A DNA stretch of 64,000 nt, taken from NCBI GenBank assembly GCA_965207065.1, contig OZ242260.1, positions 1,280,001-1,344,000 on the forward strand. The letters are read 5' to 3'. The position numbers were made by a program, and so were the translations under genes. The notes beneath the pieces are model-generated. The model did no database searches and was not told where the DNA came from. It saw only the letters and a program-made list of their open reading frames with translations. Each line of letters begins with the position of its first letter. Within the stretch, counting starts at the first letter, position 1. Positions 1-64,000 of this stretch are shown piece by piece. Source of the stretch: a bacterium (lineage in GTDB: Bacteria; UBA8248).

Positions 1-921
1 CGATCTGCCACCGGATTCGACCAGACATTTGGCGAGAAGAAGGCTATGAAGGTCAGCGAAGAAGAGCGCGAGCGCGAATTCGAGAAGCGCTGGGCGCACG
101 GGGGACTGCCCTTCCTCTCCGCCTTCACGGATTTGCGCTACAGCGAGGAAGCGAACCAGATGGCGGGCGAATTCGTCCGGAACAAGATTCGGGAAATCGT
201 GAAGGATCCCGAAACAGCGGAACTGCTTTGCCCCACGACGGTCATCGGATGCAAGCGCTTATGTGTGATTACGGAGTATTTCGAGACCTATAACCGTCCG
301 AACGTACACCTGATCGACGTGAGCGAATCTCCCATCGAGAGGATAACGCCGGAAGGGGTGGTGACCGGGGGGCGGGTGTATGAATTCGACATGCTTATTC
401 TGGCCACGGGGTTCGACGCCATGACGGGGACCCTGCTCAGAATCGACATCCGGGGGCGCGGCGGGCGCACCATACAAGACAAATGGAAGGAAGGCCCCCG
501 CACGTATCTCGGCCTCATGACGGCGGGCTTCCCGAACATGTTCACCATCACGGGTCCAGGAAGCCCCTCGGTGCTGACGAACATGCAGACTTCCATCGAC
601 CATCACGTCGAGTGGATCGGCGCGTGCCTCGTGTATCTACGCGAAAACGGGATGAAATCCATCGAGGCCACGGTGGAGGCGGAGGATGCCTGGGTCGCGC
701 ACAACAACGAGGAGACCGCCAAGACGATTCGTTACAAGTGCACCTCCTGGTATCTGGGGGCGAACATACCGGGCAAGCCGCGCGTGTTCATGCCCTACAT
801 CGCCGGGTTCGACGTCTATTCACAAAAATGCAGACAAATCGTGGAAGCGGGATACGAGGGATTTCATCTGATGCCGCACGAAAACGAACGGGTGGATGCG
901 GCTATCGGCCATTCCGGGTAA
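1..921 (+). CDS. Baeyer-Villiger/cyclohexanone monooxygenase-family flavoprotein, C-terminal part (5' truncated by window)
   Basis: Frame open from base 1; GCKR, DxLILATGF, and CTSWYLGANIPGKPRVFMPY motifs typical of BVMO C-termini. Confidence 0.9.
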   Translation, partial: RSATGFDQTFGEKKAMKVSEEEREREFEKRWAHGGLPFLSAFTDLRYSEEANQMAGEFVRNKIREIVKDPETAELLCPTTVIGCKRLCVITEYFETYNRPNVHLIDVSESPIERITPEGVVTGGRVYEFDMLILATGFDAMTGTLLRIDIRGRGGRTIQDKWKEGPRTYLGLMTAGFPNMFTITGPGSPSVLTNMQTSIDHHVEWIGACLVYLRENGMKSIEATVEAEDAWVAHNNEETAKTIRYKCTSWYLGANIPGKPRVFMPYIAGFDVYSQKCRQIVEAGYEGFHLMPHENERVDAAIGHSG

Positions 922-1021
922 AAACACCTCGAACAGCTTACATTCTTGATGGATATGGAATAGGATAAGCAGATTACCAATATAAAATCATATTTATCGC
1001 TCTCATGAATAGGACCTCTGC

Positions 1022-2116
1022 ATGGCGGAAGTAGTTGTAAAGGACCTGGTCAAACGCTTCGGTACGGAAACGCTGGCGGTAGACAACGTCAGTTTCACTG
1101 TGGGCGAAGGTGAATTCGTTACCCTGCTGGGTCCCAGCGGTTGCGGGAAAACGACGACGCTTCGCTGCATCGCAGGACTCGAGACCCCGGATGAGGGGGA
1201 TATCCTCATTGCGGACGAAGTATTTACTTCGAGCCACAACGGGGTTTGCCTGCCCCCGGAAAAACGCCGGCTCGGCATGGTGTTTCAGTCTTACGCCATC
1301 TGGCCTCACATGTCGGTTTCAGAGAACGTGGCTTACGGCATTCAGGCCCAGGGGGCGAGCCGCGCAGAAGTCAACGAAAAAGTCGCCAAGGCGCTCGAAC
1401 TCGTCGGCCTGAGCGGTCTTGGGGAGAGAAACGCCACCAAACTCTCCGGCGGCCAGCAACAGCGGGTGTCCCTCGCCCGCGCGTTGGCCTACAACCCCCG
1501 CGTTCTTCTTTTTGATGAGCCGCTCAGCAACCTCGATGCGAAATTGCGCGAGCGCATGCGGGTCGAGCTGGCGAACCTGATAAAAGAACTCAAATTGACG
1601 GCCATTTACGTCACCCACGATCAGGCCGAGGCCATGGTCATGAGCGATCGGATCATCGTCATGAAGGACGGCAGGATACAGCAGGAAGGGGATCCCCACG
1701 CAACTTATAATGAGCCGTCCAACAGTTTCGTCGCCGATTTCATCGGCGTGACGAACATTCTCGAGGGCAAGGCCGGTGAGAGGGAGAACGGAAAAGGCCT
1801 TTGGGTGGAAGTACCGTCCCTTGAGACGAGAATTCTTTGTGCGAAGGGAATCGACCGCGATATTCCAGCCGGTTCTGATTTGCTGGTCACCGTGCGGCCC
1901 GAATACATCGAACTTGGAGAAGAAGGGTCGAACGATGAAAACGTTTTCAGAGGCCAGGTGAGTGACGCGGTTTATCTGGGACAATCCTGGGATTGTCTGG
2001 TCCAATCCGGGAATTTTGAATTGAGGGTGCATGTTCGTGGAGACGCGGATATCCGGACAGGCCAGTCCGTCACCATGAACATATCCCCTTCAAGATGCGT
2101 GGTGTTGAGCGATTGA
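1022..2116 (+). CDS. ABC transporter ATP-binding protein (Fe3+/polyamine family, TOBE C-terminus)
   Basis: Walker A GPSGCGKT, LSGGQQQR signature, LLFDEPLSNLD, VTHDQ. Confidence 0.95.
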   Translation: MAEVVVKDLVKRFGTETLAVDNVSFTVGEGEFVTLLGPSGCGKTTTLRCIAGLETPDEGDILIADEVFTSSHNGVCLPPEKRRLGMVFQSYAIWPHMSVSENVAYGIQAQGASRAEVNEKVAKALELVGLSGLGERNATKLSGGQQQRVSLARALAYNPRVLLFDEPLSNLDAKLRERMRVELANLIKELKLTAIYVTHDQAEAMVMSDRIIVMKDGRIQQEGDPHATYNEPSNSFVADFIGVTNILEGKAGERENGKGLWVEVPSLETRILCAKGIDRDIPAGSDLLVTVRPEYIELGEEGSNDENVFRGQVSDAVYLGQSWDCLVQSGNFELRVHVRGDADIRTGQSVTMNISPSRCVVLSD

Positions 2117-2188
2117 GTGGCGGGTGAGTTGAACGGCCCACCTGCGCGGAACCGGTATTTTGTTTACATTTCTCTGGGAGAAGATTCG

Positions 2189-3331
2189 ATGAAAAAAAGG
2201 TTGAGTTGCTCGGTAGGAATGGCGGTATTGCTGGCGGTTACGTTCACGCTGGGCGGGACCGCCCGCGCTGCAGAGGCGCCTATCCTGAAAGAGTTGAAAG
2301 GCGCGGAAAAAGCCCGCGTCGCGAAATTGATTGAAGGCGCCAGAAAAGAAGGTAATTTCTCCTGGGCCACGAACCTTGCTCCCGTGAAGGCGGCCAAAGA
2401 GATGGAGAAGGCCTTCAAGAAGCTATATGGGCTGCCGAAGGTGAAATTCCGTTTCGCCAACAGGCGCTCGGGTACGCTCATCAAGCGTTTCGAGCAGGAG
2501 ATCAAGGCGAACAAGCTGTCCGTCGACGTGGTCGTGCTAGCCGCAGCCTCCTGGCTGCACTCGATGAAGCGTCGCGGGAATCTGATGAAATACGTCTCGC
2601 CGGAAGACAAGCATTACAGCCTGGCGGAAAAGGCGAACATGAACGGCGACGGGTATTGGGTTTCCGATGCGCAAATCAACACCATGGCGGTCAACCGGGA
2701 TTTGGCGGGCAACGTCAAGCTGACGAGTTGGTATGATTTGCTGAAGCCCGAGTTCAAGGGCAAGGTGCTGGTCGGCGATGCGAGGCCCTCCGAGACGTAT
2801 ACCCTTTGGTACAAGGGACTCCGCGAGCGGCTGCCGAAGAGCTACTTCCAGAAATTAAGCGCTTCGGGCGCGGGCGTGATGGCGAGAGGGTCGGCGCAGA
2901 GGCGCTCCCTCATGGCGGGAGAGTACTGGCTCGGAACGACGATCATGGCCAGGCATAACTGGATTGCCAAAAAAGCCGGCGTAAAAATGGACCCCATCTA
3001 TCCTAAAGAAGGTGTAGTGGCGCTTCCCATCGGTTCCGTGATCATGGCGAAGGCGAAAAACCCCAACATGGCGAAACTTTTCGTCGATTACTGGCGGAGC
3101 GTGAGGGGGCATCACATGCTCCTCAATTACAATCCGCTGAATTCCGGCAGGCCGCTTCCGCCGCACAAGGATGAGAAAATCAACAAGCTCATCCTGGCGA
3201 AAGACGGCATCGCGCCTCCCATCGACAAGATCAACGTCATCCCGACCGACTGGAGCAAAGTCACGCCGGCGGACGTGAAGAAATGGAAGGCGGAATTCAT
3301 CGAAGTTTTCGGATCGGGCACGAAGAAATAA
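2189..3331 (+). CDS. ABC transporter extracellular solute-binding protein (Fe3+/thiamine-like family)
   Basis: Signal peptide MKKRLSC...TARA from ATG 2189 after GGAG; SWYDLLKPEFKGK and YPKEG motifs; lies between ATPase and permease. Confidence 0.85.
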   Translation: MKKRLSCSVGMAVLLAVTFTLGGTARAAEAPILKELKGAEKARVAKLIEGARKEGNFSWATNLAPVKAAKEMEKAFKKLYGLPKVKFRFANRRSGTLIKRFEQEIKANKLSVDVVVLAAASWLHSMKRRGNLMKYVSPEDKHYSLAEKANMNGDGYWVSDAQINTMAVNRDLAGNVKLTSWYDLLKPEFKGKVLVGDARPSETYTLWYKGLRERLPKSYFQKLSASGAGVMARGSAQRRSLMAGEYWLGTTIMARHNWIAKKAGVKMDPIYPKEGVVALPIGSVIMAKAKNPNMAKLFVDYWRSVRGHHMLLNYNPLNSGRPLPPHKDEKINKLILAKDGIAPPIDKINVIPTDWSKVTPADVKKWKAEFIEVFGSGTKK

Positions 3332-3358
3332 AGATGTGAAATACTCGAGGGTCATGCA

Positions 3359-5119
3359 TTGAGCAGCGTATCGAAATCGGAATTGGAGGCCAGAGGCGAC
3401 GGGGCGAGCCCCGTCGCTTCGGCCGCCACTCCCGGGGGACGTTTTTTCAACTCTGAAAATTCATTGAAACTCGGTTCCCTGGGTCTGCTAACCATTCTCG
3501 CCATTTTGCCTGTATCGGTGTTCCTGTACAGCGCATTCGTGACCCACCCCGAAGCCGGGGACTCCATCTTCACGTTCACGAACTTCACGAAAAATTTTTC
3601 CACCTCCGAGGTGTTCGACGCTACGCTGAATACCCTGGTCATTGCGCTGGGCACGTCTGTTTTTTCATGTCTGACGGGTGTTTCGCTCGCCTGGTTCCAT
3701 GCGCGCACCGATATGCCGTTCCGCAGACCCCTGGAGGCGCTGACCCTGATCCCCTTCTTCCTGTCCTCCTTCCTGGGGGCCGTTGCGTGGTGGGCGCTGG
3801 CCGCCCCGAGAACGGGCATACTGAATCGCTGGATGATCGATCTCTTCGGGTTGTCGGCCCCGCCGTTCAACATCTATTCGATGACCGGGATCGTCATGGT
3901 GATGGCGCTGTTTTATACGCCCTACATGTATCTTTTTACGATAGGCTCCCTGAACCGGATGGATCCGGCCCTCGAGGAATCCGCGCGTGTATGCGGGACC
4001 GGCGTCTTGCGCACCGCCCTGAGGGTGACGATTCCACTATCCACGCCCGCCATGCTCTCCGGCGCGGTGATTATTTTCGTGGTGAGCATGGGTGTTTTCG
4101 GCGTGCCCAGCTTGTTGGGACCCATCGCGCGAATATCGACGCTCTCGACGATCATCTACACGAAGATGGAGGAATATCCGCTGGACATCGGCGGGGCGGC
4201 CGCACTGGGAAGCGTCTTGATGGTGTTCACCGCGTTGGGCCTTTACATCCAGCGTAAGATTATCGCGCCGAGAAGTTACGTGACCGTGACGGGGAAAGGC
4301 TATCGCCCCAGCCGGGTTTCTTTGGGACCCTGGAAATACGTCGCGCTCGCCATCAATTGTTTCTACGTTCTTCTGGCGGTCATCCTCCCGCTGGGAGCGC
4401 TCCTGCTGGCGTCGTTCAACCGCGCCTGGCTGGGCGGTTTCCGCTGGAGCCAGCTTTCCATCTACAACTGGGCGTATGTCTTGTTTGAATACGAATACGC
4501 GGTTCAGGCGACAAAAAACAGTCTCATCCTGGGGCTGGTGGGCGGATTCATCACGGTTGTTCTTTGTACGTTCCTCGCCATGGTGATTCTCAGGGGCAGG
4601 AACAAGAGGCTCAGCGGCGCCGTCGATTACCTGAGCACACTGCCCATCGGCGTGCCGGGCCTCATCATGGGGATGGCTTTTCTCATCACGTGGATCAAGA
4701 CGCCGCTCTATGGATTCCCCATGCTCTTGCTCATGATGGCGTATATGACGCGCTATCTGCCCTATGGCCTCAGGACAATATCTTCGGTGCTTCAATCTTT
4801 GAGTTCCGAACTCGAGGAAAGCGCCAGAATCTGCGGTTCCTCGTTCGTTGCGACGATAAAGAAAATCACGGTGCCGCTCTTGAGGCCGGGCATATTCGCG
4901 GCTTATCTGATGCTGTTCATCATGTTCATCCGGGAATTGCCGGTGTCCGTGCTCCTGGCGACGGAAGACAGCGCCCCCATGGCGGTGGCCCTATACATCC
5001 TGCAGGAAAACGAGGCTTTGGGCGTCGTGGCGGCATTCGCGCTGGTTCAGACCGCGCTCCTCCTGCTGGGCACGATTGTCTTCAGAAAGCTCGGAAGCAT
5101 GGAAGAGCTCTCGGTGTAG
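3359..5119 (+). CDS. ABC transporter permease (fused double FbpB-type)
   Basis: Two EAA loops (LEESARVCG, LEESARICG); many TM segments. Confidence 0.92.
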   Translation: MSSVSKSELEARGDGASPVASAATPGGRFFNSENSLKLGSLGLLTILAILPVSVFLYSAFVTHPEAGDSIFTFTNFTKNFSTSEVFDATLNTLVIALGTSVFSCLTGVSLAWFHARTDMPFRRPLEALTLIPFFLSSFLGAVAWWALAAPRTGILNRWMIDLFGLSAPPFNIYSMTGIVMVMALFYTPYMYLFTIGSLNRMDPALEESARVCGTGVLRTALRVTIPLSTPAMLSGAVIIFVVSMGVFGVPSLLGPIARISTLSTIIYTKMEEYPLDIGGAAALGSVLMVFTALGLYIQRKIIAPRSYVTVTGKGYRPSRVSLGPWKYVALAINCFYVLLAVILPLGALLLASFNRAWLGGFRWSQLSIYNWAYVLFEYEYAVQATKNSLILGLVGGFITVVLCTFLAMVILRGRNKRLSGAVDYLSTLPIGVPGLIMGMAFLITWIKTPLYGFPMLLLMMAYMTRYLPYGLRTISSVLQSLSSELEESARICGSSFVATIKKITVPLLRPGIFAAYLMLFIMFIRELPVSVLLATEDSAPMAVALYILQENEALGVVAAFALVQTALLLLGTIVFRKLGSMEELSV

Positions 5120-5201
5120 GTGAAAACACGAGGCTTGGAAGCAGCCGCAAGGAGCGCATGAGTTTCGGTATCCAATAACCCGCTAAAGGAAGGGAGGCCG
5201 A

Positions 5202-6104
5202 ATGAAGCTCAAGGGCATCATGGGCGCGCCCACGACGGCGTTCAAACCCGGTGGCGGCGTCGATTACGACACATTCGGAAGCCAGGTCGATTTTCTGATC
5301 GAACAGGGATTTCCCTTCATCGCCCATCCCATGCACATCGGCGAGTCCTTGAATCTGAGCGATCACGAGCGCAAGGAGCTGGCGAAGCGCCTGGTGGAAA
5401 CCGCCGCCGGCCGCGTTCCCGCCTTCGTGAACGTGACCGCTTCGGGACCGGACAATTCCATTGATTTGGCGAAGCACTCCGAGGCGATAGGCGCAACGGG
5501 AATCGTCGTGCTCTCGCCCTATCATTGGGCGCCCGAGGACGAAGCCCATCTGGATTATTTCCTGACGTTGGGAAGAAGTACGGATATCGCGATGATCGCC
5601 TATAACAACCCCAGGCTCCAGGTGACCATCTCCCACGACATGCTCGAAGAGATGCTCGAAAAACTCCCGAACTTACACGCTCTAAAAGACGCCAGCTTCG
5701 ACATGAACTACTTTACGGGCGCTTGCCGCATCGCATCCGGCGCCCGAGCGGATTTTTCCGTGTTCACCGGCATCGAGTGGCTCCTCACGTCGATTCCCGT
5801 CGGCGGGTCGGGATCGTTCTCCAATTGCGGCGAGGTCGCTCCGAGGATGGTCCTTTCCCTGTTCGATGCGTGTATTTCCGGGGACTACGAAAAAGCGCGC
5901 TCGCTGCAGTACAAGATGGACACGCTCTTGCACCTGCTGCAGACGAACTACCCGGCGACGGTGAAATATGCGATGGAACTGATGGGCCGGCCCGTCGGCG
6001 AGACGCGAAAACCCATCCTTCCCCTGGATGATGACGCCAAGGCCCACACGAGAAAGACACTCGAATCGCTAGGCATCTTCGAGAACGAGCCGTCAGGCTG
6101 GTAG
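5202..6104 (+). CDS. DapA/NanA-family class I aldolase (dihydrodipicolinate synthase-like)
   Basis: GE...LS..ER, AYNNP (Tyr) and LKDAS (Schiff-base Lys). Confidence 0.88.
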   Translation: MKLKGIMGAPTTAFKPGGGVDYDTFGSQVDFLIEQGFPFIAHPMHIGESLNLSDHERKELAKRLVETAAGRVPAFVNVTASGPDNSIDLAKHSEAIGATGIVVLSPYHWAPEDEAHLDYFLTLGRSTDIAMIAYNNPRLQVTISHDMLEEMLEKLPNLHALKDASFDMNYFTGACRIASGARADFSVFTGIEWLLTSIPVGGSGSFSNCGEVAPRMVLSLFDACISGDYEKARSLQYKMDTLLHLLQTNYPATVKYAMELMGRPVGETRKPILPLDDDAKAHTRKTLESLGIFENEPSGW

Positions 6105-8240
6105 TTCGGAGCGTTCCTGCTCTCGTCCGACACTCCTTTTTTGCCAGGCAAAGATCGATAGCAGCAGAGCCGCTCCCGCCGCGTTGGCGAGGTATGCGGA
6201 GAAACCGCCTGGTAGCTGGAATTTCGCCGGCAGAAAACAGAACACCGAAGCGACGCCCAAGAGCAGCCATTCGGGAGGGGAAGTCTTTCTCTTGAGGTAG
6301 CCCATCGTCCAGGCGGAAAAAGCAATGGTGCCGAACAACGCCGTTCCCATCGTCCAGATTGTGAGTTTCACCGAACCCGTCAGCAGAATGGGCGTATAGG
6401 CGAATAAAATCGGCATGACGTAAAGCATTTTGGCGAACCGGAAACTCGCCCATCCCGTCTGCCAGGGGTCCGCTCTTGCGATGGAGGCGGCGACGTAGGC
6501 CCCCAGGCAGACAGGCGGCGTGATGTTCGAATCCTGACTCAGCCAGAAGACGATCATGTGCGCGGCGATGAGGGGAACGCCGAGGTTCTCGAGGGCGGGA
6601 CCCGCGAGTACGGCCAGGACGAGGTATGAGGCGGTTATGGGCAAGGCCATGCCCAGGACGAGAGACGCCACCGCCACGAGGAACAGGGCGAACAGAAGGC
6701 TTCCGCCCGATAGCGCCACCAGCAAGTAGCTCATTTTGAGGCCGAGACCCGTCAGGGCCACCATCCCGACGATGATCCCCACCGCAGCTGCGGCCGAGCC
6801 GACGACGAGAGAGTTTTGCGTACCCTCCACCATGGCGCCGAAGACGCCTCGTATATTCAACCGCTCTTGCGGGGTTTGGAATTGATCGGGAAAGAGCCGC
6901 GCCAGCGCCATGCGGATCCAGTTGATCGCCAGTATGGAGAAGATGGCCATGACGGCGCACCAATCCGGCGAGTAACCGGCGATGAGGAAAGCCAGGAGAA
7001 TCGCGAGCGGCAGGAGATGGAACCAGCCGGATACGAAAACATCCCTGGGACTCGAAAGTTCATTTTCGGCGATTCCCTGTATTCCCTGTCGCTTCGCTTC
7101 GAAATGAACGATGGCGCTGATCGACAGCAGGTACAACAGCGCGGGCACCGCGGCGATGGCCATGATGCGCACGTAGGGTACGCCGGTTATCTCCGCCATG
7201 ACGAATGCGCCCGAGCCCATGACGGGAGGCAGAAGCTGGCCGCCCAGAGAAGCGCTGTTTTCCACCGCACCCGCCACATGGGGCCGGAAGCCCACCTTTT
7301 TCATGAGAGGGATAGTGAAGGTGCCCGTCGAGACGACGTTTGCGATGCTGCTGCCCGAGATCGAGCCGAATATGGCGGAGGCGATGACCGCCACCTTGGC
7401 GGGTCCGCCCACCGTCCGTCCGGCGAGCGCCATGGGCATTTCGATGAAGAACCTGCCCATCCCGGATTGATTCATGAACGCGCCCAGATAGATGAATATC
7501 AGGACGTAGCTGGCCATGACGGAAGTCATGACGCCGAAGATGCCCTCTTGCGAATAGAAGGTGTAGTTCACGATCTGGTGAACCGTGGAGCCCCGGTGAG
7601 CGAGTGGACCGGGCGCATAAGCGCCGAAATGGGCGAACAATAGCGCGATGACGGCGAGGGCCGGAATCCATAGCCCCAGTCCGCGTCTCGCCGCCTCCAG
7701 GGCGAGTACGATGGCGACGAAGGCCATCCAGAAGTCCGTCTGATGCCAGGCGCCCGGCCTGTCCTGGAGTTCCAGGTAGTTGAAAACGAAATAGCTCAGA
7801 CAAAGGCAGGCCAGGCCCATCAGGGTGAGGTTCAGGGCGCGCGGGCGTGCCAGCGCGACCGCACCCAGGACGATGCAGCCGCTCCACGCAGCCCAATCAA
7901 CCATCAGTGCGCCTTCTTCCGAAACACTTTCCGCGCGGTAGATCGCAACGGCGAGCAGCGCCACGAGGAGGAGGGCTACGCCCCAATCGAGGATTTCCGG
8001 CGGTTTCCAGGTTGTTCCCTTGCGCCAGGGGTAGACGAGGAAGCTCATGATCCACATGACGAGGGTGAAGATGCCCAGGTGCAGATTGTCCTCGGGGATG
8101 CCGGGTCCCGCCGCCCAGAGGGCGAAAAACGCGAAAGCGACGCAGATGGCCTGGTGAAAATACTTCCAGGCTCCGCTCAAGTCCGAAGCGCGACTACCGC
8201 TCGCGTCATGCGCGACTTGGATTTCATCGCTTGCGGTCAT
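6093..8240 (-). CDS. TRAP transporter 4TM/12TM fused permease (TAXI-associated)
   Basis: GGPAKVAV, GSISGSSIANVVSTGTFTIPLMK, GGQLLPPVMG, ITPPVCL motifs. Confidence 0.93.
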   Translation of the reverse strand: MTASDEIQVAHDASGSRASDLSGAWKYFHQAICVAFAFFALWAAGPGIPEDNLHLGIFTLVMWIMSFLVYPWRKGTTWKPPEILDWGVALLLVALLAVAIYRAESVSEEGALMVDWAAWSGCIVLGAVALARPRALNLTLMGLACLCLSYFVFNYLELQDRPGAWHQTDFWMAFVAIVLALEAARRGLGLWIPALAVIALLFAHFGAYAPGPLAHRGSTVHQIVNYTFYSQEGIFGVMTSVMASYVLIFIYLGAFMNQSGMGRFFIEMPMALAGRTVGGPAKVAVIASAIFGSISGSSIANVVSTGTFTIPLMKKVGFRPHVAGAVENSASLGGQLLPPVMGSGAFVMAEITGVPYVRIMAIAAVPALLYLLSISAIVHFEAKRQGIQGIAENELSSPRDVFVSGWFHLLPLAILLAFLIAGYSPDWCAVMAIFSILAINWIRMALARLFPDQFQTPQERLNIRGVFGAMVEGTQNSLVVGSAAAAVGIIVGMVALTGLGLKMSYLLVALSGGSLLFALFLVAVASLVLGMALPITASYLVLAVLAGPALENLGVPLIAAHMIVFWLSQDSNITPPVCLGAYVAASIARADPWQTGWASFRFAKMLYVMPILFAYTPILLTGSVKLTIWTMGTALFGTIAFSAWTMGYLKRKTSPPEWLLLGVASVFCFLPAKFQLPGGFSAYLANAAGAALLLSIFAWQKRSVGREQERSELPA

Positions 8241-8320
8241 GGAGATCCCCGAAATCTCCCCGCGCGGGCGGGCAAGCCCGCGCGGAGAGGTTCGTGCGTG
8301 TCACAACAGTGACGAGGAGG

Positions 8321-9310
8321 CTACATGAGTTCTTTCGGAATCTTCTTGCCCGCTTCTTTCCAGAAGCGGATTGCCCCTTTGTGGAGCGGCGCGTTGATGA
8401 GCTTGAGGCCGTTTTTAATGGAGAGTTCCTTCGCCACCTTGCCGGCGGCGGAGACGATGTATTTGCGGCCCTTCTCGGAATACATGGCTTTCATGATGTT
8501 GTAAACCAGATCGGCGGAAACCTTGCTTCCCGCGATCATGACGGTGCCTGTGCCGAATGTCGGGGTGTCCACATTCACGTTCGGGTAGACGCCTGCGGGA
8601 ATCATGGTGGGTCCGAAGAAGGGAAACTTCTTGTAGAATCCGGACTTGCCGGCCGGAGCGTCCATGTTGATGAAGCGAATCTTCATCATGGTGGCCGTAT
8701 CGCGGATCATCGCGTTGCCGAGACCCGGGTGCCAGTTGTATCCGGCGATCTTGCCGTTGCGCATGGCCTCGGGACTCTTGCGGCCCAGATAAACGGGCTT
8801 GAACGTGCCCCAGATGCCCAGGTGCTTGAGGAGCGCCGTCAGGTTTTTGGCCGAGCCCGAACCCGGACCGCCCATCGAGATGGTTTTTCCCTTCAAATCC
8901 TCGATTTTCTTGATATCGCTGTTCGCGGGCACCAGCAGATGACCGACCGAACCGAAAAGGTATGTCATGGTTCGCATGTTCTTCTGGGGTTTCTTGAAAT
9001 GCCCCTGGCCCCGGTAGCCCAGGAAGGAGTCGCTCGAGAACGTCAAAGCCACTTCCACGGAGCCGGAATGGATCGCCCGCACGTTTTCAACAGAGCCTGT
9101 GGAGGACTCGGAGGAAACCTGAACTCCCTTCAATTCTTTTGTCAGGTATACGGCGTACGCGCTGGTCCATCGGTTGTAGGCGCCGCGAATCTGGCCGCCC
9201 TTCATCGTGATGCGTTGCTGTGCCGAAGCGTCCGGCAGCGTTGCGCCGAATTGCGTGAGGAACATGAACGCTGCCGCGCTCAGTAGTGAGGCCCATCGTG
9301 TTCTGGTCAT
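8321..9310 (-). CDS. TAXI-family TRAP solute-binding protein
   Basis: Signal peptide; STGSVENV, DLKGK..GGPGSGS, PLHKGA..FWKE motifs. Confidence 0.92.
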   Translation of the reverse strand: MTRTRWASLLSAAAFMFLTQFGATLPDASAQQRITMKGGQIRGAYNRWTSAYAVYLTKELKGVQVSSESSTGSVENVRAIHSGSVEVALTFSSDSFLGYRGQGHFKKPQKNMRTMTYLFGSVGHLLVPANSDIKKIEDLKGKTISMGGPGSGSAKNLTALLKHLGIWGTFKPVYLGRKSPEAMRNGKIAGYNWHPGLGNAMIRDTATMMKIRFINMDAPAGKSGFYKKFPFFGPTMIPAGVYPNVNVDTPTFGTGTVMIAGSKVSADLVYNIMKAMYSEKGRKYIVSAAGKVAKELSIKNGLKLINAPLHKGAIRFWKEAGKKIPKELM

Positions 9311-9458
9311 GGTTCTGTTCTCCTTGATGAATGGATGGAATGAAAACTTCTACTGATTGAACCAATTACCTCGAACGTCAGTCGAAAAAACCGGCAAGAT
9401 TCAAATGCAGTGCACCGGACGAAGAGAGAAGTCATCCGCCCTTGGGCGCATCGTCAAA

Positions 9459-9487
9459 TTGACAGGGTTCACATGACTTTCTACAGT
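9459..9487 (+). promoter_or_regulatory. Putative sigma70 promoter of ThDP-enzyme gene
   Basis: TTGACA-17 bp-TACAGT upstream of AAGGAG RBS. Confidence 0.5.
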
Positions 9488-9530
9488 CTCATCGTATTAC
9501 TCCATATCTTATCTTACAAGGAGATGTATT

Positions 9531-11318
9531 TTGACCCGCATGAATGGTGGCCAGATCATCGTCGATTATCTCGTTCAGGAAGACGTCCCCTACGTCTTCG
9601 GCCTGTGCGGTCACGGGAACATCAGCTTTCTGGATGCGCTCCATGAGCGCGCCGACGAGATCAAGACGCTCTCGGTGCGCCACGAGTCGCTCTCGGGCTT
9701 CATGGCGGACGTGTATTACCGCGTGGCGGGCAGGCCGGTGGCTACCTTCACCTCCTGCGGGCCGGGTTCGGCCAACATGCCGATTTCCCTGGCGAACGCA
9801 TTTTTCGATTCCGTCCCCTTTCTGGCCGTGACGGGCAACATTCCCACCAACCAGTTCAACCGGGGCGCGTTCCAGGAAACCTACCGCCACTACCAGGCGG
9901 ATTTTCCCTCCACCGTGCAGGCTTACTGCAAGCGGGTGTACCAGCCCACGCGGGCGGAGATGGTGCCGCAGTTCACGCGCCAGGCGTGGAAGACGATGAT
10001 GACGGGCAGGCGCGGCCCCGTCGTGCTCGACGTGCCCTTCGACATCTTCAAGGAGGAAACCGAGGTGGAGATGCCCCAGGCGTCTGAGTGGAACGCGAAC
10101 ATCTCCTGCCGATGCGGGGCGGACCCCGATGGCGTGAAAAAGGCTGCCGAAATGCTCACTTCCGCCGAGCGGCCCGTGATTCTCGTGGGCCAGGGCGCGA
10201 AATACGCCGGCGCGGCGGCGAAGATGGTCGCGCTCGCCGAGAAGCTCAAAATCCCCGTGGCTTGTTCATCGAGCGGGATGGGGGCGGTCGACGCGAACCA
10301 TCCTCTGGCTCTGGGCCTCATCGCGAGAAACGGGACTTATCCTGCGAACCACGCCGCGCGACAGGCCGACGTTCTGCTCGCGCTCGGCGTTCGCTTCGAC
10401 GATCGCACCTCGAGCAGCTGGCTGCCCGGCTATTCATTCAACATCCCGCCCACGAAGCTGATTCACGTGGATATCGATCCCGAGGAGATCGCGCGGAACT
10501 ATCCCGTGGCCTTAGGGTTAATGGCGGACGTGGACGTGTTTCTCGATCAGGTGAGTGAAGCGCTCGGGGCCGGGAAGAGCGTGGATATCCCAGAGGCGCG
10601 GGAGGCGTGGCTCCGCCGGATCGACGGCTGGCGCAACGAATGGGAGGAGTTCACGGCTCCCGGCTACCGCGAGGACACCGAACCCATCCACCCCCAGCGG
10701 GCGGCTTTTGAGATCGACAAGGCCCTGCCCGATAACACTATCCTCATCAGTGACGTCGGCGTCCACCACAACTGGCTGATCCAGTGCTGCCGCCCCAAGG
10801 GGCCGCAATCGCTCATCGGCTCCATGGGGTTCGGCGCGATGGGTTTCGGGGTCGCGGGCGTGCTGGGGGCCAAGCTGGCCGCACCGGAGCGGCCCTGCGT
10901 TGCCGTATGCGGAGACGGCGCTTTCGCCATGCACCTGAGCGCCATCATGACGGCGGTGGAGTACGACATCCCCGCCGTCTGGGTCGTCTGGAACAACTAC
11001 GCCTTCGCCTCCATCCGGGGGCTTCAGCGCGGCTACCTGGGTGGCCGGGAGCTGGCCACCGACTTTCAGGAGCACGCCTCCGCCACGCCGTATAACCCCG
11101 ATTTCGCCGCCATGGCGGAATCCGCAGGCATCACGGGCGTCAGGGTGGACAAGGCGGCCGATTTGAGCGAAGCGGTGGATGAGGCGGTGAAAGCCGGACG
11201 CCCCTACGTGATCGACGCGAACATCCAGGGGGAGCAAAATCCAAGCGGCGCAGGCGCCTGGGAGTTGCCCGGCCTGGGGTATGGAGAGCCAGCTATCGGC
11301 GAGCGGACCATTCTTTAG
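9531..11318 (+). CDS. Thiamine-diphosphate-dependent enzyme (acetolactate synthase-like)
   Basis: FGLCGHGN, RHE, GPGSAN, GDG...NN ThDP-binding motif. Confidence 0.92.
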   Translation: MTRMNGGQIIVDYLVQEDVPYVFGLCGHGNISFLDALHERADEIKTLSVRHESLSGFMADVYYRVAGRPVATFTSCGPGSANMPISLANAFFDSVPFLAVTGNIPTNQFNRGAFQETYRHYQADFPSTVQAYCKRVYQPTRAEMVPQFTRQAWKTMMTGRRGPVVLDVPFDIFKEETEVEMPQASEWNANISCRCGADPDGVKKAAEMLTSAERPVILVGQGAKYAGAAAKMVALAEKLKIPVACSSSGMGAVDANHPLALGLIARNGTYPANHAARQADVLLALGVRFDDRTSSSWLPGYSFNIPPTKLIHVDIDPEEIARNYPVALGLMADVDVFLDQVSEALGAGKSVDIPEAREAWLRRIDGWRNEWEEFTAPGYREDTEPIHPQRAAFEIDKALPDNTILISDVGVHHNWLIQCCRPKGPQSLIGSMGFGAMGFGVAGVLGAKLAAPERPCVAVCGDGAFAMHLSAIMTAVEYDIPAVWVVWNNYAFASIRGLQRGYLGGRELATDFQEHASATPYNPDFAAMAESAGITGVRVDKAADLSEAVDEAVKAGRPYVIDANIQGEQNPSGAGAWELPGLGYGEPAIGERTIL

Positions 11319-11362
11319 TGAAGTGATAGATAGCGGGTTATGCCCGCAAAAGGAGAGGATAG

Positions 11363-11983
11363 ATGAACGATGAGGCGAGGCTGCGCGCGGCGGCGGACAA
11401 GCTCGAAATGATGGAGGTGTGCATGTTCTCGCACGTCTGTCGGGACGTTGGCGACTGGGATGGTCTGCTGGATTGCTTTCACCCGGACGCGGACATCACC
11501 ACCTCGTGGTTCATGGGCAACGCGCATGCGTTCATCACCGAATCGCGCGATATGATGGAAGGCCATCACACCGATGACACCCAGAAACACATTGCGGGGA
11601 ACACGCGCGTCCGCGTGAGTGGTGAGCGCGGGGTTTGCGAGTATTACCTCACCCTCCACCAGCGCAGGACGATGGATGGCTATGATTTCGATTTCTCGAC
11701 CTGGAGCAGCGTGGTGGATCTGTTCGAGCGCAGGGACGGGCGGTGGCGCGTCATCAAGCGCACGATGATATACGAGAAAGACAGGATGGACCCCCACAAG
11801 CCCGGCGAGGTGCCCGCGTCCTACTTCGAGGCGATGGACCTGACGCCCTACCCCAGGGCGCTTCGCTACCATTGCTGGCGGAACGAAAAATTCAGCGGCA
11901 GCCCGCCATCCGAGAACCTGGTGATGGAAGGAACCGAAAAGTCGCGGGCGATCCGGGAAGAAGCGCGCAGGTGGGTTTCGTGA
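11363..11983 (+). CDS. SnoaL/NTF2-like fold protein
   Basis: RDxGDWDxLxDCFHPDA start and RRDGRWRVIKR..YEKD end typical of SnoaL_4; good RBS. Confidence 0.75.
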   Translation: MNDEARLRAAADKLEMMEVCMFSHVCRDVGDWDGLLDCFHPDADITTSWFMGNAHAFITESRDMMEGHHTDDTQKHIAGNTRVRVSGERGVCEYYLTLHQRRTMDGYDFDFSTWSSVVDLFERRDGRWRVIKRTMIYEKDRMDPHKPGEVPASYFEAMDLTPYPRALRYHCWRNEKFSGSPPSENLVMEGTEKSRAIREEARRWVS

Positions 11984-12065
11984 TGCGGTACGAGCTTTGA
12001 CAATGCGGCGACTGCCGGACATTTTGATTTAATACCAAATATTACCATATCAGATAGGAGAGCGA

Positions 12066-13253
12066 ATGCGTTTCAAGGTTTATGGTCCGTATGAAATTGG
12101 GGTGGATAAAGGTCAGGGCGACTGGATCGATAAAGAAGACATCAAGGCTTTTTGGGAGGAGGTAGGCGACGAATTACAGAAAGCCTGCGGGGTTTATCTC
12201 TTCGGGATGTATGGCCAAGGGAAAACCGGGATTGCCGGGAAAGATCGGCCTTGGTATGTGGGAAAAGCGGAAAGGCTGAATTTCAAAAGTGAATGCTTCA
12301 ATGGCAAGAATACAACCACGTTTAACAAAATTCTGACGAAATACAAGAAAAAGGGAAAACCGTTTTTGTATTTGCTGGCGCGGGTTGAGCGGGTTGATGG
12401 GAATGATGAATTTTCCGAGCTGGCGACCAAAGATAAACCGTACCGGGATGTGGGATTCGTCGAGGAAATGTTCATTCAACTGTCCCTGTCGATGAACAAC
12501 TCTCTTGAGAATATAAACGCGGTGAAAAAGGCCAAGCAAATTTCCATACGAGGGCTTTTGAACACGAAAAAACATCCATCGAAAAGCGTCGATGATTTCA
12601 AAAGCGCGTTCGGAATAAAAGATCGTGAACCTGCGCAAGTTGTTAAATATGAAGATACCAAGTTTAGATATGGGGTCTACGGACCATACCCAGTTCCATT
12701 CAAACAAGCCCCCAATGCCGTCGACAAAGCCATCAGATGTAAGGACGTCAAAGAGATGTGGGATGACATTCGAAAGAGAGAAAAGGGAATGGACGAGGCT
12801 TGCGGCGTATATGTCGTTGGAATACGGAATGGAGGTAACACGAAACCGTGGTATGTCGGCACGGCTGAGAAGGTTAGTTTTGAAGAAAGATGTTTCGAAT
12901 TTCCGGCTGAAACGAACATCGTTAAAAATAAAGGGACGCCTGTAATCTACTTTCTGCCGAAATTGGCGGAAAAAGGAGTTTCTGGGTTTGCGAAGCCGAG
13001 GCGGACTCTGTCTACGCCCGGTGACATGGACTATGTAACAAGGGTGTTGCTCGAGTATGGCATTCAGGAAAACAAGGAGGGTATCTTGCTCGAACCCGCC
13101 GCGCTCCACCTGAAGATTTTGCAGTCCCTGTCCGTCGAGGGTTTTGTAAACTCCCCAAAAGGGGCAGGAAATAAGACTGCGGTAAAGGGGTTGAAGCAAC
13201 TTCTCGGTCTAATGCCGTCAGCCGCTTTATCCCTTCACATCAACTCCAGATAA
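12066..13253 (+). CDS. Protein with two tandem GIY-YIG-like domains
   Basis: Internal duplication: VYGPY...ACGVY...PWYVG(K/T)AE...F...CF occurs twice; more AT-rich than neighbours; GGAG RBS. Confidence 0.7.
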   Translation: MRFKVYGPYEIGVDKGQGDWIDKEDIKAFWEEVGDELQKACGVYLFGMYGQGKTGIAGKDRPWYVGKAERLNFKSECFNGKNTTTFNKILTKYKKKGKPFLYLLARVERVDGNDEFSELATKDKPYRDVGFVEEMFIQLSLSMNNSLENINAVKKAKQISIRGLLNTKKHPSKSVDDFKSAFGIKDREPAQVVKYEDTKFRYGVYGPYPVPFKQAPNAVDKAIRCKDVKEMWDDIRKREKGMDEACGVYVVGIRNGGNTKPWYVGTAEKVSFEERCFEFPAETNIVKNKGTPVIYFLPKLAEKGVSGFAKPRRTLSTPGDMDYVTRVLLEYGIQENKEGILLEPAALHLKILQSLSVEGFVNSPKGAGNKTAVKGLKQLLGLMPSAALSLHINSR

Positions 13254-14389
13254 ATCCGCTTCATGTCCTCCGCGTCTGCGGGCACGGGGTTCGTCGCCAC
13301 CGTGGTGCTGGCGGCCGCTTCGTGCGCCATGCGGTCGAGGTATTCCTCCTTGGCCCCGATGGCCGCGAGTGATTCGGGGATCTCGATGTCGTCCGCCAGG
13401 GCGCGGACGCGGTCGACCGCGAGTTCCGCGTCCTGCGTATCGTCCGCTCCCTCTTCGGGGTTCGCGAGAAGCGGGGCCAGCCGGGCGTAGGTTTCGCGCA
13501 TGGCGGGCAGGTTGAAGCGCATGACGGGAGCGAGGAGTATTCCGTTCGTGGTGCCGTGGTGACCGCCGAAGAAGTTGAAGACCGGGTGCGTGAGTCCGTG
13601 GACGATGCCGAGGCCCGTGTTCGTGAAGGAAGCGCCCGCGAGGCATGCGCCCAGCGCCACGGGGTCGGCGGCGTCCGGGTCGGCGGGGTCGGCGACGAAG
13701 CGCCGCGCATTCTGTCCGATCAGGCCGATTGCCTGGAAACAGAGCGCCTGCGTCCAGGGGGTCGCGCGCGGGGAGCCGAGCGATTCCACCGCGTGGGTCA
13801 AGGCGTCCATCAGCGCGCCCGCGGCGAAGAATTTTGGAAGTGTGGCGAGCAGGGAGGAATCCACTACCGCCACGTCGGCGTAGAGCGCGTCTGAGTGGAT
13901 GCTCGATTTGGTTCCAAGCTCGATGTCGGTGATGATGGAGGCGCGCGTCACCTCGCTGCCCGTGCCCGCCGTGGTCGGAGCCGTGATGAAGGGCGGAATG
14001 GATTTTTCCACCTTGTCCGCGCCGTAGTAATCGCTTATCTTCCCGCCGTTCGCGATGAGCGCCCCCATCGCCTTGGCGGTGTCGATGGCGCTTCCTCCGC
14101 CCACGGCGATTATGCCGGAACATTGGTTCGCCTCATAAAACGCCTGGGCGCGCATGATGCTCGGGTCAGACGGATTGGGCTCCACATCTTCATACAGGCG
14201 GTATTCCACGCCCGCTGCATTGAGGCCTTTCGTCACGGAGTCGAGCACACCGGCGCCAGAAAGCCCGGGGTCCGCGAGCAGCATGGGCCGTGTCATCTCC
14301 AGTCTCTTCGCCTCATTGCCGATGGAGGCGGCCTCCCCCCTGCCGAAGCGCACGCGCGGCACGGCGGACATGCGGAAAGGATCGATCAT
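13235..14389 (-). CDS. Iron-containing alcohol dehydrogenase
   Basis: GGGSAIDTAK, PTTAGTGSE, DALTHAVE, HGLTH and HHG metal ligands; start re-placed at ATG 14389 after AAGGAG. Confidence 0.93.
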   Translation of the reverse strand: MIDPFRMSAVPRVRFGRGEAASIGNEAKRLEMTRPMLLADPGLSGAGVLDSVTKGLNAAGVEYRLYEDVEPNPSDPSIMRAQAFYEANQCSGIIAVGGGSAIDTAKAMGALIANGGKISDYYGADKVEKSIPPFITAPTTAGTGSEVTRASIITDIELGTKSSIHSDALYADVAVVDSSLLATLPKFFAAGALMDALTHAVESLGSPRATPWTQALCFQAIGLIGQNARRFVADPADPDAADPVALGACLAGASFTNTGLGIVHGLTHPVFNFFGGHHGTTNGILLAPVMRFNLPAMRETYARLAPLLANPEEGADDTQDAELAVDRVRALADDIEIPESLAAIGAKEEYLDRMAHEAAASTTVATNPVPADAEDMKRIYLELM

Positions 14390-14430
14390 GGCTGGTTTCT
14401 CCTTCTGGAAGTTTTCATTCGGTTCGGCAA

Positions 14431-14682
14431 GGGGCTGTTGAAAAACCCGCCCCGCTCGTCCTCCCCCTGCCTTGAAAACCAACCCCCCCTACCCCCCCTT
14501 GTCAGGGGGGCATAAAAAGGCGAAATCCCCCGCCCTCGTCAGGGCGATGCGCCCCCGCCGGACAGAGGGGGTTTTGCTGTTTCTTGCCCCCCTGACAAGG
14601 GGGGGTAGGGGGGGTTGCCTTTATGGGTTTCCCTCTCAAGGGGGTTGTCTTTACCCTCTCAGGGGACTTTTTCAACAGTCCT
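14431..14682. repeat. MITE-like element with GGGGCTGTTGAAAAA / TTTTTCAACAGTCC terminal inverted repeats and an internal palindromic pair
   Basis: TIRs at 14431 and 14668; internal inverted pair CCCCCCCTACCCCCCCTTGTCAGGGGGG / CCCCCCTGACAAGGGGGGGTAGGGGGGG; extra right end at ~14748-14762. Confidence 0.75.
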
Positions 14683-14773
14683 CAAGGGGGGAGTGTTGTC
14701 TCCTCTCTCATCGCTCGGTTCCATGCCCCGAGTCACGAAATGTGGTCTTTTTCAACAGGCCCGGCGCTGCGGG

Positions 14774-15139
14774 TCATTCACCAGCCGCATCGCTTGTGAG
14801 CGCTTCTCGCGGCGGCCAGTCTCCGGATCGGTTCTTGAAAGAAAGATAGACGAGAACGTCGTTGCCGGGATTCTTTAATTCATGCTCCACCCCTAAGGGT
14901 ATGTGGACCACCTCGCCCGCGCCCAGGGTCTTCTCTTCTTCCCCGACGCGGAACCAGCCTGCGCCCTCCAGTATGTGGATGATTTGCTCGCAGCCGTGGC
15001 TGTGCGGACGGGTCGCCTTACCGGGCGGCTGCTCCTGGCGCGTCAGGGTGGTGAACGCGCCGAGGATCATGCTGCCCTCTGAATCTGTGGTGGAGACGAG
15101 GTTGCGCTTTTTCATGTCGTCCCAGCGGTAAAAGGGCAT
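14774..15139 (-). CDS. Cupin-domain protein
   Basis: PHSHGCEQ...GE.VHIP.GVEH cupin motifs. Confidence 0.88.
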   Translation of the reverse strand: MPFYRWDDMKKRNLVSTTDSEGSMILGAFTTLTRQEQPPGKATRPHSHGCEQIIHILEGAGWFRVGEEEKTLGAGEVVHIPLGVEHELKNPGNDVLVYLSFKNRSGDWPPREALTSDAAGE

Positions 15140-15176
15140 GGCGGGCACCTTCTCTTATCGGCGAGAGACGTACGGA

Positions 15177-16214
15177 CTAGACCAGTTCGGCGATTTTCGC
15201 CTGTAGAAGTTCGTAGTTCGGGCGGCCCATCTCGATTTCGCCGTCGTCTATCATCCGCGCGATCTCTGTCACCGCGTCGTTGAAGGGAGTCGGGATGCCG
15301 AGCTCCCTGGCCCTGCGCGAGACGAGTCCGTTGATGTATTCCATCTCGCTCTTCCGGCCCTTGATGTGGTCCTGAATCGGGGCGGTGCGCGAACGCGGCC
15401 CCACGTGGCCGAGCAGCGTCTTCATGGCCGTGACGAGCACCTGGTCGTCCGAACCCGCGAAATCATCCGAAGAGAGTCCGAACACGGGCTCCACCCCGTA
15501 TCCCAGGGCTTCGCCCACCGCCATCGCCTCTTTTCCGAGCCCGACCGAAAGGTCGATGACGCCCGGAAGCTCTCTGGTCTCGGCGTTCTTGAGTCCCAGC
15601 AGGCCGAATGGCCCCATGGTCATGCAGTTGGCGATGAGCTTCGTCCACTTGGTGCCCTCGATGTTCGTGCTTACCTCAGTGACCGCGACGTGAGCGAAGA
15701 TGTCGCGCACTTCTTCCGCGCGCGGGGTGACCGAGCCGTCCAGTTCCCCCACGGCGAACCAGGTGCCCTTGCGCGGGGTGTTCCGCTGGATGAGGCCGGG
15801 CGTGAATATCTCCGCCGACAGCTCCACGCAGCAGCCCACCACGCGCTCGCGCCCGATGATGGAGGTGATCATATCGTTGTTCATGCTGTTCTGCGCCCCG
15901 ACGAATATGCCGTCGCTCTTGAGGTAAGGCTTGATGAGTTCGCACATCCAGCGGGTGTCGTAGGATTTGACGATGAGGAGGACGATGTCGAAGGTCGTCC
16001 GGAGCGAGGCCAGCTCGCAGAGATGGTGCGCGCGCAGGGGTGGCGTTTTGAGGTCCAGGTCGGGCATCTGGACGTGCAAGCCGTCTTTTCGCATCACCTC
16101 CACGTGTTCGGGCCACTGGTCGATGACGGTGACGTCCAGGCCTGCGTCGGTCAGATCGGCGGACACGCTGCCACCGATGGCGCCCGCGCCGAGTACGGCG
16201 ATCTTCTTGTTCAT
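15177..16214 (-). CDS. Ketopantoate reductase (PanE/ApbA)-family oxidoreductase
   Basis: GAGAIG, VKSYD, QN, KWTKL..N, QD..KGRKSE..YING. Confidence 0.9.
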   Translation of the reverse strand: MNKKIAVLGAGAIGGSVSADLTDAGLDVTVIDQWPEHVEVMRKDGLHVQMPDLDLKTPPLRAHHLCELASLRTTFDIVLLIVKSYDTRWMCELIKPYLKSDGIFVGAQNSMNNDMITSIIGRERVVGCCVELSAEIFTPGLIQRNTPRKGTWFAVGELDGSVTPRAEEVRDIFAHVAVTEVSTNIEGTKWTKLIANCMTMGPFGLLGLKNAETRELPGVIDLSVGLGKEAMAVGEALGYGVEPVFGLSSDDFAGSDDQVLVTAMKTLLGHVGPRSRTAPIQDHIKGRKSEMEYINGLVSRRARELGIPTPFNDAVTEIARMIDDGEIEMGRPNYELLQAKIAELV

Positions 16215-16285
16215 GCTGCACCTTGCCTTTCGGGGCTTTCGCCCTCAAGAGAATGAGAATCGCGACGAATACATGCGTTTCGTGA

Positions 16286-17461
16286 TTAAAAATACTTCAT
16301 TGTGCGGATGCGCTGCGCCTGGTTGGTGCCGGCCGAGTGGAGGAAGCTGATGACGTCGCGCAGGTATTTCTCCATCGGCGCGTCCGTCATGTAGCCCGTT
16401 CCGCCCCAGACCTCGAGCGCGCGCGTGGCGATGCGGAAACCGGCCTCTGAAGTATAGGCCTTGGCCATGTAGCCGAGCTTGGGGTCGTAGTTATCGCGCA
16501 TCGCCCGCCAGGCGGCGTAATGGAGTAGCTGCCGCGACGCCTCGTACTCGACGAAGCAATCCGCCAGCATGAAGCCCACGCCCTGGTGTTCGATGATGGG
16601 TTTTCCGCCCTGGATTCTCGTTTTGGCGAATTCGAGCGCGTCCTCATAGGCGGCGCGCGCGGGGCCCAGGTTCGTGGCGGCGGACTCGATGACCGAGCCG
16701 CGCGAGAAAGGACCCGAACGGGCCGCCACGCCCCCGCCAATCGGCGTGACGCGGTACTCGTCCGAAACGCGGCAGTTCTCAAAAATGAGTTCCGCGTTTT
16801 GCGAGAGCTGCTGGCCCATCTTCTCGTGGATCTTGCCGATGGAAAATCCTTCCATGTCCGGCGTGACCATGAAGTAGGTGACGCCCTGCGAGACGCCGAC
16901 GGTGGGATCGGTGCGGCAGACGAGCACGTAGAGCTTGGCGACCCCCCCGTTGCTGATGTAGTGCTTCTTGCCGTTGATGATCCAGTCATCCCCATCTCGC
17001 ACCGCGCTCGTGCGGACGCCGAGGTCGGGGCCTTCTTCGGGAATAAAGTTCTCCGAACCCACCTCGGGCTCCGTCATGCCGACGGCGAGGTGGAAGCGGT
17101 GATCCTCCAGGAACCGGGGCAGGAATTTCGCGCGCTGCTCCTCGTTCCAGACGATGTCGAGAAAATGGATGATCTTCCAGGTCTGGTCGAAGGTGACGGC
17201 CACGCCCAGATCCCCCCAGCCGATCTCCTCCCCCACGATGCAGAGCGTGAGAATGTCGGCCCCGCCGCCGCCAATCTCCTCGGGGATGGAGAGGGTTCTC
17301 AGGCCGAGCCTGCTCCCGGACTCGAGGATGTCCCAGGGGAATCTCTCGGTGGGGTCCGTTATCCGCTCGCGCTCGCGAACGTGGGGTTTGAGTTCATCTC
17401 TGGCGTAGTCGTGCGCCAGTTTCTGCAGTTCAAGCTGCCGTTCGGTGAGGGTGTAATCCAT
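16286..17461 (-). CDS. Acyl-CoA dehydrogenase family protein
   Basis: MTEPEVGS, INGKKHYISNG, WGGTGY, EKYLRD. Confidence 0.92.
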   Translation of the reverse strand: MDYTLTERQLELQKLAHDYARDELKPHVRERERITDPTERFPWDILESGSRLGLRTLSIPEEIGGGGADILTLCIVGEEIGWGDLGVAVTFDQTWKIIHFLDIVWNEEQRAKFLPRFLEDHRFHLAVGMTEPEVGSENFIPEEGPDLGVRTSAVRDGDDWIINGKKHYISNGGVAKLYVLVCRTDPTVGVSQGVTYFMVTPDMEGFSIGKIHEKMGQQLSQNAELIFENCRVSDEYRVTPIGGGVAARSGPFSRGSVIESAATNLGPARAAYEDALEFAKTRIQGGKPIIEHQGVGFMLADCFVEYEASRQLLHYAAWRAMRDNYDPKLGYMAKAYTSEAGFRIATRALEVWGGTGYMTDAPMEKYLRDVISFLHSAGTNQAQRIRTMKYF

Positions 17462-17492
17462 CGCTCGCCTTTACGGTTAGGAGAAAATTCGC

Positions 17493-18527
17493 TCAGTCCA
17501 TCACGATCGCCGCGCGGCCCGTAATCGCGCCCGCTTCGAGGCGTTCGTGCACTTTTTCGGCTTCTTCGAGCCGGTAGGTTTCCGTGACCAGGGGCCAGAC
17601 TTCTCCGCGCGCGCAGAGCTCGAGAGATTCGATGATCTCCTGTTTGGTGAACGAGCGGCTGCCCATGACTTCGAGTTCCCCGTTCAGGAGGCTTCCGGCG
17701 GATAGGCGGAACGGCTTGGGCGTGAAGCCGCCCAGCGTCACCAGGCGGCCGCCCTTGTCGAGAGCCTCGGCGGCGGCCTCGAGCGTGGTGTCGTGGGAGA
17801 CGAAATCGACAGCCACGTTCACGCCTACGCCGCCCGTGAGTTCGAGCAGCGCCTCCTTCACGTCGTCCTTCGAGGCGTCGACCGTGGCTTCCGCCCCGAG
17901 TTCTTTACACTGGGCCAGTTTTTGCTCGGAGACATCCACGGCGATGACGCGCGCGTTCGCCCAGCGGGCGAGCATGACCATGTGGATACCCACGCCGCCG
18001 CCCGCCCCGATGACGGCGACGGTCTCCATCGGCTCGATCCGCGCGCGGCGCACCACCTTGTAGGGGGTGACGATGACGTCGCAGATGACGGCCGCCTCGG
18101 CGGGATGGGCCTTGTAGTCCAGGCTCTCGGGCAGGTGAACGTAAACCTGCGAGGGGAGGTTGATGTATTCGGCATAGCCGCCGTCGCGGTGCCTGCCGAC
18201 GAAGCCGGCCATGTTGTCGCAGAGGGGTTCCCTGTTCACCCGGCACCAGCGGCAATACCCGCAGGTGAGATAGCAGTGGAAGGTGACGATGTCGCCCGCT
18301 TTCACGTTCGAGACCCCGGCGCCCGTCTCGACGATCTCGCCCACCACCTCGTGGCCGATGATCATGGGGTAGTCGATGTCCACGCGGCCCGCGCGCGCGT
18401 GGTGAATCGTGAGGCCCGAGCCGCAGGCGATGACGCGCGCCACGGCCTCGCCCGTCCCGGGCGTCGGGTCCGGCACGTCTTCATATGAAAATGGCGCTCC
18501 TTTTTCCCGCAACACCATGGCTTTCAT
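17493..18527 (-). CDS. Zinc-binding alcohol dehydrogenase (MDR)
   Basis: GHE, CGYCRWC...C structural Zn, GAGGGVG; start MKAMVL at 18527. Confidence 0.92.
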   Translation of the reverse strand: MKAMVLREKGAPFSYEDVPDPTPGTGEAVARVIACGSGLTIHHARAGRVDIDYPMIIGHEVVGEIVETGAGVSNVKAGDIVTFHCYLTCGYCRWCRVNREPLCDNMAGFVGRHRDGGYAEYINLPSQVYVHLPESLDYKAHPAEAAVICDVIVTPYKVVRRARIEPMETVAVIGAGGGVGIHMVMLARWANARVIAVDVSEQKLAQCKELGAEATVDASKDDVKEALLELTGGVGVNVAVDFVSHDTTLEAAAEALDKGGRLVTLGGFTPKPFRLSAGSLLNGELEVMGSRSFTKQEIIESLELCARGEVWPLVTETYRLEEAEKVHERLEAGAITGRAAIVMD

Positions 18528-18769
18528 GAGAGTCTCCTTCCGAGAGAACCTCCGCGCGCAATGCGAAGACGCGAGCATGTGTGATTGACGGCGGACAATA
18601 TATCGGGATTGTGAAAAAATTAGTAGTGAAGAAGCGAAGAAGAGAAAGCAGCGAGATTTGTAGTGGAATGGGTGTGGTTGGAAATGCTCCGTGCATACCT
18701 TGTATTGCTTTTATCATAGCAGGTAATGTCTAAGAGTCAGTTTCGTGTATCTCTCAGAAAGGGGAGGAG

Positions 18770-20197
18770 ATGAAACTTCCGGGTATTATTCTTGCGAGCC
18801 TTCTCGTCATCACATCGCTGAATGGCTGCGGCGGCGGTGGAGGTGGCGGCGCAAGTACGCCTCCGCCGATGGTGATGCCGCCAGCCCCCCCGCCAGAAAT
18901 ACCGCCGCCTGTGGTGCCGCCGGCAACGCTGCAACCCTCCGATCTGGCGGCGCAGGCGCCCCTTTTCGATTTCGGCGCTTCCCTGCATATCGGGATGGTT
19001 GCTGCGCCTCCAGCTTATGCACTCGAAAAGACGGGCGAGCGCAACGGGGTGGAAGTCTCGGAGGGGTCGGTGCGGGACGGCTCGAGAGCCGCCAACGTCA
19101 TCGCGTATCTAGAGCCCAGAACAATGCATCCCGAAGTCACGGGACTCGCGACGTTTTCTAGTCCGCCGACAGTCAGCGTCGTCGAGGGCACGAGCGATAA
19201 ATATACCGGCTATGCGATGCGCGCCGTTCAGATCGTCAACGCCGCCCTGCCTCACGATGCGCGCATTTCGTTTGGCGATGCCCCCGTTCCGGATCCGCTG
19301 GACGTCAACGACGTGCCGACCGGCAGCATCTACGTCGAGTTCATCCCGCAGGCGCAATGGCCGGAGGGGAGCGTCAAGGGCGAGAGGGCGGTCGGCCATA
19401 CGCAATCCCAAATCACCTATCATTCCCGGACGCAACGGAACGAAGTCGTGGAAGCCGACTCTTCCCATATATTGATCGACAGCGGAGAAGTTCGAAATTT
19501 CCCTGAAGAAAAAACCGTCTACGTCCTCGTTCACGAACTTCTCCACGCCCTGGGGTTTTCCGGCCATACCGATCCGGCGCGCTTCCCGGACGCCACCCTG
19601 AATCCCTATGTCCCGCGAAATTTGCCGCGGTTTCTGCTTTCCAGGATTGACAGCGATGCGCTGCTCGCGGCGTATGACAGATTCAGGCCCGGCGCGCAGC
19701 CCGAAGAGATATCGGCGGGGAATCTGGGGACCTGGAATGAGGCGTCGTCGCACGTGCGGGGGGATCTGGGGATTCCGTTTGGGGCGGTTTCCTTCGGCGT
19801 CGCTTTGAGGAACGGCCTGGCGCAACCCTGGGCCTCGGGGCCGGAGCCGTCGATAGAGCTGGCGCAAAACAGGGGGTTGTCGGGGACGGCCGCCTGGAGC
19901 GGCGCGCTGCTGGGCATGACGCCCTCGGAGCAAGTGGTCGCCGGCGATGCCAGCCTCGACGTCAATCTGGCGAACCTGAACGGGCAACTCGATTTCACGG
20001 ATATGCAGTACGACGATGGCGGAACCTGGGGGGACGGCGATCTCGGCTACGCAGTTCAAGTGCGCGGCAACACCTTTATTCGTACGGGCGGGGATGACGG
20101 GGTGGTCACCGGCGCCTTCTTCGGGTTCCGGCACGAGGGGATGGGCGGCGTTCTCGAACGCAGCGATATCTCCGCCGGTTTCGGGGGCAAGCGGTAG
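18770..20197 (+). CDS. Surface lipoprotein: Pro-rich tether, zinc metalloprotease (HExxHxxGxxxH) domain, C-terminal TbpB-like barrel
   Basis: Lipobox LNGC + poly-Gly; HELLHALGFSGH; ends GAFFG..HEGMGG....AGFGGKR. Confidence 0.75.
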   Translation: MKLPGIILASLLVITSLNGCGGGGGGGASTPPPMVMPPAPPPEIPPPVVPPATLQPSDLAAQAPLFDFGASLHIGMVAAPPAYALEKTGERNGVEVSEGSVRDGSRAANVIAYLEPRTMHPEVTGLATFSSPPTVSVVEGTSDKYTGYAMRAVQIVNAALPHDARISFGDAPVPDPLDVNDVPTGSIYVEFIPQAQWPEGSVKGERAVGHTQSQITYHSRTQRNEVVEADSSHILIDSGEVRNFPEEKTVYVLVHELLHALGFSGHTDPARFPDATLNPYVPRNLPRFLLSRIDSDALLAAYDRFRPGAQPEEISAGNLGTWNEASSHVRGDLGIPFGAVSFGVALRNGLAQPWASGPEPSIELAQNRGLSGTAAWSGALLGMTPSEQVVAGDASLDVNLANLNGQLDFTDMQYDDGGTWGDGDLGYAVQVRGNTFIRTGGDDGVVTGAFFGFRHEGMGGVLERSDISAGFGGKR

Positions 20198-20270
20198 GCG
20201 CTCGCCTTAAATCTCGATTCGTCATTCATTCTGCATGAAAGCGGAGTGTCTTGCTCGCTTCCTCTCTATG

Positions 20271-20454
20271 GCGGTTGTTGAAAAAGCCCACTATACGTCC
20301 GGTCGGCGACATGATGATCACGTAGGGACAGGCCTCCGTGCCTGTCCGAGGCCCCCCCGCGCCTGTTTTGATTGCAACCATCCTGCAAAGGACAACCACG
20401 GAGGGTTGTCCCTACAACCGCCATTCCTCCTTCTGCGGACTTCTTCAACAGCCC
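20271..20454. repeat. MITE-like element containing an inverted pair of GTAG-type REP sequences
   Basis: Ends GGTTGTTGAAAAA (20273) and TTCTTCAACAGCCC (20441); REPs GTAGGGACAGGCCTCCGTGCCTGTCC (20322-20347) and GGACAACCACGGAGGGTTGTCCCTAC (20390-20415). Confidence 0.7.
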
Positions 20455-21371
20455 TCGATGGCGGCCAAGGATTTCGCCGCCCAGTCGCAGCCCACCTGGC
20501 TCGCCCAAAGGTCCATGAGGCGCTTGGTGACGGGGCCGGGCGCGCCGTGCGCCATCTTGGTTCCGTCGACCGAGGAGACCGGGAGGATGCAGATGCTGTT
20601 CCCGGTGTGGAAGGCCTCGTCGGCGATCAGCAGGTCGTAGCGCGTCAAGTTCATCTCGCGGACCGGGATACCGAGTTCTTTCGCCATGTCGATGACGTGG
20701 GTGCGCGTTACGCCGACCAGGCAGTTGTAATCCGTGGGGGTGAGGATTTCGCCGTCTCTCACGAAAAAGCAGTTGTAGCCCGACCCTTCGGCCACGAAGC
20801 CGTTCATGTCGAGCATGATGGGCCAGGCGCCCGCCTCCTGCGCCTGGAAGTCGGCCTGCACGTGGTTCATCTTGTTGCCCACCTTCGCGCGCGGTTCGAT
20901 GCACTCGGGCGGTATGCGGCGCACGCCGGTGACGACCGAGGGCACGCCCTCCCTGTAGCCGTGGGCGTAGCGCGAATAGTCCATCGGCAGGGTGAAGATG
21001 ACCAGCGTGTGCGCGCCGTGCGTGTGGGTGGCGGCGGAGCTGATGCCGCCCCCGCGCGTCACCCAGTGGTTGATGCGGAATTCCTCTCCCTCGGCGTATA
21101 CGCCGCGGTTTCGCTCGATGAGCTCCATCGTTAGGGCTTCCATCTCGTCCGCGCTCATGCCGGGGTCGAGCCGCGCGTAGCGGCACGAAAGATAGAGCCT
21201 GTCGATGTGCGCCCGCAGGTGCCAGGGCTGGCCGCCAAAGGTGCGCGATGCGTCGTACACGCTGTCGCCGTAGAGGAAGCCGCGGTCCAGGATGGACACG
21301 TTCGCTTCGGTTTCCGGCACGAACCGGCCCTTGACGTAGGCGATTCTCTCACTCAATTTCGCATCCTCCAT
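20445..21371 (-). CDS. Aminotransferase class IV (branched-chain/D-amino acid-like)
   Basis: DRGFLYGDSVY, HIDRL, AK, EGSGYN.F, L.GVTR. Confidence 0.92.
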   Translation of the reverse strand: MEDAKLSERIAYVKGRFVPETEANVSILDRGFLYGDSVYDASRTFGGQPWHLRAHIDRLYLSCRYARLDPGMSADEMEALTMELIERNRGVYAEGEEFRINHWVTRGGGISSAATHTHGAHTLVIFTLPMDYSRYAHGYREGVPSVVTGVRRIPPECIEPRAKVGNKMNHVQADFQAQEAGAWPIMLDMNGFVAEGSGYNCFFVRDGEILTPTDYNCLVGVTRTHVIDMAKELGIPVREMNLTRYDLLIADEAFHTGNSICILPVSSVDGTKMAHGAPGPVTKRLMDLWASQVGCDWAAKSLAAIEGC

Positions 21372-21404
21372 GGTTTGGCATCATCGCGTCGTTCCGGGTT
21401 TGTC

Positions 21405-22559
21405 CTATAGCAGGTCCATTGCAGCGGAGCGCGCGGCGTGGCCCACCCCGAAGGCGTGGGAGAAAGCCACGACGTCGCGCACCAGACGTTCCATGGGCGC
21501 TTCGGTCATGTAGCCCGCACCTCCCCAGACCTCCATCGAGCGGCGCGCGACGCGCTCGCACGATTCCGCCGCGAAGGCTTTTGCGAGAAAGCTCCGCCAG
21601 GGGTCTGCGTCCCCACCCTGCTCCGCCGTCCAGGCCGCCGCCTGGAGGCTTCTCCTGGCGGCGTCTAGTTCCATCAGGTTATCGCAGAGCATGAAGCCCA
21701 CTGTCTGGTGCTCGATGATGGGTTTTCCCCCCTGTACACGCTCGCGGGCGTGGTCGAGGGCGTGATCATGGGATTTCCTCGCCGTTCCGACCGCCGCCGC
21801 CACAGGGAGTATGCGGGTGGCGTGCGTAGCGTCCCGCCAATCCTCCTCCGCGCAATCGAACGGGTGGTCGAGCTTTACGTCATTGAAACCCAGATCGACG
21901 TCCTGGCAGGCGCGCATCCCCATCGGGTCGTGATAACGGGCGACCGTGATTCCTGTGGCCTCGTCGTTTGTAACGAGAAAAACCTGCCTGCCAGTCCCAT
22001 CCGTGGAGCTTGATTCCAGCAGATACAGGCCGGCGGCCGCGCCGTTCAGCACGTGCCGCGCGCCGCCATTGAGAAGCCCCCCGCCCCCATTTTGCGCGAT
22101 GGATGCGCCCTGGCGTTCTTCCGTCGGATAGGGGCTTTTATGCTCGGGAGCGGGCGTATCTGCGATTTTCACGTGGGCCAGATGGAGCGGGTGGTCTTGT
22201 GTGAATTTTTCCGCGAACGCATCGAACCTCACCTCGTCCCACAGGCGGGATACGGCGTTTGCGAGCGCCCAGTCCTGCGCGTAGATGACGCCGACGCCCA
22301 GATCACCCCAGCCGATCTCCTCCGCCACGAAGCAAAGGCTCAGCAGATCAGCCCCTCCTCCGCCGAGGCTCTCCGGGACGGGCAGGGTGCGCAGGCCCAG
22401 CGTGTCGCCTTTTTCCAGAATATCTCCGGGAACACGGTTTTCCGGGGCCTTTTCCTGATCGAGCGCATCCGTGCGCGGAGCGATCTCCAGACGCGCGAAA
22501 TCGCGCGCCAAGCCTTGAAGCGCAAGAGTGGCCTCTGCGGGAGCGAAGTCCATGCGCAA
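21405..22559 (-). CDS. Divergent acyl-CoA dehydrogenase-like protein (possible beta subunit)
   Basis: R.QGGKPIIEHQ, WGGAGYMTEAPMER..RD retained; FAD-binding TEP motif degenerate. Confidence 0.8.
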   Translation of the reverse strand: MRMDFAPAEATLALQGLARDFARLEIAPRTDALDQEKAPENRVPGDILEKGDTLGLRTLPVPESLGGGGADLLSLCFVAEEIGWGDLGVGVIYAQDWALANAVSRLWDEVRFDAFAEKFTQDHPLHLAHVKIADTPAPEHKSPYPTEERQGASIAQNGGGGLLNGGARHVLNGAAAGLYLLESSSTDGTGRQVFLVTNDEATGITVARYHDPMGMRACQDVDLGFNDVKLDHPFDCAEEDWRDATHATRILPVAAAVGTARKSHDHALDHARERVQGGKPIIEHQTVGFMLCDNLMELDAARRSLQAAAWTAEQGGDADPWRSFLAKAFAAESCERVARRSMEVWGGAGYMTEAPMERLVRDVVAFSHAFGVGHAARSAAMDLL

Positions 22560-22588
22560 ACCCTTATGACCGCGAGAAGTTCAGCGAG

Positions 22589-23557
22589 CTAGTCGATGAG
22601 ACCCACGCTCTTCAAGTCCGAGGTAAGCTCCGCCTTCTCATCCGTGCTCAGGGGAATCATCGGCGCGCGCGAGGGGCCGCCGTGCATGCCCATCAGGTCC
22701 ATCCAGTCCTTGAGGGCGGCGATGGGGAACGCTCCCCGCGCCCAGGGCTCCCACAGCCATTTGTCGGCCACGCGGCGGATCGGGTTCATGGACTCGCGCG
22801 CGGTCCAGGCCTCCTCGAGGTTCCCCTCGTCGATCAGGTCGGTGTATCTCTGCATCCCGAGGTTGCCGGTGCGCTGTAAGAGAAACGGGTCGGGGCCGCT
22901 CATGTAGGTCTGCTGCTTGTGATATGCGCGGTTGAAGAACCACTGGGTCTCCATGGGGTCGCTCACGACGATGTCATCCCCCACGGCTTCGCGCACCTCG
23001 TCGCAATGATACTTGGGCTGCGCGTTCTTGATGCAGCAGAGGTTCTCGTTGTCCTCGACGATCGCCTTGACCAGGGGCGCCGAGAGGGAATAGCCGGTCG
23101 CAGCCGTGTTGAAGAGCGACACGCCGATATCCACGTTGCTGCAGAATTCCTTGAAAAACGCACGCACGCGCTCGGGAATCCCCTGCGCGCCGAGGTAGGG
23201 ATTCGCCAGAATGGCATAGGTCGCGCCGGCATCTATCGCGGCGTTGGTCAGCTCGATGGCCTCTTTGGCCGAAGTGTGGCCCGTGTGCGCGATGATGGGC
23301 ACGTCCCCCGCCTCGTCGCAGGCGATTTCCTGTCCGCGCAGGCGCTCTTCTTTCGTCAGGCACCAGAATTCACCAATCATCCCGCCGACGAAAAACCCCT
23401 TGATGTCGAGGTTGTCGATGTAATGTCGGATGTCGGCGCGAAAGCCCGCCTCGTCGATGTTGTCGTTCTCATCGAAGGGATAGGGGATGGCGGCCCAGAT
23501 TCCCCGCATGTTCTCCTTGCAGTAGGCGCGTGAGTCCGATTTCCTGTAAGAGGGCAT
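22589..23557 (-). CDS. DapA-family aldolase-like protein
   Basis: GEFW.LT.EER, CIKNA Lys; TIM-barrel pattern. Confidence 0.85.
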   Translation of the reverse strand: MPSYRKSDSRAYCKENMRGIWAAIPYPFDENDNIDEAGFRADIRHYIDNLDIKGFFVGGMIGEFWCLTKEERLRGQEIACDEAGDVPIIAHTGHTSAKEAIELTNAAIDAGATYAILANPYLGAQGIPERVRAFFKEFCSNVDIGVSLFNTAATGYSLSAPLVKAIVEDNENLCCIKNAQPKYHCDEVREAVGDDIVVSDPMETQWFFNRAYHKQQTYMSGPDPFLLQRTGNLGMQRYTDLIDEGNLEEAWTARESMNPIRRVADKWLWEPWARGAFPIAALKDWMDLMGMHGGPSRAPMIPLSTDEKAELTSDLKSVGLID

Positions 23558-23605
23558 TGCTGTCTCCTTCTCGGGTGTGTGACGGAAACATCCGTCAATT
23601 TGAGT

Positions 23606-24784
23606 TTACCATTCATCCTCATCGGCGGGGGCGAGAAGCGGCGCGGCCTTGAGCTTCACCGCCTCGTTCGTGCCGAAGCCGTGCAGATAGCTCAGCACGT
23701 CGCGCCAGCATTTCTCGGGCGTCGGCCTGTCGTCACGCCAGGTCGCGCCCGATCTCCCCCAGACCTCCATCGCGGTGCGGCAGACCTTGATGCCCGCCTC
23801 AGACGCGAACACCTTGGACATGAGGCGGCGCTTCGAATCGTCCGTCGGCTTCTCCGCATGCCATGCCGCAGAATACAGGTACGTCCTCGAAGCCTCAATC
23901 AGCATATACATTTCCGTGAGCGCCATCTGCGCCCACTGCTCGCTCGCCGCGCCGCTCTCCTGCGCGGCCGTCCGCGCGAGGTCGTACGCGAGGCGCGAGG
24001 GACCCATCACCGGAATGAGCGCGCCGCTCACCATGCGCTTCAGGATAGAGAGGCCGCCGTTCCATTCGCCGAAGAGATTGTGCGCGGGCACGCGGCAGTT
24101 CCTGAGCACGAGTTCGCCGTTTTGAAGAAGCCGCCTGCCGAGCTTCGAGTGCGCCTCACCGATCTCGAAGCCTTCCGTATCGCGCGGCACGAGGAAGCAG
24201 GTGAGTCCCTCGCTCATCTTTTTCTCGGGCGCCGTCCTCGCGAAGATGAAGTAATACTTGGCCAGGCCGCCATTTGAGATGTAGTGCTTCGTGCCGTTCA
24301 GGATATAGAAGTCGCCCTCTTGTTTCGCTGTCATGCGCGGGCCTGCGCCCGGTTCGTCGTGCATCAAGAAGGTGTCGGTCCCGCTCTGGGGCTCCGTGGT
24401 GGCGAGGGCGAGCAAGGCTCTCGGGTCGTTCATGAAGTCTTCTAAATATAAATCGCGCTGTTTTTGGGTTGTCTCGACCGTGAGCAGTTGGGCGAACTTG
24501 TAGGTCTGGTCCATCGAGACGGCGACGCCCAGATCGCCGTAGGCGAGTTCTTCGGCCACCATGGCCTGCACGAGATGGCGCGCGCCGAAGCCGCCGTATT
24601 TTTCGGGTACGGTGAGCGTTCTCAAGCCCGCGGCGTCGAGCTTATCGGCGATATGCCAGGGATAGGCCTCGCCGGGCGCGTAGTTCCTGTCCCTCGCCGC
24701 GGCGAGGGGCAGGATGTCCTCACGCGCAATCGCACGCGCGCGGCGCACCATCTCGGATTCTTCGGGGGTCAGGTCCGGCATCAT
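23606..24784 (-). CDS. Acyl-CoA dehydrogenase family protein
   Basis: TTEPQSGT, LNGTKHYISNG, EKCWRD; start probably at 24784. Confidence 0.88.
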   Translation of the reverse strand: MMPDLTPEESEMVRRARAIAREDILPLAAARDRNYAPGEAYPWHIADKLDAAGLRTLTVPEKYGGFGARHLVQAMVAEELAYGDLGVAVSMDQTYKFAQLLTVETTQKQRDLYLEDFMNDPRALLALATTEPQSGTDTFLMHDEPGAGPRMTAKQEGDFYILNGTKHYISNGGLAKYYFIFARTAPEKKMSEGLTCFLVPRDTEGFEIGEAHSKLGRRLLQNGELVLRNCRVPAHNLFGEWNGGLSILKRMVSGALIPVMGPSRLAYDLARTAAQESGAASEQWAQMALTEMYMLIEASRTYLYSAAWHAEKPTDDSKRRLMSKVFASEAGIKVCRTAMEVWGRSGATWRDDRPTPEKCWRDVLSYLHGFGTNEAVKLKAAPLLAPADEDEW

Positions 24785-25009
24785 GGCGTTTAGGCGCATC
24801 CTTCTGGAAGCGAGACAAGTCAATGGTGATTTGCCCGATTCCGTACCACTACTTGAGACGCTATGTTCTGTCAATCATATTGGGGTATACCGTGAATGCG
24901 TAAACCTTTTGGTCGATGTGGCGTATCGCCGCCCCAGAGTTGGTTGTTGAATAACCCGGCCTTGGGGGCGAGCACATTTGATGCTCGTCTTGGATGGCCA
25001 CCGTATCGA

Positions 25010-25119
25010 CCTCATCCTGAGTAGGCGCTCAAGCGCCGTATCGAAGGATGGGAGGTGCTACTCCCTTGGAGGCGAGAACTTCGCCCTTCGATACGCGGCT
25101 TCGCCGCTACTCAGGGTGA
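25010..25119. repeat. Inverted pair of palindromic repeats (RIME/REP-like)
   Basis: TCATCCTGAGTAGGCGCTCAAGCGCCGTATCGAAGG and CCTTCGATACGCGGCTTCGCCGCTACTCAGGGTGA are mutually reverse-complementary with internal hairpins. Confidence 0.7.
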
Positions 25120-25162
25120 AGTAGAGCGGCGCGTTGCTCAGGGGGTCAAACCCGACCGAGGA

Positions 25163-25382
25163 GGGGCTGTTGAAAAACTCCCCCAAGGGGAAGTGATGTC
25201 CCAAAGAGTGTCGCCCAATGCGGAAAGGTGGTTTTGCTCCTCGCTTTTGATCGTCATTCCGGCGTCGGACCGACCGGGAAGGGACAGTTTTTGTAGGTAG
25301 CGCTCCCCTCTTGGGAGCGCTACATATTATGCGACCCCTACACACGAATAAATTTTCTCTCTCCGACTTTTTCAACAGCCCC
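25163..25382. mobile_element. MITE (220 bp) with perfect 15-bp TIRs and target-site duplication
   Basis: GGGGCTGTTGAAAAA ... TTTTTCAACAGCCCC flanked on both sides by GAGGA. Confidence 0.8.
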
Positions 25383-25531
25383 GAGGAGAGAGGGTTTGAC
25401 GCGAGTGATGAGCGAGCGTTTGCTGCGACTGGGGCGGCGAATGCACCGCAGGTACCGGTTTTCCTGAGGGGGAAGACCGACCCTTGAGGGGGGCAACAAC
25501 GCCCGGAAGGCAAGGATCGGAGCGTGCGCGT

Positions 25532-26494
25532 ATGAAAATCGTGATTCCGGATGACTACGGGGGCGTCTTCTCGAACTCGGCCCAGCTCGCGCGCCTGGAG
25601 AGCCTGGGCGAGGTGGCCCATTTCACCGGGCGGCCTGCGAGTGAAGAGGACATGGCCGAGCGCATAGCCGATGCGGAAATCATACTGACCGTGCGCTTTC
25701 AGACGGATTTCAAGAACACTGCCCTGCTCAATGCCGCGCGGGAGCTTCGCTTCATCTCCATATGGGGTACGCGCCCCCGTGTGGTGGACATGAAGCGCGC
25801 CGGTGAGCGGGGCGTTTCGGTTTCCGTGACGCCGGGGGCGGGGAGTCCCTCGGTGGCCGAGCACACGATGATGATGGCTCTGGCCCTCGCGAAGCGGCTG
25901 CCCTATCAGGGACCGGCCATGCGGGCGGGGGCGTGGGAGCGCGTACAGGGCGTGGAGCTTCTGGGCAAGACGCTCTCCGTTATCGGCTTCGGGCACATCG
26001 GGAGCAAGGTCGTCCCCATGGCGCGGGGCTTCGGGATGGAGGTGCTCGCGTGGTCGAAGCGCATGACGGCGGAACGCGCGGCGAAAGAAGGAGCGCGCGC
26101 GGCATCGCTCGATGCGTGTATGGGCTGTGATTTCGTGACGATACAGCTTCACGTGACGCCGGAGACCAGGGGCATCATCTCCAGAGAGCGCATCGCGGGG
26201 ATGAAGCCCACCGCATTCCTGATAAACACCTCGCGCGCGGGCCTGGTGGATATGGACGCCCTGCTCGAAGCGCTGCGGAATAAGAGGATCGCGGGGGCGG
26301 GCCTGGACGTGTTCGAACCGGATGAGCCCCTGCCGGAGGATTCTCCGCTCAGAGCGCTCGATAACGTGATCCTCACACCGCACGTCGCCGCGCATACCGA
26401 GGGGGCGGTTGAGCGGGAGGCGCGCATAACTGTGGACAACGTGGCGGCTTTTGTTCGGGGAGCGCCTGAGAACCTGGTGTTCGAGGACGCTTGA
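25532..26494 (+). CDS. D-isomer-specific 2-hydroxyacid dehydrogenase
   Basis: VAEH, GFGHIG, INTSRAG, GLDVF..EP, TPHVA. Confidence 0.93.
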   Translation: MKIVIPDDYGGVFSNSAQLARLESLGEVAHFTGRPASEEDMAERIADAEIILTVRFQTDFKNTALLNAARELRFISIWGTRPRVVDMKRAGERGVSVSVTPGAGSPSVAEHTMMMALALAKRLPYQGPAMRAGAWERVQGVELLGKTLSVIGFGHIGSKVVPMARGFGMEVLAWSKRMTAERAAKEGARAASLDACMGCDFVTIQLHVTPETRGIISRERIAGMKPTAFLINTSRAGLVDMDALLEALRNKRIAGAGLDVFEPDEPLPEDSPLRALDNVILTPHVAAHTEGAVEREARITVDNVAAFVRGAPENLVFEDA

Positions 26495-26599
26495 GTATTT
26501 CACGCGAGAGGCGTTTTCAAACATTCGGAGAAATTAAAGTGACTTATAGTAAAGTGAAGAAAACTTAAGTCTTCATGCTTTTATCTGAGAGGGGAAAAG

Positions 26600-27319
26600 A
26601 TGAGCTACCGAATCGAGATGACGGAAGTCCAGGGCAGCGAGATGGAGATTTTCCTGTATGAGCCTTCGGGCGACGGCCCCCATCCGGGCCTGGTGCTCTG
26701 CCAGCACATTCCGGGGCACGGGGGAATCGAGGGAGACCCCTTCACGGTGAAATCGGCGGAGCGCTTCCGGGCGAACGGCTACGCGGTGTCGGTTCCGTTT
26801 CTCTACCACTGGTGGTCCAAGAGTGACGACATGCAGATAAAGCGTGACGAGTTCAACGACGCGCAGACGGCGCAGGACTTGAAAGCCGGCTTCGACGCCC
26901 TGGCGGCGATTGAGAGCGTGGACGCGGGCCGGATCGGGGTCGTCGGGCACTGCTGGGGCGGGCGCGTGAGCTGGCTTGCCGCGTGTACGGATTCGCGCTA
27001 CGCCGCGTGCGCCGTGTTCTACGGCGGGGGCGTGAAAGAGGTGCGCGGCGCGGGCAACCCGCCCGCCATCGAGCTGACGGGAAACATCGCGTGCCCGGTC
27101 ATCGGCATCTTCGGAAACGAGGATCAGAACCCCTCGCCCGAGGACGTGGACGACTACGAGGCGGCGCTCAAGAACGCGGGTGCGGAATACGTCTTCCATC
27201 GCTACGATGGCGCGGGCCACGCATTCCAGTGGGAGGACAACCCCGAGCGCTTCCGCGCCGAACAGAGCGAGGACTCCTGGGAGAAAACGCTCGCGTTTTT
27301 CGGTGAGAAGCTGGGGTGA
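26600..27319 (+). CDS. Dienelactone hydrolase family protein
   Basis: GHCWGG nucleophile elbow, GNED, AGHAF. Confidence 0.92.
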   Translation: MSYRIEMTEVQGSEMEIFLYEPSGDGPHPGLVLCQHIPGHGGIEGDPFTVKSAERFRANGYAVSVPFLYHWWSKSDDMQIKRDEFNDAQTAQDLKAGFDALAAIESVDAGRIGVVGHCWGGRVSWLAACTDSRYAACAVFYGGGVKEVRGAGNPPAIELTGNIACPVIGIFGNEDQNPSPEDVDDYEAALKNAGAEYVFHRYDGAGHAFQWEDNPERFRAEQSEDSWEKTLAFFGEKLG

Positions 27320-27355
27320 GGGGGGGGGGTGAAGGAGATTACGCCGCAGCGATTC

Positions 27356-28084
27356 TCAGGTCGCATGAACCCCTTGTAAAACCGGTTCGATATCGGCCAT
27401 GACGAATAGCCGTGGATAGGCGGATCGACCGTTTACCCTGAACACGCGGGCGTCCACGCTTCCGCTATTGAGCCACTCGCTAACCGTTTGAGCTTGCAGG
27501 CGGTTGATGTAGCCGAGCCGAACGCCGTCTTGTCGGGTTGCTTCTATCGCATGAGGGTCATACTCGTTGGTCGGGTCGTGTTGGAAAACCACGGGCTCGT
27601 CAACTTCCAAGTCGAGCGCATCATTTCGATAATGCCTGTAACCCGAGACGTCGAAAACGTATCGGAAAGGACGGTCGAAACCCTCGAAAGTCTCGGTGAC
27701 CCCGAAGCTGTCGCTGGTTAAGCGGGCGCCCGTATAGGCCAGCAGGCTGAGATCGGAGAAATCGGTTTGCGGCGAGAGGCCGAACGTCTCCATGAAGTCA
27801 TGGAAATCGGGCCGACCCCGGGGCGGGAGTCGTCGCGCCAGCACGTCAAGCGCGGTATCCGCCCCGTGCGCCTCGCCCAGCGCGAGGCCGGGATAGCCGC
27901 CGAATCCGGTCTTAAGGGCCAGGGCAAGATTGTCTTCATCCAGATACGAAAACGCCACGCCTTCTTCGCATTGCGCCAACTCGGCCACCGCGAACCTGTC
28001 GCGGGAACCGGGCTGCTCCAGAGGGCGTTGCCACGTCAAAATCGCCCGGCGCGTCTGTATGGGGTCAGTGATCAAATCCGTCAT
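27356..28084 (-). CDS. HIRAN-domain protein with HipA-N/HipS-like N-terminus
   Basis: C-terminal DPTNEYDPHAI...LGYI HIRAN pattern; N-terminal RLPPRGRPDF...LLAYTGARL.SD. Confidence 0.75.
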   Translation of the reverse strand: MTDLITDPIQTRRAILTWQRPLEQPGSRDRFAVAELAQCEEGVAFSYLDEDNLALALKTGFGGYPGLALGEAHGADTALDVLARRLPPRGRPDFHDFMETFGLSPQTDFSDLSLLAYTGARLTSDSFGVTETFEGFDRPFRYVFDVSGYRHYRNDALDLEVDEPVVFQHDPTNEYDPHAIEATRQDGVRLGYINRLQAQTVSEWLNSGSVDARVFRVNGRSAYPRLFVMADIEPVLQGVHAT

Positions 28085-28156
28085 TTTTGGGTCTCGCGAA
28101 GTATGTTTCTGATGCGTTGCGTACCAATTTCCAGAATAGCACAGATGTGGTGTGGA

Positions 28157-30319
28157 TTAGCCGCGACCTTGGTTGCGAGCATCCCATGCATCGAGAAAAC
28201 GTTGGATATCTTTTCTGTCTGCCTCTGGCAGCGTGGCATCATCTACAGCTTCTTCAAGCCTTTCTCGGAAATGATCGACATCCAAGAATCGATCTAGATT
28301 TCCTACTTTAACTTGATCAATTTGTTCAGGTACGAGATCTCCCAAGCCGCCAAAGCCTCCGATATTCTGACTATACGCTTTGCTCAAAAAAACTCTTGCG
28401 AGCTTTACCAATGTTGAGTTTTCTTCGACTATTTCTGCGCACCAAGATCGAACTTCTTTTTCATTATCATTTGTCATGTGACGCCATACGTAAAGTATAT
28501 ATTCGAGATTATCTTTATGTATCAAAGTACCATCTGTATGGGCTTCCCTGATTCGCTTAAGCGTATATTCTCGCATCTTCTGAGTATCGGGTTCGGTCAT
28601 GAGAAAATTTTCGGGAGGTTGTGGGTGCTCGTTCTTGGCTGGGTAATATTCATTATGAGCAAATAAACTGAGGTCGACCAACCATCCCAAAGTTGCGTTC
28701 TCTAATGCAGCCACTAATACAGCTGATCGTTTTTCAATAGTAAAGCGCTCATTGGTCAGTGCTCGTAAAAGCCAATGCAGTCGAAAGAAATTGTCCGATC
28801 GTTCGAAACCACGTCTTTCGTCAGCAGAGTTGTGTAATTTGTCAGCAATCGCAAAAAGTGATGAAAGCAGTGGCTCCACTTTTTCATCCGGAATATCGCC
28901 GCTTCTTATTTTTAATTCGTCAAGCAGAGACGAGGCCTTTGTTCTGCCATTTGTCTGTATAACGGAAAGCGCGTTCTCAAATGTTTTTTGAACAAATTCA
29001 CTATCGGTGGCTCGACTTATTATCTCGTCTATCTCTCTACGTGAGACCGTTTGTGATGAGAGGGAAAAACGAAAATAGGTATCGAAATGCTCTTCCGCGC
29101 AAGCGCGCCTCTGCCGAGACCACGGCTGGGTGTCGCTGTAGTGAGTGTTACTCCAAATGCCCTGAAGACGGGGAAACAATCGCATCATCGCGCGACGCAG
29201 TCGGTCTCTATCTTTCTCTGGTTCGTTGTTGATGAATATTTGGTTGTATTCAGTTTCCGCATTATTCTGGCTATAGTTTGCATCGTTGCTGGCTGTGCCC
29301 ACGAGAAGACCTTTGTTGTTACGGATAGACTGATACAATTTTGGCCTAAATAATCTCAAGGTTTCGAGTGCGATGAAATCGGGTATATCCACTTCTCCTC
29401 TGACTGCTCCCCAAGTGGTTGCGAGTATGTTGGATAGACGGAGGACATCGCGGGGAGTTGTCATCTCGGGTGCAATGGCTTCATGGAACAAGTTTCCGAA
29501 ATGAACTTGATCGGGTGGTTCTGTGTCAGAAAATATCCTGTCGAAATTTTCACTTAACATCGCATGCAGTTGTGAGGACTCCGGCTTAGGCAACTCGAAA
29601 CCGGCTTGGACGATTTTCTCCAGATAATGTGCTCCTTCCGAGGGATATCGCTCGGTGACAGCCTTTTCTAGAACGTCTCTATCGTAGGCCAGAAGATAGC
29701 AGACGTTGGGTAATCTACCCACGGATTTGACTAGGCGGAAGACTACTAGAGCTTCCTCTGGAGAAAGCCGATCAAGATCATCAATGATAACGAGAAATCT
29801 CTGAGCTTGATTCTTCAGCGCTTCGGAGACCTGTTTTTGTAGAGCTTCAGCCCCAGTATCGCTTTGGATGAATCCCTCTAGAATGCTTGTTGCAGATTTA
29901 GTAAATACTCCAGCTAGGGGGCTTACCGTGGCCCCAAGGATAGGTCCGAGTAAGTTTCCAGCACTGGCGGCATGTGCACCTAGCTTAACAAAAGCCTCTT
30001 TGGCTTTTTTTGAACGTGACAAACCTGGTTCCAACCCGGCATAGAGTTCCTTAAAGAACCCGACGGCGAGAGCGTCTTCGGTGCGATAATGCCAACATGG
30101 GAAAGAAATAACTCCAATGTCATGTGACGATATTTTGAGGTGATGCCGAACCAAGTTTATGGCGCTGCTTTTACCCGATCCCCATGGGCCGTAAATTGCA
30201 ACCACACTTCCGATTGGATCAGGAATAGTGTTGATGCAATCTGAAAGGGCTTTTGCGAAGGGTGTAAAGCCAAACTGATCTTGATCGGGATTTTCAATGG
30301 GCAGATCGTTGAAATTCAT
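28157..30319 (-). CDS. KAP family P-loop NTPase
   Basis: D.F.F.PFA, Walker A GPWGSGKS, Walker B VIIDDLDR, YLEKIVQ, TPRDV.R; more AT-rich than neighbours. Confidence 0.9.
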   Translation of the reverse strand: MNFNDLPIENPDQDQFGFTPFAKALSDCINTIPDPIGSVVAIYGPWGSGKSSAINLVRHHLKISSHDIGVISFPCWHYRTEDALAVGFFKELYAGLEPGLSRSKKAKEAFVKLGAHAASAGNLLGPILGATVSPLAGVFTKSATSILEGFIQSDTGAEALQKQVSEALKNQAQRFLVIIDDLDRLSPEEALVVFRLVKSVGRLPNVCYLLAYDRDVLEKAVTERYPSEGAHYLEKIVQAGFELPKPESSQLHAMLSENFDRIFSDTEPPDQVHFGNLFHEAIAPEMTTPRDVLRLSNILATTWGAVRGEVDIPDFIALETLRLFRPKLYQSIRNNKGLLVGTASNDANYSQNNAETEYNQIFINNEPEKDRDRLRRAMMRLFPRLQGIWSNTHYSDTQPWSRQRRACAEEHFDTYFRFSLSSQTVSRREIDEIISRATDSEFVQKTFENALSVIQTNGRTKASSLLDELKIRSGDIPDEKVEPLLSSLFAIADKLHNSADERRGFERSDNFFRLHWLLRALTNERFTIEKRSAVLVAALENATLGWLVDLSLFAHNEYYPAKNEHPQPPENFLMTEPDTQKMREYTLKRIREAHTDGTLIHKDNLEYILYVWRHMTNDNEKEVRSWCAEIVEENSTLVKLARVFLSKAYSQNIGGFGGLGDLVPEQIDQVKVGNLDRFLDVDHFRERLEEAVDDATLPEADRKDIQRFLDAWDARNQGRG

Positions 30320-30404
30320 TATTTGAAAAACCTGCTTGTCAAACACCATGGGCGGGTTAGTGCATAGTTACAAAACCCCTAAACCACCTCAACCCCTAAC
30401 CCCC

Positions 30405-31727
30405 CTAAAAGTTAGACTCCAGAATCCACACGCCGGCGCCCAGGCGTTCGCTGATGTAGGCCCTGCCGTCGGCGGCCATGTAGACGTCGTCCACCTGGAC
30501 TTGCAGGAGTTCGTAGTCTCTTCCCCACAGGGGGCGGATGGGGTCACGCCTGGGCGTTTCGGGCACGTAGTGGGCGACTTCCTTAGGCTTGAGCGGGTCT
30601 TCGATATCGAACACGCGCAGGCCCCCGTTGAACCAGGTCATGTAAACCCGGTTGTGATCTATGAGCGAATCCGGGCGGTTCTCGTGCAGGTTGTGCGGGC
30701 CGGAGCGTCCGCCGCGCTCGGCGTAATCGCCCTCGGGGTGCGGGAAGGTGGAGAGCACCTTCGGGTTTTTCTCATCGGTGATGTCCATCACGCGGATTTG
30801 TTTTTCGATGTCCTCCATGTCCTCCGCCGTGCATTCATCCGACACGATGCAGAGGTTCCGCTCCGGCAGGGGCAGTACCGAGTGCGTGGCCGAGCTCTCC
30901 TCGGGCGGCCACTGGGTGTGGCTGATGAGGGTCGGGTTCGTGATGTCGGCGATGTCCAGGATGATGAAGCCCGAATCCCACCACGCGCCGTAGGATCTAT
31001 CGCCCACGTTCATGGACATGTGTACGCAGGCGCGTTTTTTCTGCACGCCCTCGGGCGCCTCGCCGCCGAGCGGGATGTATTCGCCCTGTCTGTTTTTCTT
31101 GAAGCGGAACTGGCCCATCTGGTACCAGTCGCGCTCCTCGTCGTTCCGCATGCCCGGCATCGCCCAGCGGCCCACCTCCCTGGGCCGGGTGGGGTCCTTG
31201 AGATCGATGATCTTCAGGAACTGATCGATGTAATCATCGTCGCCCGCGGTCAGGAACGCGTAGCGCCCGTCGCCGAACCAGAACCGGTGCACCCCGCGAC
31301 CTCCTGTATGGAAATAGCCCAGCGGGCGGAGTTCGGGCAGGTTCGATACGTCGTAGATGTCGATTCCCGCCTTGAAGGGCTCGAAATCGGGGCCGCGTCC
31401 GCCGAACTGCTCGTTGTTGACGACCATGATGTCGCCCACGATCTGGAGCTTGTTGTTGTGCGTGTTGCGCGGGGCGGGAATCTGGTTCACGACTTTGGGC
31501 TTCCGGGGGTCCGAGGCGTCGATGACGCTCGTGCCCGCGCCGGACATGCCCACGTGGCCGCAGAGAATGAAGTCGTCCTTCACGAGAAGCTGCATGACGT
31601 CGCCCTTGTTGCGGCCGCCGAAATCGCAGTGGCCCAGGAGCTTGAAGCCGTTCGCTTCCTCGGGGGTCATCTCCTTGCCCGGTTTCCCGCGCCCCGGCGG
31701 GAGGGCCGGGTCCGGCGTGCATTCCAT
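30405..31727 (-). CDS. LVIVD-repeat beta-propeller protein
   Basis: Repeated (V/I)ID.SDP..P..V units, e.g. IIDLKDPTRP, ILDIADITNP, VFDIEDPLKP; His-rich. Confidence 0.82.
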   Translation of the reverse strand: MECTPDPALPPGRGKPGKEMTPEEANGFKLLGHCDFGGRNKGDVMQLLVKDDFILCGHVGMSGAGTSVIDASDPRKPKVVNQIPAPRNTHNNKLQIVGDIMVVNNEQFGGRGPDFEPFKAGIDIYDVSNLPELRPLGYFHTGGRGVHRFWFGDGRYAFLTAGDDDYIDQFLKIIDLKDPTRPREVGRWAMPGMRNDEERDWYQMGQFRFKKNRQGEYIPLGGEAPEGVQKKRACVHMSMNVGDRSYGAWWDSGFIILDIADITNPTLISHTQWPPEESSATHSVLPLPERNLCIVSDECTAEDMEDIEKQIRVMDITDEKNPKVLSTFPHPEGDYAERGGRSGPHNLHENRPDSLIDHNRVYMTWFNGGLRVFDIEDPLKPKEVAHYVPETPRRDPIRPLWGRDYELLQVQVDDVYMAADGRAYISERLGAGVWILESNF

Positions 31728-31839
31728 GTCATTCCCCTTGCTCGATGAGATGGCGGGATTATACCCGCGCCGGTGGCGAATCGGCCAGCGATGACGAACC
31801 TGTGGAAGAATGCGCCATCGAACGACGCCTCTGCGTCTC

Positions 31840-31972
31840 GGGGCTGTTGAAGATGGCCCCCGAAAGTGTTGTTGCCCCCTCAATGGGGGTATGCACCGGA
31901 ATGACGAGCAAAACCGCACCATCTCTTAAGGGCAGGACGCGACCTCGGACAGGCACAGGGGCCTGTCCCTAC
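31840..31972. repeat. Partial MITE end plus GTAG-type REP
   Basis: GGGGCTGTTGAAGA at 31840; GGACAGGCACAGGGGCCTGTCCCTAC at 31947-31972, the reverse-orientation copy of the REP at 20322. Confidence 0.65.
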
Positions 31973-32671
31973 GGCTCTCTCTCCGGTTGGTTCCAGCCGC
32001 TAAAACATGAAATCAGGACTTTTTCATCAAGAAACCCCGCCCCGCCCGGAAGAATTCCTCGCTCCTCGCCCGGAATTCACCCCGCATTTCCGCGCATTTA
32101 CGGTTATCGCCCGGCGTCGGGGTGCGGCAGAATCTCACGCCAGTAGCGCAGAGGAGATATTCTCATGGACGCGAGGAACCCGGAAAAGGGAAAGCGGCGG
32201 CAGGCCCCTCACCAGGGAAGACCGGCCGGCTCCGTTGGGCCGGCAATCCTTATCCCGGCGATCGGGACCGCTCTTTCGCGCCCGGGGATCGGCCGTGAAG
32301 AACGCGCCGCGAATTTCGATAAAATACCGAACAATACGATAAATACAGATAAATTCACGGGGTTTTTCGATAAAAAAAGAAAGCGGGAGAATATTGTAAC
32401 GCATTGTAATAAAATGATTTGTTTCATATATCTGGGCGCGGGCGACTCAAATATGAGCGCAAATTTATTTCGCGCGCCGCATTTGCGATGAATTGCGCGG
32501 CTCTCCCCGCATTTGCCCGCAACCGCCCGCCGCCGAAGCCGGGTCGTTCAATAGCCTCCAGGGGGGAGTGACTGCATCGTTCCCTGCCAGGCCCGGACCC
32601 TCCTCCCACACGGTCGGGACATGTATGTAATTCCCGTTTATTTTCACGGGCTTTTTATGTAGGCTCCCTCC

Positions 32672-32950
32672 ATGCCGAAACTATCCCTGAACCGCTTGAT
32701 CCACGACATCCAGCCGCTCGATAAGCGCGAGGCGTTCCTGCGCGACCCGCACGAGTTCGCGCGGGGGTATGACTTGAGCGACGCCGAACTGGCGGCGGTC
32801 CGCGATTCCGACATGCGTGCGCTGTGGAGCTTCGGCGCGAACCCCTACCTGCTGCGGGTGCTGCAGATGCGATCAGGCATATCGGATGAAGACTTCCGGG
32901 CGGCGCTGGCGGGCCTCTCCTATCCGAGGCCTGATGAGGGGGAAATATAA
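32672..32950 (+). CDS. LigA-like small subunit of class III extradiol dioxygenase
   Basis: F..DP......YDLS..E..AV...D...L...GANPYLL; directly upstream of LigB-like gene. Confidence 0.75.
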   Translation: MPKLSLNRLIHDIQPLDKREAFLRDPHEFARGYDLSDAELAAVRDSDMRALWSFGANPYLLRVLQMRSGISDEDFRAALAGLSYPRPDEGEI

Positions 32951-32951
32951 G

Positions 32952-33779
32952 GTGGCGGAGATCGTCGGGGTCTTCGCGGCCAGCCACACGCCCCTGTTCC
33001 TGCTGCGGCACGATGCGCCCGCAGAAGACGTGAGAGAAGAGGTTTTCTCCGCCTACCGCAGGATGGCGCGGGAGATCGTGGCGCGGGGCGCCGAAGCGCT
33101 GGTGCTTCTGGGAAACGACCATCTGCACGCCTTTTCCATGGACAGATACCCCGCCCTGGCAATCGGCGCGGGGCCTCGCTTCGGGCCGGTCGAGACGGAA
33201 CCTTTCCTGCCGAGCGATGTATACGAAGGGGCTGAGGAGCTGGCTTCCCACCTGGCGCGCGGTCTGCTGGCGAACGGCTTCGACCCCCTGGTTTGCCGGG
33301 AATTGCCGCTCGATCATTCCTTCGTCTCGCCACTGGCGCTCATGGGCGATACGGGTCTCCCCATCGTGCCTGTGCTTCAAAACACGGTGGCCCCGCCCCT
33401 GCCGCCCGCCGCGCGGTCTTATGAACTCGGCGTATCGCTCAGGCGATTGATAGAGGGCTATGCGGGACACGAGCGCGTGGCCGTCGTGGCGACGGGCGCG
33501 CCTTCGCACTGGATAGGGACCCCCGAGCAGGGGGAAATCGACGAGGCGTGGGACCGCGATGTGATCGACTTGCTGCGCGGCGCGGACGCGAAGGGTCTTT
33601 CCGCGTGGCCGCAGGCCAGAATCGATGAGGGCGGCAACGGGGGCAATGAGATCAGGACGTGGATATCCGCCGCCGCCATGAGCGGGGACACGGAGGCGAA
33701 TCTTTGGGTATACCGGATAGAACCCCTGTGGTTTCTGGGGGTGACGGTAATCGAGTGGCCCATCGGGCCTGCTCTTTGA
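32952..33779 (+). CDS. LigB-like class III extradiol ring-cleavage dioxygenase
   Basis: ASHTP, GNDH, LDHS, SHW, NEIRTW motifs; GTG start at 32952. Confidence 0.88.
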   Translation: MAEIVGVFAASHTPLFLLRHDAPAEDVREEVFSAYRRMAREIVARGAEALVLLGNDHLHAFSMDRYPALAIGAGPRFGPVETEPFLPSDVYEGAEELASHLARGLLANGFDPLVCRELPLDHSFVSPLALMGDTGLPIVPVLQNTVAPPLPPAARSYELGVSLRRLIEGYAGHERVAVVATGAPSHWIGTPEQGEIDEAWDRDVIDLLRGADAKGLSAWPQARIDEGGNGGNEIRTWISAAAMSGDTEANLWVYRIEPLWFLGVTVIEWPIGPAL

Positions 33780-33803
33780 GCGACAACAAAGGAGGATGAG
33801 GGA

Positions 33804-34793
33804 ATGCCGAAAGCGGTACTTTTTGACGAACTCGGTGGTGCGGACGTGCTCCGCGTGGCGGAGGTTCCGGAGCTCGAGCCGGGAGAGGGCGAGGTGCGCA
33901 TCAAAGTTGAGACGATAGGACTCAACCGGGCGGAGATTCTCTTCCGCCATGGCCGCTACCACGACAAGCCCGAGTTCCCCTCCCGTATCGGTTACGAGGC
34001 TTGCGGGGCGATAGACGCCGTGGGTCCGGGCGTGGAGGACCTTGCGTTGGGCGATCGCGTAAGTACGATTCCCTGCTTCTCGATGGTGGAGCACGGCGTG
34101 TGCGGTGAGCAGGCGGTCGTGCCGGCGTTCGCCGCCGCCCGCTATCCGGACAGACTGACGCCCGCCGAGGGCGCTTCCATCTGGATGCAGTATTTCACCG
34201 CATACGGCGCGCTCATCGAGTTCGGGAAGGTGGGGGAAGGCGACACCGTGTTGCTCACCGCGGCGAGCAGCAGCGTCGGGGTCGCGGCGATCCAGATTGC
34301 GAAATCAGTGGGCGCGCGCGTCATCGCCACGACGCGCGGAGCGGGAAAGAAGGATTTTCTTCTGAACATCGGTGCTGATCGCGTTGTCGTGACGGATGAG
34401 GAGGATCTGGCCGAGCGGGTGATGGAGATCACGGGCGGCGCGGGCGCCGACGTCATCTTCGACCCCGTCGTCGGGTCTACGCTGCCGAAACTCGCCGATG
34501 CGGCGGCATACCAGGGCTCGATTTTCCTCTATGGCCGACTCTCACCCGAGCCTGCGGAAATTCCACTGTTCCCGGCTCTCCGGAGAGGGCTGACCTTCCG
34601 GTGCTATACGATCATGGAGATCACCAAATTCCCGGAAAAAAGAGAGCGTGGGAAGAAATTCATCTACGACGGCCTCGAATCGGGCGCGCTCAAGCCCATC
34701 ATCGCCAAGACGTTTCCGCTTGACGAGGCGGCGGGGGCGTACGAGTACATGGCGTCGAACCAGCAGATGGGCAAGATAGTCGTCGAGGTGTAG
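33804..34793 (+). CDS. Zinc-independent MDR / quinone oxidoreductase-like protein
   Basis: GLNRAE, GYE..G, TAASSSVG, GKIVV. Confidence 0.9.
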   Translation: MPKAVLFDELGGADVLRVAEVPELEPGEGEVRIKVETIGLNRAEILFRHGRYHDKPEFPSRIGYEACGAIDAVGPGVEDLALGDRVSTIPCFSMVEHGVCGEQAVVPAFAAARYPDRLTPAEGASIWMQYFTAYGALIEFGKVGEGDTVLLTAASSSVGVAAIQIAKSVGARVIATTRGAGKKDFLLNIGADRVVVTDEEDLAERVMEITGGAGADVIFDPVVGSTLPKLADAAAYQGSIFLYGRLSPEPAEIPLFPALRRGLTFRCYTIMEITKFPEKRERGKKFIYDGLESGALKPIIAKTFPLDEAAGAYEYMASNQQMGKIVVEV

Positions 34794-34799
34794 GCTGGT

Positions 34800-36455
34800 C
34801 TACCCGAACGGACGGGGGTGGGAGTAGCCCATCTCCTCGCTCGTGATGAACTCGAGCAGAGCGGGCGTTCCCTCTTCGGTTTTTATTCTCGCCTCTATGA
34901 ACGCTGCGCCGACCTCACCAGGCTCCTCCACGCGCTTCGCCCAGCCGCCCAGCGCTCTGGCAATGTCGGCATATTCGCCGCCCACGTCGCGCGTGCCGTA
35001 TTTCTCGTGAGAAAGCGCCATGTGGCTGGTCTCGACCGCCATGGTGGAGTTTTTGAGCACCACCGTGCAGATGGGGAGGTTCTCGCGCACGGCGGTCTCG
35101 AAATCGAGCCCGGTCATGCCGAACGCCGCATCGCCCATGAAGTTCACGCAGAACTTATCGGGCGCAGCCAGCTTGGCGCCCATGGCGAGGCCGAGCCCGG
35201 TGCCGAGCTGGTGGGATTTCCCCCAGCCAAGGTAAGACCTCGGCGTGTCGCACAGATACATGGGCAGCATCTCGTACCGCGGGTTCCCCGAATCGTGGGT
35301 GGCGATGGCTTCTGCGGGCGGGATGTTCTGCATCAACTCCCAGATGACGCGATAAGGGTTGATGGGTTTTTCGTTTGAGGTGAGCTTGGGCGCCCATTCA
35401 TCGAGCCAGGCCTTTCGCGCATTCGCCACCTGCGCCTGCACACCTTCGCGCTCGCTTCTTTCTGTTCCCTTCACCTGCTCGGCGCAACAGTCGATGAACT
35501 GGCGCAGCACGAGCTTCGCATCGCCGAGCACGGGATGATCGGCAGCGTAGTTCTTGTTGATGTCGACGGGGTCGTTCGTCGCGTGGATGATGGTTTTTCC
35601 GCCGGGCACGCGCGTGGCGAGGCCGTGGTCGGTTAGACTCGTGCCGACGGCGAATACGAGGTCCGCGTCTTTTAGAAAATGATAGGCGGGACCCGCCATG
35701 ACGCTCGAGCCGACGCCGAGGGCGAGGGGATGGTTCCTCTCCGAAATGGCGCTTTTGCCCTCCATGGTGGTCAACACGGGAATCTGGAGGAATTCCGCCA
35801 GCTCACGCAGCTCATCGGTGGCCTCGGCGTAGAGCACGCCCGCGCCCGCCAGGATCACCGGACGCTCGGCCACCAGCAGCGCTTGGATTGCGCTCTCGAC
35901 GTCCTTTGGGTCGCCCTGTGCGCGCGTTCGCTTCACGGGTTTGTAGCCGTTTAGCATATCTTCCGAGACTTCCGCGCCGGCCACGTCTTCCGGCAACTCC
36001 ACGAGCACGGGGCCGGGACGTCCGTTCCTCATCGCATGAAAGGCGCGGCGCATGGCGTCCGCTGCCCGTTCGGGCACGATAATCTGCTCGGCTGATTTCG
36101 TCACCGAGGCGTAGGAGTCGACGGAACTGAACATGGGGAACACGCGGTCGCGCCCCCTGGCGTGGCCCAGGGGGAGCAGCAGCATGGGTGTGGAATCCGA
36201 ATACGCGGTGGAGATGCCTGGAAAGGCGTTTTCCGCCCCCGGCCCGTACTGCATGGTGAACACCGAAGGCGCTGCGCCGTTGGTGACGCGGGCGAAGCCG
36301 TCCGCGATGCCCACCCCCACGCGCTCCTGGCGGCAGACGATAGGGCGGATTCCGACCGCGGCGGCCGCTTCGATCTGGACGGTGGTAGGGTAGCAGTTCA
36401 GATGTTCCGCCCCTTCGCGCTTCAGGATTCCGGCGATGACGTCGACGACGCGCAT
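34800..36455 (-). CDS. Thiamine-diphosphate-dependent enzyme
   Basis: RQER, QYGPGAEN, GDAAFGM...N; start MRVVD at 36455. Confidence 0.9.
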   Translation of the reverse strand: MRVVDVIAGILKREGAEHLNCYPTTVQIEAAAAVGIRPIVCRQERVGVGIADGFARVTNGAAPSVFTMQYGPGAENAFPGISTAYSDSTPMLLLPLGHARGRDRVFPMFSSVDSYASVTKSAEQIIVPERAADAMRRAFHAMRNGRPGPVLVELPEDVAGAEVSEDMLNGYKPVKRTRAQGDPKDVESAIQALLVAERPVILAGAGVLYAEATDELRELAEFLQIPVLTTMEGKSAISERNHPLALGVGSSVMAGPAYHFLKDADLVFAVGTSLTDHGLATRVPGGKTIIHATNDPVDINKNYAADHPVLGDAKLVLRQFIDCCAEQVKGTERSEREGVQAQVANARKAWLDEWAPKLTSNEKPINPYRVIWELMQNIPPAEAIATHDSGNPRYEMLPMYLCDTPRSYLGWGKSHQLGTGLGLAMGAKLAAPDKFCVNFMGDAAFGMTGLDFETAVRENLPICTVVLKNSTMAVETSHMALSHEKYGTRDVGGEYADIARALGGWAKRVEEPGEVGAAFIEARIKTEEGTPALLEFITSEEMGYSHPRPFG

Positions 36456-36636
36456 GTGGCTTCTCCTATCGGTTCGGTGGGTGTGTCTCGTCCGGTGGGT
36501 CGAGTTTCTCACAAGTTGTGCTTTAAGGAAATTTCCGCGCACGGGAGCGCGCACGGGCGGATTTCGCTACAATGCGTGTCCATCTTGTGAAAATTCACGG
36601 AGCGATAGCGACATTTCAGCAAAAGGAAACCCGGCC

Positions 36637-37404
36637 ATGGTGAATCGAGAAGCAACCACGTATGAAGTGAAAAACCACGTCGCGTATCTCACCCTGAACA
36701 GGCCCGAGAAGAAAAACGCCATCAACTACGCCATGCGCAAGGAGGTGCAGGACGCCTACGTGGACATCAAGCACAACCCGGACATCTGGGTGGCCATCAT
36801 CACGGCGGCGGGAGACGTTTTCTGCTCGGGCAAGGACATCGTGGAGAAGATGCCCGAGAGCGATGCTCAAGTGATGTCGAACGATGAGCTCTATCTTTAT
36901 CTCCGGTATCTCTACAAGCCCGTCATCTGCGCGATCAACGGCCCCTGCCTGGCCCAGGGGGCGGGCTTTGCGCTGAACTCCGACATCCTGATTTTTTCAG
37001 AGCGCGGCTCCATGGGCTGGCCGCAGGTGCTGAGGGGGATATCTTCCGTGAGCGGCCCCGCCATGTGCGCGCACGCGATTCCCTGGACGCAGGCGATGAG
37101 CTACCTGATGCGCGGGAAGTTCATCCCTGCGGATGAGTGCCTTCGCCTGGGCATAGCCACCGAGGTGGTACCGCACGAGGAGCTTCTGCCGACGGCTGTG
37201 CGCTACGCGCACGAAATCCTGGAAGCCGCGCCCATGGCGGTTTGCGCCATTAAGGAGGCGGCGCGCCGGGGCGAGGACCTGGGCTATAAGGACAGGGTCT
37301 ACATGTCGCGCGACGTGGCGGACCGCATCCTGAACACGGAGGATTCGAAAGAGGGAATCCTCGCCTTCCGCGAGAAGAGAAAGCCCGAATGGCGCGGTAG
37401 ATAG
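36637..37404 (+). CDS. Crotonase (enoyl-CoA hydratase/isomerase) family protein
   Basis: LNRPEKKNA, FCSG.D, KPVICAING, EG..AF.EKR.P.W. Confidence 0.9.
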   Translation: MVNREATTYEVKNHVAYLTLNRPEKKNAINYAMRKEVQDAYVDIKHNPDIWVAIITAAGDVFCSGKDIVEKMPESDAQVMSNDELYLYLRYLYKPVICAINGPCLAQGAGFALNSDILIFSERGSMGWPQVLRGISSVSGPAMCAHAIPWTQAMSYLMRGKFIPADECLRLGIATEVVPHEELLPTAVRYAHEILEAAPMAVCAIKEAARRGEDLGYKDRVYMSRDVADRILNTEDSKEGILAFREKRKPEWRGR

Positions 37405-37466
37405 GCTGCAATTTCCCATATTTTTCTCAATACAGACAAGAACGAATGAAATGGAGATGAAAGCGG

Positions 37467-38468
37467 ATGAGCGATAAACCCGTGGTCTGGGTGGGAACCC
37501 CATTTATCCTGAATTTCGATGACCCGATGGAGATTTTTGAGCCCCTGGTGGAGGAGGGGCTGGAGGTTCGCCTGGACGAGTGCCGGGGCTACATGCCCGA
37601 GGAAGACGTGATCGCGGCCCTGCCGGACGTCACGGCCGTCATCGCGGGGGCGGAGCCTTATACGGCCAAAGTGATGGACAACGCGCCCGAGGTGAGATTC
37701 ATCGTGCGCGCCGGCGTGGGCCTGAACAACGTCGACATCCCGGCGGCCACCGAGCGGGGCATTCTCGTCGCGAACTCGGCGGGACAGAACTCCCAGTCCG
37801 TGGCGGAGCACCTCTTCGGCCTGCTGCTCTGCGCCGTCCGGCGCATCGGCTGGCTGGACGTGAACATCCGCAAGGGCCTCTGGCGGGAGATTCAGCCGCC
37901 CATGCGCCCTTTGAACGGAATGACCATGGGGATACTGGGATTCGGGAACATCGGCAAGCAGGTGGCGAAACGGGCCGTCGCCTTCGACATGAACGTGATC
38001 GCCCACGACATCGTGCAAGATGAGGAGACGGCGAATGCGCTGGGCGTGCGCTTCGTGAGCCTGGAAGAACTGGCGAGGGAATCGGACTACCTCACCTGCC
38101 ACGTGCCGCTGACGCCCGAGACGACGCACATCATAAACCGTGAGATTTTAAGCCTCATGAAGCCCGATGCCTACGTCTTCAACACTTCTCGGGGTCCCGT
38201 CTTCGACCTGGACGCTGTTACGGAGGCTCTGCAAGAGGGTGTCATCCGGGGCGCAGGAATCGACGTGTTCCCCGAGGAGCCGCCCGATTATTCGCATCCC
38301 GTATTCGCGCTCGAGAATGCCGTGCTCGCCCCCCACTTGGGCGGCCGGGGCGAGGATGCGATTCGCAACACGCTCCACCACGCGACCAGGTGCGTGCTCG
38401 CCTACTTCCGGGGCGAGCGGCCTTCCACCCTCGTAAACCCCGAAGCCTACGGGGTGCGGGGGAGGTGA
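37467..38468 (+). CDS. Phosphoglycerate dehydrogenase-like D-2-hydroxyacid dehydrogenase
   Basis: RAGVG.NNVD, GFGNIG, NTSRG, DVF.EEP, PHLGG. Confidence 0.92.
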   Translation: MSDKPVVWVGTPFILNFDDPMEIFEPLVEEGLEVRLDECRGYMPEEDVIAALPDVTAVIAGAEPYTAKVMDNAPEVRFIVRAGVGLNNVDIPAATERGILVANSAGQNSQSVAEHLFGLLLCAVRRIGWLDVNIRKGLWREIQPPMRPLNGMTMGILGFGNIGKQVAKRAVAFDMNVIAHDIVQDEETANALGVRFVSLEELARESDYLTCHVPLTPETTHIINREILSLMKPDAYVFNTSRGPVFDLDAVTEALQEGVIRGAGIDVFPEEPPDYSHPVFALENAVLAPHLGGRGEDAIRNTLHHATRCVLAYFRGERPSTLVNPEAYGVRGR

Positions 38469-38474
38469 GGCCTG

Positions 38475-38933
38475 CTACAAAGTGCCGTTGATGGCGTAGT
38501 TCAGTATGCGCACCACCTGTTCGGGCTCTTCGGCCACGGCCATGGCGGCAGCATCGACTTCCTTGAGCGCGTGGGTGTGGCCCGGGTCGTGCAGAGTGAT
38601 GACGGCTTTTCCCAGAGCCGCCGCGTAGCCCGCATCGAAAGCGGCGTTCCACTGCCTGTATTTCTCACCGAAGCGCACGACCACGACGTCGGCCTTCTCG
38701 ATGAGCGTACGGGTTCTGATGGCGTTCACACCCGCGCCCTTGCGGTCTTTCCAGAACGGTTTTTCCTCATCTCCGAGGATGGACACGCCGCAATCGTCAC
38801 TCGCGTCGTGGTCAGTTACGGGGGCGAGAAAGGTTACCGGCAGACCCGCCTTTTCCGCGCCCTCGGTGATCCGCTCGCGCCAGTCGGTGTGCACTTCTCC
38901 CGAAAGATAGACCGTCCAACTTGTCTGAGACAT
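38475..38933 (-). CDS. ytoQ: YtoQ family protein
   Basis: VYLSGE.HTDWR, H.ASDDCG, RFGEKYRQWNAAFDAG, HALKEVD. Confidence 0.88.
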   Translation of the reverse strand: MSQTSWTVYLSGEVHTDWRERITEGAEKAGLPVTFLAPVTDHDASDDCGVSILGDEEKPFWKDRKGAGVNAIRTRTLIEKADVVVVRFGEKYRQWNAAFDAGYAAALGKAVITLHDPGHTHALKEVDAAAMAVAEEPEQVVRILNYAINGTL

Positions 38934-39003
38934 GGAACGCGCTCCTTTATGCTTTGAATTAAATGATGTGAAAGATGAAGGTTTCTCGTTTATTGAAGAA
39001 GTG

Positions 39004-39033
39004 AAAAACCCCGGCCCTCGCGGACCGGGGTTT
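39004..39033 (-). terminator. Intrinsic terminator (minus strand)
   Basis: AAACCCCGG-loop-CCGGGGTTTTT when read on the minus strand. Confidence 0.75.
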
Positions 39034-39108
39034 CCCATCGTTCGGTGGTCTGGTGGGGATTCGCCTGGGCGAAGATGAACCCGGTGAATCTCCTCAGGGC
39101 TCTCTCCC

Positions 39109-39147
39109 CTAGGCTCCAGCCACCTCGTCCCTACAGTCTATTTTCAT
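39109..39147 (-). CDS. 12-aa small ORF MKIDCRDEVAGA
   Basis: ATG 4 nt after AGAAAGGAGGTGATCC; own promoter-like and terminator elements. Confidence 0.5.
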   Translation of the reverse strand: MKIDCRDEVAGA

Positions 39148-39179
39148 ATTAGGATCACCTCCTTTCTGACGTACCTGGG

Positions 39180-39208
39180 ATCATCGAAAAAGTGAGCGGA
39201 AAAGTCAA
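39180..39208 (-). promoter_or_regulatory. Putative sigma70 promoter for the small transcript
   Basis: TTGACT-17 bp-GATGAT on the minus strand, divergent from the tRNA. Confidence 0.45.
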
Positions 39209-39306
39209 GGCGCGATCTTGGCGGCGGACTGACAGGCCCGCGCCGTCCGTGATATACAAACCACCGCGTGGCCAATTCGCGCTTTCACGCCACGGCCCCA
39301 CCCCGC

Positions 39307-39401
<95 letters not shown>

Positions 39402-39530
39402 TCGATTCTTTCAGCCTGATATACGAACGGTGCATACTTATATCTAATTATATTTATTATGTTTATTCTTTTTTGTGTTTTGTTTGAAATCTACTGACCG
39501 ATGCTTGTAATCAAAGCGAATGCGGATTGA

Positions 39531-39760
39531 TTATAATTTACGCGTATCCCAGAGGCGCTCAGCGCCTCCGGACACCACGCCCCAGGAGGTGACTGCCCGG
39601 ATCGTGAGGCCCCTGTCCCCGGAGCCTGCGGAGTAAAAGAGCGTGGCGCTCACGCCCCATTCCTCATAGTATGCCTGTTCGTGCGCGATGAGACCGCGCG
39701 CGCCCATCTCCACCGTGAGGCCGGTGGGATTCGAGTAGCGGAACCCGAGGCGAAGCCCGT
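39531..39760 (-). pseudogene. Fragment of autotransporter-like beta-barrel protein
   Basis: GLTVEMGARGLIAHE...EWGVSATL.Y..G...RGL amphipathic strands; no start or N-terminus. Confidence 0.55.
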
Positions 39761-39848
39761 GCGCACCACCCGCCTGTCCGCGATCAACGCGAGCGTCGGT
39801 GTGCCGCCGGAAGTGTCCATCACGACCGCCGCCGAGAACGTCACCGTC

Positions 39849-40169
39849 GCCTGGGCCTCGACCGTGCATGCCTTCCAGGGCCGGACGGTCGATACCGTCA
39901 TCGCCGCCATGGAGGCCAACCATCCCAACCTCACCAACCAGAAGACACTCTACGTCGAGATCAGCCGCGCCCGGGCGGAACTCGTGACCGACGATACGAA
40001 GGCCCTACGCGAACGGCTCGAAGCCGCGACGGGGGAGCGGGTCGCGGCGCTAGAGTCGTTCGGCGACAGGCAGCAATACTTGGTGAAATCGAACGAGACG
40101 GCGCAACCCGTGGAGCGGCAGAATCTGGAGACAGGGAAGGTCCGCTATGAACGCGGGATGGAGATGTAG
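39849..40169 (+). pseudogene. C-terminal fragment of conjugative relaxase/helicase (TrwC/TraI-like)
   Basis: AWASTVHAFQGRTVD...QKTLYVEISRAR (helicase motifs V/VI); tail ending ERGMEM. Confidence 0.75.
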
Positions 40170-42063
40170 GAAATACGCTAACGAAATTTTCGTACCAAAT
40201 TGCTAATCGTATTTCGCCCGTTTAGAGATTGTGGGGGATTTCCAGCGGGCTTGGAATTGCGTTATCTCATTGACATTATTGGGAAAGGTTCCTTATTTCC
40301 GATCTTGTTCGTGACCCGTCTTTAGCGATAAGTAATCAAATCGAAAGCGGACGAATTAAAACTCGTGCGTATTCCGACGCGTCGGCGTCGTATCCGTCCA
40401 TACATGTTCAATCGTGGAGTGAAAACGTACTGGAATGTACAGGCCAAACTGACTACGTCGTGTAATATCAAAAACTGTCTTGGAACAGGCGAAAATTTCA
40501 CCCGACGCCTGAACCATTACGCAAGAGTTGGTTCGTGGTGTGGCGGACGGGCCGATACCAGAGATTGAGGATATGTATCCCGTCGCTGGCCGGCTTTCGT
40601 GAGTCATAAGGCAAAGACAGAAACTACCTCAGGCCAACGCTGACGTCGCCCCTTCTTAAAAATTCCCTTAGGAATTGCGAAAAATTTCACCAAATCTCCC
40701 CATATATAGGGAAGCGAAGAAACGTGCAATTTTCTATACTTTAATTATTGTCAGATTGTTTGGACACGCAGAATTGAAATGGACCGAAACGATTGCACCG
40801 GACGACATAACAGGTGATTTGTGTTTCTTATCCTAGGTGGAATCTGCATACTATTGCGTAGCGTTGGGCGAAGCTGCCTGATTGTGGAGGGCTCCCTTTC
40901 ATACGCGCGTATAGTGTGGCGGAAGAAATCAGAGTACGGCGCGTTAGTATGCATGGGAGCACATCGACTATGATGGTGGATGAAGGCGGAAGAGCCGGAA
41001 ATAGTACGTGGCTAGTTGAATTTTTAGAAGGATATATCTCAATCAGGATTCAGGCGATGCGGAAGAGTTCCCTAATCCGCGTTTTGCTCGCCGCTTTATA
41101 CACCTCCATGAATTATTTTACAGTTTCGTTGCGGAATCCTGATTCAGCACTTGCCCAGTTGCGCAATCCGCATGGCGAAGCGTTGGTCATCGGCAAAAAG
41201 CACTACAGCCGCCGAATTATTCCCGACGTTACGTTCGCTTGCCAAACTACGATGCTTTTCGGCTGTATGTGGAAAACGATCTCGGCTTTCATCCGAAAAA
41301 CATCAATAAACATCGAGAAGCGAGCGCAGTTATTCTGCACTTTCGGTCGAAATCAAGGCAAGGTGAGCGATCTTCTGGTGAGACTTCTCCCGGACAGTGA
41401 TCGGAAAGTTGTTCTCTACAAGCCAGGTCACGGGACACCGAGCTTGAGAGACGGAAACGGCCGCCTCCTTCCGGCGGATATCTCTCCTCGCAAGACGCAG
41501 GAAGAGGGATTGCCGCTCGAACTTCTACGTTCTGCACCAGGGGATCTCTCGAACACAAAACGTTTACAGCTGAACCAGAGCGTATGTTTCTCGGGGGCGG
41601 GTGATGGGGGCCGACTCGTGCGCAGTGCAAGTCATGTGATTGTGCGCCCGGCATTGCCAAGGGGTCTGGCGGGAAAGGTGTCGGCGTCCGCACTGGATTG
41701 CCGGGATGCAACCGCGTTGTCGGCTTACATATGGAGTCGTTCCGCTGTAGGGAGCGTAATTCTTCCGTATGAGCGCCGGCACAGCGAAGTGAGTTGCCAC
41801 CTGCCGTCGATGCGCACGTTTCAGGATATTCAATTTCCGGTGGCGCCGTTCGTGATCGCTTCCGGAGCAATACTTGTCGAGTCCCGGCGGCGTGCGTATC
41901 ACGGCGCCCATGTCGCCTGGCGGCATATGCAACTGTTTGCTCTGGCTTCGGCGAGCTCGGGGTCCATGATCGCAAGGGGGCATATGGTCAATAAAAGAGC
42001 GCCCTCGCCGCTCGATACGATGGGATACGGACTGGCCGGGCTTCCCCAGGGGAGGATGCGAGC

Positions 42064-43230
42064 ATGACAAAACGGGAGGCGTACGAGCGCATTCTGGCAT
42101 CGTTGCACGAGGCGGCGCTGGACGATACCCGCTGGTCGAATGTCTCGAAGCTGCTCGACGATACCCTCGGCGTGTACGGCAACACTATTGGGATTGGCGA
42201 CATACACTCCGGGGAGGACATCGATTACTACTACACGGGGATGTTCTTCCACGGACAACGGGACCTCGACTTAGAGCGCGAGTACTTCGACGTGTACTAC
42301 CCCCGGGACGAACGGGTCCCCCTCGTGCGGCAACTCCCCGACGGCCAATCGGCCCATATTTCCGATCTCTACACCAAAGAGGAGTTACGGACCTCCGTTG
42401 TATACAATGAATTTTTGAACCGTGCGCACGCCCAGAACTGCATCAGCTATCGCCTCGACGGACCCATGGGCTCATCCATCGCCTGGTTTATCCACGACCC
42501 CCTCGTAAGTGACGACTGGTCGTCCGCCCAACTCGACTTGATCCGGCGTCTTCTGCCCCATATACGCCAATATGTGCGCGTGCGTCAGTCGCTGGTGGGC
42601 GCCGGCGCGCTGGGTGCGTCCCTCACGGGATTGCTCGATTCGATCGGGGTGGGCGTCATCCAGCTCGACCGCCGTGGGCGGATTCTGGAAATGAATGACC
42701 ACGCCCGGGATTTGTTGCGCTCCGGAGACGGTCTATTCGACGAGCGCGGGTTCCTGTTCGCCCGAAGGCCGGAGGACGACACGCAACTCCAGCGTTTGCT
42801 GAAGCGGGCGCTGCCGCCGTTCAGGTTCCAGGGCGTCAGCGGCTCGACGACGGTGAGGCGAGCATCGGACTTCCCGCTGATGCTGCACGTCAACCCGTTG
42901 GGCGGACAAGAGAGGGACTTCCGCGTATGGCCGGTCGCGGCGCTCGTGCTGGTCGTGGACCTGGCGAGCCGTCTCCGCATCGATCCGGCCGTGGCCGAGT
43001 CGGTCCTCGGCTTGACGAAGATGCAGAGCCGGGTGGCGGTCCTTTTGGCCGAAGGCATGAGCGTCCCTGAAATCGCCGCGGCGATGGAACGAAAGCCAAG
43101 CACGATCCGCACTCACGTGAAGAACATGTCGGCGAAGCACGGTCTCTCGCGCCAGGCCGAACTGGTGGGGCTTGTACTGCAATTGGCGAACGCTCCAGAA
43201 AGTCGAGACAGAAGGCGGAAGCAGTCCTAA
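42064..43230 (+). CDS. LuxR-family transcriptional regulator with N-terminal sensor/PAS-like region
   Basis: C-terminal LT..Q.RVA.LLAEG.S..EIA......STIRTHVK....K.GLSRQAELV HTH; GGAGG RBS. Confidence 0.88.
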   Translation: MTKREAYERILASLHEAALDDTRWSNVSKLLDDTLGVYGNTIGIGDIHSGEDIDYYYTGMFFHGQRDLDLEREYFDVYYPRDERVPLVRQLPDGQSAHISDLYTKEELRTSVVYNEFLNRAHAQNCISYRLDGPMGSSIAWFIHDPLVSDDWSSAQLDLIRRLLPHIRQYVRVRQSLVGAGALGASLTGLLDSIGVGVIQLDRRGRILEMNDHARDLLRSGDGLFDERGFLFARRPEDDTQLQRLLKRALPPFRFQGVSGSTTVRRASDFPLMLHVNPLGGQERDFRVWPVAALVLVVDLASRLRIDPAVAESVLGLTKMQSRVAVLLAEGMSVPEIAAAMERKPSTIRTHVKNMSAKHGLSRQAELVGLVLQLANAPESRDRRRKQS

Positions 43231-43627
43231 ATCAGCGCCGATGTCGTTCGTTATTCCGAAAATTCCCTGGTTAATTGATTAAAATTTCGCAATATCTCCC
43301 CAGATCTGGGTAAGCGAAGACGTGTGTGAATTTTTTATAATTCAAACATCTCATCATCGACGTTGGAAAGGAGCCGGCGTGAAACTTCGTGGTGTTTGTG
43401 AGGATGTGCTCGCACTCTTGGCGGTTTCAGGTATCAACGGATCCGAGGATTGCGGATTGCAGCAGACGGGAACAAAGCAGCCGTTAAAATATTTATCGTT
43501 TTCAAAAATTCGTTCTCGCTGCTGCGCCTCGTTGTCATGGCAGCCTTCTTGACGACCTACACCCGAGATCAGTTGCGATCAACAACCGTTAGCAATACTG
43601 GATATGACCTTTGATTGGAGGTTAATT

Positions 43628-44431
43628 ATGAAAACAAGAAACATTATCTTGGTTATTTTCCTGTCCATGATTTTGTCGGCATGTTCCGGTTCATCGAATA
43701 TGTCTGCTCCGGAGGAGCCGGCGATTGACCCCTCATCAGGTTTATATAAAGTCGTCGCTCTTTCCAATTCATTAAAAACGACTAATCTATATTTTAATGG
43801 TAATCAGATTCCGCTTGAAAGTTGCGGCGGGTCAATTTGTACTGCCGAGGGCGATATTAATATACCAGTCACATTGGCAGCGAGACGTCTTGCAGATCAC
43901 GGCTTTGAAACAGAAGCGGAAATTGGCGGGGTTGAAATTGTCAGAACGGATATAGGTGATAACTGGGCGTTGCTCGGTGGATGGATGGATTATTCCGCAT
44001 TCTTTGTCGTAAAAGATTTGTTTAGAAACGATAGTTTCTTGGTTTTTTCTCAATCTATAGGTCGGTTTTATTCGATTGACGATGCTCCTTTGCCCGTAGA
44101 AGGAAGTGCTTCTTATGAAGGCGGGATGGTAGGCACAAACATCATGACAGCTGATCGCTATACAGGACAATCATCCTTGACTGCAAATTTCGGAGAAACC
44201 CCCACTATTGATATTCATTTCACCAACGTTATGAACCTGAATACTGGTGTGGCTCACTCCGATATATCATATGAGGGTGCTCCAATAAGCGAAAGGAAGG
44301 GGATTTTTAGCCAACCTTCAGACAGAAGTTATGTGAATGGTGAATTTATGGGACCGGATAACGAGGAAGTAGTCGGAGTATTTGAGCATGAAGACCTTGT
44401 CGGAGCATTTGGGGCCAAGCGCACGGAATAG
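43628..44431 (+). CDS. Surface lipoprotein with C-terminal TbpB-like barrel
   Basis: Lipobox LSAC; ends NGEFMGPDNEEVVGVF.....GAFGAKR; GGAGG RBS; AT-rich. Confidence 0.75.
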   Translation: MKTRNIILVIFLSMILSACSGSSNMSAPEEPAIDPSSGLYKVVALSNSLKTTNLYFNGNQIPLESCGGSICTAEGDINIPVTLAARRLADHGFETEAEIGGVEIVRTDIGDNWALLGGWMDYSAFFVVKDLFRNDSFLVFSQSIGRFYSIDDAPLPVEGSASYEGGMVGTNIMTADRYTGQSSLTANFGETPTIDIHFTNVMNLNTGVAHSDISYEGAPISERKGIFSQPSDRSYVNGEFMGPDNEEVVGVFEHEDLVGAFGAKRTE

Positions 44432-44658
44432 AGCGTGTCAGCGATAAATACCAAGTGTGGCCTTTAATTAATGCCACATTCTTAATTTTCACGACACATT
44501 TTGCGGGTGGTGAATCCGCTACAGAATTATCAGACACATGAGTTGCAACGCGAAGCTTCGGAGCAGCACGAGCAGCGACGTTGATTCTGATTGGCCCGCT
44601 CATCGGTTCTTACTTGCATGTCGCACTTCAAATTTGAAGAAACGACTACGAGCAGGAG

Positions 44659-44904
44659 ATGAAAATGAGCGAAATAAAGCTTCGTCTTCTGCTCATCGCG
44701 TTGTTCTTGATGGCGGCCATTGTCACATCCGGATGCCGTAGCCGTGGCGTTGGTCTCAACGCCACGATGCCAAGTGGTGACGCCGCGCCTCCACAAGCGG
44801 TAACGCTTCCAGTTTTTAGTGAAAGTCCTACAGCCAGTACAACAATAGCGGAGCCGAATGGGTTCGCTGAATACGGCAATGCGCCGAAGCCGACGCCGCC
44901 TTAA
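44659..44904 (+). CDS. Short (probably truncated) lipoprotein
   Basis: AGGAG RBS, hydrophobic signal ending TSGC, then Pro/Ala-rich linker only. Confidence 0.4.
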   Translation: MKMSEIKLRLLLIALFLMAAIVTSGCRSRGVGLNATMPSGDAAPPQAVTLPVFSESPTASTTIAEPNGFAEYGNAPKPTPP

Positions 44905-45071
44905 AGATAGACTTAAACCCGCCTGCTACCCGAACAACACCGGGCCCGAATCTTCCCATGATCGGTCTGGATACAAGCCCCGGCGCCTCAGATGAACGTC
45001 TTGCGGTGCGAGAAGATTCCTTGTTAACCGGAGGCGCCACCCCGAGTGGTACGAGACCTGGCGGCCGGCGC

Positions 45072-45215
45072 CTGGACATTCTACTGAGCGGTTCGCCGCG
45101 CCTCGTGGTTCTGGGTTCTGAATTCCGGTTGGGAATCGGATATGCGGACATCCTTGCGGTCGAAACCTCCGGCCGTCCCGCGATCATCGAGGGGAAGCTG
45201 GAGCGCAACCCCGAC
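45072..45215 (+). pseudogene. Fragment of PD-(D/E)xK nuclease (NucS-like)
   Basis: E....G.ADILAVE..GRPAIIEGK catalytic-core pattern without flanking domains. Confidence 0.5.
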
Positions 45216-45453
45216 ATAGACTGGCGCCATGCCGGGAAACAAACCGCCTGGAACTTTGCGCCCCGGTGTGAGACAGATTCGTCAACGGATCCTGGGCGTT
45301 GCCGTAGGGTGTAGCCGGACGACAAGTCATCGCCCCGAAAAAAATGTTGAGTCGGCTTTTGAATGCGCTATATGATGAATGAGTACTTCAACGACATCAT
45401 AGCGGCATGGAGATGTGTTTAATAAGGAAGATCCGTACCCGGAGGATGACTCG

Positions 45454-48400
45454 ATGAGCACAGGCGGAAATTTCCGTTCTTCCGAACTACCGCAAACCGG
45501 CGCGCAGGCGTCTTCCCGGCCCGGAGAACCCATAGCCATCGTGGGCATGGCGTGCCGGTTTCCCAACGCCGTCGGTCTCCCGGCCTTCTGGCGTCTGCTC
45601 GAGGCCGGCGAGAACGCCGTGACCAGGGGAGATCCGGGTTCGGGCGTGGGGCGCGTGGGCGTGCTTTTCCCCGACGCCGAAATCCAGAGTGAGGCCTGCC
45701 GTTTCGGCGCCTATCTCGAAGATATCGACCAGTTCGACGCCGCGTTCTTCCGCATATCGCCCGTCGAGGCCCAACTCCTGGACCCCCAGCAGCGGCTCAT
45801 GCTGGAGACGAGCTGGCGCGCGCTCGAGGACGCAGGCATGGACCCGGAGCGCCTCAGGGGCAGCCGCACCGGTGTGTACGGAGGCGTCAGCAACAACGAA
45901 TACCGAAACCTGATAATGGACGTCAGCGATACCGCGGAGCCCGCCACGAGCCTGTATACGGTCAGCGGCACCTCCTTCAATACGGCCGTCGGGCGGGTCT
46001 CCTTCGCGCTGGGCTTCGAGGGACCGGCGATTGCGCTCGATACCGCCTGTTCCTCATCGCTTGTCGCGATTCACCAGGCTGTGGCGGGCTTACAAAGGCG
46101 CGAAGCCGATCTGGCCCTGGCCGGAGGCGTGCACACGATCCTCTCGGGCCGACTGCTGGAGTTGCGCGGCAACGCCGGGATGCTCTCGCCCGAGGGGCGA
46201 TGCGCGACGTTCGACGCCGCCGCGAACGGGTACGTGCGGGGCGAGGGCTGCGGAATCGTTGTGCTCAAGCGTCTCGCCGAGGCGGAGGCGGACGGCGACC
46301 GCATCTGGGGCGTGATTCGCGGGTCGGCCATCAACCAGGACGGCGCGAGCCCGGGACTGACGGTGCCGAGCGGCGCGGCGCAGGAGCGGGTGATCGCGGA
46401 GGCGCTCTCGCGGGCCGGAATCAGGCCCCATGAAGTGGATTACCTCGAAGCGCACGGGACGGGTACGGAGGTGGGCGACCCGATTGAGCTGGAAGCGGCG
46501 GCGGCGGCATACGGCAAGGGACGCGCGGCGGACCGCCCGCTATTAATCGGTTCGGTCAAGACCAACATCGGACATCTCGAGTCCTCAGCCGGAGTCGCCG
46601 GCCTGATCAAGGCGACGCTGGCCCTGAAGCAGGGGGTGATCCCCAAACACCTGCACTTCCGGGAGCCTACTCCGGCGGTGGACTGGACGCGAATGTCCTT
46701 GCGAGTAACGGCGGAGGCGACGCAGTGGCCGCGCCATCCCGAACATCCCCCTCGGGCGGGCGTAAGCGGGTTCGGATGGTCGGGCACGAACGCCCACGTG
46801 ATCGTGGAGAGATACGAAACGCAGGAGGGGGATTCCACCGTCGGTGCGATGAATGAACCCGTGGGTTCCGCACTGCCTGTCGCCGTTTCCCCGCCCGAGC
46901 CTGCGGCGGACCCGCCTAAGGCGAGTGATGGGCTCTTAAAGCGCAAAGCACGGATTCTTCCGCTCTCGGGCAAATCGGAGGCTGCGCTTCGCGACCTTGC
47001 GGGGCGGTATCTCTCCTGGCTCGATGAGCGCGAAGAAGCACTCGCTCCCGAAAGCGCCGCGTCGGAGCCGCTGCTCTCGAACATGGCGTGGACGACCGCG
47101 GTGGGGCGGAGCCATTTCACGCACCGCGCGGGTCTCCTCTTCGGCGACGCCGCGCGGCTGCGCGAGGGGTTGAACGCTCTGGCCGAAGGCGGCGAAGCGC
47201 CGGAAGTGCGGACGGCGACCAGGGTAGCGTTCCTCTTCACCGGTCAGGGCAGCCAGTGGGTCGGCATGGGAGGAGACTTGTACGAGACGGAACCGGTGGC
47301 GCGGGCGGTTCTCGATCGTTGCGAGGAAGTCGTTCGCGAGCAAAGGGGCGCCTCGCTGCTGGATGTCATGTTCGGGCGCAGTGAGGGGAATCTGAACGAC
47401 ACCGTCTGGGCGCAGCCGGCCATCTACGCGATCGAGTGCGCCGTCACGGCGCTTTGGGCAAGCCTGGGGGTACGCCCGGACGTGGTGGTGGGACACAGCG
47501 TTGGCGAGTTCGGGGCGGCGCATGCGGCGGGGGTGTTCGGGCTCGAAGACGGAATGCGGGCCGTCATGGGGCGGAGCGAAATTCTGGCGTCGGCGCCGGA
47601 GGCCGGGACGATGGCGGCCGTATTCGCTTCTTACCCGGCAGTTGAAGCGGCGGTGCGCGAATACAACGAGTCGGCCGGGAGCGAGAGGCTTGCGATTGCG
47701 GCGAGAAACGGGGCGCACCAAGTGTTGAGCGGTCAGGTTTCCGCTGTCGAGGCGGTCTCGGAGCGCTTCGAGGCCGAAGAAGTACGGGTGAGGCCGATCA
47801 ACACGAGCCAGGCGTTCCACAGCCCTCTGGTGGAGCCGGGCCTGGATGCACTGGAAGCGCTTTTCGAGAGCGTACGGATAGCGCCTCCCTCGCTCGCCAC
47901 GCTGGTGAGCAACGTGACGGGCCGTGTGGTGGAGCCGGACGAGGTGCTCGGCGGAGGATACTGGCGCCGGCACGCCCGCGAGGCGGTGGCCTTCGACCGC
48001 GGCGTCCGCACGCTGGCGAACCTGGGCGTCGACCTGGTGGTGGAAGTCGGCCCGCACGCGGTGCTGGGACCGATGCTGTCTCTCGCCTGGCCGGGGCCGG
48101 ATGAGGGAGGGGATGACCTTGTCGGGGATGTCGAGGCTCCCCGTGTGTTGGCGAGTCTGCAAAGACCCTCGCAAGACGAGGAGAAACCGGCGGACGAGAT
48201 GGAAACAAGTTTCCCGGGCGCGGTGGCGGGGGCCTATGAGGCGGGGCTCGACCTCTCTTTCCAGGGATTGTTCGCCGGTGAAGAGCGGCGCCGCATCTCG
48301 CTGCCGGGCTATCCCTTCCAGCGCGAACGCTACTGGGTCGAGGCGCCGAAGCGGCGGCGGCGGAGCGTAGGCCTTCCCCTGCTGGGCGAGCGGCATGAAT

Positions 48401-51400
48401 CCGCCAGCGGCGAGATCACGTTCGAGACCGAAGTGCTCCCCTCGGACCCGCCGTGGATGACGGATCACCGGGTGTTCGGCCGGGTCATCGCACCGGGCGC
48501 GCTTTATGGAGCCATGGCGATCTCGGCATCCACCGCCGAGGGAAGCGGTTCGATGCTGGTCGAGGACATGCAATTCCACAACGCGTTGATCTTCGGTGAG
48601 GAGGATTCAGAGGGCGGCGGCGCGGGGCGGGAAGTGCAGGTTCTGCTCGATGCTCCGGGGGATGAGCCCTCGCGCCTCGTGCGGATATTCAGCAAAGGAG
48701 AGGCCGGGGAGGATTGGACGCTGCACGCGGAGTGTCGCGCGCCCTCGGGTGCGAACGCGCAACAGGCCACGGAGCAAGTGGACCTGGAAAGCATGAAGGC
48801 CGGTTTGACACCGGAGGACGTGCCGGCGTTTTACCGCGCCAAGGCGGGTGTGGGGATCGATCTCGGCCCGTCGTTCCGCACGCTGGGGCGTGTGTGGTCG
48901 CGGCAGGGCGAGGCGCTGGGCGAGGTGTACTTCCCCGAGGCGTTAGGCGCGAACGCTCTCGACGTGCACCCCCTCCTGCTCGACGGCTGTTTCCAGGTGA
49001 TGGGCGCGGCGCGCAATCCGGGCGGCGCCGAAGACGGCATCACCTACCTGCCGTTCGGCTGGGAGCGGCTGTGGCTGGCGGACCGGCTGCCGGATCGGCT
49101 TTTGTGCCACGTGCGTATGAGAGAGGCTCCGACGAGCCAGGAGCCGAGCGCCGAAACCGGTGTGGGGCCAGAAGTCTTCGTCGGCGATTTCCGTCTTTAT
49201 GATACGACCGGCGTGCTGGTCGGCGAGTTGAGCGGTTTCATGGTGAAGCGCGCGACGCGGGCGGCGCTGCTCTCGGCGTTGGAAGGCTTGGACGATCTTC
49301 TCTACGAAGTGGTTTGGCGCGAAAGCGCACTTGCGCCCGGTATGCTGCCTGCGGATTTCTTCCCGAGTCCGGGGGAGATAGCCGAGCGCTGGGGGCCGTT
49401 CTCCGACTACCTGGCGGCGGAAGGGGTCGACGCCTCATTGAGGCCCGCATTGCTGACGGACCTCTCGTGCATGGCGCGGCATTTTGCGCTCTCGGCCCTG
49501 GAGAAGCTCGGATGGGAACGGAAGGCGGGCGCTGTAGTGGACACAGAAGATCTGCGCTGGCGCCTGGGGGTCAAGGATGAACACGGCAAACTGTTCCGCC
49601 GGATGCTCGAGATATTGGCGGGGGCCGGCGTTCTGGAGGCGGCGGGTGATGGTTTCGTCGTCGCCGTAGGGGCCGGAGCGCCATTGCCGGAAGGAATTCC
49701 CGGCGATCCAGAAGAATTCGCGGCCGGGGTGAGCGAGCGTTATTCGTATGCTTCGAACGAGATCGGGCTGTTTCGAAGAAGCGCGGGCGCCCTCGCCGAA
49801 GTGCTTCGCGGCGAGGAGGACCCGCTGTCGCTCCTGTTCGGCAGCGGAGAACCGAGCGCCGCGGACCTCTACTTCAAGGCGCCGGTATGGCGTGCGGCGA
49901 ACCGGATGCTGGGAGACGCGGTACGCACCCTCGTCGCCGGGTTGCCCGAAGGACGCCGCCTGCGGGTGATCGAAGTCGGCGCGGGCACGGGGTCGGCGAC
50001 CGAATCCGTCCTGCCCGAGCTTCCCGAGGGGCGCTTCGACTACACCTACACCGACATCTCGGCGGGCTTCTTCGCGCAGGCGGAAGGGCTGTTCAGCGAC
50101 GGCGGCGGGTGCATCGATTACCGGGTGTTGGATATCGAAAAAGACCCGGTGGCGCAGGGCTTCGACTTCCATGGCTATGACCTGGTGATTGCCTCGAACG
50201 TGCTTCACGCCACGCGGTACCTGGAGGAGACGCTCACGCACTGCCGGGCGCTTCTCGCGCCGTCGGGACATCTCGTGGCGCTCGAGAACCTTTGCGGCCA
50301 GGATTGGCTGGATATGACTTTTGGACAACTGGACGGCTGGTGGCGGTTCGCCGACGAGCGCCGCCCCACCTACGCCTTGGCGGGGCCGGACGTTTGGCGG
50401 CATTCCCTTGATGCCGCGGGTTTCGAGGGAATGGAGATTCTGGGGCTGGGCGGGTCCGATTCCGCCGAGATGCCGGACAGGGGTGTGATACTGGCGCAAC
50501 TGCCCGAGGAGGTGGCCGAGCGTCCCGGCGTATGGGTTCTGGCGGCGGACCGCGGCGGCGAAGCCGAACAACTGGCGGCGGAATTAGCGTCGCGCAACCA
50601 GACGGTCGTGCTGGCGAGCGAGGCGGGCTCGACGAACGGGAGTGCTGCGGACGAAAAACCCGGAGTCATCCATACGTCTGTGGAGATGGATAGCCGCGAG
50701 TCCTGGGGAGTGCTGCTGGAGGGCCTGCCCGGAGATGCGCCGCTCAGCGGCGTCGTGCACCTCGCGGCGCTCGACGGCCACGGCCCCGGTGCGACGACCG
50801 AGGAGATGGCGGAGGATGTGAAACGGGTGGGCGCGAGCGCATTGGCCCTGGCGCAGGGGCTCCTGGACGTCGACGCGGCGCCCGGGAAGGGATTTTGGTT
50901 CCTCACGCGGGGCGCGCAGGTGCTGGAGCGCGAACGCGGTGGTGAGCTTGCCGGCGCGACGCTATGGGGTTTCGCTAAAGTGGTGGCCCGGGAAGCGTCC
51001 CACATGGAGCCGAAGTTGATCGATCTGGACCCTGAGCCGACTGCTCCGCCGACGGATATCGCCAATGAACTGCTCTATCCCGATACGGAAAATCAAATCG
51101 TCCACCGCGGCAACAGGCGCCGAGTGGCCCGTCTGGTCCGGACCGGCGAGGGAGCGGAGCGGCTGGCCTTCCCCGAAGAGACGGGCTGGCTGCTGGGTGT
51201 CGGCGAAGAAGGCGCGCTCGACGGCCTGCAGGCGCCGCCGCCGCCGCTCGAGCCGCGAGAAGTCCGCGTGGCCGTCGAGGCCGCCGGGCTCAACTTCTGG
51301 GACGTGTTCGCGGCGCTCGGCCTGATTGACGAAAAATTCCTGGGCACGGAGATGTGCGGCCATATCCTCGAGGTCGGCTCCGAGGTGTCGAGCGCCTCTG

Positions 51401-54400
51401 TGGGCGACCGCGTGGTGGGCGTGAAGCGCGGCGCGCGCGGTATGTTTGGGCCGGAATCCGTGACGCATGAGGATTTGGTGGCGCCCGCGCCGGCGGATTT
51501 ATCGGCCACGGCGCTCGCCACGATACCGACGGTGTTCCTGTCCGCAGCGCTGTCTTATGAACTCGCGGGGCTGAAAGCAGGCGATCGGGTGCTGATTCAC
51601 GCGGGCGCGGGCGGCGTGGGGCTTGCGGCCATCCAGTTGGCGCAGGCGGCGGGAGCGGAAGTGTTCGCGACGGCGAGCGCGCCGAAACAGGGTTACCTCC
51701 GCTCGCTGGGTGTGGAGCACGTATTCGACAGCCGCCAGACGAAATTCGGGGAAGAAATCCTGGAAGCCACGGGCGGCGAAGGCGTCGACCTTATCCTGAA
51801 CAGCCTGACGGCGGAGGGCTTCATCGACGCGTGCCTGTCGTGCCTGGCGGAAGGGGGCCGGTTCGTGGAACTGGCGGCGCGCGACATTCTGAGCGAGGAG
51901 GAGATGGCGGCGGTACGGCCGGACGTGGCCTATTACATCGTGAAGCTCGACGCCATGAAAGAAGATGAGCCGGAGCGGCCGGGGGCCTTGCTGAGAGAGG
52001 TCATGGAGCGGGTGGCGGCGGGAGGACTGAAGCCGCTCGTCCACACCAGGTGGCCGATGGCCGAGGCGAGGCAGGCCGTAGAGTTCATGCGCGACGGACG
52101 CCATATCGGAAAAATCGTCTTTGCGAATTCGCCGCTCACCAGGGGCCGCTTGCGGGAGGACAGGACCTACCTCGTCACCGGAGGCCTGGGCGGCATCGGG
52201 TGCGCCGTGGCCGGCTGGCTCGCCGAAAGGGGTGCCGGGGCTATCGTGCTAAATGGCCGGCGGCCCCCGGACCCGGAAGTCGAGGAAGCGGTCGAATTGT
52301 TGCGCAAGCGCGGGTTCACGGTGCAGGTGCAGCTCGCGGACGTGACGGACCCGGATGCGGTGGACGAGATGCTCGTGCGGATGGATGCGGAGTTGCCGCC
52401 CCTCGGCGGCGTGATCCACAGCGTGGGGGTGCTCTCTGACGGCGCGCTCGGGAACCAGAGCTGGGAGAAGTTCGAGCAGGTGCTTTGGCCCAAAGTGCTG
52501 GGCGCATGGCGCCTACACCGCGCGACGATGACTCGCGATCTGGACATGTTCGTCCTCTTCTCGAGCGCGGCCGGCGTGTTGGGCAACCCGGGCCAGGCGA
52601 ACCACGCGGCGGCCAACGCGTTCCTGGATCAACTCGCCGTCCACCGCCGGGCGCTGGGACTCCCGGGCCAGGCCATCGCCTGGGGCGCGTGGTCGGAGAT
52701 TGGCGAAGCCGAGGAGCAGCGGGAGAGAATCTCCAGAAGTATCGAAGTAACGGGAGTCGGCTGGATGACACCGCAGCAGGGGCTCAGGGCATTCGACCGA
52801 CTGGTTCGCGAGGACGCCGCGAATTCCATGGTTCTGGCGAGGGATTGGTCCGTATTCGAAAAGACTCTGGATAACATTCCCCCGTTTTTCGAAGACCTGC
52901 TTTCCTTCACTCAAGACGCAGAGTCCGACTCGCCCGCCCTGGCGGAAGACCTGTTGTCCCGACTGGCGGAGACGCCCGCTGCGGAGCGCGAGGCCCTGCT
53001 GGTGTCGTTCCTGCAGCAGGAACTCCAGGCGGTGCTGCGGCTGCCGAGCACGCCCGAACCCACGGTGGGATTTTTTGATCTCGGCATGGACTCGCTCATG
53101 GCCGTGGAACTTCGAAACCGGCTGAACCGCGCGTTCACGGACGCCTATACGGCCCCGAACACCGTGGTGTTCGACTATCCAGACATCGCGGTGCTCGCCC
53201 GTCATCTGGCCGGCGAACTCGGCGACCTCGGCCCCGCGCCCGCCCCTCAGGCGCAACCCGAGCCGGAGCGTCGGCCCGCCGCGCCGCGCAAGGAGGAGCA
53301 GATCGCGGTCGTCGGCATGGCGTGCCGCTTCCCGGGCGCGCCCGACATTTCCGCCTTCTGGCGTTTGCTCGAAGCGGGCGTCGACGCGGTGACGGACGGG
53401 CGGCGCGATTCCGGCCCCTGGAGCGGCGTCGCCGGAGACCCCGAAGCCGAGGAAGCCGTCTACCGTCGAGGCGGGTTCATCGAAGGAATCGACTTATTCG
53501 ACGCACGTTTCTTCGGCATCAAGCCGATCGAGGCGTGGATGATGGACCCGCGCCAGAGGATGTTGCTGGAAACGAGCTGGGAGGCGCTCGAGGACGCAGG
53601 CATCGACCCCGCACCGCTCAAGGGTACTCGCGCAGGAGTATATGTCGGGCTGGGCGGCAGCGAGTACCGGGACCTGGTAACGGCCAGCGGCCTGGAGGAC
53701 AGCTATCTCGGCACCGCCCCGAGCGTCACCATCGGGCGGGTCGCCTTCGCCCTCGGTCTGATGGGGCCTGCGGTGCCGCTGGACATGACCTGCGCATCGT
53801 CGCTTGTGGCGGTGCACCAGGCGGCCGCAGCCCTCCGGCGAGGCGAGGTGGACCTGGCTCTTTCCGGAGGGGTAAACGCAGTGCTGTCCCTCCCGATTAC
53901 GAAATTCATGGCGGAGTTCGGCATGTTGTCGCCGAGCGGTCTGTGCCGGACCTTCGATGCGACTGCGGACGGCTTCGTTCGCGGCGAGGGCTGCGGCATC
54001 GTGGTGATGAAGCGGTTGAGCGACGCGGAGGCGGACGGCGACCGCATCTGGGGCCTGGTGCGGGGATCGGCTGTCAACCAGAACGGCGCGAGCGCCGCGC
54101 TGACGGTGCCCAACGGTACGGCGCAGGAACAAGTGCTCGAAGATGCGCTCGCCCGGTCCGGTTTTCCGCCCTCGGAAGTGGATTATCTGGAAGCGCATGC
54201 GACGGGGTCGCAACTGGGCGATCCGATTGAGGTGCGCGCATCGGCGGCGGTGTACGGGCGAGGACGCACGGCGGACCGCCCGCTCCTGCTCGGCACGGCG
54301 AAGACGAACATCGGCCATCTGGAGTCGGCCGCGGGAATCGCCGGCCTGATCAAGGTATTGCTGGCGATGAAGCATGGAGTCATTCCCAAACACCTGCATT

Positions 54401-55842
54401 TCGATAACCCGAATCCGCACATGGAGTGGGACGCGCTACCGGTTCGGGTGACTTCTGAAGCAATGGAATGGCCGGCTGCCGCCGCTCACCCGCACCGCGC
54501 GGGGGTGAGCGCATTCGCCCTTTCGGGGACGAACGCGCACGTCCTGGTGGAGGGGTATGGCGCGCCGGAGAGCGACCCCGCGGCAGGTGCCGGGCGGGGT
54601 TCCCCTGCGGGTTCAGCGCAGCCTGTCGCCGTAATGCTGCCGGAGTTGGTCCCGGAATCGCCGACGGCGGAGGGGTTACGCCCGCGCCGGATGCGGATGC
54701 TTCCGCTATCGGGCAAATCGGGCGATGCGCTTCGTAAACTGGCGGAACGGTATCTCTCCTGGATGGACGAGCGCGCTGAGGAGCTTTCCGCCGAAGACGC
54801 CATGCAGTCCGTATTGCCGGACATGGCATGGACGGCGTCCGTGGGGCGGAGCCATTTCGCGCACCGCGCGGGCGTCGTATTCGAGGACGCAACGTCGTTG
54901 CGGGAAGGATTGAGAGCGCTTGCGGAGTCAGACGAGTTCCCGAAGCCGCGGGCTGCGGCGCGGGTGGCCTTCGCATACGCCGGAGAAGACGGCATTCAGG
55001 TCGGCTTGGGTGAGGCGTTGTATGAGAGCGATCCGGTGGCGCGTGCGGTTCTGGACCACTGCGACGATGTGCTCCGGGTGGAGCGCGGCGCTTCGCTGCT
55101 GGACGTGATGTTCGGCCGCACTGGAGAACTGGACGACCCGGGGTGGGCGCAGCCGGCGGCCTTTGCGCTCGAATGTGCGCTCACGGCGCTTTGGGCGAGC
55201 GTCGGGATTCGGCCGAACGTGGTGTTCGGGGCAGGCGCGGGAGAGATAGCGGCGGCGCATGCGGCGGGCGTGTTCAGCCTGGAGGAGGGCTTGCGTTTCG
55301 CCGCAAGGCGCGGTGCGCTGATGGAGGCGCTCACGGGAGGCGAAGGACAGGAAGCGGCGCTCGACGAACTGGAAACGGCGCTCGAGGGCGTCGTAACGGC
55401 GTTGCCTTCACTTACGCTGGTGAACCAGGTGACAGGCCAGGCCCTCGGCCCGGGCGAAACGATGGATGCGGCGTACTGGCGACGACAAGCGCGTGAGCCA
55501 GCGGCGTTCGAGGGATGTGTGGGGACGCTCACGGAGTTGGGGGTGGAGGTCGTCGTGGAGATCGCCGTGGACTCGATATTGACGCAGCGGGTGGCATCGG
55601 CCTTGCCAGGGCCTGGAGGCGACGAAGGAGCGAGCGGGAATGGCGCCGCGCCGCCGGTGGTGTTTTCGAGCATAAGGCAATCGTCTGTAAGTGAGCACGG
55701 TTTCGTCGAGGCGGTAGCGCGGGCGTATGAGGCGGGACTCTCGATCGATTTTGCTTGGCTGTTCGCCGGAGAGGAGAGGCGGCGGATCTCGTTGCCGGGC
55801 TACCCGTTCCAACGCCTGCGCTTCTGGTTCGATGCAACTTAA
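45454..55842 (+). CDS. supA: Type I polyketide synthase SupA: KS-AT-DH-MT-ER-KR-ACP-KS-AT(inactive)
   Basis: KS1 DTACSS/HGTGT/NIGH; AT1 [60 protein letters not shown]2 DMTCASS/HATGS/NIGH; AT2 GAGAG. Matches the sponge-symbiont ubiquitous PKS architecture. Start placed at ATG 45454 after GGAGG. Confidence 0.93.
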
Positions 55843-55847
55843 AAAAC

Positions 55848-55875
55848 TTGACAAGCATGTCCGGTGGGCTATGAT
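55848..55875 (+). promoter_or_regulatory. Putative internal sigma70 promoter for the ACP gene
   Basis: TTGACA-16 bp-TATGAT. Confidence 0.55.
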
Positions 55876-55931
55876 CTGACTTCATTTTCAATCACCGTCC
55901 TGTGCTTTTTCTAAAGAAAGGAAACGCGACT

Positions 55932-56153
55932 ATGGCGTCAATTGAAGAACGTGTAGGAGATCTTGCAGAGAAACATCTGGGCATTTCGGATCGGGCGATG
56001 CTGGATGCAAGCGTCGGCGAACTCGGTATTAATTCGATGGATGCCGTGAATTTTCTCAAGACTGTCAATCAGGAATTCGGGGTCGATATTTCTCCCGACG
56101 AAGCCGCAGGTTTCAACAACTTCAGAGACTTGATCAACCATCTTGGAGGTTGA
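55932..56153 (+). CDS. supB: Stand-alone acyl carrier protein
   Basis: 73 aa, acidic; ELGINSMDAV with attachment Ser; follows supA. Confidence 0.85.
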   Translation: MASIEERVGDLAEKHLGISDRAMLDASVGELGINSMDAVNFLKTVNQEFGVDISPDEAAGFNNFRDLINHLGG

Positions 56154-56230
56154 AACCGAACCCTGTTGTGCATGGCCCTTCACTTGGGCGAAAAACACAG
56201 GATTTCGGAGATCATTTCGTTTCATACGGG

Positions 56231-56266
56231 AACCGGGGCCAGTCCCGCGAGTCTGGCTCCGGTTTT
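56231..56266 (+). terminator. Hairpin/terminator-like structure after ACP
   Basis: AACCGGGGCCAG...CTGGCTCCGGTTTT. Confidence 0.5.
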
Positions 56267-56314
56267 GAGACGCATAGGTGACGACTCCGGCGCTCGCGGA
56301 AAGATTGAAAGACC

Positions 56315-57055
56315 ATGTCTGCTGACGCCCTCGATTCCTGGTTCCGAACGTTTCATGAAATGGATGACATTCTCGTCGTGCATGTCGACCTGACGCCTCA
56401 TGAGGCTCGCGAGGCGCACGCTTTTGCCTGGCTTGACGAGAAAGAACGGGCTCGCTGGCGCCGATACCGATATAACCGCCCCCGGGGCGAATTCACCCTG
56501 TGCCGCGGGGCGCTGCGCTCCATACTTTGCTCCCGGCTCGGGTGCAAGAACGAACGTCTCTCGTTCGACGTATTGAAGCATGGGAAACCGTTCGCGCTGG
56601 TGGACGGAATTGCGGCTCCCGTCAGCTTCAACGTCAGTCACGGCGGCAAATATGGATTGATAGCGCTTGCGCCGCAGGGGCGGCTCGGCGTGGACGTGGA
56701 GGAGCGCGTCGCTCGCTTCGATCTCGATGGAATGAGCGAGTTCGTGTTCAGCCCAGGCGAGCAAGCCGACTTCGCAGCGGTGCGTGGACAAGTAAAATTT
56801 CATTTGTTCTTCACGCTCTGGACGCTCAAAGAGGCGCTCATCAAGGCCCTCGGAACGGGGTTTTCCCTGGATCCGTCCCGGTTTGAAATTCCATCGGCCA
56901 TGCGGCGAGGCGCAAGAAAGGGCATGTTCCGATTCCCCCACATACCGGATGTCGGGTGGAGACTCGAAAATCTGGGCAATCCGGATTTCGCCGCCGCCAT
57001 CGCCTATGAAGCGGATCTAGCTCTCGTTCGGGGGGCGAGCGAGGGGTCTCGATGA
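56315..57055 (+). CDS. supC: Sfp-type 4'-phosphopantetheinyl transferase
   Basis: GKP, FNVSH, LGVDVE, WTLKEALIKALG.G. Confidence 0.92.
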   Translation: MSADALDSWFRTFHEMDDILVVHVDLTPHEAREAHAFAWLDEKERARWRRYRYNRPRGEFTLCRGALRSILCSRLGCKNERLSFDVLKHGKPFALVDGIAAPVSFNVSHGGKYGLIALAPQGRLGVDVEERVARFDLDGMSEFVFSPGEQADFAAVRGQVKFHLFFTLWTLKEALIKALGTGFSLDPSRFEIPSAMRRGARKGMFRFPHIPDVGWRLENLGNPDFAAAIAYEADLALVRGASEGSR

Positions 57056-57966
57056 CGAATTCGGAAAAAATATGGGAGATCCCCGAACCGCTCTCCGTTC
57101 ACGAAATTCAGATGGAAGACGAGACCGTCATCATCCTGCGGTGCCACGGGAATCCGGCGGGCCCCAGGCTCGTTCTGAGCCACGGCAACGGTCTCGCGAC
57201 CGATCTCTACTACCCCTTCTGGTCATTGCTCACTGAGGAATTCGATCTGATCCTGTATGACCTGAGGAACCATGGCTGGAACCCCGTCGGTCCGCAAAGA
57301 GGACATAACCTCCCTTCCTTCGTCGATGACCACGACCGCATTCTCGAAGAAATCGACTCAGAGTACGGTGAGAAGCCGAAAATCGGCGTGTTTCACTCCG
57401 TTTCGGCGTTGACTTCGCTTCTCTCGCCCACCCATGGCAGCGGGTTCGCGGCGCGCGTTCTGTTCGATCCACCGGTGTGCAAGCCCGATGATTACCCCGA
57501 AGAGTTCGACGTGGCCACCAGGCGAATTTTCGAGATGACCCTGCGCCGCACCGAAAAATTCAGTTCCATCGAAGAATGCGCGGATTTCCTGCGCTACATG
57601 CCAGCATTCAGCCGCGTCGTTCCTGGAATTCGTAATCTCTTTGCAAGGACGACGCTTCGTGAATCCGCAAACGGGCGGGGTTATGAACTAAGGTGTCCCC
57701 GCGAGTACGAAGCGCAGATCATCAACCACGCCAGGGCTTTCGCCGTATGGGTGGATTTGGATTCGCTTCACTGCCCGACGAAAGTCATCGGCGCCGACCC
57801 CATCCTGCCGTACTCGTTCCTGCCGACTTTCGACCTGAGTCATATATCGAGCGTGGACTATGATTTCCTGCCCGATGCGACGCATTTTCTTCAAATCGAA
57901 CAACCCGAGGAATGCGTAGAAGTTGTGCGGGAGTTTCTCGAGTTTCACGACCTCCTGAATCCGTGA
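57052..57966 (+). CDS. supD: Alpha/beta hydrolase
   Basis: SHGNG oxyanion motif, YDLRNHG, FHS nucleophile, THFLQ His; ATGA overlap with PPTase. Confidence 0.85.
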   Translation: MTNSEKIWEIPEPLSVHEIQMEDETVIILRCHGNPAGPRLVLSHGNGLATDLYYPFWSLLTEEFDLILYDLRNHGWNPVGPQRGHNLPSFVDDHDRILEEIDSEYGEKPKIGVFHSVSALTSLLSPTHGSGFAARVLFDPPVCKPDDYPEEFDVATRRIFEMTLRRTEKFSSIEECADFLRYMPAFSRVVPGIRNLFARTTLRESANGRGYELRCPREYEAQIINHARAFAVWVDLDSLHCPTKVIGADPILPYSFLPTFDLSHISSVDYDFLPDATHFLQIEQPEECVEVVREFLEFHDLLNP

Positions 57967-58030
57967 ATCCACAGATGAGAATGACAAATGTGGTCACGAA
58001 GAACCTCCAATACCTGACATCGGTCGCGCC

Positions 58031-59761
58031 ATGAGTTCGAAAGATTCGGGCCTCCGCTATCAGGCCGACGAAAAACCACCGGTAACACTCGCCTTCGGCC
58101 TGGGTCTGCAGCTCACCGCTCTCAGCGTATCCGCTACGATATTGATTACGACAGTCATCATGCGGGCCGCCGGCCAAAGCGAAGCCTATCTGGCATGGGC
58201 CGTGTTCACCGCCGTCGCGATCGGAGGCGCCGCCACGATGCTCCAGGCGCACCGGCTCGGTAGATTCGGCATGGGACACGTGCTCATGATGGGCAGTTCA
58301 GCGGCCTTCATCGCGGTCGGCATCGAGGCGCTTACGAAGGGCGGTCCCACCACCCTCGCCACACTGGTAATCGCCTCGGGGCTCTTCCAGCTCGTCATAT
58401 CCGACAGACTCTCGTTGTTTCGGCGGATCCTGACACCGGCCGTCTCGGGAACGGTGCTCATGCTGATACCGGTTTCGGTGATGTCGGCAGTTTTCAATCT
58501 GCTGAAGGACGTCCCGCAGGGAAGCCCGGTTATCGGCGCTCCGCTGAGCGCGCTGGCGACTGTGCTCGTCATATGCGGCCTCACGCTCAAGGCGAGTGGA
58601 ACGCTTCGCCTCTGGGCGCCTGTCATCGGCGTTCTCGCAGGCTCGCTCGCCGCCGTCTTTTTCGGTATTTACGACACGGCGCGCGTCGTAGAAGCCTCGT
58701 GGGCCGGTTTGCCCCCGGTCGAATGGCCGGGCTTCAATCTGCGATTCGGGCCGGTTTTCTGGTCGCTTCTTCCGGGGTTCCTGCTGGCGGCCACCATCGG
58801 CTCCATCCGGACGATCAGCAGCGCCGCCGCCGCTCAACGCGTCTCCTGGCGCGGGCCCCGGGCGGTGGATTTCCGGGACGTGCAAGGCGCTGTGGCCGCT
58901 GACGGTCTGAGCAATCTACTCTCCGGCCTCGCGGGAACGGCGCCGAACACATCCTACACGACTGGCGCATCCCTGGCCCAACTCACCGGAGTCGCGAGCC
59001 GACACGTCGGGATAGCCGCAGGCGCGGTGTTCCTGGCGCTGGCGTTTCTGCCGAAGGCGCTCGCACTGATGCTGGCGATACCGGGGCCGGTCTTCGCCGC
59101 TTTTCTTCTCATCATGATCGCTATGCTCTTCATGGTCGGTGTGCAGATGATTCTTCAGGACGGGGTCGACTACCGCAAGAGCCTGATCGTCGGCGTCTCG
59201 TTCTGGCTCGGCGTGGCTTTTCAGAGCGGCGTCATTTTCCCGGAGTTTTTCTCGAAATTCGCGGGCGGCCTCATGAACAACGGCATGACGGCCGGCGGCA
59301 TCGTCGCCATCCTCATGACCCTGTTCGTGGAGATCACCGAACCCCGCCCCAGCCGAATGGAAGCGCCGCTCGACACCTCGTCCCTACCGGGGTTCAGGGA
59401 GTTTCTCGGCCAGTTCGCCACCAAAGGCGGCTGGGACGAGGCGATGTCGAAACGCCTGGGCGGCGTCTGCGAGGAGATTCTGCTGACGCTGCTCGGGCCG
59501 GACGAGGGAGAGGAGCAAAATGGAGGGTGGCTGGTGTTGCTCGCGAAAAAAGACGGCGCCGCAGCGGTTCTCGAGTTTATCGCCGCGGCGGGTGAGGCGG
59601 GGAATCTCGAGGATCGAGTCGCGCTGCTCGGTGAGCAGGCGGAAGATACCCATTTGGAGGAAGAAGTATCTCTGCGGCTTTTGCACCATCACTCGGCTTC
59701 GGTTCGCCACCAGCAATACCACGGGGTGGACATCGTGACCGTCCGCGTGGAAGCGCCATAG
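58031..59761 (+). CDS. supE: Xanthine/uracil (NCS2)-like permease with soluble C-terminal extension
   Basis: Y..DEKPP...GLQ start, many TM helices, GAV.ADGL.N.LSGL.G. Confidence 0.82.
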   Translation: MSSKDSGLRYQADEKPPVTLAFGLGLQLTALSVSATILITTVIMRAAGQSEAYLAWAVFTAVAIGGAATMLQAHRLGRFGMGHVLMMGSSAAFIAVGIEALTKGGPTTLATLVIASGLFQLVISDRLSLFRRILTPAVSGTVLMLIPVSVMSAVFNLLKDVPQGSPVIGAPLSALATVLVICGLTLKASGTLRLWAPVIGVLAGSLAAVFFGIYDTARVVEASWAGLPPVEWPGFNLRFGPVFWSLLPGFLLAATIGSIRTISSAAAAQRVSWRGPRAVDFRDVQGAVAADGLSNLLSGLAGTAPNTSYTTGASLAQLTGVASRHVGIAAGAVFLALAFLPKALALMLAIPGPVFAAFLLIMIAMLFMVGVQMILQDGVDYRKSLIVGVSFWLGVAFQSGVIFPEFFSKFAGGLMNNGMTAGGIVAILMTLFVEITEPRPSRMEAPLDTSSLPGFREFLGQFATKGGWDEAMSKRLGGVCEEILLTLLGPDEGEEQNGGWLVLLAKKDGAAAVLEFIAAAGEAGNLEDRVALLGEQAEDTHLEEEVSLRLLHHHSASVRHQQYHGVDIVTVRVEAP

Positions 59762-59955
59762 CCGGTCGTTCGCGCACAAACGAGAAGAATCATATACATG
59801 GCTCGCAGCGGGATTCCGGGCTTTGGATTCTACAGAGAACGACGTATCACTTCCTCTTGTCGTGAACCTTCCTGGCGCGGGCGGCCACCGTCGCGCCATG
59901 CCGCTATCATCGATGCGGGTGGCGGGACGACCCGCAATCTTCGGGGTCCGCGGGC

Positions 59956-59985
59956 TTGTCGGAATGCGGATGCTTTACCTATAAT
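59956..59985 (+). promoter_or_regulatory. Putative sigma70 promoter for second ACP
   Basis: TTGTCG-18 bp-TATAAT. Confidence 0.45.
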
Positions 59986-60060
59986 TGCGATATGGGTTTC
60001 GCGACACACGACCGCTTCAGAATCTTGCGTTTGCGACCACCGGGAAAGGGATACACATTC

Positions 60061-60288
60061 ATGTCGACAACACAGACCCGCATCAAACAAATCGTTGCGC
60101 ACACTCTCGACCTCGACCATGAGCTGGATTTCAATGCCCAGCTCAGCGAATCAGAAGTTACCTCAATGGAGGCGGTCGCTTTCTTCAAACTGGTCGACAA
60201 GCAGTTCGGCCTTGAGTTGGCCATAGAGGACTTCGCGAAGTTCCAGACCCTGCAGGATATCGTAGAACATATCGACGCACGCGGCTGA
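60061..60288 (+). CDS. Second stand-alone acyl carrier protein (SupB paralogue)
   Basis: 75 aa; SEVTSMEAVAFFKLV..QFG..L...D...F.TL.D aligns with supB. Confidence 0.8.
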   Translation: MSTTQTRIKQIVAHTLDLDHELDFNAQLSESEVTSMEAVAFFKLVDKQFGLELAIEDFAKFQTLQDIVEHIDARG

Positions 60289-60329
60289 TCGGCGTTCCTC
60301 GACGCTCGGGCGCAGCCAAGCCGCCGGAT

Positions 60330-60473
60330 ATGCCGAAAGAAGCGCATTGGACGATACCCGATCCTGTTTCGACATGCGAAGTCCGACTCGACGAACATGC
60401 TGCAACCACGGTGCGGCGACACGGCAATCCGGCCGGTTCCCGGCTCGTCCTGACCCACGGCAACGGTTTCTCT
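60330..60473 (+). pseudogene. Truncated SupD-like hydrolase (N-terminal ~48 aa)
   Basis: WTIPDP.S..EV..D......RRHGNPAG.RLVLTHGNG matches the 57052 protein, then homology stops. Confidence 0.75.
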
Positions 60474-60482
60474 GACATCAAG

Positions 60483-60612
60483 TTCAACAGTCTGCGGGAC
60501 ATCCCCCGTCGAGGGCAGGCCAGGAGCCAAGGGGTTGGTTTTATGGGGTTTCCCTCTCAAGGGGGTTGCCTTGACCCACTCAATAGCTATTTCAACAGCC
60601 CCGACAAGGGGG
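60483..60612. repeat. Fragments of the CTGTTGAA-ended MITE family
   Basis: TTCAACAGTCT at 60483; TTATGGGGTTTCCCTCTCAAGGGGGTTG...TTCAACAGCCCC closely matches 14621-14681. Confidence 0.7.
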
Positions 60613-60679
60613 ATTGGGGTCGAACGCGACCGGGGAGGGAGCGTTCGCTCCCTCGACAAAGGCCTGTTCAACAACCTCG

Positions 60680-61855
60680 TCAGGAGCTGTCTGCGGTCGT
60701 GGCGTCCCGCGCGGCCAACCTCTTGTCGACTATCTCCTGAAACACCATCAAGAGCCCTTCCTCGAGACCCAGCATGTGGGTTTCGTTGACTCCGTTCATC
60801 AGGTTGGCCTGAACCCGTTCCGCCATCGTGTAATCTTCGTCGTCTAAAAAGACCTCCGTGTAGAGGAGGCGGTTGCGCAACGCTTTCTCCCCCGACTCCC
60901 CGACGTATTTATCGGGAAGATAGAGCAGTTCCTGCGACCAGAGCGTTCTATCCGGAGCCAGCGGCAGGAACCTGGTGATTAAAATATTGTCATCGTGCAC
61001 CATGATGATCGTGTTGGGGAACAGAACATAAAAAAGCACTGCGAAGTCGAGCAGCTTTTTCTGTTTCTCCGGGACGTTTTCCGCATCCAGCAAGTTTGTT
61101 TTTCCGCCCATAACGCGCAGATGAGGCCCCTCCGCGTCGAAAGAAAGAAAACCTTCGCGGAAATACGGAGCCAAGGTTCCTTTGTGCAGATGCGCAACGT
61201 GGTAGCCTTCCAGGTTCATATGAACAAGAAGCTTCCAGTTGGCCTTTTTCTCCGTCACGACCCTTTCGTAGCTGACGAAACGCTCAATATGGAACTCCGC
61301 GAAATCTTCCGCGTAAGCGCCCAGATACTGAGCCGGATCGAACGGTTCATGCCGAGTCGGGTGAACCCATACGAATCCCGCGCTCTCCGCCACCGAACAC
61401 TCTTTCAGGCCGTAGTCCCGTTTGTCGAGGCAAGGAAAGGCGAATGACCTCGGAATTCCGCGCAGCGCGCCGTCCAGGCCATATGTCCACCCGTGAAACG
61501 GGCAAACCAACGCCCGTAACGGTTCGTCGTTCTCCCTGACAATAAGCGGCGCCCCCCGATGGCGGCAGGTGTTAAGAAATGCCCGAAGCACGCCGTCTTC
61601 GCCCCGGACGACGAAATACGGCTGGCGCGTCCAGTCGCTGAGCATGTAAGAACCAGGCTCACGAACGCTGTCCACGTGCCCGGCCATTAACGGGCTGTCG
61701 AAAAACAGCGTCTCGAGCTCGCGTTCGAAGATCTCCTGGCTGGTATAGACGTCCAGGGGCAGACGCAAGACCTTGTCGCTAATGAACTGGTCTTCGCGTC
61801 GCTTGCGTAGTTCAACCATTCTGTCGAGCAACGCCATCTGACGCTCGCGTTTCAT
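60680..61855 (-). CDS. Rieske non-heme iron oxygenase, alpha subunit
   Basis: CRHRG...CPFHGW Rieske ligands; NWK...EGYHVAHLH and ED mononuclear Fe ligands; start 61855. Confidence 0.92.
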   Translation of the reverse strand: MKRERQMALLDRMVELRKRREDQFISDKVLRLPLDVYTSQEIFERELETLFFDSPLMAGHVDSVREPGSYMLSDWTRQPYFVVRGEDGVLRAFLNTCRHRGAPLIVRENDEPLRALVCPFHGWTYGLDGALRGIPRSFAFPCLDKRDYGLKECSVAESAGFVWVHPTRHEPFDPAQYLGAYAEDFAEFHIERFVSYERVVTEKKANWKLLVHMNLEGYHVAHLHKGTLAPYFREGFLSFDAEGPHLRVMGGKTNLLDAENVPEKQKKLLDFAVLFYVLFPNTIIMVHDDNILITRFLPLAPDRTLWSQELLYLPDKYVGESGEKALRNRLLYTEVFLDDEDYTMAERVQANLMNGVNETHMLGLEEGLLMVFQEIVDKRLAARDATTADSS

Positions 61856-62318
61856 CGTTCCACGCGCTCCTTTGGTTGAGGTCGAAAGTCTCGTTCGTGC
61901 ACTCCAGCCCGTTTTGTTCACGGCGCGTGTCGTATCCTGGAGGCCGTTCAGCCGCAGATCATCGCAATGGCATGGTAATTTTATACCAAATATTCTTATA
62001 TTACCAGTAATAAATGCGCTACGCGACTATGATTCACAATAGTTTTCTCCCGTTCGCTCTGCAACCCGTCAAACGAAAGACGGCGAACTCCGATCCCGGG
62101 GGTGGCCCGATCTTTCCGCGCAGCGACCGGATTCTGGTTCGCGGGGTGTAGGCTCGGAATGGGCGTGGCAGCGGATCGAAGAGAGGCAAGGTGTCCGGGG
62201 TGCGCGATTCGATGGATGGTGAGCACGGCGCCGGGAGGGCTGTCGAGGAAGTTTGGGGCGAAGCGTCCACACGAGCGTTGCCCTTCAATCGCGCCGGAGC
62301 AGTTGCTTCAAGCGGTCT

Positions 62319-63296
62319 TCAACCGGCCCGGGGAGAGCGTTCGCGCCGGATCGTACGACGGTCGCGGTCGTCGAAAAAGGCGCATTCCGCGAGAAGGTCG
62401 CCGTCGCGCGCGCCGGCTTCCGCGATCTCGATATGCTGCCGGGTGAACGGTTTATACGGGAAGAACCCCTTCCCGTACTTTTCCACGGGGTATTCGAGGT
62501 TTTTCGCCCGCTTGAGGTCGTAGTGCGAGCCCGCATCAATGAAGCGCATCACGTAGGCCGCGCGCCTGGGAAGCGCTCCCTCACCGAGCATGATGCTCCG
62601 GTGGACGACCATTTTGTTGAACAGGAGCACGTCGCCGGGCTGGAAATCGTCTTCGACCTGGTGACTCTCGAATATCTCGCACATGGTCGGTGAATTGAGG
62701 ATGCCGATACGCAGGGCGAAGTAATCATTTATGCTCGTCCTGACTCCGGCTTGCTCCTTGGCCTTCAGCGTCGAGACAATCGCCGGCTCCAGCTGGTTGT
62801 AGACGAAATCGGACGATACGACGTTCTGGGGGACATAAGCCATCCCGCCCCTTTGGCCCTTCGTATCCACGGGATGCAGCGGCGCCCACAGCGTGGACGC
62901 GAATTCCTCAGCGAACTGATAGCCGAAACTCTCCACGCCGACATGCCAGGGAAGCCCCTTGTTGACGTTCTTTTCGATCTCGAAGCACAGTTCGGTGATC
63001 AGGAAGAGGTCGCGTTCGGCCAGATCTGTCAGAGCCCGCCGGAAGTAAGGGCGCGCCATCAGTTCATAGACTTCCGATTTATCCGTCTCGAAGTCATACT
63101 TCGCTCGGGTGAAGAGTTTCTCGACCTTGAAATTTTCGGGGGCGCCCCGGTTCATTTCGACTTCGATACGCTCAAGCAGCGCCTCGACCACGTCGGCGTT
63201 CAGGAACCCTTCCAGTTTGACGAAGCCGTCGCGCTGAAACTTCTCCTTCTGCTCGGGGGTGATGTGGAACTCGGTGTCAAATGGATGACTGGTCAT
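62319..63296 (-). CDS. PhyH-like Fe(II)/2-oxoglutarate enzyme with HxG motif (candidate halogenase)
   Basis: F.RDGFVKL start, WHVG, WAPL, GGM, GDVLLF...VHRS, R.AY..RF. Confidence 0.8.
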   Translation of the reverse strand: MTSHPFDTEFHITPEQKEKFQRDGFVKLEGFLNADVVEALLERIEVEMNRGAPENFKVEKLFTRAKYDFETDKSEVYELMARPYFRRALTDLAERDLFLITELCFEIEKNVNKGLPWHVGVESFGYQFAEEFASTLWAPLHPVDTKGQRGGMAYVPQNVVSSDFVYNQLEPAIVSTLKAKEQAGVRTSINDYFALRIGILNSPTMCEIFESHQVEDDFQPGDVLLFNKMVVHRSIMLGEGALPRRAAYVMRFIDAGSHYDLKRAKNLEYPVEKYGKGFFPYKPFTRQHIEIAEAGARDGDLLAECAFFDDRDRRTIRRERSPRAG

Positions 63297-64000
63297 GTTT
63301 GAGTCCTCTTTCGTGATATGCATTTTGAGTAAATCCGGTCGAGCAGAATCAAATTAGCACAACAAGGCGGCGAGGGGATAGTTCTTTGTGAGCCGGGGCG
63401 GGAAGGGTCTTTCCGCTGCGATTCGCCGGATGACCGAGCGGCACGGGAGCATCCGTTGCGAGCGATTCGAGGCGTGGTGAGCGCGGCGAGAAAGCAAGAG
63501 CGCCGTGCGGCGTCCCCCCGTCGAACCTCGCGGCCTCGCGTCGTGCGGAGGCCGCGCTGGTTCCAGGGACGCCGTTCATGGGTAAGGTGGCTTCGGGGGG
63601 GATTCGGACGCGGGACGCCGAATCAGGGATGAATGATTCCGTCGAAGCAGGCAGTCCCTCTTGCCGCCACGATATCCAGATTGTCGGCGGATGACCGGAA
63701 TTCCGCTGGTCATTCCATGCGGATATCACTGGCCACATATTGAATTTGACCGACCTCTTTTCATGGGCCGCACCGAAACACCGAGCACATGGCATCGCGA
63801 TGTAGCGCTATACATGCTCGGGAAATTCTTGCAATATAGAACCATGGCATGCAGTCCACCGGGACGACGACCGACGTAAACGGTCGAGTAGACCGGAAAG
63901 CTGCATGGTAATTGCGCGACGAGAAAAATGCCGTGACAAGGGTAATGAACCGGTTCGATGATGGGTGGTACGGTGCCCGCGCCGCGTTCACGCTGAACCG

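Follow-up and report, generated by a model that had tools for sequence, protein, structure and literature searches.

A widespread stand-alone small RNA gene with an extended anti-16S tract and a conserved mini-ORF: a candidate translation-gated RNA switch

On the minus strand of the 64,000-nt window analysed here (the whole stretch of contig OZ242260.1 presented above), between a divergent tRNA-Ser gene and ytoQ, lies a short segment in which an unusually long complement of the 16S rRNA 3' tail is followed by a very short open reading frame and a structured 3' end. A first-pass annotation of this DNA took the segment for a dedicated small gene, and offered a 30S-sequestering RNA, a micropeptide or a leader/attenuator of ytoQ as its possible identity. 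The locus therefore raises two questions: whether the segment is indeed a gene of its own, and what such a gene would do with a ribosome-binding site of this kind.

The layout of the locus is that of an independent transcription unit (Table 1). The promoter named in the first-pass annotation, TTGACT-17-GATGAT, is the sole promoter-like site within 38400-39700 (1 found by the scan, compared with 0.6 +/- 0.7 in shuffled sequences), and sequence conservation sets in at the predicted start site, 39172, where ACGUC, ACGC or ACAC is found across all clades. The intrinsic terminator that had been described at the other end is also borne out, since RNA contigs stop there and RNAfold forms the hairpin, although the site is absent from the list of a consensus terminator scanner. 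Comparing four RNA-library runs with the region 38600-39500, we found in run X3 a 169-nt RNA contig that corresponds exactly to 39004-39172, free of mismatches (0 differences) and of loose ends, and in run X2, which comes from a different study, a contig that matches 39006-39169 and then continues into unlike sequence; ytoQ lacked coverage in both runs. Run X1 yielded contigs on ytoQ (38777-38976) and on 39168-39319 and none on the element itself, contig gaps proving nothing in such data, while coverage in run X8 was limited to the tRNA. RNA contigs establish presence in a library and suggestive ends, with strand and level not readable from them, and the contig depth of about 5 in two runs is accordingly no measure of RNA level; as evidence they are suggestive, if weakly so, of an element transcribed as a unit. 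Taken together with its own promoter and terminator, its single copy in the genome and its conservation across lineages (see below), the element is a stand-alone small RNA (sRNA) gene with a sigma-70-type promoter, an A at +1, a length of about 169 nt and an intrinsic terminator, and the proposal of a dedicated small gene is upheld.

Table 1. Features of the sRNA locus and its neighbours, in window coordinates.
Feature	Position	Strand	Basis or remark
-35 hexamer TTGACT	39203-39208	minus	TTGAC retained among relatives
-10 hexamer GATGAT, spacer 17 nt	39180-39185	minus	GATAAT, CATGAT or TAAACT at the equivalent position in relatives
Predicted +1 A, 7 nt past the -10 hexamer	39172	minus	Edge of the run X3 RNA contig; onset of conservation
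Anti-16S tract AGAAAGGAGGTGATCC, extended Shine-Dalgarno, 16 nt, 6 nt from the 5' end	39152-39167	minus	Complements the 16S 3' tail
ORF MKIDCRDEVAGA, 12 codons (ATG 39147, TAG 39111-39109)	39109-39147	minus	Start and stop in-frame in 98/98 distinct copies
Invariant GAGGUG: Glu-Val codons, Shine-Dalgarno-like, onset of the P1 5' strand	39121-39126	minus	Constantly 9 nt ahead of the stop
P1 5' strand GGUGGCUGG, within the ORF	39116-39124	minus	Fold and covariation
P1b 5' strand GCCU, takes in the U of the stop codon	39111-39114	minus	RNAalifold alignment
P2 5' strand GGGGAGAGAGCCC	39097-39109	minus	Fold and alignment
Segment c GGAGAUUC, P2 apical loop, alternative partner of e	39086-39093	minus	Masked folds; homologous pairing covaries
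P2 3' strand GGGUUCAUCUUCGCC	39068-39082	minus	Fold and alignment
P1b 3' strand AGGC	39063-39066	minus	RNAalifold alignment
Segment e GAAUCCCC, unpaired in the rod (internal loop, 3' side), alternative partner of c	39055-39062	minus	Alignments, masked folds
P1 3' strand CCAGACCACC, resembles the 16S tail core	39044-39053	minus	Fold and covariation
Intrinsic terminator: G+C-rich hairpin (39036-39009), then U5 (T5) to 39004	39004-39036	minus	RNAfold; RNA contig ends 39004 and 39006 (two studies)
ytoQ (PF11071, 222 bits), 70 nt past the T-tract	start 38933	minus	Same strand as the sRNA gene
tRNA-Ser(GGA)	39307-39399	plus	Divergent from the sRNA gene

The tract near the 5' end, AGAAAGGAGGTGATCC, is perfectly complementary to the final 16 nt ahead of AAGG in the genome's own 16S gene, of which a single copy was detected (G000:C1:1914131-1915682). 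Across the 4,476,866-bp genome this 16-mer has 2 occurrences, one at the sRNA locus and the other antisense to the 16S end (a reversed-pattern control gave 0). When all 14,133 GGAGG sites on both strands were ranked by contiguous complementarity to 16S, the runner-up reached 12 nt (1 site), followed by 11 nt (9 sites), so the 16-nt complementarity is a clear outlier in its own genome, and the first-pass description of the tract as perfect and far longer than a normal Shine-Dalgarno sequence is accurate. Downstream of the 16S gene lie two tRNAs and the 23S gene, the genome being a single 4.48-Mb contig.

Pairing of this length is a property of the whole family. From the 129 of 131 loci that could be parsed by regular expression we derived 78 distinct copies, and all 78 keep 13-16 nt of contiguous pairing (58 copies with 16 nt, 19 with 15 nt, one with 13 nt) with the 16S tail GGAUCACCUCCUUUCU, the identity of which was checked in clade-2 genomes G067, G068 and G069 and assumed for the remaining copies. 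All but one of the internal substitutions in the tract are A-to-G or C-to-U changes, which preserve a G.U pair, and in all clades the tract lies 5-6 nt from the RNA 5' end. Part of the tract pairs with the P1 3' strand in the full-length minimum-energy fold of the window RNA, so that ribosome loading may itself be gated.

The element proved to be widespread. A BLAST-type search detected it in all 22 genomes of the genus, where identity is 83-97%, and in 34 of the 36 genomes of the family. When species-representative genomes were scanned with a motif, 43 loci emerged, with one clade deposited as Nitrospinota, Tectomicrobia or 'bacterium' MAGs and a second as Candidatus Binatia, Syntrophobacterales, Deltaproteobacteria or Thermodesulfobacteriota MAGs. 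Covariance model R1 identified one copy in the window's own genome and placed the element, as a single-copy gene, in 43/51 genomes of its phylum (families f1 37/41, f4 5/7, f2 0/1 and f3 0/1), as well as in 108/121 sampled genomes of the G067 order, which belongs to another phylum (104/117 without four unpublished genomes included in that tally). An even sample of 151 genomes of G067's phylum contained only G067 plus two matches at E ~0.003-0.004, indicating that within this phylum the family is concentrated in one order. Model R2, for which 61 sequences from the window's phylum and the G067 order were used, reached further: among 100 genomes from other phyla, 12 gave a match at E <= 0.01, and six of these at E <= 1.7e-8; the seven distant R2 genomes that we inspected carried all hallmarks (7/7), and promoter-like hexamers and a terminator were found with every inspected copy in all clades. 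The search proposed in the first-pass annotation, for tract, short ORF and terminator outside rrn operons, was thus productive in more than 100 genomes, with pairings that covary and a peptide that is barely conserved.

The 12-residue ORF read in the first-pass annotation is genuine as a frame. In each of the 98 distinct copies an in-frame start (85 ATG, 7 TTG and 6 GTG), located 5-12 nt past the GGAGGUG core of the tract, opens an uninterrupted frame that closes with a stop placed exactly three codons past GAGGUG (91 TAG, 5 TGA and 2 TAA). The census regular expression missed 5 of the 131 loci and a looser form missed 2; for L028, L029 and L030, 12-codon frames were read by eye from the alignment, L074 and L076 being duplicates of L029 and L028. 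ORFs of 10, 11, 12, 13 and 14 codons occur, every difference in length amounting to whole codons, and in family f4 the start has moved by exactly one codon and a one-codon insertion is present, leaving the frame intact. The window copy encodes MKIDCRDEVAGA, other clades have MSDICSCEVTET, MIDKCTVCEVAET and MKKSSCSDREVAEV, and among distant members MSLEHSEVAGT and MPSTEKWIAEVAVR occur; the N- and C-terminal residues of the peptides vary freely across clades, and only Met, Glu and Val are universal, so that the purifying selection on the peptide that would mark a dual-function sRNA was not found. At the RNA level, the last five codons and the stop make up the 5' strand of P1, of P1b and of the onset of P2. 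We infer that the peptide is a by-product.

Folding of the RNA from 39180 to 39000 gives -79.3 kcal/mol (z -3.5), a value equalled by 1 of 200 shuffles. The predicted fold contains the long-range pairing of the 3' region back onto the ORF that had been suggested from the sequence, here termed P1, in which GGTGGCTGG (39124-39116) pairs with CCAGACCACC (39053-39044), and compensatory changes in relatives bear it out. Using RNAalifold on 44 sequences, we recovered P1 and P1b together with the base of P2, and compensatory changes were seen at 11 of the 20 pairs; among the P1b columns, 64/120 are GC in 29 sequences and AU in 15, and 63/121 are CG in 25 and GC in 13. The complete rod, consisting of P1 and helices a:d and b:c, was evaluated in 35 of the 38 distinct G067-order sequences (L172, L174 and L178, which have long insertions, were left out). 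In this set 96.9% of cells were paired, slid controls reaching <=52%, and 8 pairs had changed on both sides, compared with 3.3 +/- 1.0 in shuffles and reached by 0/500 of them, a significance that is overstated by the kinship among sequences of a clade. Unconstrained minimum-energy folds nonetheless formed the rod in only 11 of 18 representatives.

The same 35 sequences also support a second helix, c:e, of 8 pairs, 4 of which show double changes, with 90.7% paired. Its covariation can be followed by eye across clades, in the combinations GGGGAUUC/GAAUCCCC, GGAGAUUC/GAAUCUCC, GGGAAUUC/GAAUUCCC, UCGGAAUU/AAUUCCGA and GAUUGCAA/UUGCAAUC, and segment e is the best-conserved 3' motif of the family (AAUCCC...CAG). 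In the rod, e serves as the 3' internal loop and c is enclosed by P2, so that one fold competes with the other unless an unusual pseudoknot accommodates them both. Rod and c:e might indeed coexist as a pseudoknot instead of alternating; with an 11-bp stem and 2-nt linkers, a classical H-type arrangement of a:d and c:e seems improbable on steric grounds. When the 5' part of the window RNA was masked as by a ribosome at codon 8 or at the stop, the rod was abolished in the predicted fold and GGAGAUUC paired with GAAUCCCC, whereas the rod persisted when the initiation region alone was masked. The inner hairpins listed in the first-pass annotation divide accordingly: GGAGATTC/GAATCCCC stands, as a competing alternative to the main hairpin, and TTCGCCCAGGCGAA was rejected, as it is lost in L028, L030 and L031 in the alignment read by eye. 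The P1 5' strand never varies, so the conservation of GAGGUG can be ascribed equally to pairing, to coding or to Shine-Dalgarno likeness.

The first-pass annotation had counted a match to an already described Rfam family against its proposal, and here the outcome is divided. The model of RF02471 (Ms_IGR-5), an sRNA of Actinobacteria and so of a different phylum, gives the window copy (G000:C1:1319020-1319172) 14.0 bits (E 1.34) against a cut-off of 45, ranking it fourth among chance-level matches, and an Rfam scan of 6 kb around the element returned no RF02471 match at E <= 1. A link nevertheless runs through intermediates: L183 and L185 were found by R2, which was built without either, at 58.1 and 45.2 bits, and both exceed the RF02471 cut-off, at 52.3 and 59.4 bits. 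Moreover, when 13 family loci were compared with RF02471, ten reached E <= 0.1, eight of them sub-threshold at 27-39 bits. Judged by these model scores, the window element is linked to Ms_IGR-5 by way of L183 and L185, and is a distant variant in a widespread sRNA superfamily of which RF02471 is the actinobacterial branch. Compared by eye, the RF02471 consensus shares the order of blocks, namely a 5' ACAC, a GGAAGGAGGUGGUCC tract, a UUG-started frame, and GAGGUG plus three codons and UAG, followed in the 3' part by a hairpin, AAUUCCCC, CAGUCACC and a terminator. Its consensus structure differs from that of the window element in that part of the tract is paired, AAUUCCCC...CACC is unpaired, and P1 and c:e are lacking.

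According to the available text of the respective reports, Ms_IGR-5 is validated, uncharacterised and NAD-capped at its +1 A in M. smegmatis (10.1101/2021.12.14.472595), is detected in S. lividans RNA-seq (PMC8079986) and is present in M. smegmatis cold-stress data (PMC10454040). The available text of published accounts of Ms_IGR-5, the original 2013 description aside, makes no mention of an anti-16S tract, an ORF or a switch. In the openly accessible literature searched, no functional study of Ms_IGR-5, CC2171 or their loci was found, and queries on an anti-Shine-Dalgarno sponge, an extended-Shine-Dalgarno sRNA and the tract sequence gave only mentions of 16S primers and unrelated work. The predicted +1 is an A in every clade (ACG... 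or ACA...), and by analogy with Ms_IGR-5 NAD-capping might be general in the family.

A likeness of another order was seen with RF01867 (CC2171), a Caulobacter sRNA whose consensus opens with GAAAGGAGGUGAUCC, then GUG, like the window tract. The window element aligns with it end to end (1-159 of 159), at 20.6 bits (E 0.056), and L187 scores 28.8, both far short of the cut-off of 75; the downstream structure differs, and the likeness is limited to the 5' design. CC2171, whose function is given as unknown in the available text of a study in Methylorubrum, was confirmed there by northern blot (10.1101/2022.01.24.477521). A 5'-terminal anti-16S tract may therefore be a recurring sRNA design beyond the present family.

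What would a gene of this design do? Tentatively, and as an explanation that still falls a little short of probable, we infer that it encodes a ribosome-loaded, translation-gated RNA switch acting in trans. The extended Shine-Dalgarno tract would load a ribosome at the extreme 5' end of the RNA, and translation of the mini-ORF would then unzip the 5' strands of P1, P1b and P2. As long as the ribosome occupied codons 8-12 or the stop, the 3' half would rearrange into the c:e hairpin, thereby hiding the conserved AAUCCC loop and freeing the tail-like P1 3' strand, such that the conformational state of the RNA would report ribosome engagement. In addition, with GAGGUG at a constant 9 nt from the stop, the ribosome's 16S tail could re-pair there at termination. 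Since the neighbouring genes are not conserved, the output must act in trans, and its recipient could be the ribosome itself or a protein, or else target RNAs contacted through either the AAUCCC loop or the P1 3' strand that resembles the tail.

Action in cis was the obvious alternative at this locus, where ytoQ indeed starts on the same strand at the distance of about 70 nt given in the first-pass annotation. Like ribosome-mediated attenuators, the element has a Shine-Dalgarno sequence, an intrinsic terminator and, upstream of it, a short ORF, presumably translated, that overlaps the first strand of competing hairpins; in the genus this arrangement precedes a same-strand gene, and the GGGUU of the P2 3' strand could, as read from the sequence, pair with the 5' strand of the terminator. 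Unlike such attenuators, it has no regulatory codon run in the ORF and no conserved same-strand gene to be regulated; a search by eye for a conserved antiterminator turned up only the possible GGGUU/AACCC pairing of the window's clade, with no equivalent seen in the G067 order. ytoQ follows the element only within the genus, whereas in sister genera the next gene downstream is URO-D (hemE), a glyoxalase gene or a Cupin-HTH gene, in family f4 it is a lexA-like gene with its own conserved promoter, and in distant members unrelated genes are found; in L027 and L030 (AA_kinase and PNPOx) and in six of the six clade-2 loci scanned (Cu-oxidase_4) the next gene is even convergent. As a leader of ytoQ the element thus fails, and a leader-peptide attenuator of whatever gene lies downstream is highly improbable. 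Hardly better placed is the micropeptide, in which the 10-14-residue peptide would be the functional product. The strong ribosome-binding site and the conserved frame would suit it, as would the Cys found one to four residues ahead of Glu-Val in many copies, with TGC/TGT synonymous variation at this position, and the C-x-x-C of many G067-order copies. This Cys is missing, however, in L182, L184 and L186 and out of its conserved position in L185; codon 7 in the window's phylum is GAC, AGC, GGC or TGC, its third base fixed while the residue changes; and the Glu-Val codons, the only conserved stretch within the peptide, double as a strand of P1, which leaves a functional peptide unlikely to a marked degree. 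That the locus is an rRNA-operon remnant or a chance match can be practically dismissed: on the plus strand the sequence does resemble the 3' end of 16S with a tRNA gene behind it, but identity with the 16S region ends exactly at 16 nt, and tract, ORF and structure are conserved in well over 100 genomes amid other neighbours.

Ribosome sequestration, the remaining proposal of the first-pass annotation, carries more weight, and we consider it possible if rather unlikely. The RNA would then be a ribosome-directed counterpart of 6S RNA, in which the 13-16-bp tail duplex and a stable hairpin just beyond the initiation footprint trap the 30S subunit or the 70S ribosome and translation of the mini-ORF serves as release. 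A tract that spans the whole 16S tail, with variants that preserve the pairing, speaks for such a role, as do a second Shine-Dalgarno-like GAGGUG at a fixed distance ahead of the stop and a single-copy, stand-alone, broadly conserved gene reminiscent of housekeeping RNAs. P1, moreover, starts at +24 (counted from the start-codon A), just beyond the footprint of an initiating ribosome. A sponge would, on the other hand, require many copies per cell, a quantity that contig depth does not gauge, and neither the covariation of c:e nor the conservation of the AAUCCC loop would be explained. A broader version, somewhat less probable again, joins trap and switch across phyla: as a 6S-like, ribosome-directed RNA, the mRNA mimic would dock on the entire 16S 3' tail and hold the ribosome before a stable hairpin, translation of the 10-14-codon frame would reset it by flipping it to the second fold, and Ms_IGR-5 would be the first-named member. 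The tract and ORF might, alternatively, only shield a conventional base-pairing sRNA from 5'-end-dependent decay, with the AAUCCC loop as the regulator, an option we find unlikely. It agrees with the position of the tract close to the 5' end in all clades and with the conserved, C-rich unpaired loop, which resembles the seed regions of sRNAs. The stabilisers of the STAB-SD/hbs type, as portrayed in the available text of PMC5737220 and PMC4113751, the latter with a discussion of STAB-SD, likewise have a strong ribosome-holding, Shine-Dalgarno-like sequence near the 5' end. What sets the window element apart from them is that its tract pairs over 13-16 nt and leads into a start codon with a conserved frame, and that the RNA stops at a terminator of its own instead of running on into an mRNA. 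A STAB-SD-like site would be expected to lack a usable start codon, which all 98 copies possess, and a mere shield has no need for a conserved frame, for a structurally fixed stop, or for 16 instead of about 9 nt of pairing.

Viewed as a family, an actinobacterial sRNA that Rfam lists without an assigned function appears, on the model scores, as one branch of a much wider group, most of which the RF02471 model and its consensus structure miss. The design points to the ribosome: the tract can pair with nearly all of the 16S tail, the frame is preserved while the peptide drifts, and two competing folds both covary. Should translation gate the fold, as in the trans-acting switch that we tentatively favour, the family would represent a general bacterial device to read out or buffer ribosome availability, and its members in cultivable model organisms that are not pathogens (M. 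smegmatis, Streptomyces) make a direct test possible.

Several further observations were made at these loci. GGA motifs in the tract and in the P2 loop brought a CsrA/RsmA sponge into consideration, which was rejected since PF02599 was not found in the window's own genome, 96% complete, in a search that was positive in 3 of 14 named genomes used as control. Two genomes of the G067 order, G292 and G307, gave two matches each, on short contigs, which could be due to duplication or to assembly redundancy. In L107-L111 (f4), a conserved CTTGACTTTCGT...TTTCG is located about 50-80 nt past the terminator, ahead of the lexA-like gene, whose product begins MYLTKRQRQILDF...; this is probably the lexA promoter with its operator. 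An X8 contig at 39305-39402 (depth 167) joins the 3' end of tRNA-Ser to its own 5' end, with 16 other letters between, and could stem from tandem tRNA copies in a related organism or from an intermediate that is circular or permuted. The element of L112 (genus g5) likewise has a tRNA beside it (1019-1104), and also an SRP RNA (RF00169, 891-989), both on the minus strand, so the sRNA gene may travel with stable-RNA genes in this family. Finally, a Phage_int_SAM_5 integrase-like gene lies immediately upstream of the element in L028 (1-735, minus strand) and in L061 (1860-3023, plus strand), and integration might target the conserved sRNA gene, as it does tRNA and tmRNA genes.

Follow-up and report, generated by a model that had tools for sequence, protein, structure and literature searches.

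A clade of BtnX-family halogenases that travels with sup polyketide synthases in sponge-associated bacteria

Does the PhyH-fold gene that lies beside a sup-type polyketide synthase (PKS) in this 64,000-nucleotide stretch of bacterial DNA (hereafter, the window) encode a radical halogenase, and if so, to which family does it belong and on what would it act? A sequence-only reading of the window had drawn attention to a glycine in place of the usual carboxylate iron ligand, and had proposed a halogenase whose chemistry it took to be undescribed. The gene, its key codons and its neighbours are listed below.

Table 1. Features of the halogenase locus, in window coordinates
Feature	Position	Strand	Remarks
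SupA-type type I PKS, KS-AT-DH-MT-ER-KR-ACP-KS-AT, 3475-aa ORF	45415..55842	+	
Sfp/HetI-type phosphopantetheinyl transferase (PPTase)	56315..57055	+	
Alpha/beta hydrolase, likely the chain-releasing enzyme of the cluster	57052..57966	+	
NCS2-family permease, C-terminal extension without Pfam match	58031..59761	+	
Free-standing acyl carrier protein (ACP)	60061..60288	+	PP-binding, 39 bits; kept in 9/22 loci
Rieske non-haem iron oxygenase, alpha subunit	60680..61921	-	Downstream of halogenase, same strand; conserved partner in closest relatives
397-nt non-coding spacer, halogenase to Rieske gene	61922..62318	.	
Halogenase gene (P0001), BtnX family, sup-associated sister clade	62319..63296	-	325 aa, PhyH-fold Fe(II)/2OG
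Halogenase stop codon	62319-62321	-	
R251 in YVMRF (BtnX R248)	62544..62546	-	2OG and substrate-carboxylate hydrogen-bond network
H232 in VVHRS, distal iron-binding His (BtnX H229)	62601..62603	-	Invariant column
E122 codon GAG, BtnX Gln119 position	62931..62933	-	Rare variant; one base from CAG (Gln)
H118-V-G120, HxG iron motif (BtnX H115-x-G117)	62937..62945	-	H118 62943-62945, V 62940-62942, G120 62937-62939

The open reading frame (ORF) listed at the locus spans 62319..63323 on the minus strand (334 aa); the start chosen in the sequence-only reading, the ATG at 63296, gives a protein of 325 aa whose N-terminus agrees with those of its homologues (M-[TS]-S-H-P-F-D); this ATG is preceded by AAAGAGGA, with AGAGGA upstream. 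The protein matches the Pfam family PhyH (PF05721) over residues 20-157 (29.6 bits, E = 1.1e-6), its close relatives carry the database name 'phytanoyl-CoA dioxygenase family protein', and no NCBIfam model matches it. Among PDB sequences it aligns with BtnX (9pv1_A) at E = 7.2e-139, residues 1-318 on 3-309, with ~65% identity; over the full length the identity is 65-67%, above the >50% cut-off of the BtnX subfamily, the finer threshold applied to the BtnX group in a sequence similarity network in the passages of PMC13489965 cited here. The Pfam hit and the full-length match to the 9PV1 sequence agree with the PhyH fold proposed earlier, and a double-stranded beta-helix (cupin/PhyH) fold is accordingly predicted from sequence. 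Since the protein aligns end to end with BtnX, the kind of enzyme is one already described; the chemistry that the sequence-only reading took for undescribed had appeared in 2026 (PMC13489965), where this family was reported to alpha-halogenate biotin and free fatty acids.

The gene appears to be maintained: dN/dS against relatives is 0.18-0.43, which indicates purifying selection. Short-read contigs from two runs (X1 and X2), which may share the window's own source sample, are identical to the window across 61900-63400, Glu122 codon included. A promoter and terminator scan of 61700-63900 returned no promoter-like site and one terminator-like site, which lies on the other strand inside the gene and does not rise above shuffled controls.

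BtnX is Dshi_3684, encoded on plasmid pDSHI01 of Dinoroseobacter shibae (PDB 9PV1, 9Q04; Kipouros & Chang, Nature 2026, PMC13489965). As described in the passages of that report cited here, its crystal structure holds Fe, Cl, 2OG and biotin at a 2His-1Gly site; the enzyme alpha-chlorinates biotin, for which its Km is <2 uM, to 2R-chlorobiotin, accepts Br- and N3- as well, and also alpha-chlorinates free fatty acids such as octanoate. Substitution of the glycine (G117D/E) abolishes halogenation and switches the enzyme to hydroxylation, and Gln119 does not bind the iron but forms a hydrogen bond to the substrate carboxylate (PMC13489965).

With no gaps around the iron motif, the alignment sets H118, G120, H232 and R251 of the window's protein on H115, G117, H229 and R248 of BtnX, whose residue numbering we verified on the D. 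shibae gene. At the motif the protein reads L-P-W-H-V-G-V-E-S-F, so the W-H-V-G reported by the sequence-only reading is there, but the codons assigned to it (62937-62945) spell H-V-G and leave the Trp outside. The distal His and downstream Arg, which had been called intact, occupy columns that are invariant across 41 sequences. HxG is no chance feature, being found in 109 of 121 sequences (the window's own and those of the 120 closest clusters); HxD/E occurs in six, and the remaining six were unmatched by the pattern. The HxD/E siblings within the family include P0016, P0022, P0025, P0026 and the sequence of locus L014. In the clade described below, Y64, H115, S120, H229 and R248 (BtnX numbering) are retained in all 23 sequences tabulated, and G117 in 22. 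The position of G120 on BtnX G117, at ~65% identity, supports the earlier assignment to the radical halogenases, and the protein can be predicted to belong to the 2His-1Gly halogenase-type enzymes; unlike the hydroxylases of the phytanoyl-CoA dioxygenase family (PF05721), it lacks a carboxylate at the ligand position of the motif.

In SyrB2, BesD and WelO5, too, Ala or Gly stands where a carboxylate would otherwise bind the iron, a mechanistic principle that they have in common with the window's enzyme. As comparators, however, these three did not hold up: no sequence relation to them was detectable, and none is among the seven PDB matches at E<=10. They represent other branches of the superfamily, and the relevant comparators are BtnX and the halogenase domain of CurA (CurA Hal). 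AspX of Vibrio campbellii, compared by description alone, chlorinates L-aspartate at C3 and works on a narrow range of substrates (PMC13489965).

The window's protein is thus like BtnX in its PhyH fold, its 2His-1Gly motif, its retained Y64, S120 and R248, its free-standing form and its length (both ~310-325 aa). It differs in having Glu in place of Gln119, in carrying three insertions (one of +3 aa within the loop at 48-60, one of +5 aa following EKYG and one of +3 aa, AEA), and in its neighbours, which are a sup PKS, an ACP and a Rieske oxygenase and not bioY-ecfA-ecfT.

Within the carboxylate-binding network of BtnX, Y67, S123 and R251 are retained and Q119 is replaced by E122. The negative charge of E122 could weaken the binding of a carboxylate head group, or affect how iron or halide is bound. 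One could suppose that Glu122 changes the chemistry of the protein, either by binding iron or blocking the halide site, with hydroxylation as the result, or by shifting recognition to a neutral or cationic head group. Of the 115 close sequences with a readable motif, only 2 have Glu there, Asp occupies the same site, together with S231G, in the subclade L016-L022/L024, and natural HxD/E siblings exist (6/121, plus L014, next to a PKS), all of which could be taken to favour such a change. We nevertheless consider it improbable: Gln and Glu are isosteric, BtnX Gln119 contacts the substrate and not the iron, and the gene evolves under purifying selection. The codon for Glu is genuine and recurs in an 85%-identical relative (P0153), and Glu and Gln are polymorphic at this codon among relatives in another metagenome, so that Glu122 fits a tolerated variant. 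Position 119 is Q, E, D or R within the sup-associated clade, and head-group recognition may for this reason differ from that of BtnX.

Phylogenetically, the protein does not branch with BtnX itself: it falls within a sister clade of 28 sequences, 22 of them sup-linked, with 100/99 support, and all four bioY-linked BtnX sequences lie outside. The +5 insertion after EKYG is present in 28/28 clade members, in 0/4 bioY-linked sequences and in 0/15 more distant relatives; the +3 (AEA) insertion separates 28/28 from 0/4 in the same way, and all 28 members have a longer loop at BtnX 48-60 than the four bioY-linked sequences do. The clade-specific loops correspond to the two that PMC13489965, in the passages cited here, places near the 2OG site. 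Among the sequences searched here, PKS-linked members outnumber the bioY-linked ones, which form the basal group, and this qualifies the label 'biotin halogenase' for the BtnX family.

These observations bear directly on whether the window's enzyme might simply be another biotin halogenase, yielding a biotin antimetabolite beside a sup cluster by coincidence. Its 65-67% identity to BtnX, the shared catalytic residues and most of the carboxylate-binding ones would fit such a role, as would the low Km of BtnX for biotin. Yet no bioY-ECF biotin transporter was found within the window or 14 kb beyond, BioY was not found in the window's genome (96% complete), and none was found near any of the seven halogenase loci unlinked to a PKS. 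The placement of 4/4 bioY-linked sequences outside the 28-member clade, the three clade-specific entrance-loop insertions, the Q119E replacement and the co-occurrence with SupA in 21/21 genomes with an intact gene likewise argue against a role in biotin halogenation, which we regard as very improbable. The clade is a derived one, with remodelled active-site entrance loops, and is coupled genetically to the sup PKS, not to a biotin transporter.

The PKS of the window is a small type I enzyme with one fully reducing, C-methylating module. Its domain architecture is reportedly the one that Fieseler gave for SupA in 2007, and on this architecture we take the PKS to be a sup synthase; its homologues bear generic database names only, with no 'SupA' among them. 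ACP and PKS genes are thus present alongside the halogenase. In PDB and NCBIfam, the Rieske protein is matched best by carnitine and glycine-betaine monooxygenases. In the nearest relatives, the interval that corresponds to the spacer between halogenase and Rieske genes either holds a second halogenase paralogue or measures only ~25 nt. We considered the window's spacer as a remnant of such a second halogenase and rejected this, having found no significant blastx or blastn similarity, nor any to the loci of the relatives.

In the window and in L003-L008, the halogenase and Rieske genes lie side by side on the same strand. This arrangement, the kinship of the Rieske protein with carnitine and glycine-betaine monooxygenases and the conservation of the permease in the cluster would suit a pathway in which the two enzymes act on a small acid, imported by the NCS2 permease and unrelated to the polyketide. 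Such a pathway seems quite improbable to us. The Rieske partner is limited to the window's genus, plus weak look-alikes (28%) in L015 and L030; a P450 takes the place of the Rieske oxygenase in L012; L014, L019-L021 and L032 have the halogenase immediately next to the PKS and no Rieske gene; and the PKS linkage itself spans at least six phyla.

This linkage, which the sequence-only reading had made a test of its proposal, was evident across genomes. Of 22 species genomes, 13 have a SupA-type PKS (54-85% identity) <=10 kb from the halogenase, with at least seven gene orders represented, and two further loci, on truncated contigs, hold cluster genes; among seven informative metagenome loci, PKS/ACP linkage was seen in three to four, adding L026, L030 and L032. 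These counts are based on tblastn; ORF lists were avoided because the ORF caller had mis-called some genes in high-GC loci. Gene orders vary, with the halogenase directly upstream of the PKS, the PKS followed by the halogenase, or the halogenase convergent with the ACP, and in L013 and L030 the ACP sits immediately beside the halogenase. Somewhere in the genome, a SupA-type PKS is present in all 21 genomes with an intact halogenase; in the sole genome without one (L023 = G015) the halogenase is broken: a TAG interrupts its reading frame and the match is truncated. Within the window's genus, eight genomes carry both genes, one the halogenase only (the broken one), three the PKS only and 11 neither. 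The halogenase is distant from the PKS in six genomes, and 3/11 SupA-bearing genomes of the window's genus are without it, which makes it an accessory and not a core gene. The genomes are non-independent, since the cluster transfers as a unit.

For the sup cluster, orthologues (54-85% identity) occur in metagenome-assembled genomes titled Nitrospinota, Gemmatimonadota, Acidobacteriota, Actinomycetota and Pseudomonadota, and the spread over phyla of sponge-associated bacteria agrees with PMC9426513, in the passages cited here. The BtnX sister clade, then, travels with the sup PKS in sponge-associated bacteria of many phyla. In the literature, we found no published link of a sup cluster to a PhyH enzyme or halogenase: the passages on sup cited here refer to no halogenase or dioxygenase within such a cluster or next to it, and neither 'polyketide' nor 'sponge' occurs in the main text of PMC13489965, its Supplementary Fig. 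2 (genome neighbourhoods) being a place where such neighbours may appear. The enzyme kind is known; for the association of a BtnX-type clade with sup we came across no earlier publication.

The PKS setting also invites comparison with CurA Hal of curacin A biosynthesis (PDB 3NNF), which shares with the window's protein an HxG Fe/2OG site, a PKS context and the motif WHVGV.SF. The relation is not close. CurA Hal is the second PDB match, at E = 2.3e-24, and this match is partial (residues 88-264); CurA-like sequences are 26-29% identical to the window's protein and have Gly at the BtnX 119 position where it has Glu. CurA Hal, moreover, is a megasynthase domain, unlike the free-standing protein of the window, and acts on an ACP-bound substrate (PMC13489965, passages cited here).

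By analogy with CurA Hal, the substrate could be an intermediate tethered to the free-standing ACP or to that of SupA, with the clade-specific loops as a docking surface. [quoted passage not shown] We hold a tethered substrate to be rather unlikely, given identities of ~65% to BtnX versus 26-29% to CurA-like sequences, a free-standing protein in place of a PKS domain, and a position 119 that is Gly in CurA-like sequences and Q/E/D/R in the sup clade. The BtnX free-carboxylate residues Y64, S120 and R248 are all retained, though CurA-like sequences largely retain them as well: of the two tabulated, one has His at the Y64 position.

On balance, we lean towards a BtnX-family halogenase that acts at C2 of a sup-derived carboxylic acid; here we infer the substrate, the halogenated position and an outcome of halogenation instead of hydroxylation. 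H118 and H232 would hold the iron, and G120 would leave vacant the iron site that is occupied by a carboxylate in hydroxylases, where chloride or bromide could then bind. A ferryl intermediate would then abstract hydrogen, and the halogen would rebound onto the substrate radical. The carboxylic acid may be made on SupA and the discrete ACP and freed from its carrier by the alpha/beta hydrolase of the cluster; the freed acid would then receive the halogen at C2, in the manner of BtnX on free acids. Counting against this reading are E122 and the variation at position 119, the discrete ACP in the cluster together with the use of ACP-bound substrates by CurA-type relatives, the accessory status of the gene and the non-independence of the genomes.

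In PKS surveys of sponge microbiomes, sup genes predominate, with >99% of KS amplicons in one study (PMC4245539, passages cited here). That their products are mid-chain-branched fatty acids is so far a proposal. Because a BtnX-type halogenase clade travels with the sup PKS, sup lipids may be halogenated. More tentatively, the sup clade might be the missing tailoring enzyme, and sup products might be alpha-chloro or alpha-bromo (methyl-branched) fatty acids, whether as end products or as reactive intermediates on the way to alpha-hydroxy and alpha-methoxy acids; the variation at position 119 and the three entrance loops would on this proposal mark a shift away from biotin, spread horizontally across at least six phyla in sponges. 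Alpha-hydroxy and alpha-methoxy fatty acids are known from sponges (PMC3826128, passages cited here).

A conserved accessory halogenase predicts a Cl/Br isotope signature on specific lipids, which could be searched for by mass spectrometry in sponge extracts and after heterologous expression. To enzymologists, the clade gives access to dozens of naturally occurring variants of BtnX, a promiscuous biocatalyst; these variants differ in their entrance loops and at position 119 and include natural HxD siblings.

Protein P0001, encoded on the minus strand of the window, carries the motif W-H118-V-G120-V-E122-S-F, so that H-V-G occupies codons 62937–62945, as the sequence-only reading had placed it; the distal histidine and arginine it had pointed to are H232 (in VVHRS) and R251 (in YVMRF). 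Its start codon, ATG 63296, also proved right, since homologue N-termini all read M-[ST]-S-H-P-F-D and AGAGGA lies immediately 5' of this ATG. The Pfam match was to PhyH and modest (29.6 bits), and NCBIfam had no model for the protein. Among PDB sequences the best match was 'Biotin halogenase BtnX' (9PV1/9Q04; E = 7.2e-139, residues 1–318 aligned), followed by the CurA halogenase domain (E = 2.3e-24), with SyrB2, BesD and WelO5 absent among the seven matches at E ≤ 10. Using the published BtnX residue numbering, verified on the Dinoroseobacter shibae gene itself, window residues H118, G120, S123, H232, R251 and Y67 correspond to BtnX H115, G117, S120, H229, R248 and Y64. By this comparison the residues that a 2His-1Gly halogenase uses for catalysis are present in P0001, and because of the correspondence the assignment is as firm as sequence evidence allows. 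The proposed HxG halogenase thus stands at the sequence level, with a full-length BtnX match and the 2His-1Gly residues kept.

According to the BtnX report (Nature 2026; PMC13489965), the enzyme is Dshi_3684 of the D. shibae 'killer plasmid', adjoining a biotin ECF transporter. In the crystal structure a 2His-1Gly iron site is seen together with chloride, 2OG and biotin. The product is 2R-chlorobiotin, Br- and N3- are transferred too, carboxylic acids of many kinds serve as substrates, free fatty acids among them, and G117D/E yields a hydroxylase. Both the family and the chemistry are therefore known already, and the suggestion that the system was undescribed does not hold for them.

This is a family of few members (170 representatives at E ≤ 1e-3 among 1.84 billion), yet metagenomes contain many close relatives, with 288 clusters at E ≤ 1e-20, the best 120 of which are 65–88% identical. 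Conservation of HxG, surveyed among P0001 and these 120, was borne out: 109 sequences had HxG, 6 had HxD/E and 6 fell outside the motif pattern used. Natural hydroxylase-type siblings therefore exist within the family. One HxD member (WHVDVRSF; locus L014, 10001–10978) is sited immediately upstream of a SupA-type PKS. Its closest relative, at L013, carries HxG, and the pair appears to record a recent halogenase/hydroxylase-type switch in one sup-linked lineage.

Glu122 of the window protein stands where BtnX has Gln119, which hydrogen-bonds the substrate carboxylate and is not an iron ligand, according to PMC13489965. Across 115 motif-readable close sequences this position held Gln (105), Asn (4), Glu (2), Pro (2), Tyr (1) or Leu (1), the Glu carriers being P0001 and P0153, a homologue 85% identical to it; farther out in the clade it was Asp together with S231G in eight sequences and Arg in two. 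The codon is genuine: contigs of two short-read runs (X1 and X2) were identical to the window over 61900–63400 (the source sample may be their origin), and relatives in a sponge metagenome from another study (X9) had C (Glu) or G (Gln) at 62933. As Gln and Glu are isosteric and BtnX Gln119 is no ligand, Glu122 is unlikely to bind iron, and we regard an altered chemistry as improbable; an effect on which head group binds is plausible. The Asp119/Gly231 sequences (L016–L022 and L024) come from Acidobacteriota, Gemmatimonadota and one gammaproteobacterial MAG, and their near-identity between phyla points to recent horizontal transfer.

Features of the halogenase and PKS neighbourhood in the window
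Feature	Coordinates	Strand	Location	Basis or remark
ORF	62319..63323	-		ORF listing
Halogenase P0001, 325 aa	62319..63296	-		ATG of the sequence-only reading
PKS, 3475 aa, KS-AT-DH-MT-ER-KR-ACP-KS-AT	45415-55842	+		Domain annotation
PPTase		+	Upstream of halogenase	Annotation
Alpha/beta hydrolase		+	Upstream of halogenase	Annotation
NCS2 (xanthine/uracil-type) permease	58031-59761	+		Annotation; ~140 C-terminal residues without Pfam match
Discrete ACP	60061-60288	+		Annotation
PAS-LuxR regulator	42064-43230		Upstream of PKS	
Protein with TbpB-type beta-barrel domain	43604-44431		Upstream of PKS	

We take the PKS to be of sup type from its architecture, which is reportedly that of SupA (Fieseler 2007), and from its distribution. 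Its C-terminal KS-AT is a copy of its own N-terminal KS-AT (59% identical); domain annotation found neither an ACP nor a thioesterase after this second KS-AT, nor any thioesterase domain in SupA, and the discrete ACP may serve the second module. The permease is kept within sup-type clusters of three phyla (43–86% identity), a SulP-STAS transporter taking its place at L012. Upstream of the PKS, the three genes at 40916–44431 include a 383-aa ORF without a Pfam match. On the minus strand, convergent with the PKS-side genes, the halogenase is followed, after 397 nt of spacer, by a Rieske oxygenase gene, whose product best matches carnitine and glycine-betaine monooxygenases, far under family cut-offs; on the other side of the halogenase are housekeeping genes (subtilase, cyclophilin, RecR, DnaX). 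An AT-rich stretch just upstream of the Rieske start (61930–61990, minus strand), with a partial inverted repeat (TTACTGGTAAT...ATTACCA) in a spacer otherwise of 58% GC, may be a promoter or operator of that gene; a promoter consensus scan returned nothing there.

Linkage was assessed by tblastn with window proteins over the 10-kb flanks of 22 loci from species-representative genomes, spanning Nitrospinota, Arenicellales, Ca. Poriferihabitaceae, Dehalococcoidia, Longimicrobiales, Ca. Palauibacter, Acidimicrobiales, Bryobacterales, Acidobacteria and Gammaproteobacteria. A SupA-type PKS (54–85% identity) was found in 13/22; two contigs end early (L005 and L007, both with the Rieske gene, L005 also with hydrolase and ACP), and seven flanks contained neither the PKS nor other cluster genes. 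Gene order varied: convergent as in the window (L003–L008), halogenase directly upstream of the PKS (L014, L019–L021), PKS then halogenase (L022), PKS-hydrolase-permease then halogenase (L015), halogenase-ACP-hydrolase (L013), or halogenase, SulP transporter, P450, hydrolase and PKS (L012). That the linkage survives such rearrangement favours a functional explanation over one frozen transfer, and upholds the suggested tie to the sup locus. All six genomes with intact 'unlinked' copies have a SupA-type PKS elsewhere (55–71% identity), as do those of L005 and L007 on other contigs, so that the PKS is present in 21/21 genomes with an intact halogenase. The halogenase could instead work together with the Rieske oxygenase in an unrelated small-acid pathway; we consider that decidedly improbable.

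The halogenase at L023 (10001–10732; G015:C1:3313510-3314244) is broken: its reading frame meets a TAG after 8 codons, and the match goes no further than residue 244–245; this genome is the only one of the set lacking a SupA-type match, which looks like decay after partner loss. Among 23 genomes of the window's genus, 8 have both genes, 1 the halogenase only (broken), 3 the PKS only and 11 neither, and the halogenase occurs in 0/78 genomes examined outside it; because the genomes are related, these counts are descriptive and not a test. At L009 and L010 (6700–9580; gammaproteobacterial MAGs) the halogenase adjoins a second PhyH protein, of canonical kind (135 bits), along with an EamA transporter and a dioxygenase of the TauD family, three Fe/2OG enzymes thus being clustered with no PKS adjoining.

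On Roseobacteraceae plasmids the context is a btnX-bioY-ecfA-ecfT cassette. A metagenome scan gave 80 loci, eight at ≥63% identity to P0001: three bioY-ECF-linked (L027, L029, L031), three PKS-linked (L026, L030, L032), one short contig with PPTase and ACP (L033) and one too short to assign (L028). Among the 72 loci at ≤49% identity, neither a SupA-type PKS nor BioY was seen; at one (L103) a stretch of 239 aa matched the PKS query at 26%. In a careful IQ-TREE analysis (37 rows, rooted on three 37–39% relatives), P0001 fell in one clade of 28 sequences (UFBoot 100, SH-aLRT 99), 22 of them PKS-linked (three being second paralogues) and 6 unlinked; the four bioY-linked sequences all fall basal to it, outside the clade, and a quick tree agreed. 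Five extra residues after EKYG, three more (AEA) and a loop at BtnX 48–60 longer by 1–11 residues each mark 28/28 clade members and 0/4 bioY-linked sequences. The +5 insertion is also missing from all 15 more distant relatives (at this place the two CurA-like ones carry another insert, of 3 residues) and is therefore derived. Set against BtnX residues 50–57 and 275–276, neighbouring loops near the 2OG site according to PMC13489965, these insertions indicate, from alignment, a remodelled active-site entrance. Biotin halogenation, the activity of the best PDB match, is the least probable role here: BioY is absent from the window's genome (96% complete) and from the surroundings of the seven unlinked loci (91 ORFs scanned).

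In the nearest relatives (L003, 8991–11011; L004; L006, 10001–12020; L007; L008) the halogenase is a tandem pair, A (325 aa) and B (336 aa), 77–78% identical, both with HxG and Gln119, with the Rieske gene directly after, whereas the window has one copy and the 397-nt spacer. The C-terminal tail of P0001 is A-like, yet the tree places it with B (80/93 support).

The clade of the window halogenase is genetically coupled to the sup PKS. Within the reach of our searches, three findings are new to the literature: the existence of a PKS-linked sister clade, the signatures that mark it, and the near-perfect co-occurrence of this clade with SupA-type PKS across phyla. The supplements of PMC13489965 may show such neighbourhoods, and the paper's main text has some cluster X members co-clustered with ACP genes and many of the BtnX subfamily not. 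The main rival, action on an ACP-bound chain, we hold to be unlikely. By analogy with BtnX we lean slightly towards a pathway in which an acyl chain would be built on SupA and the discrete ACP and, as SupA has no thioesterase domain, would be freed as the free acid by the alpha/beta hydrolase, after which the halogenase would place Cl or Br at C2.
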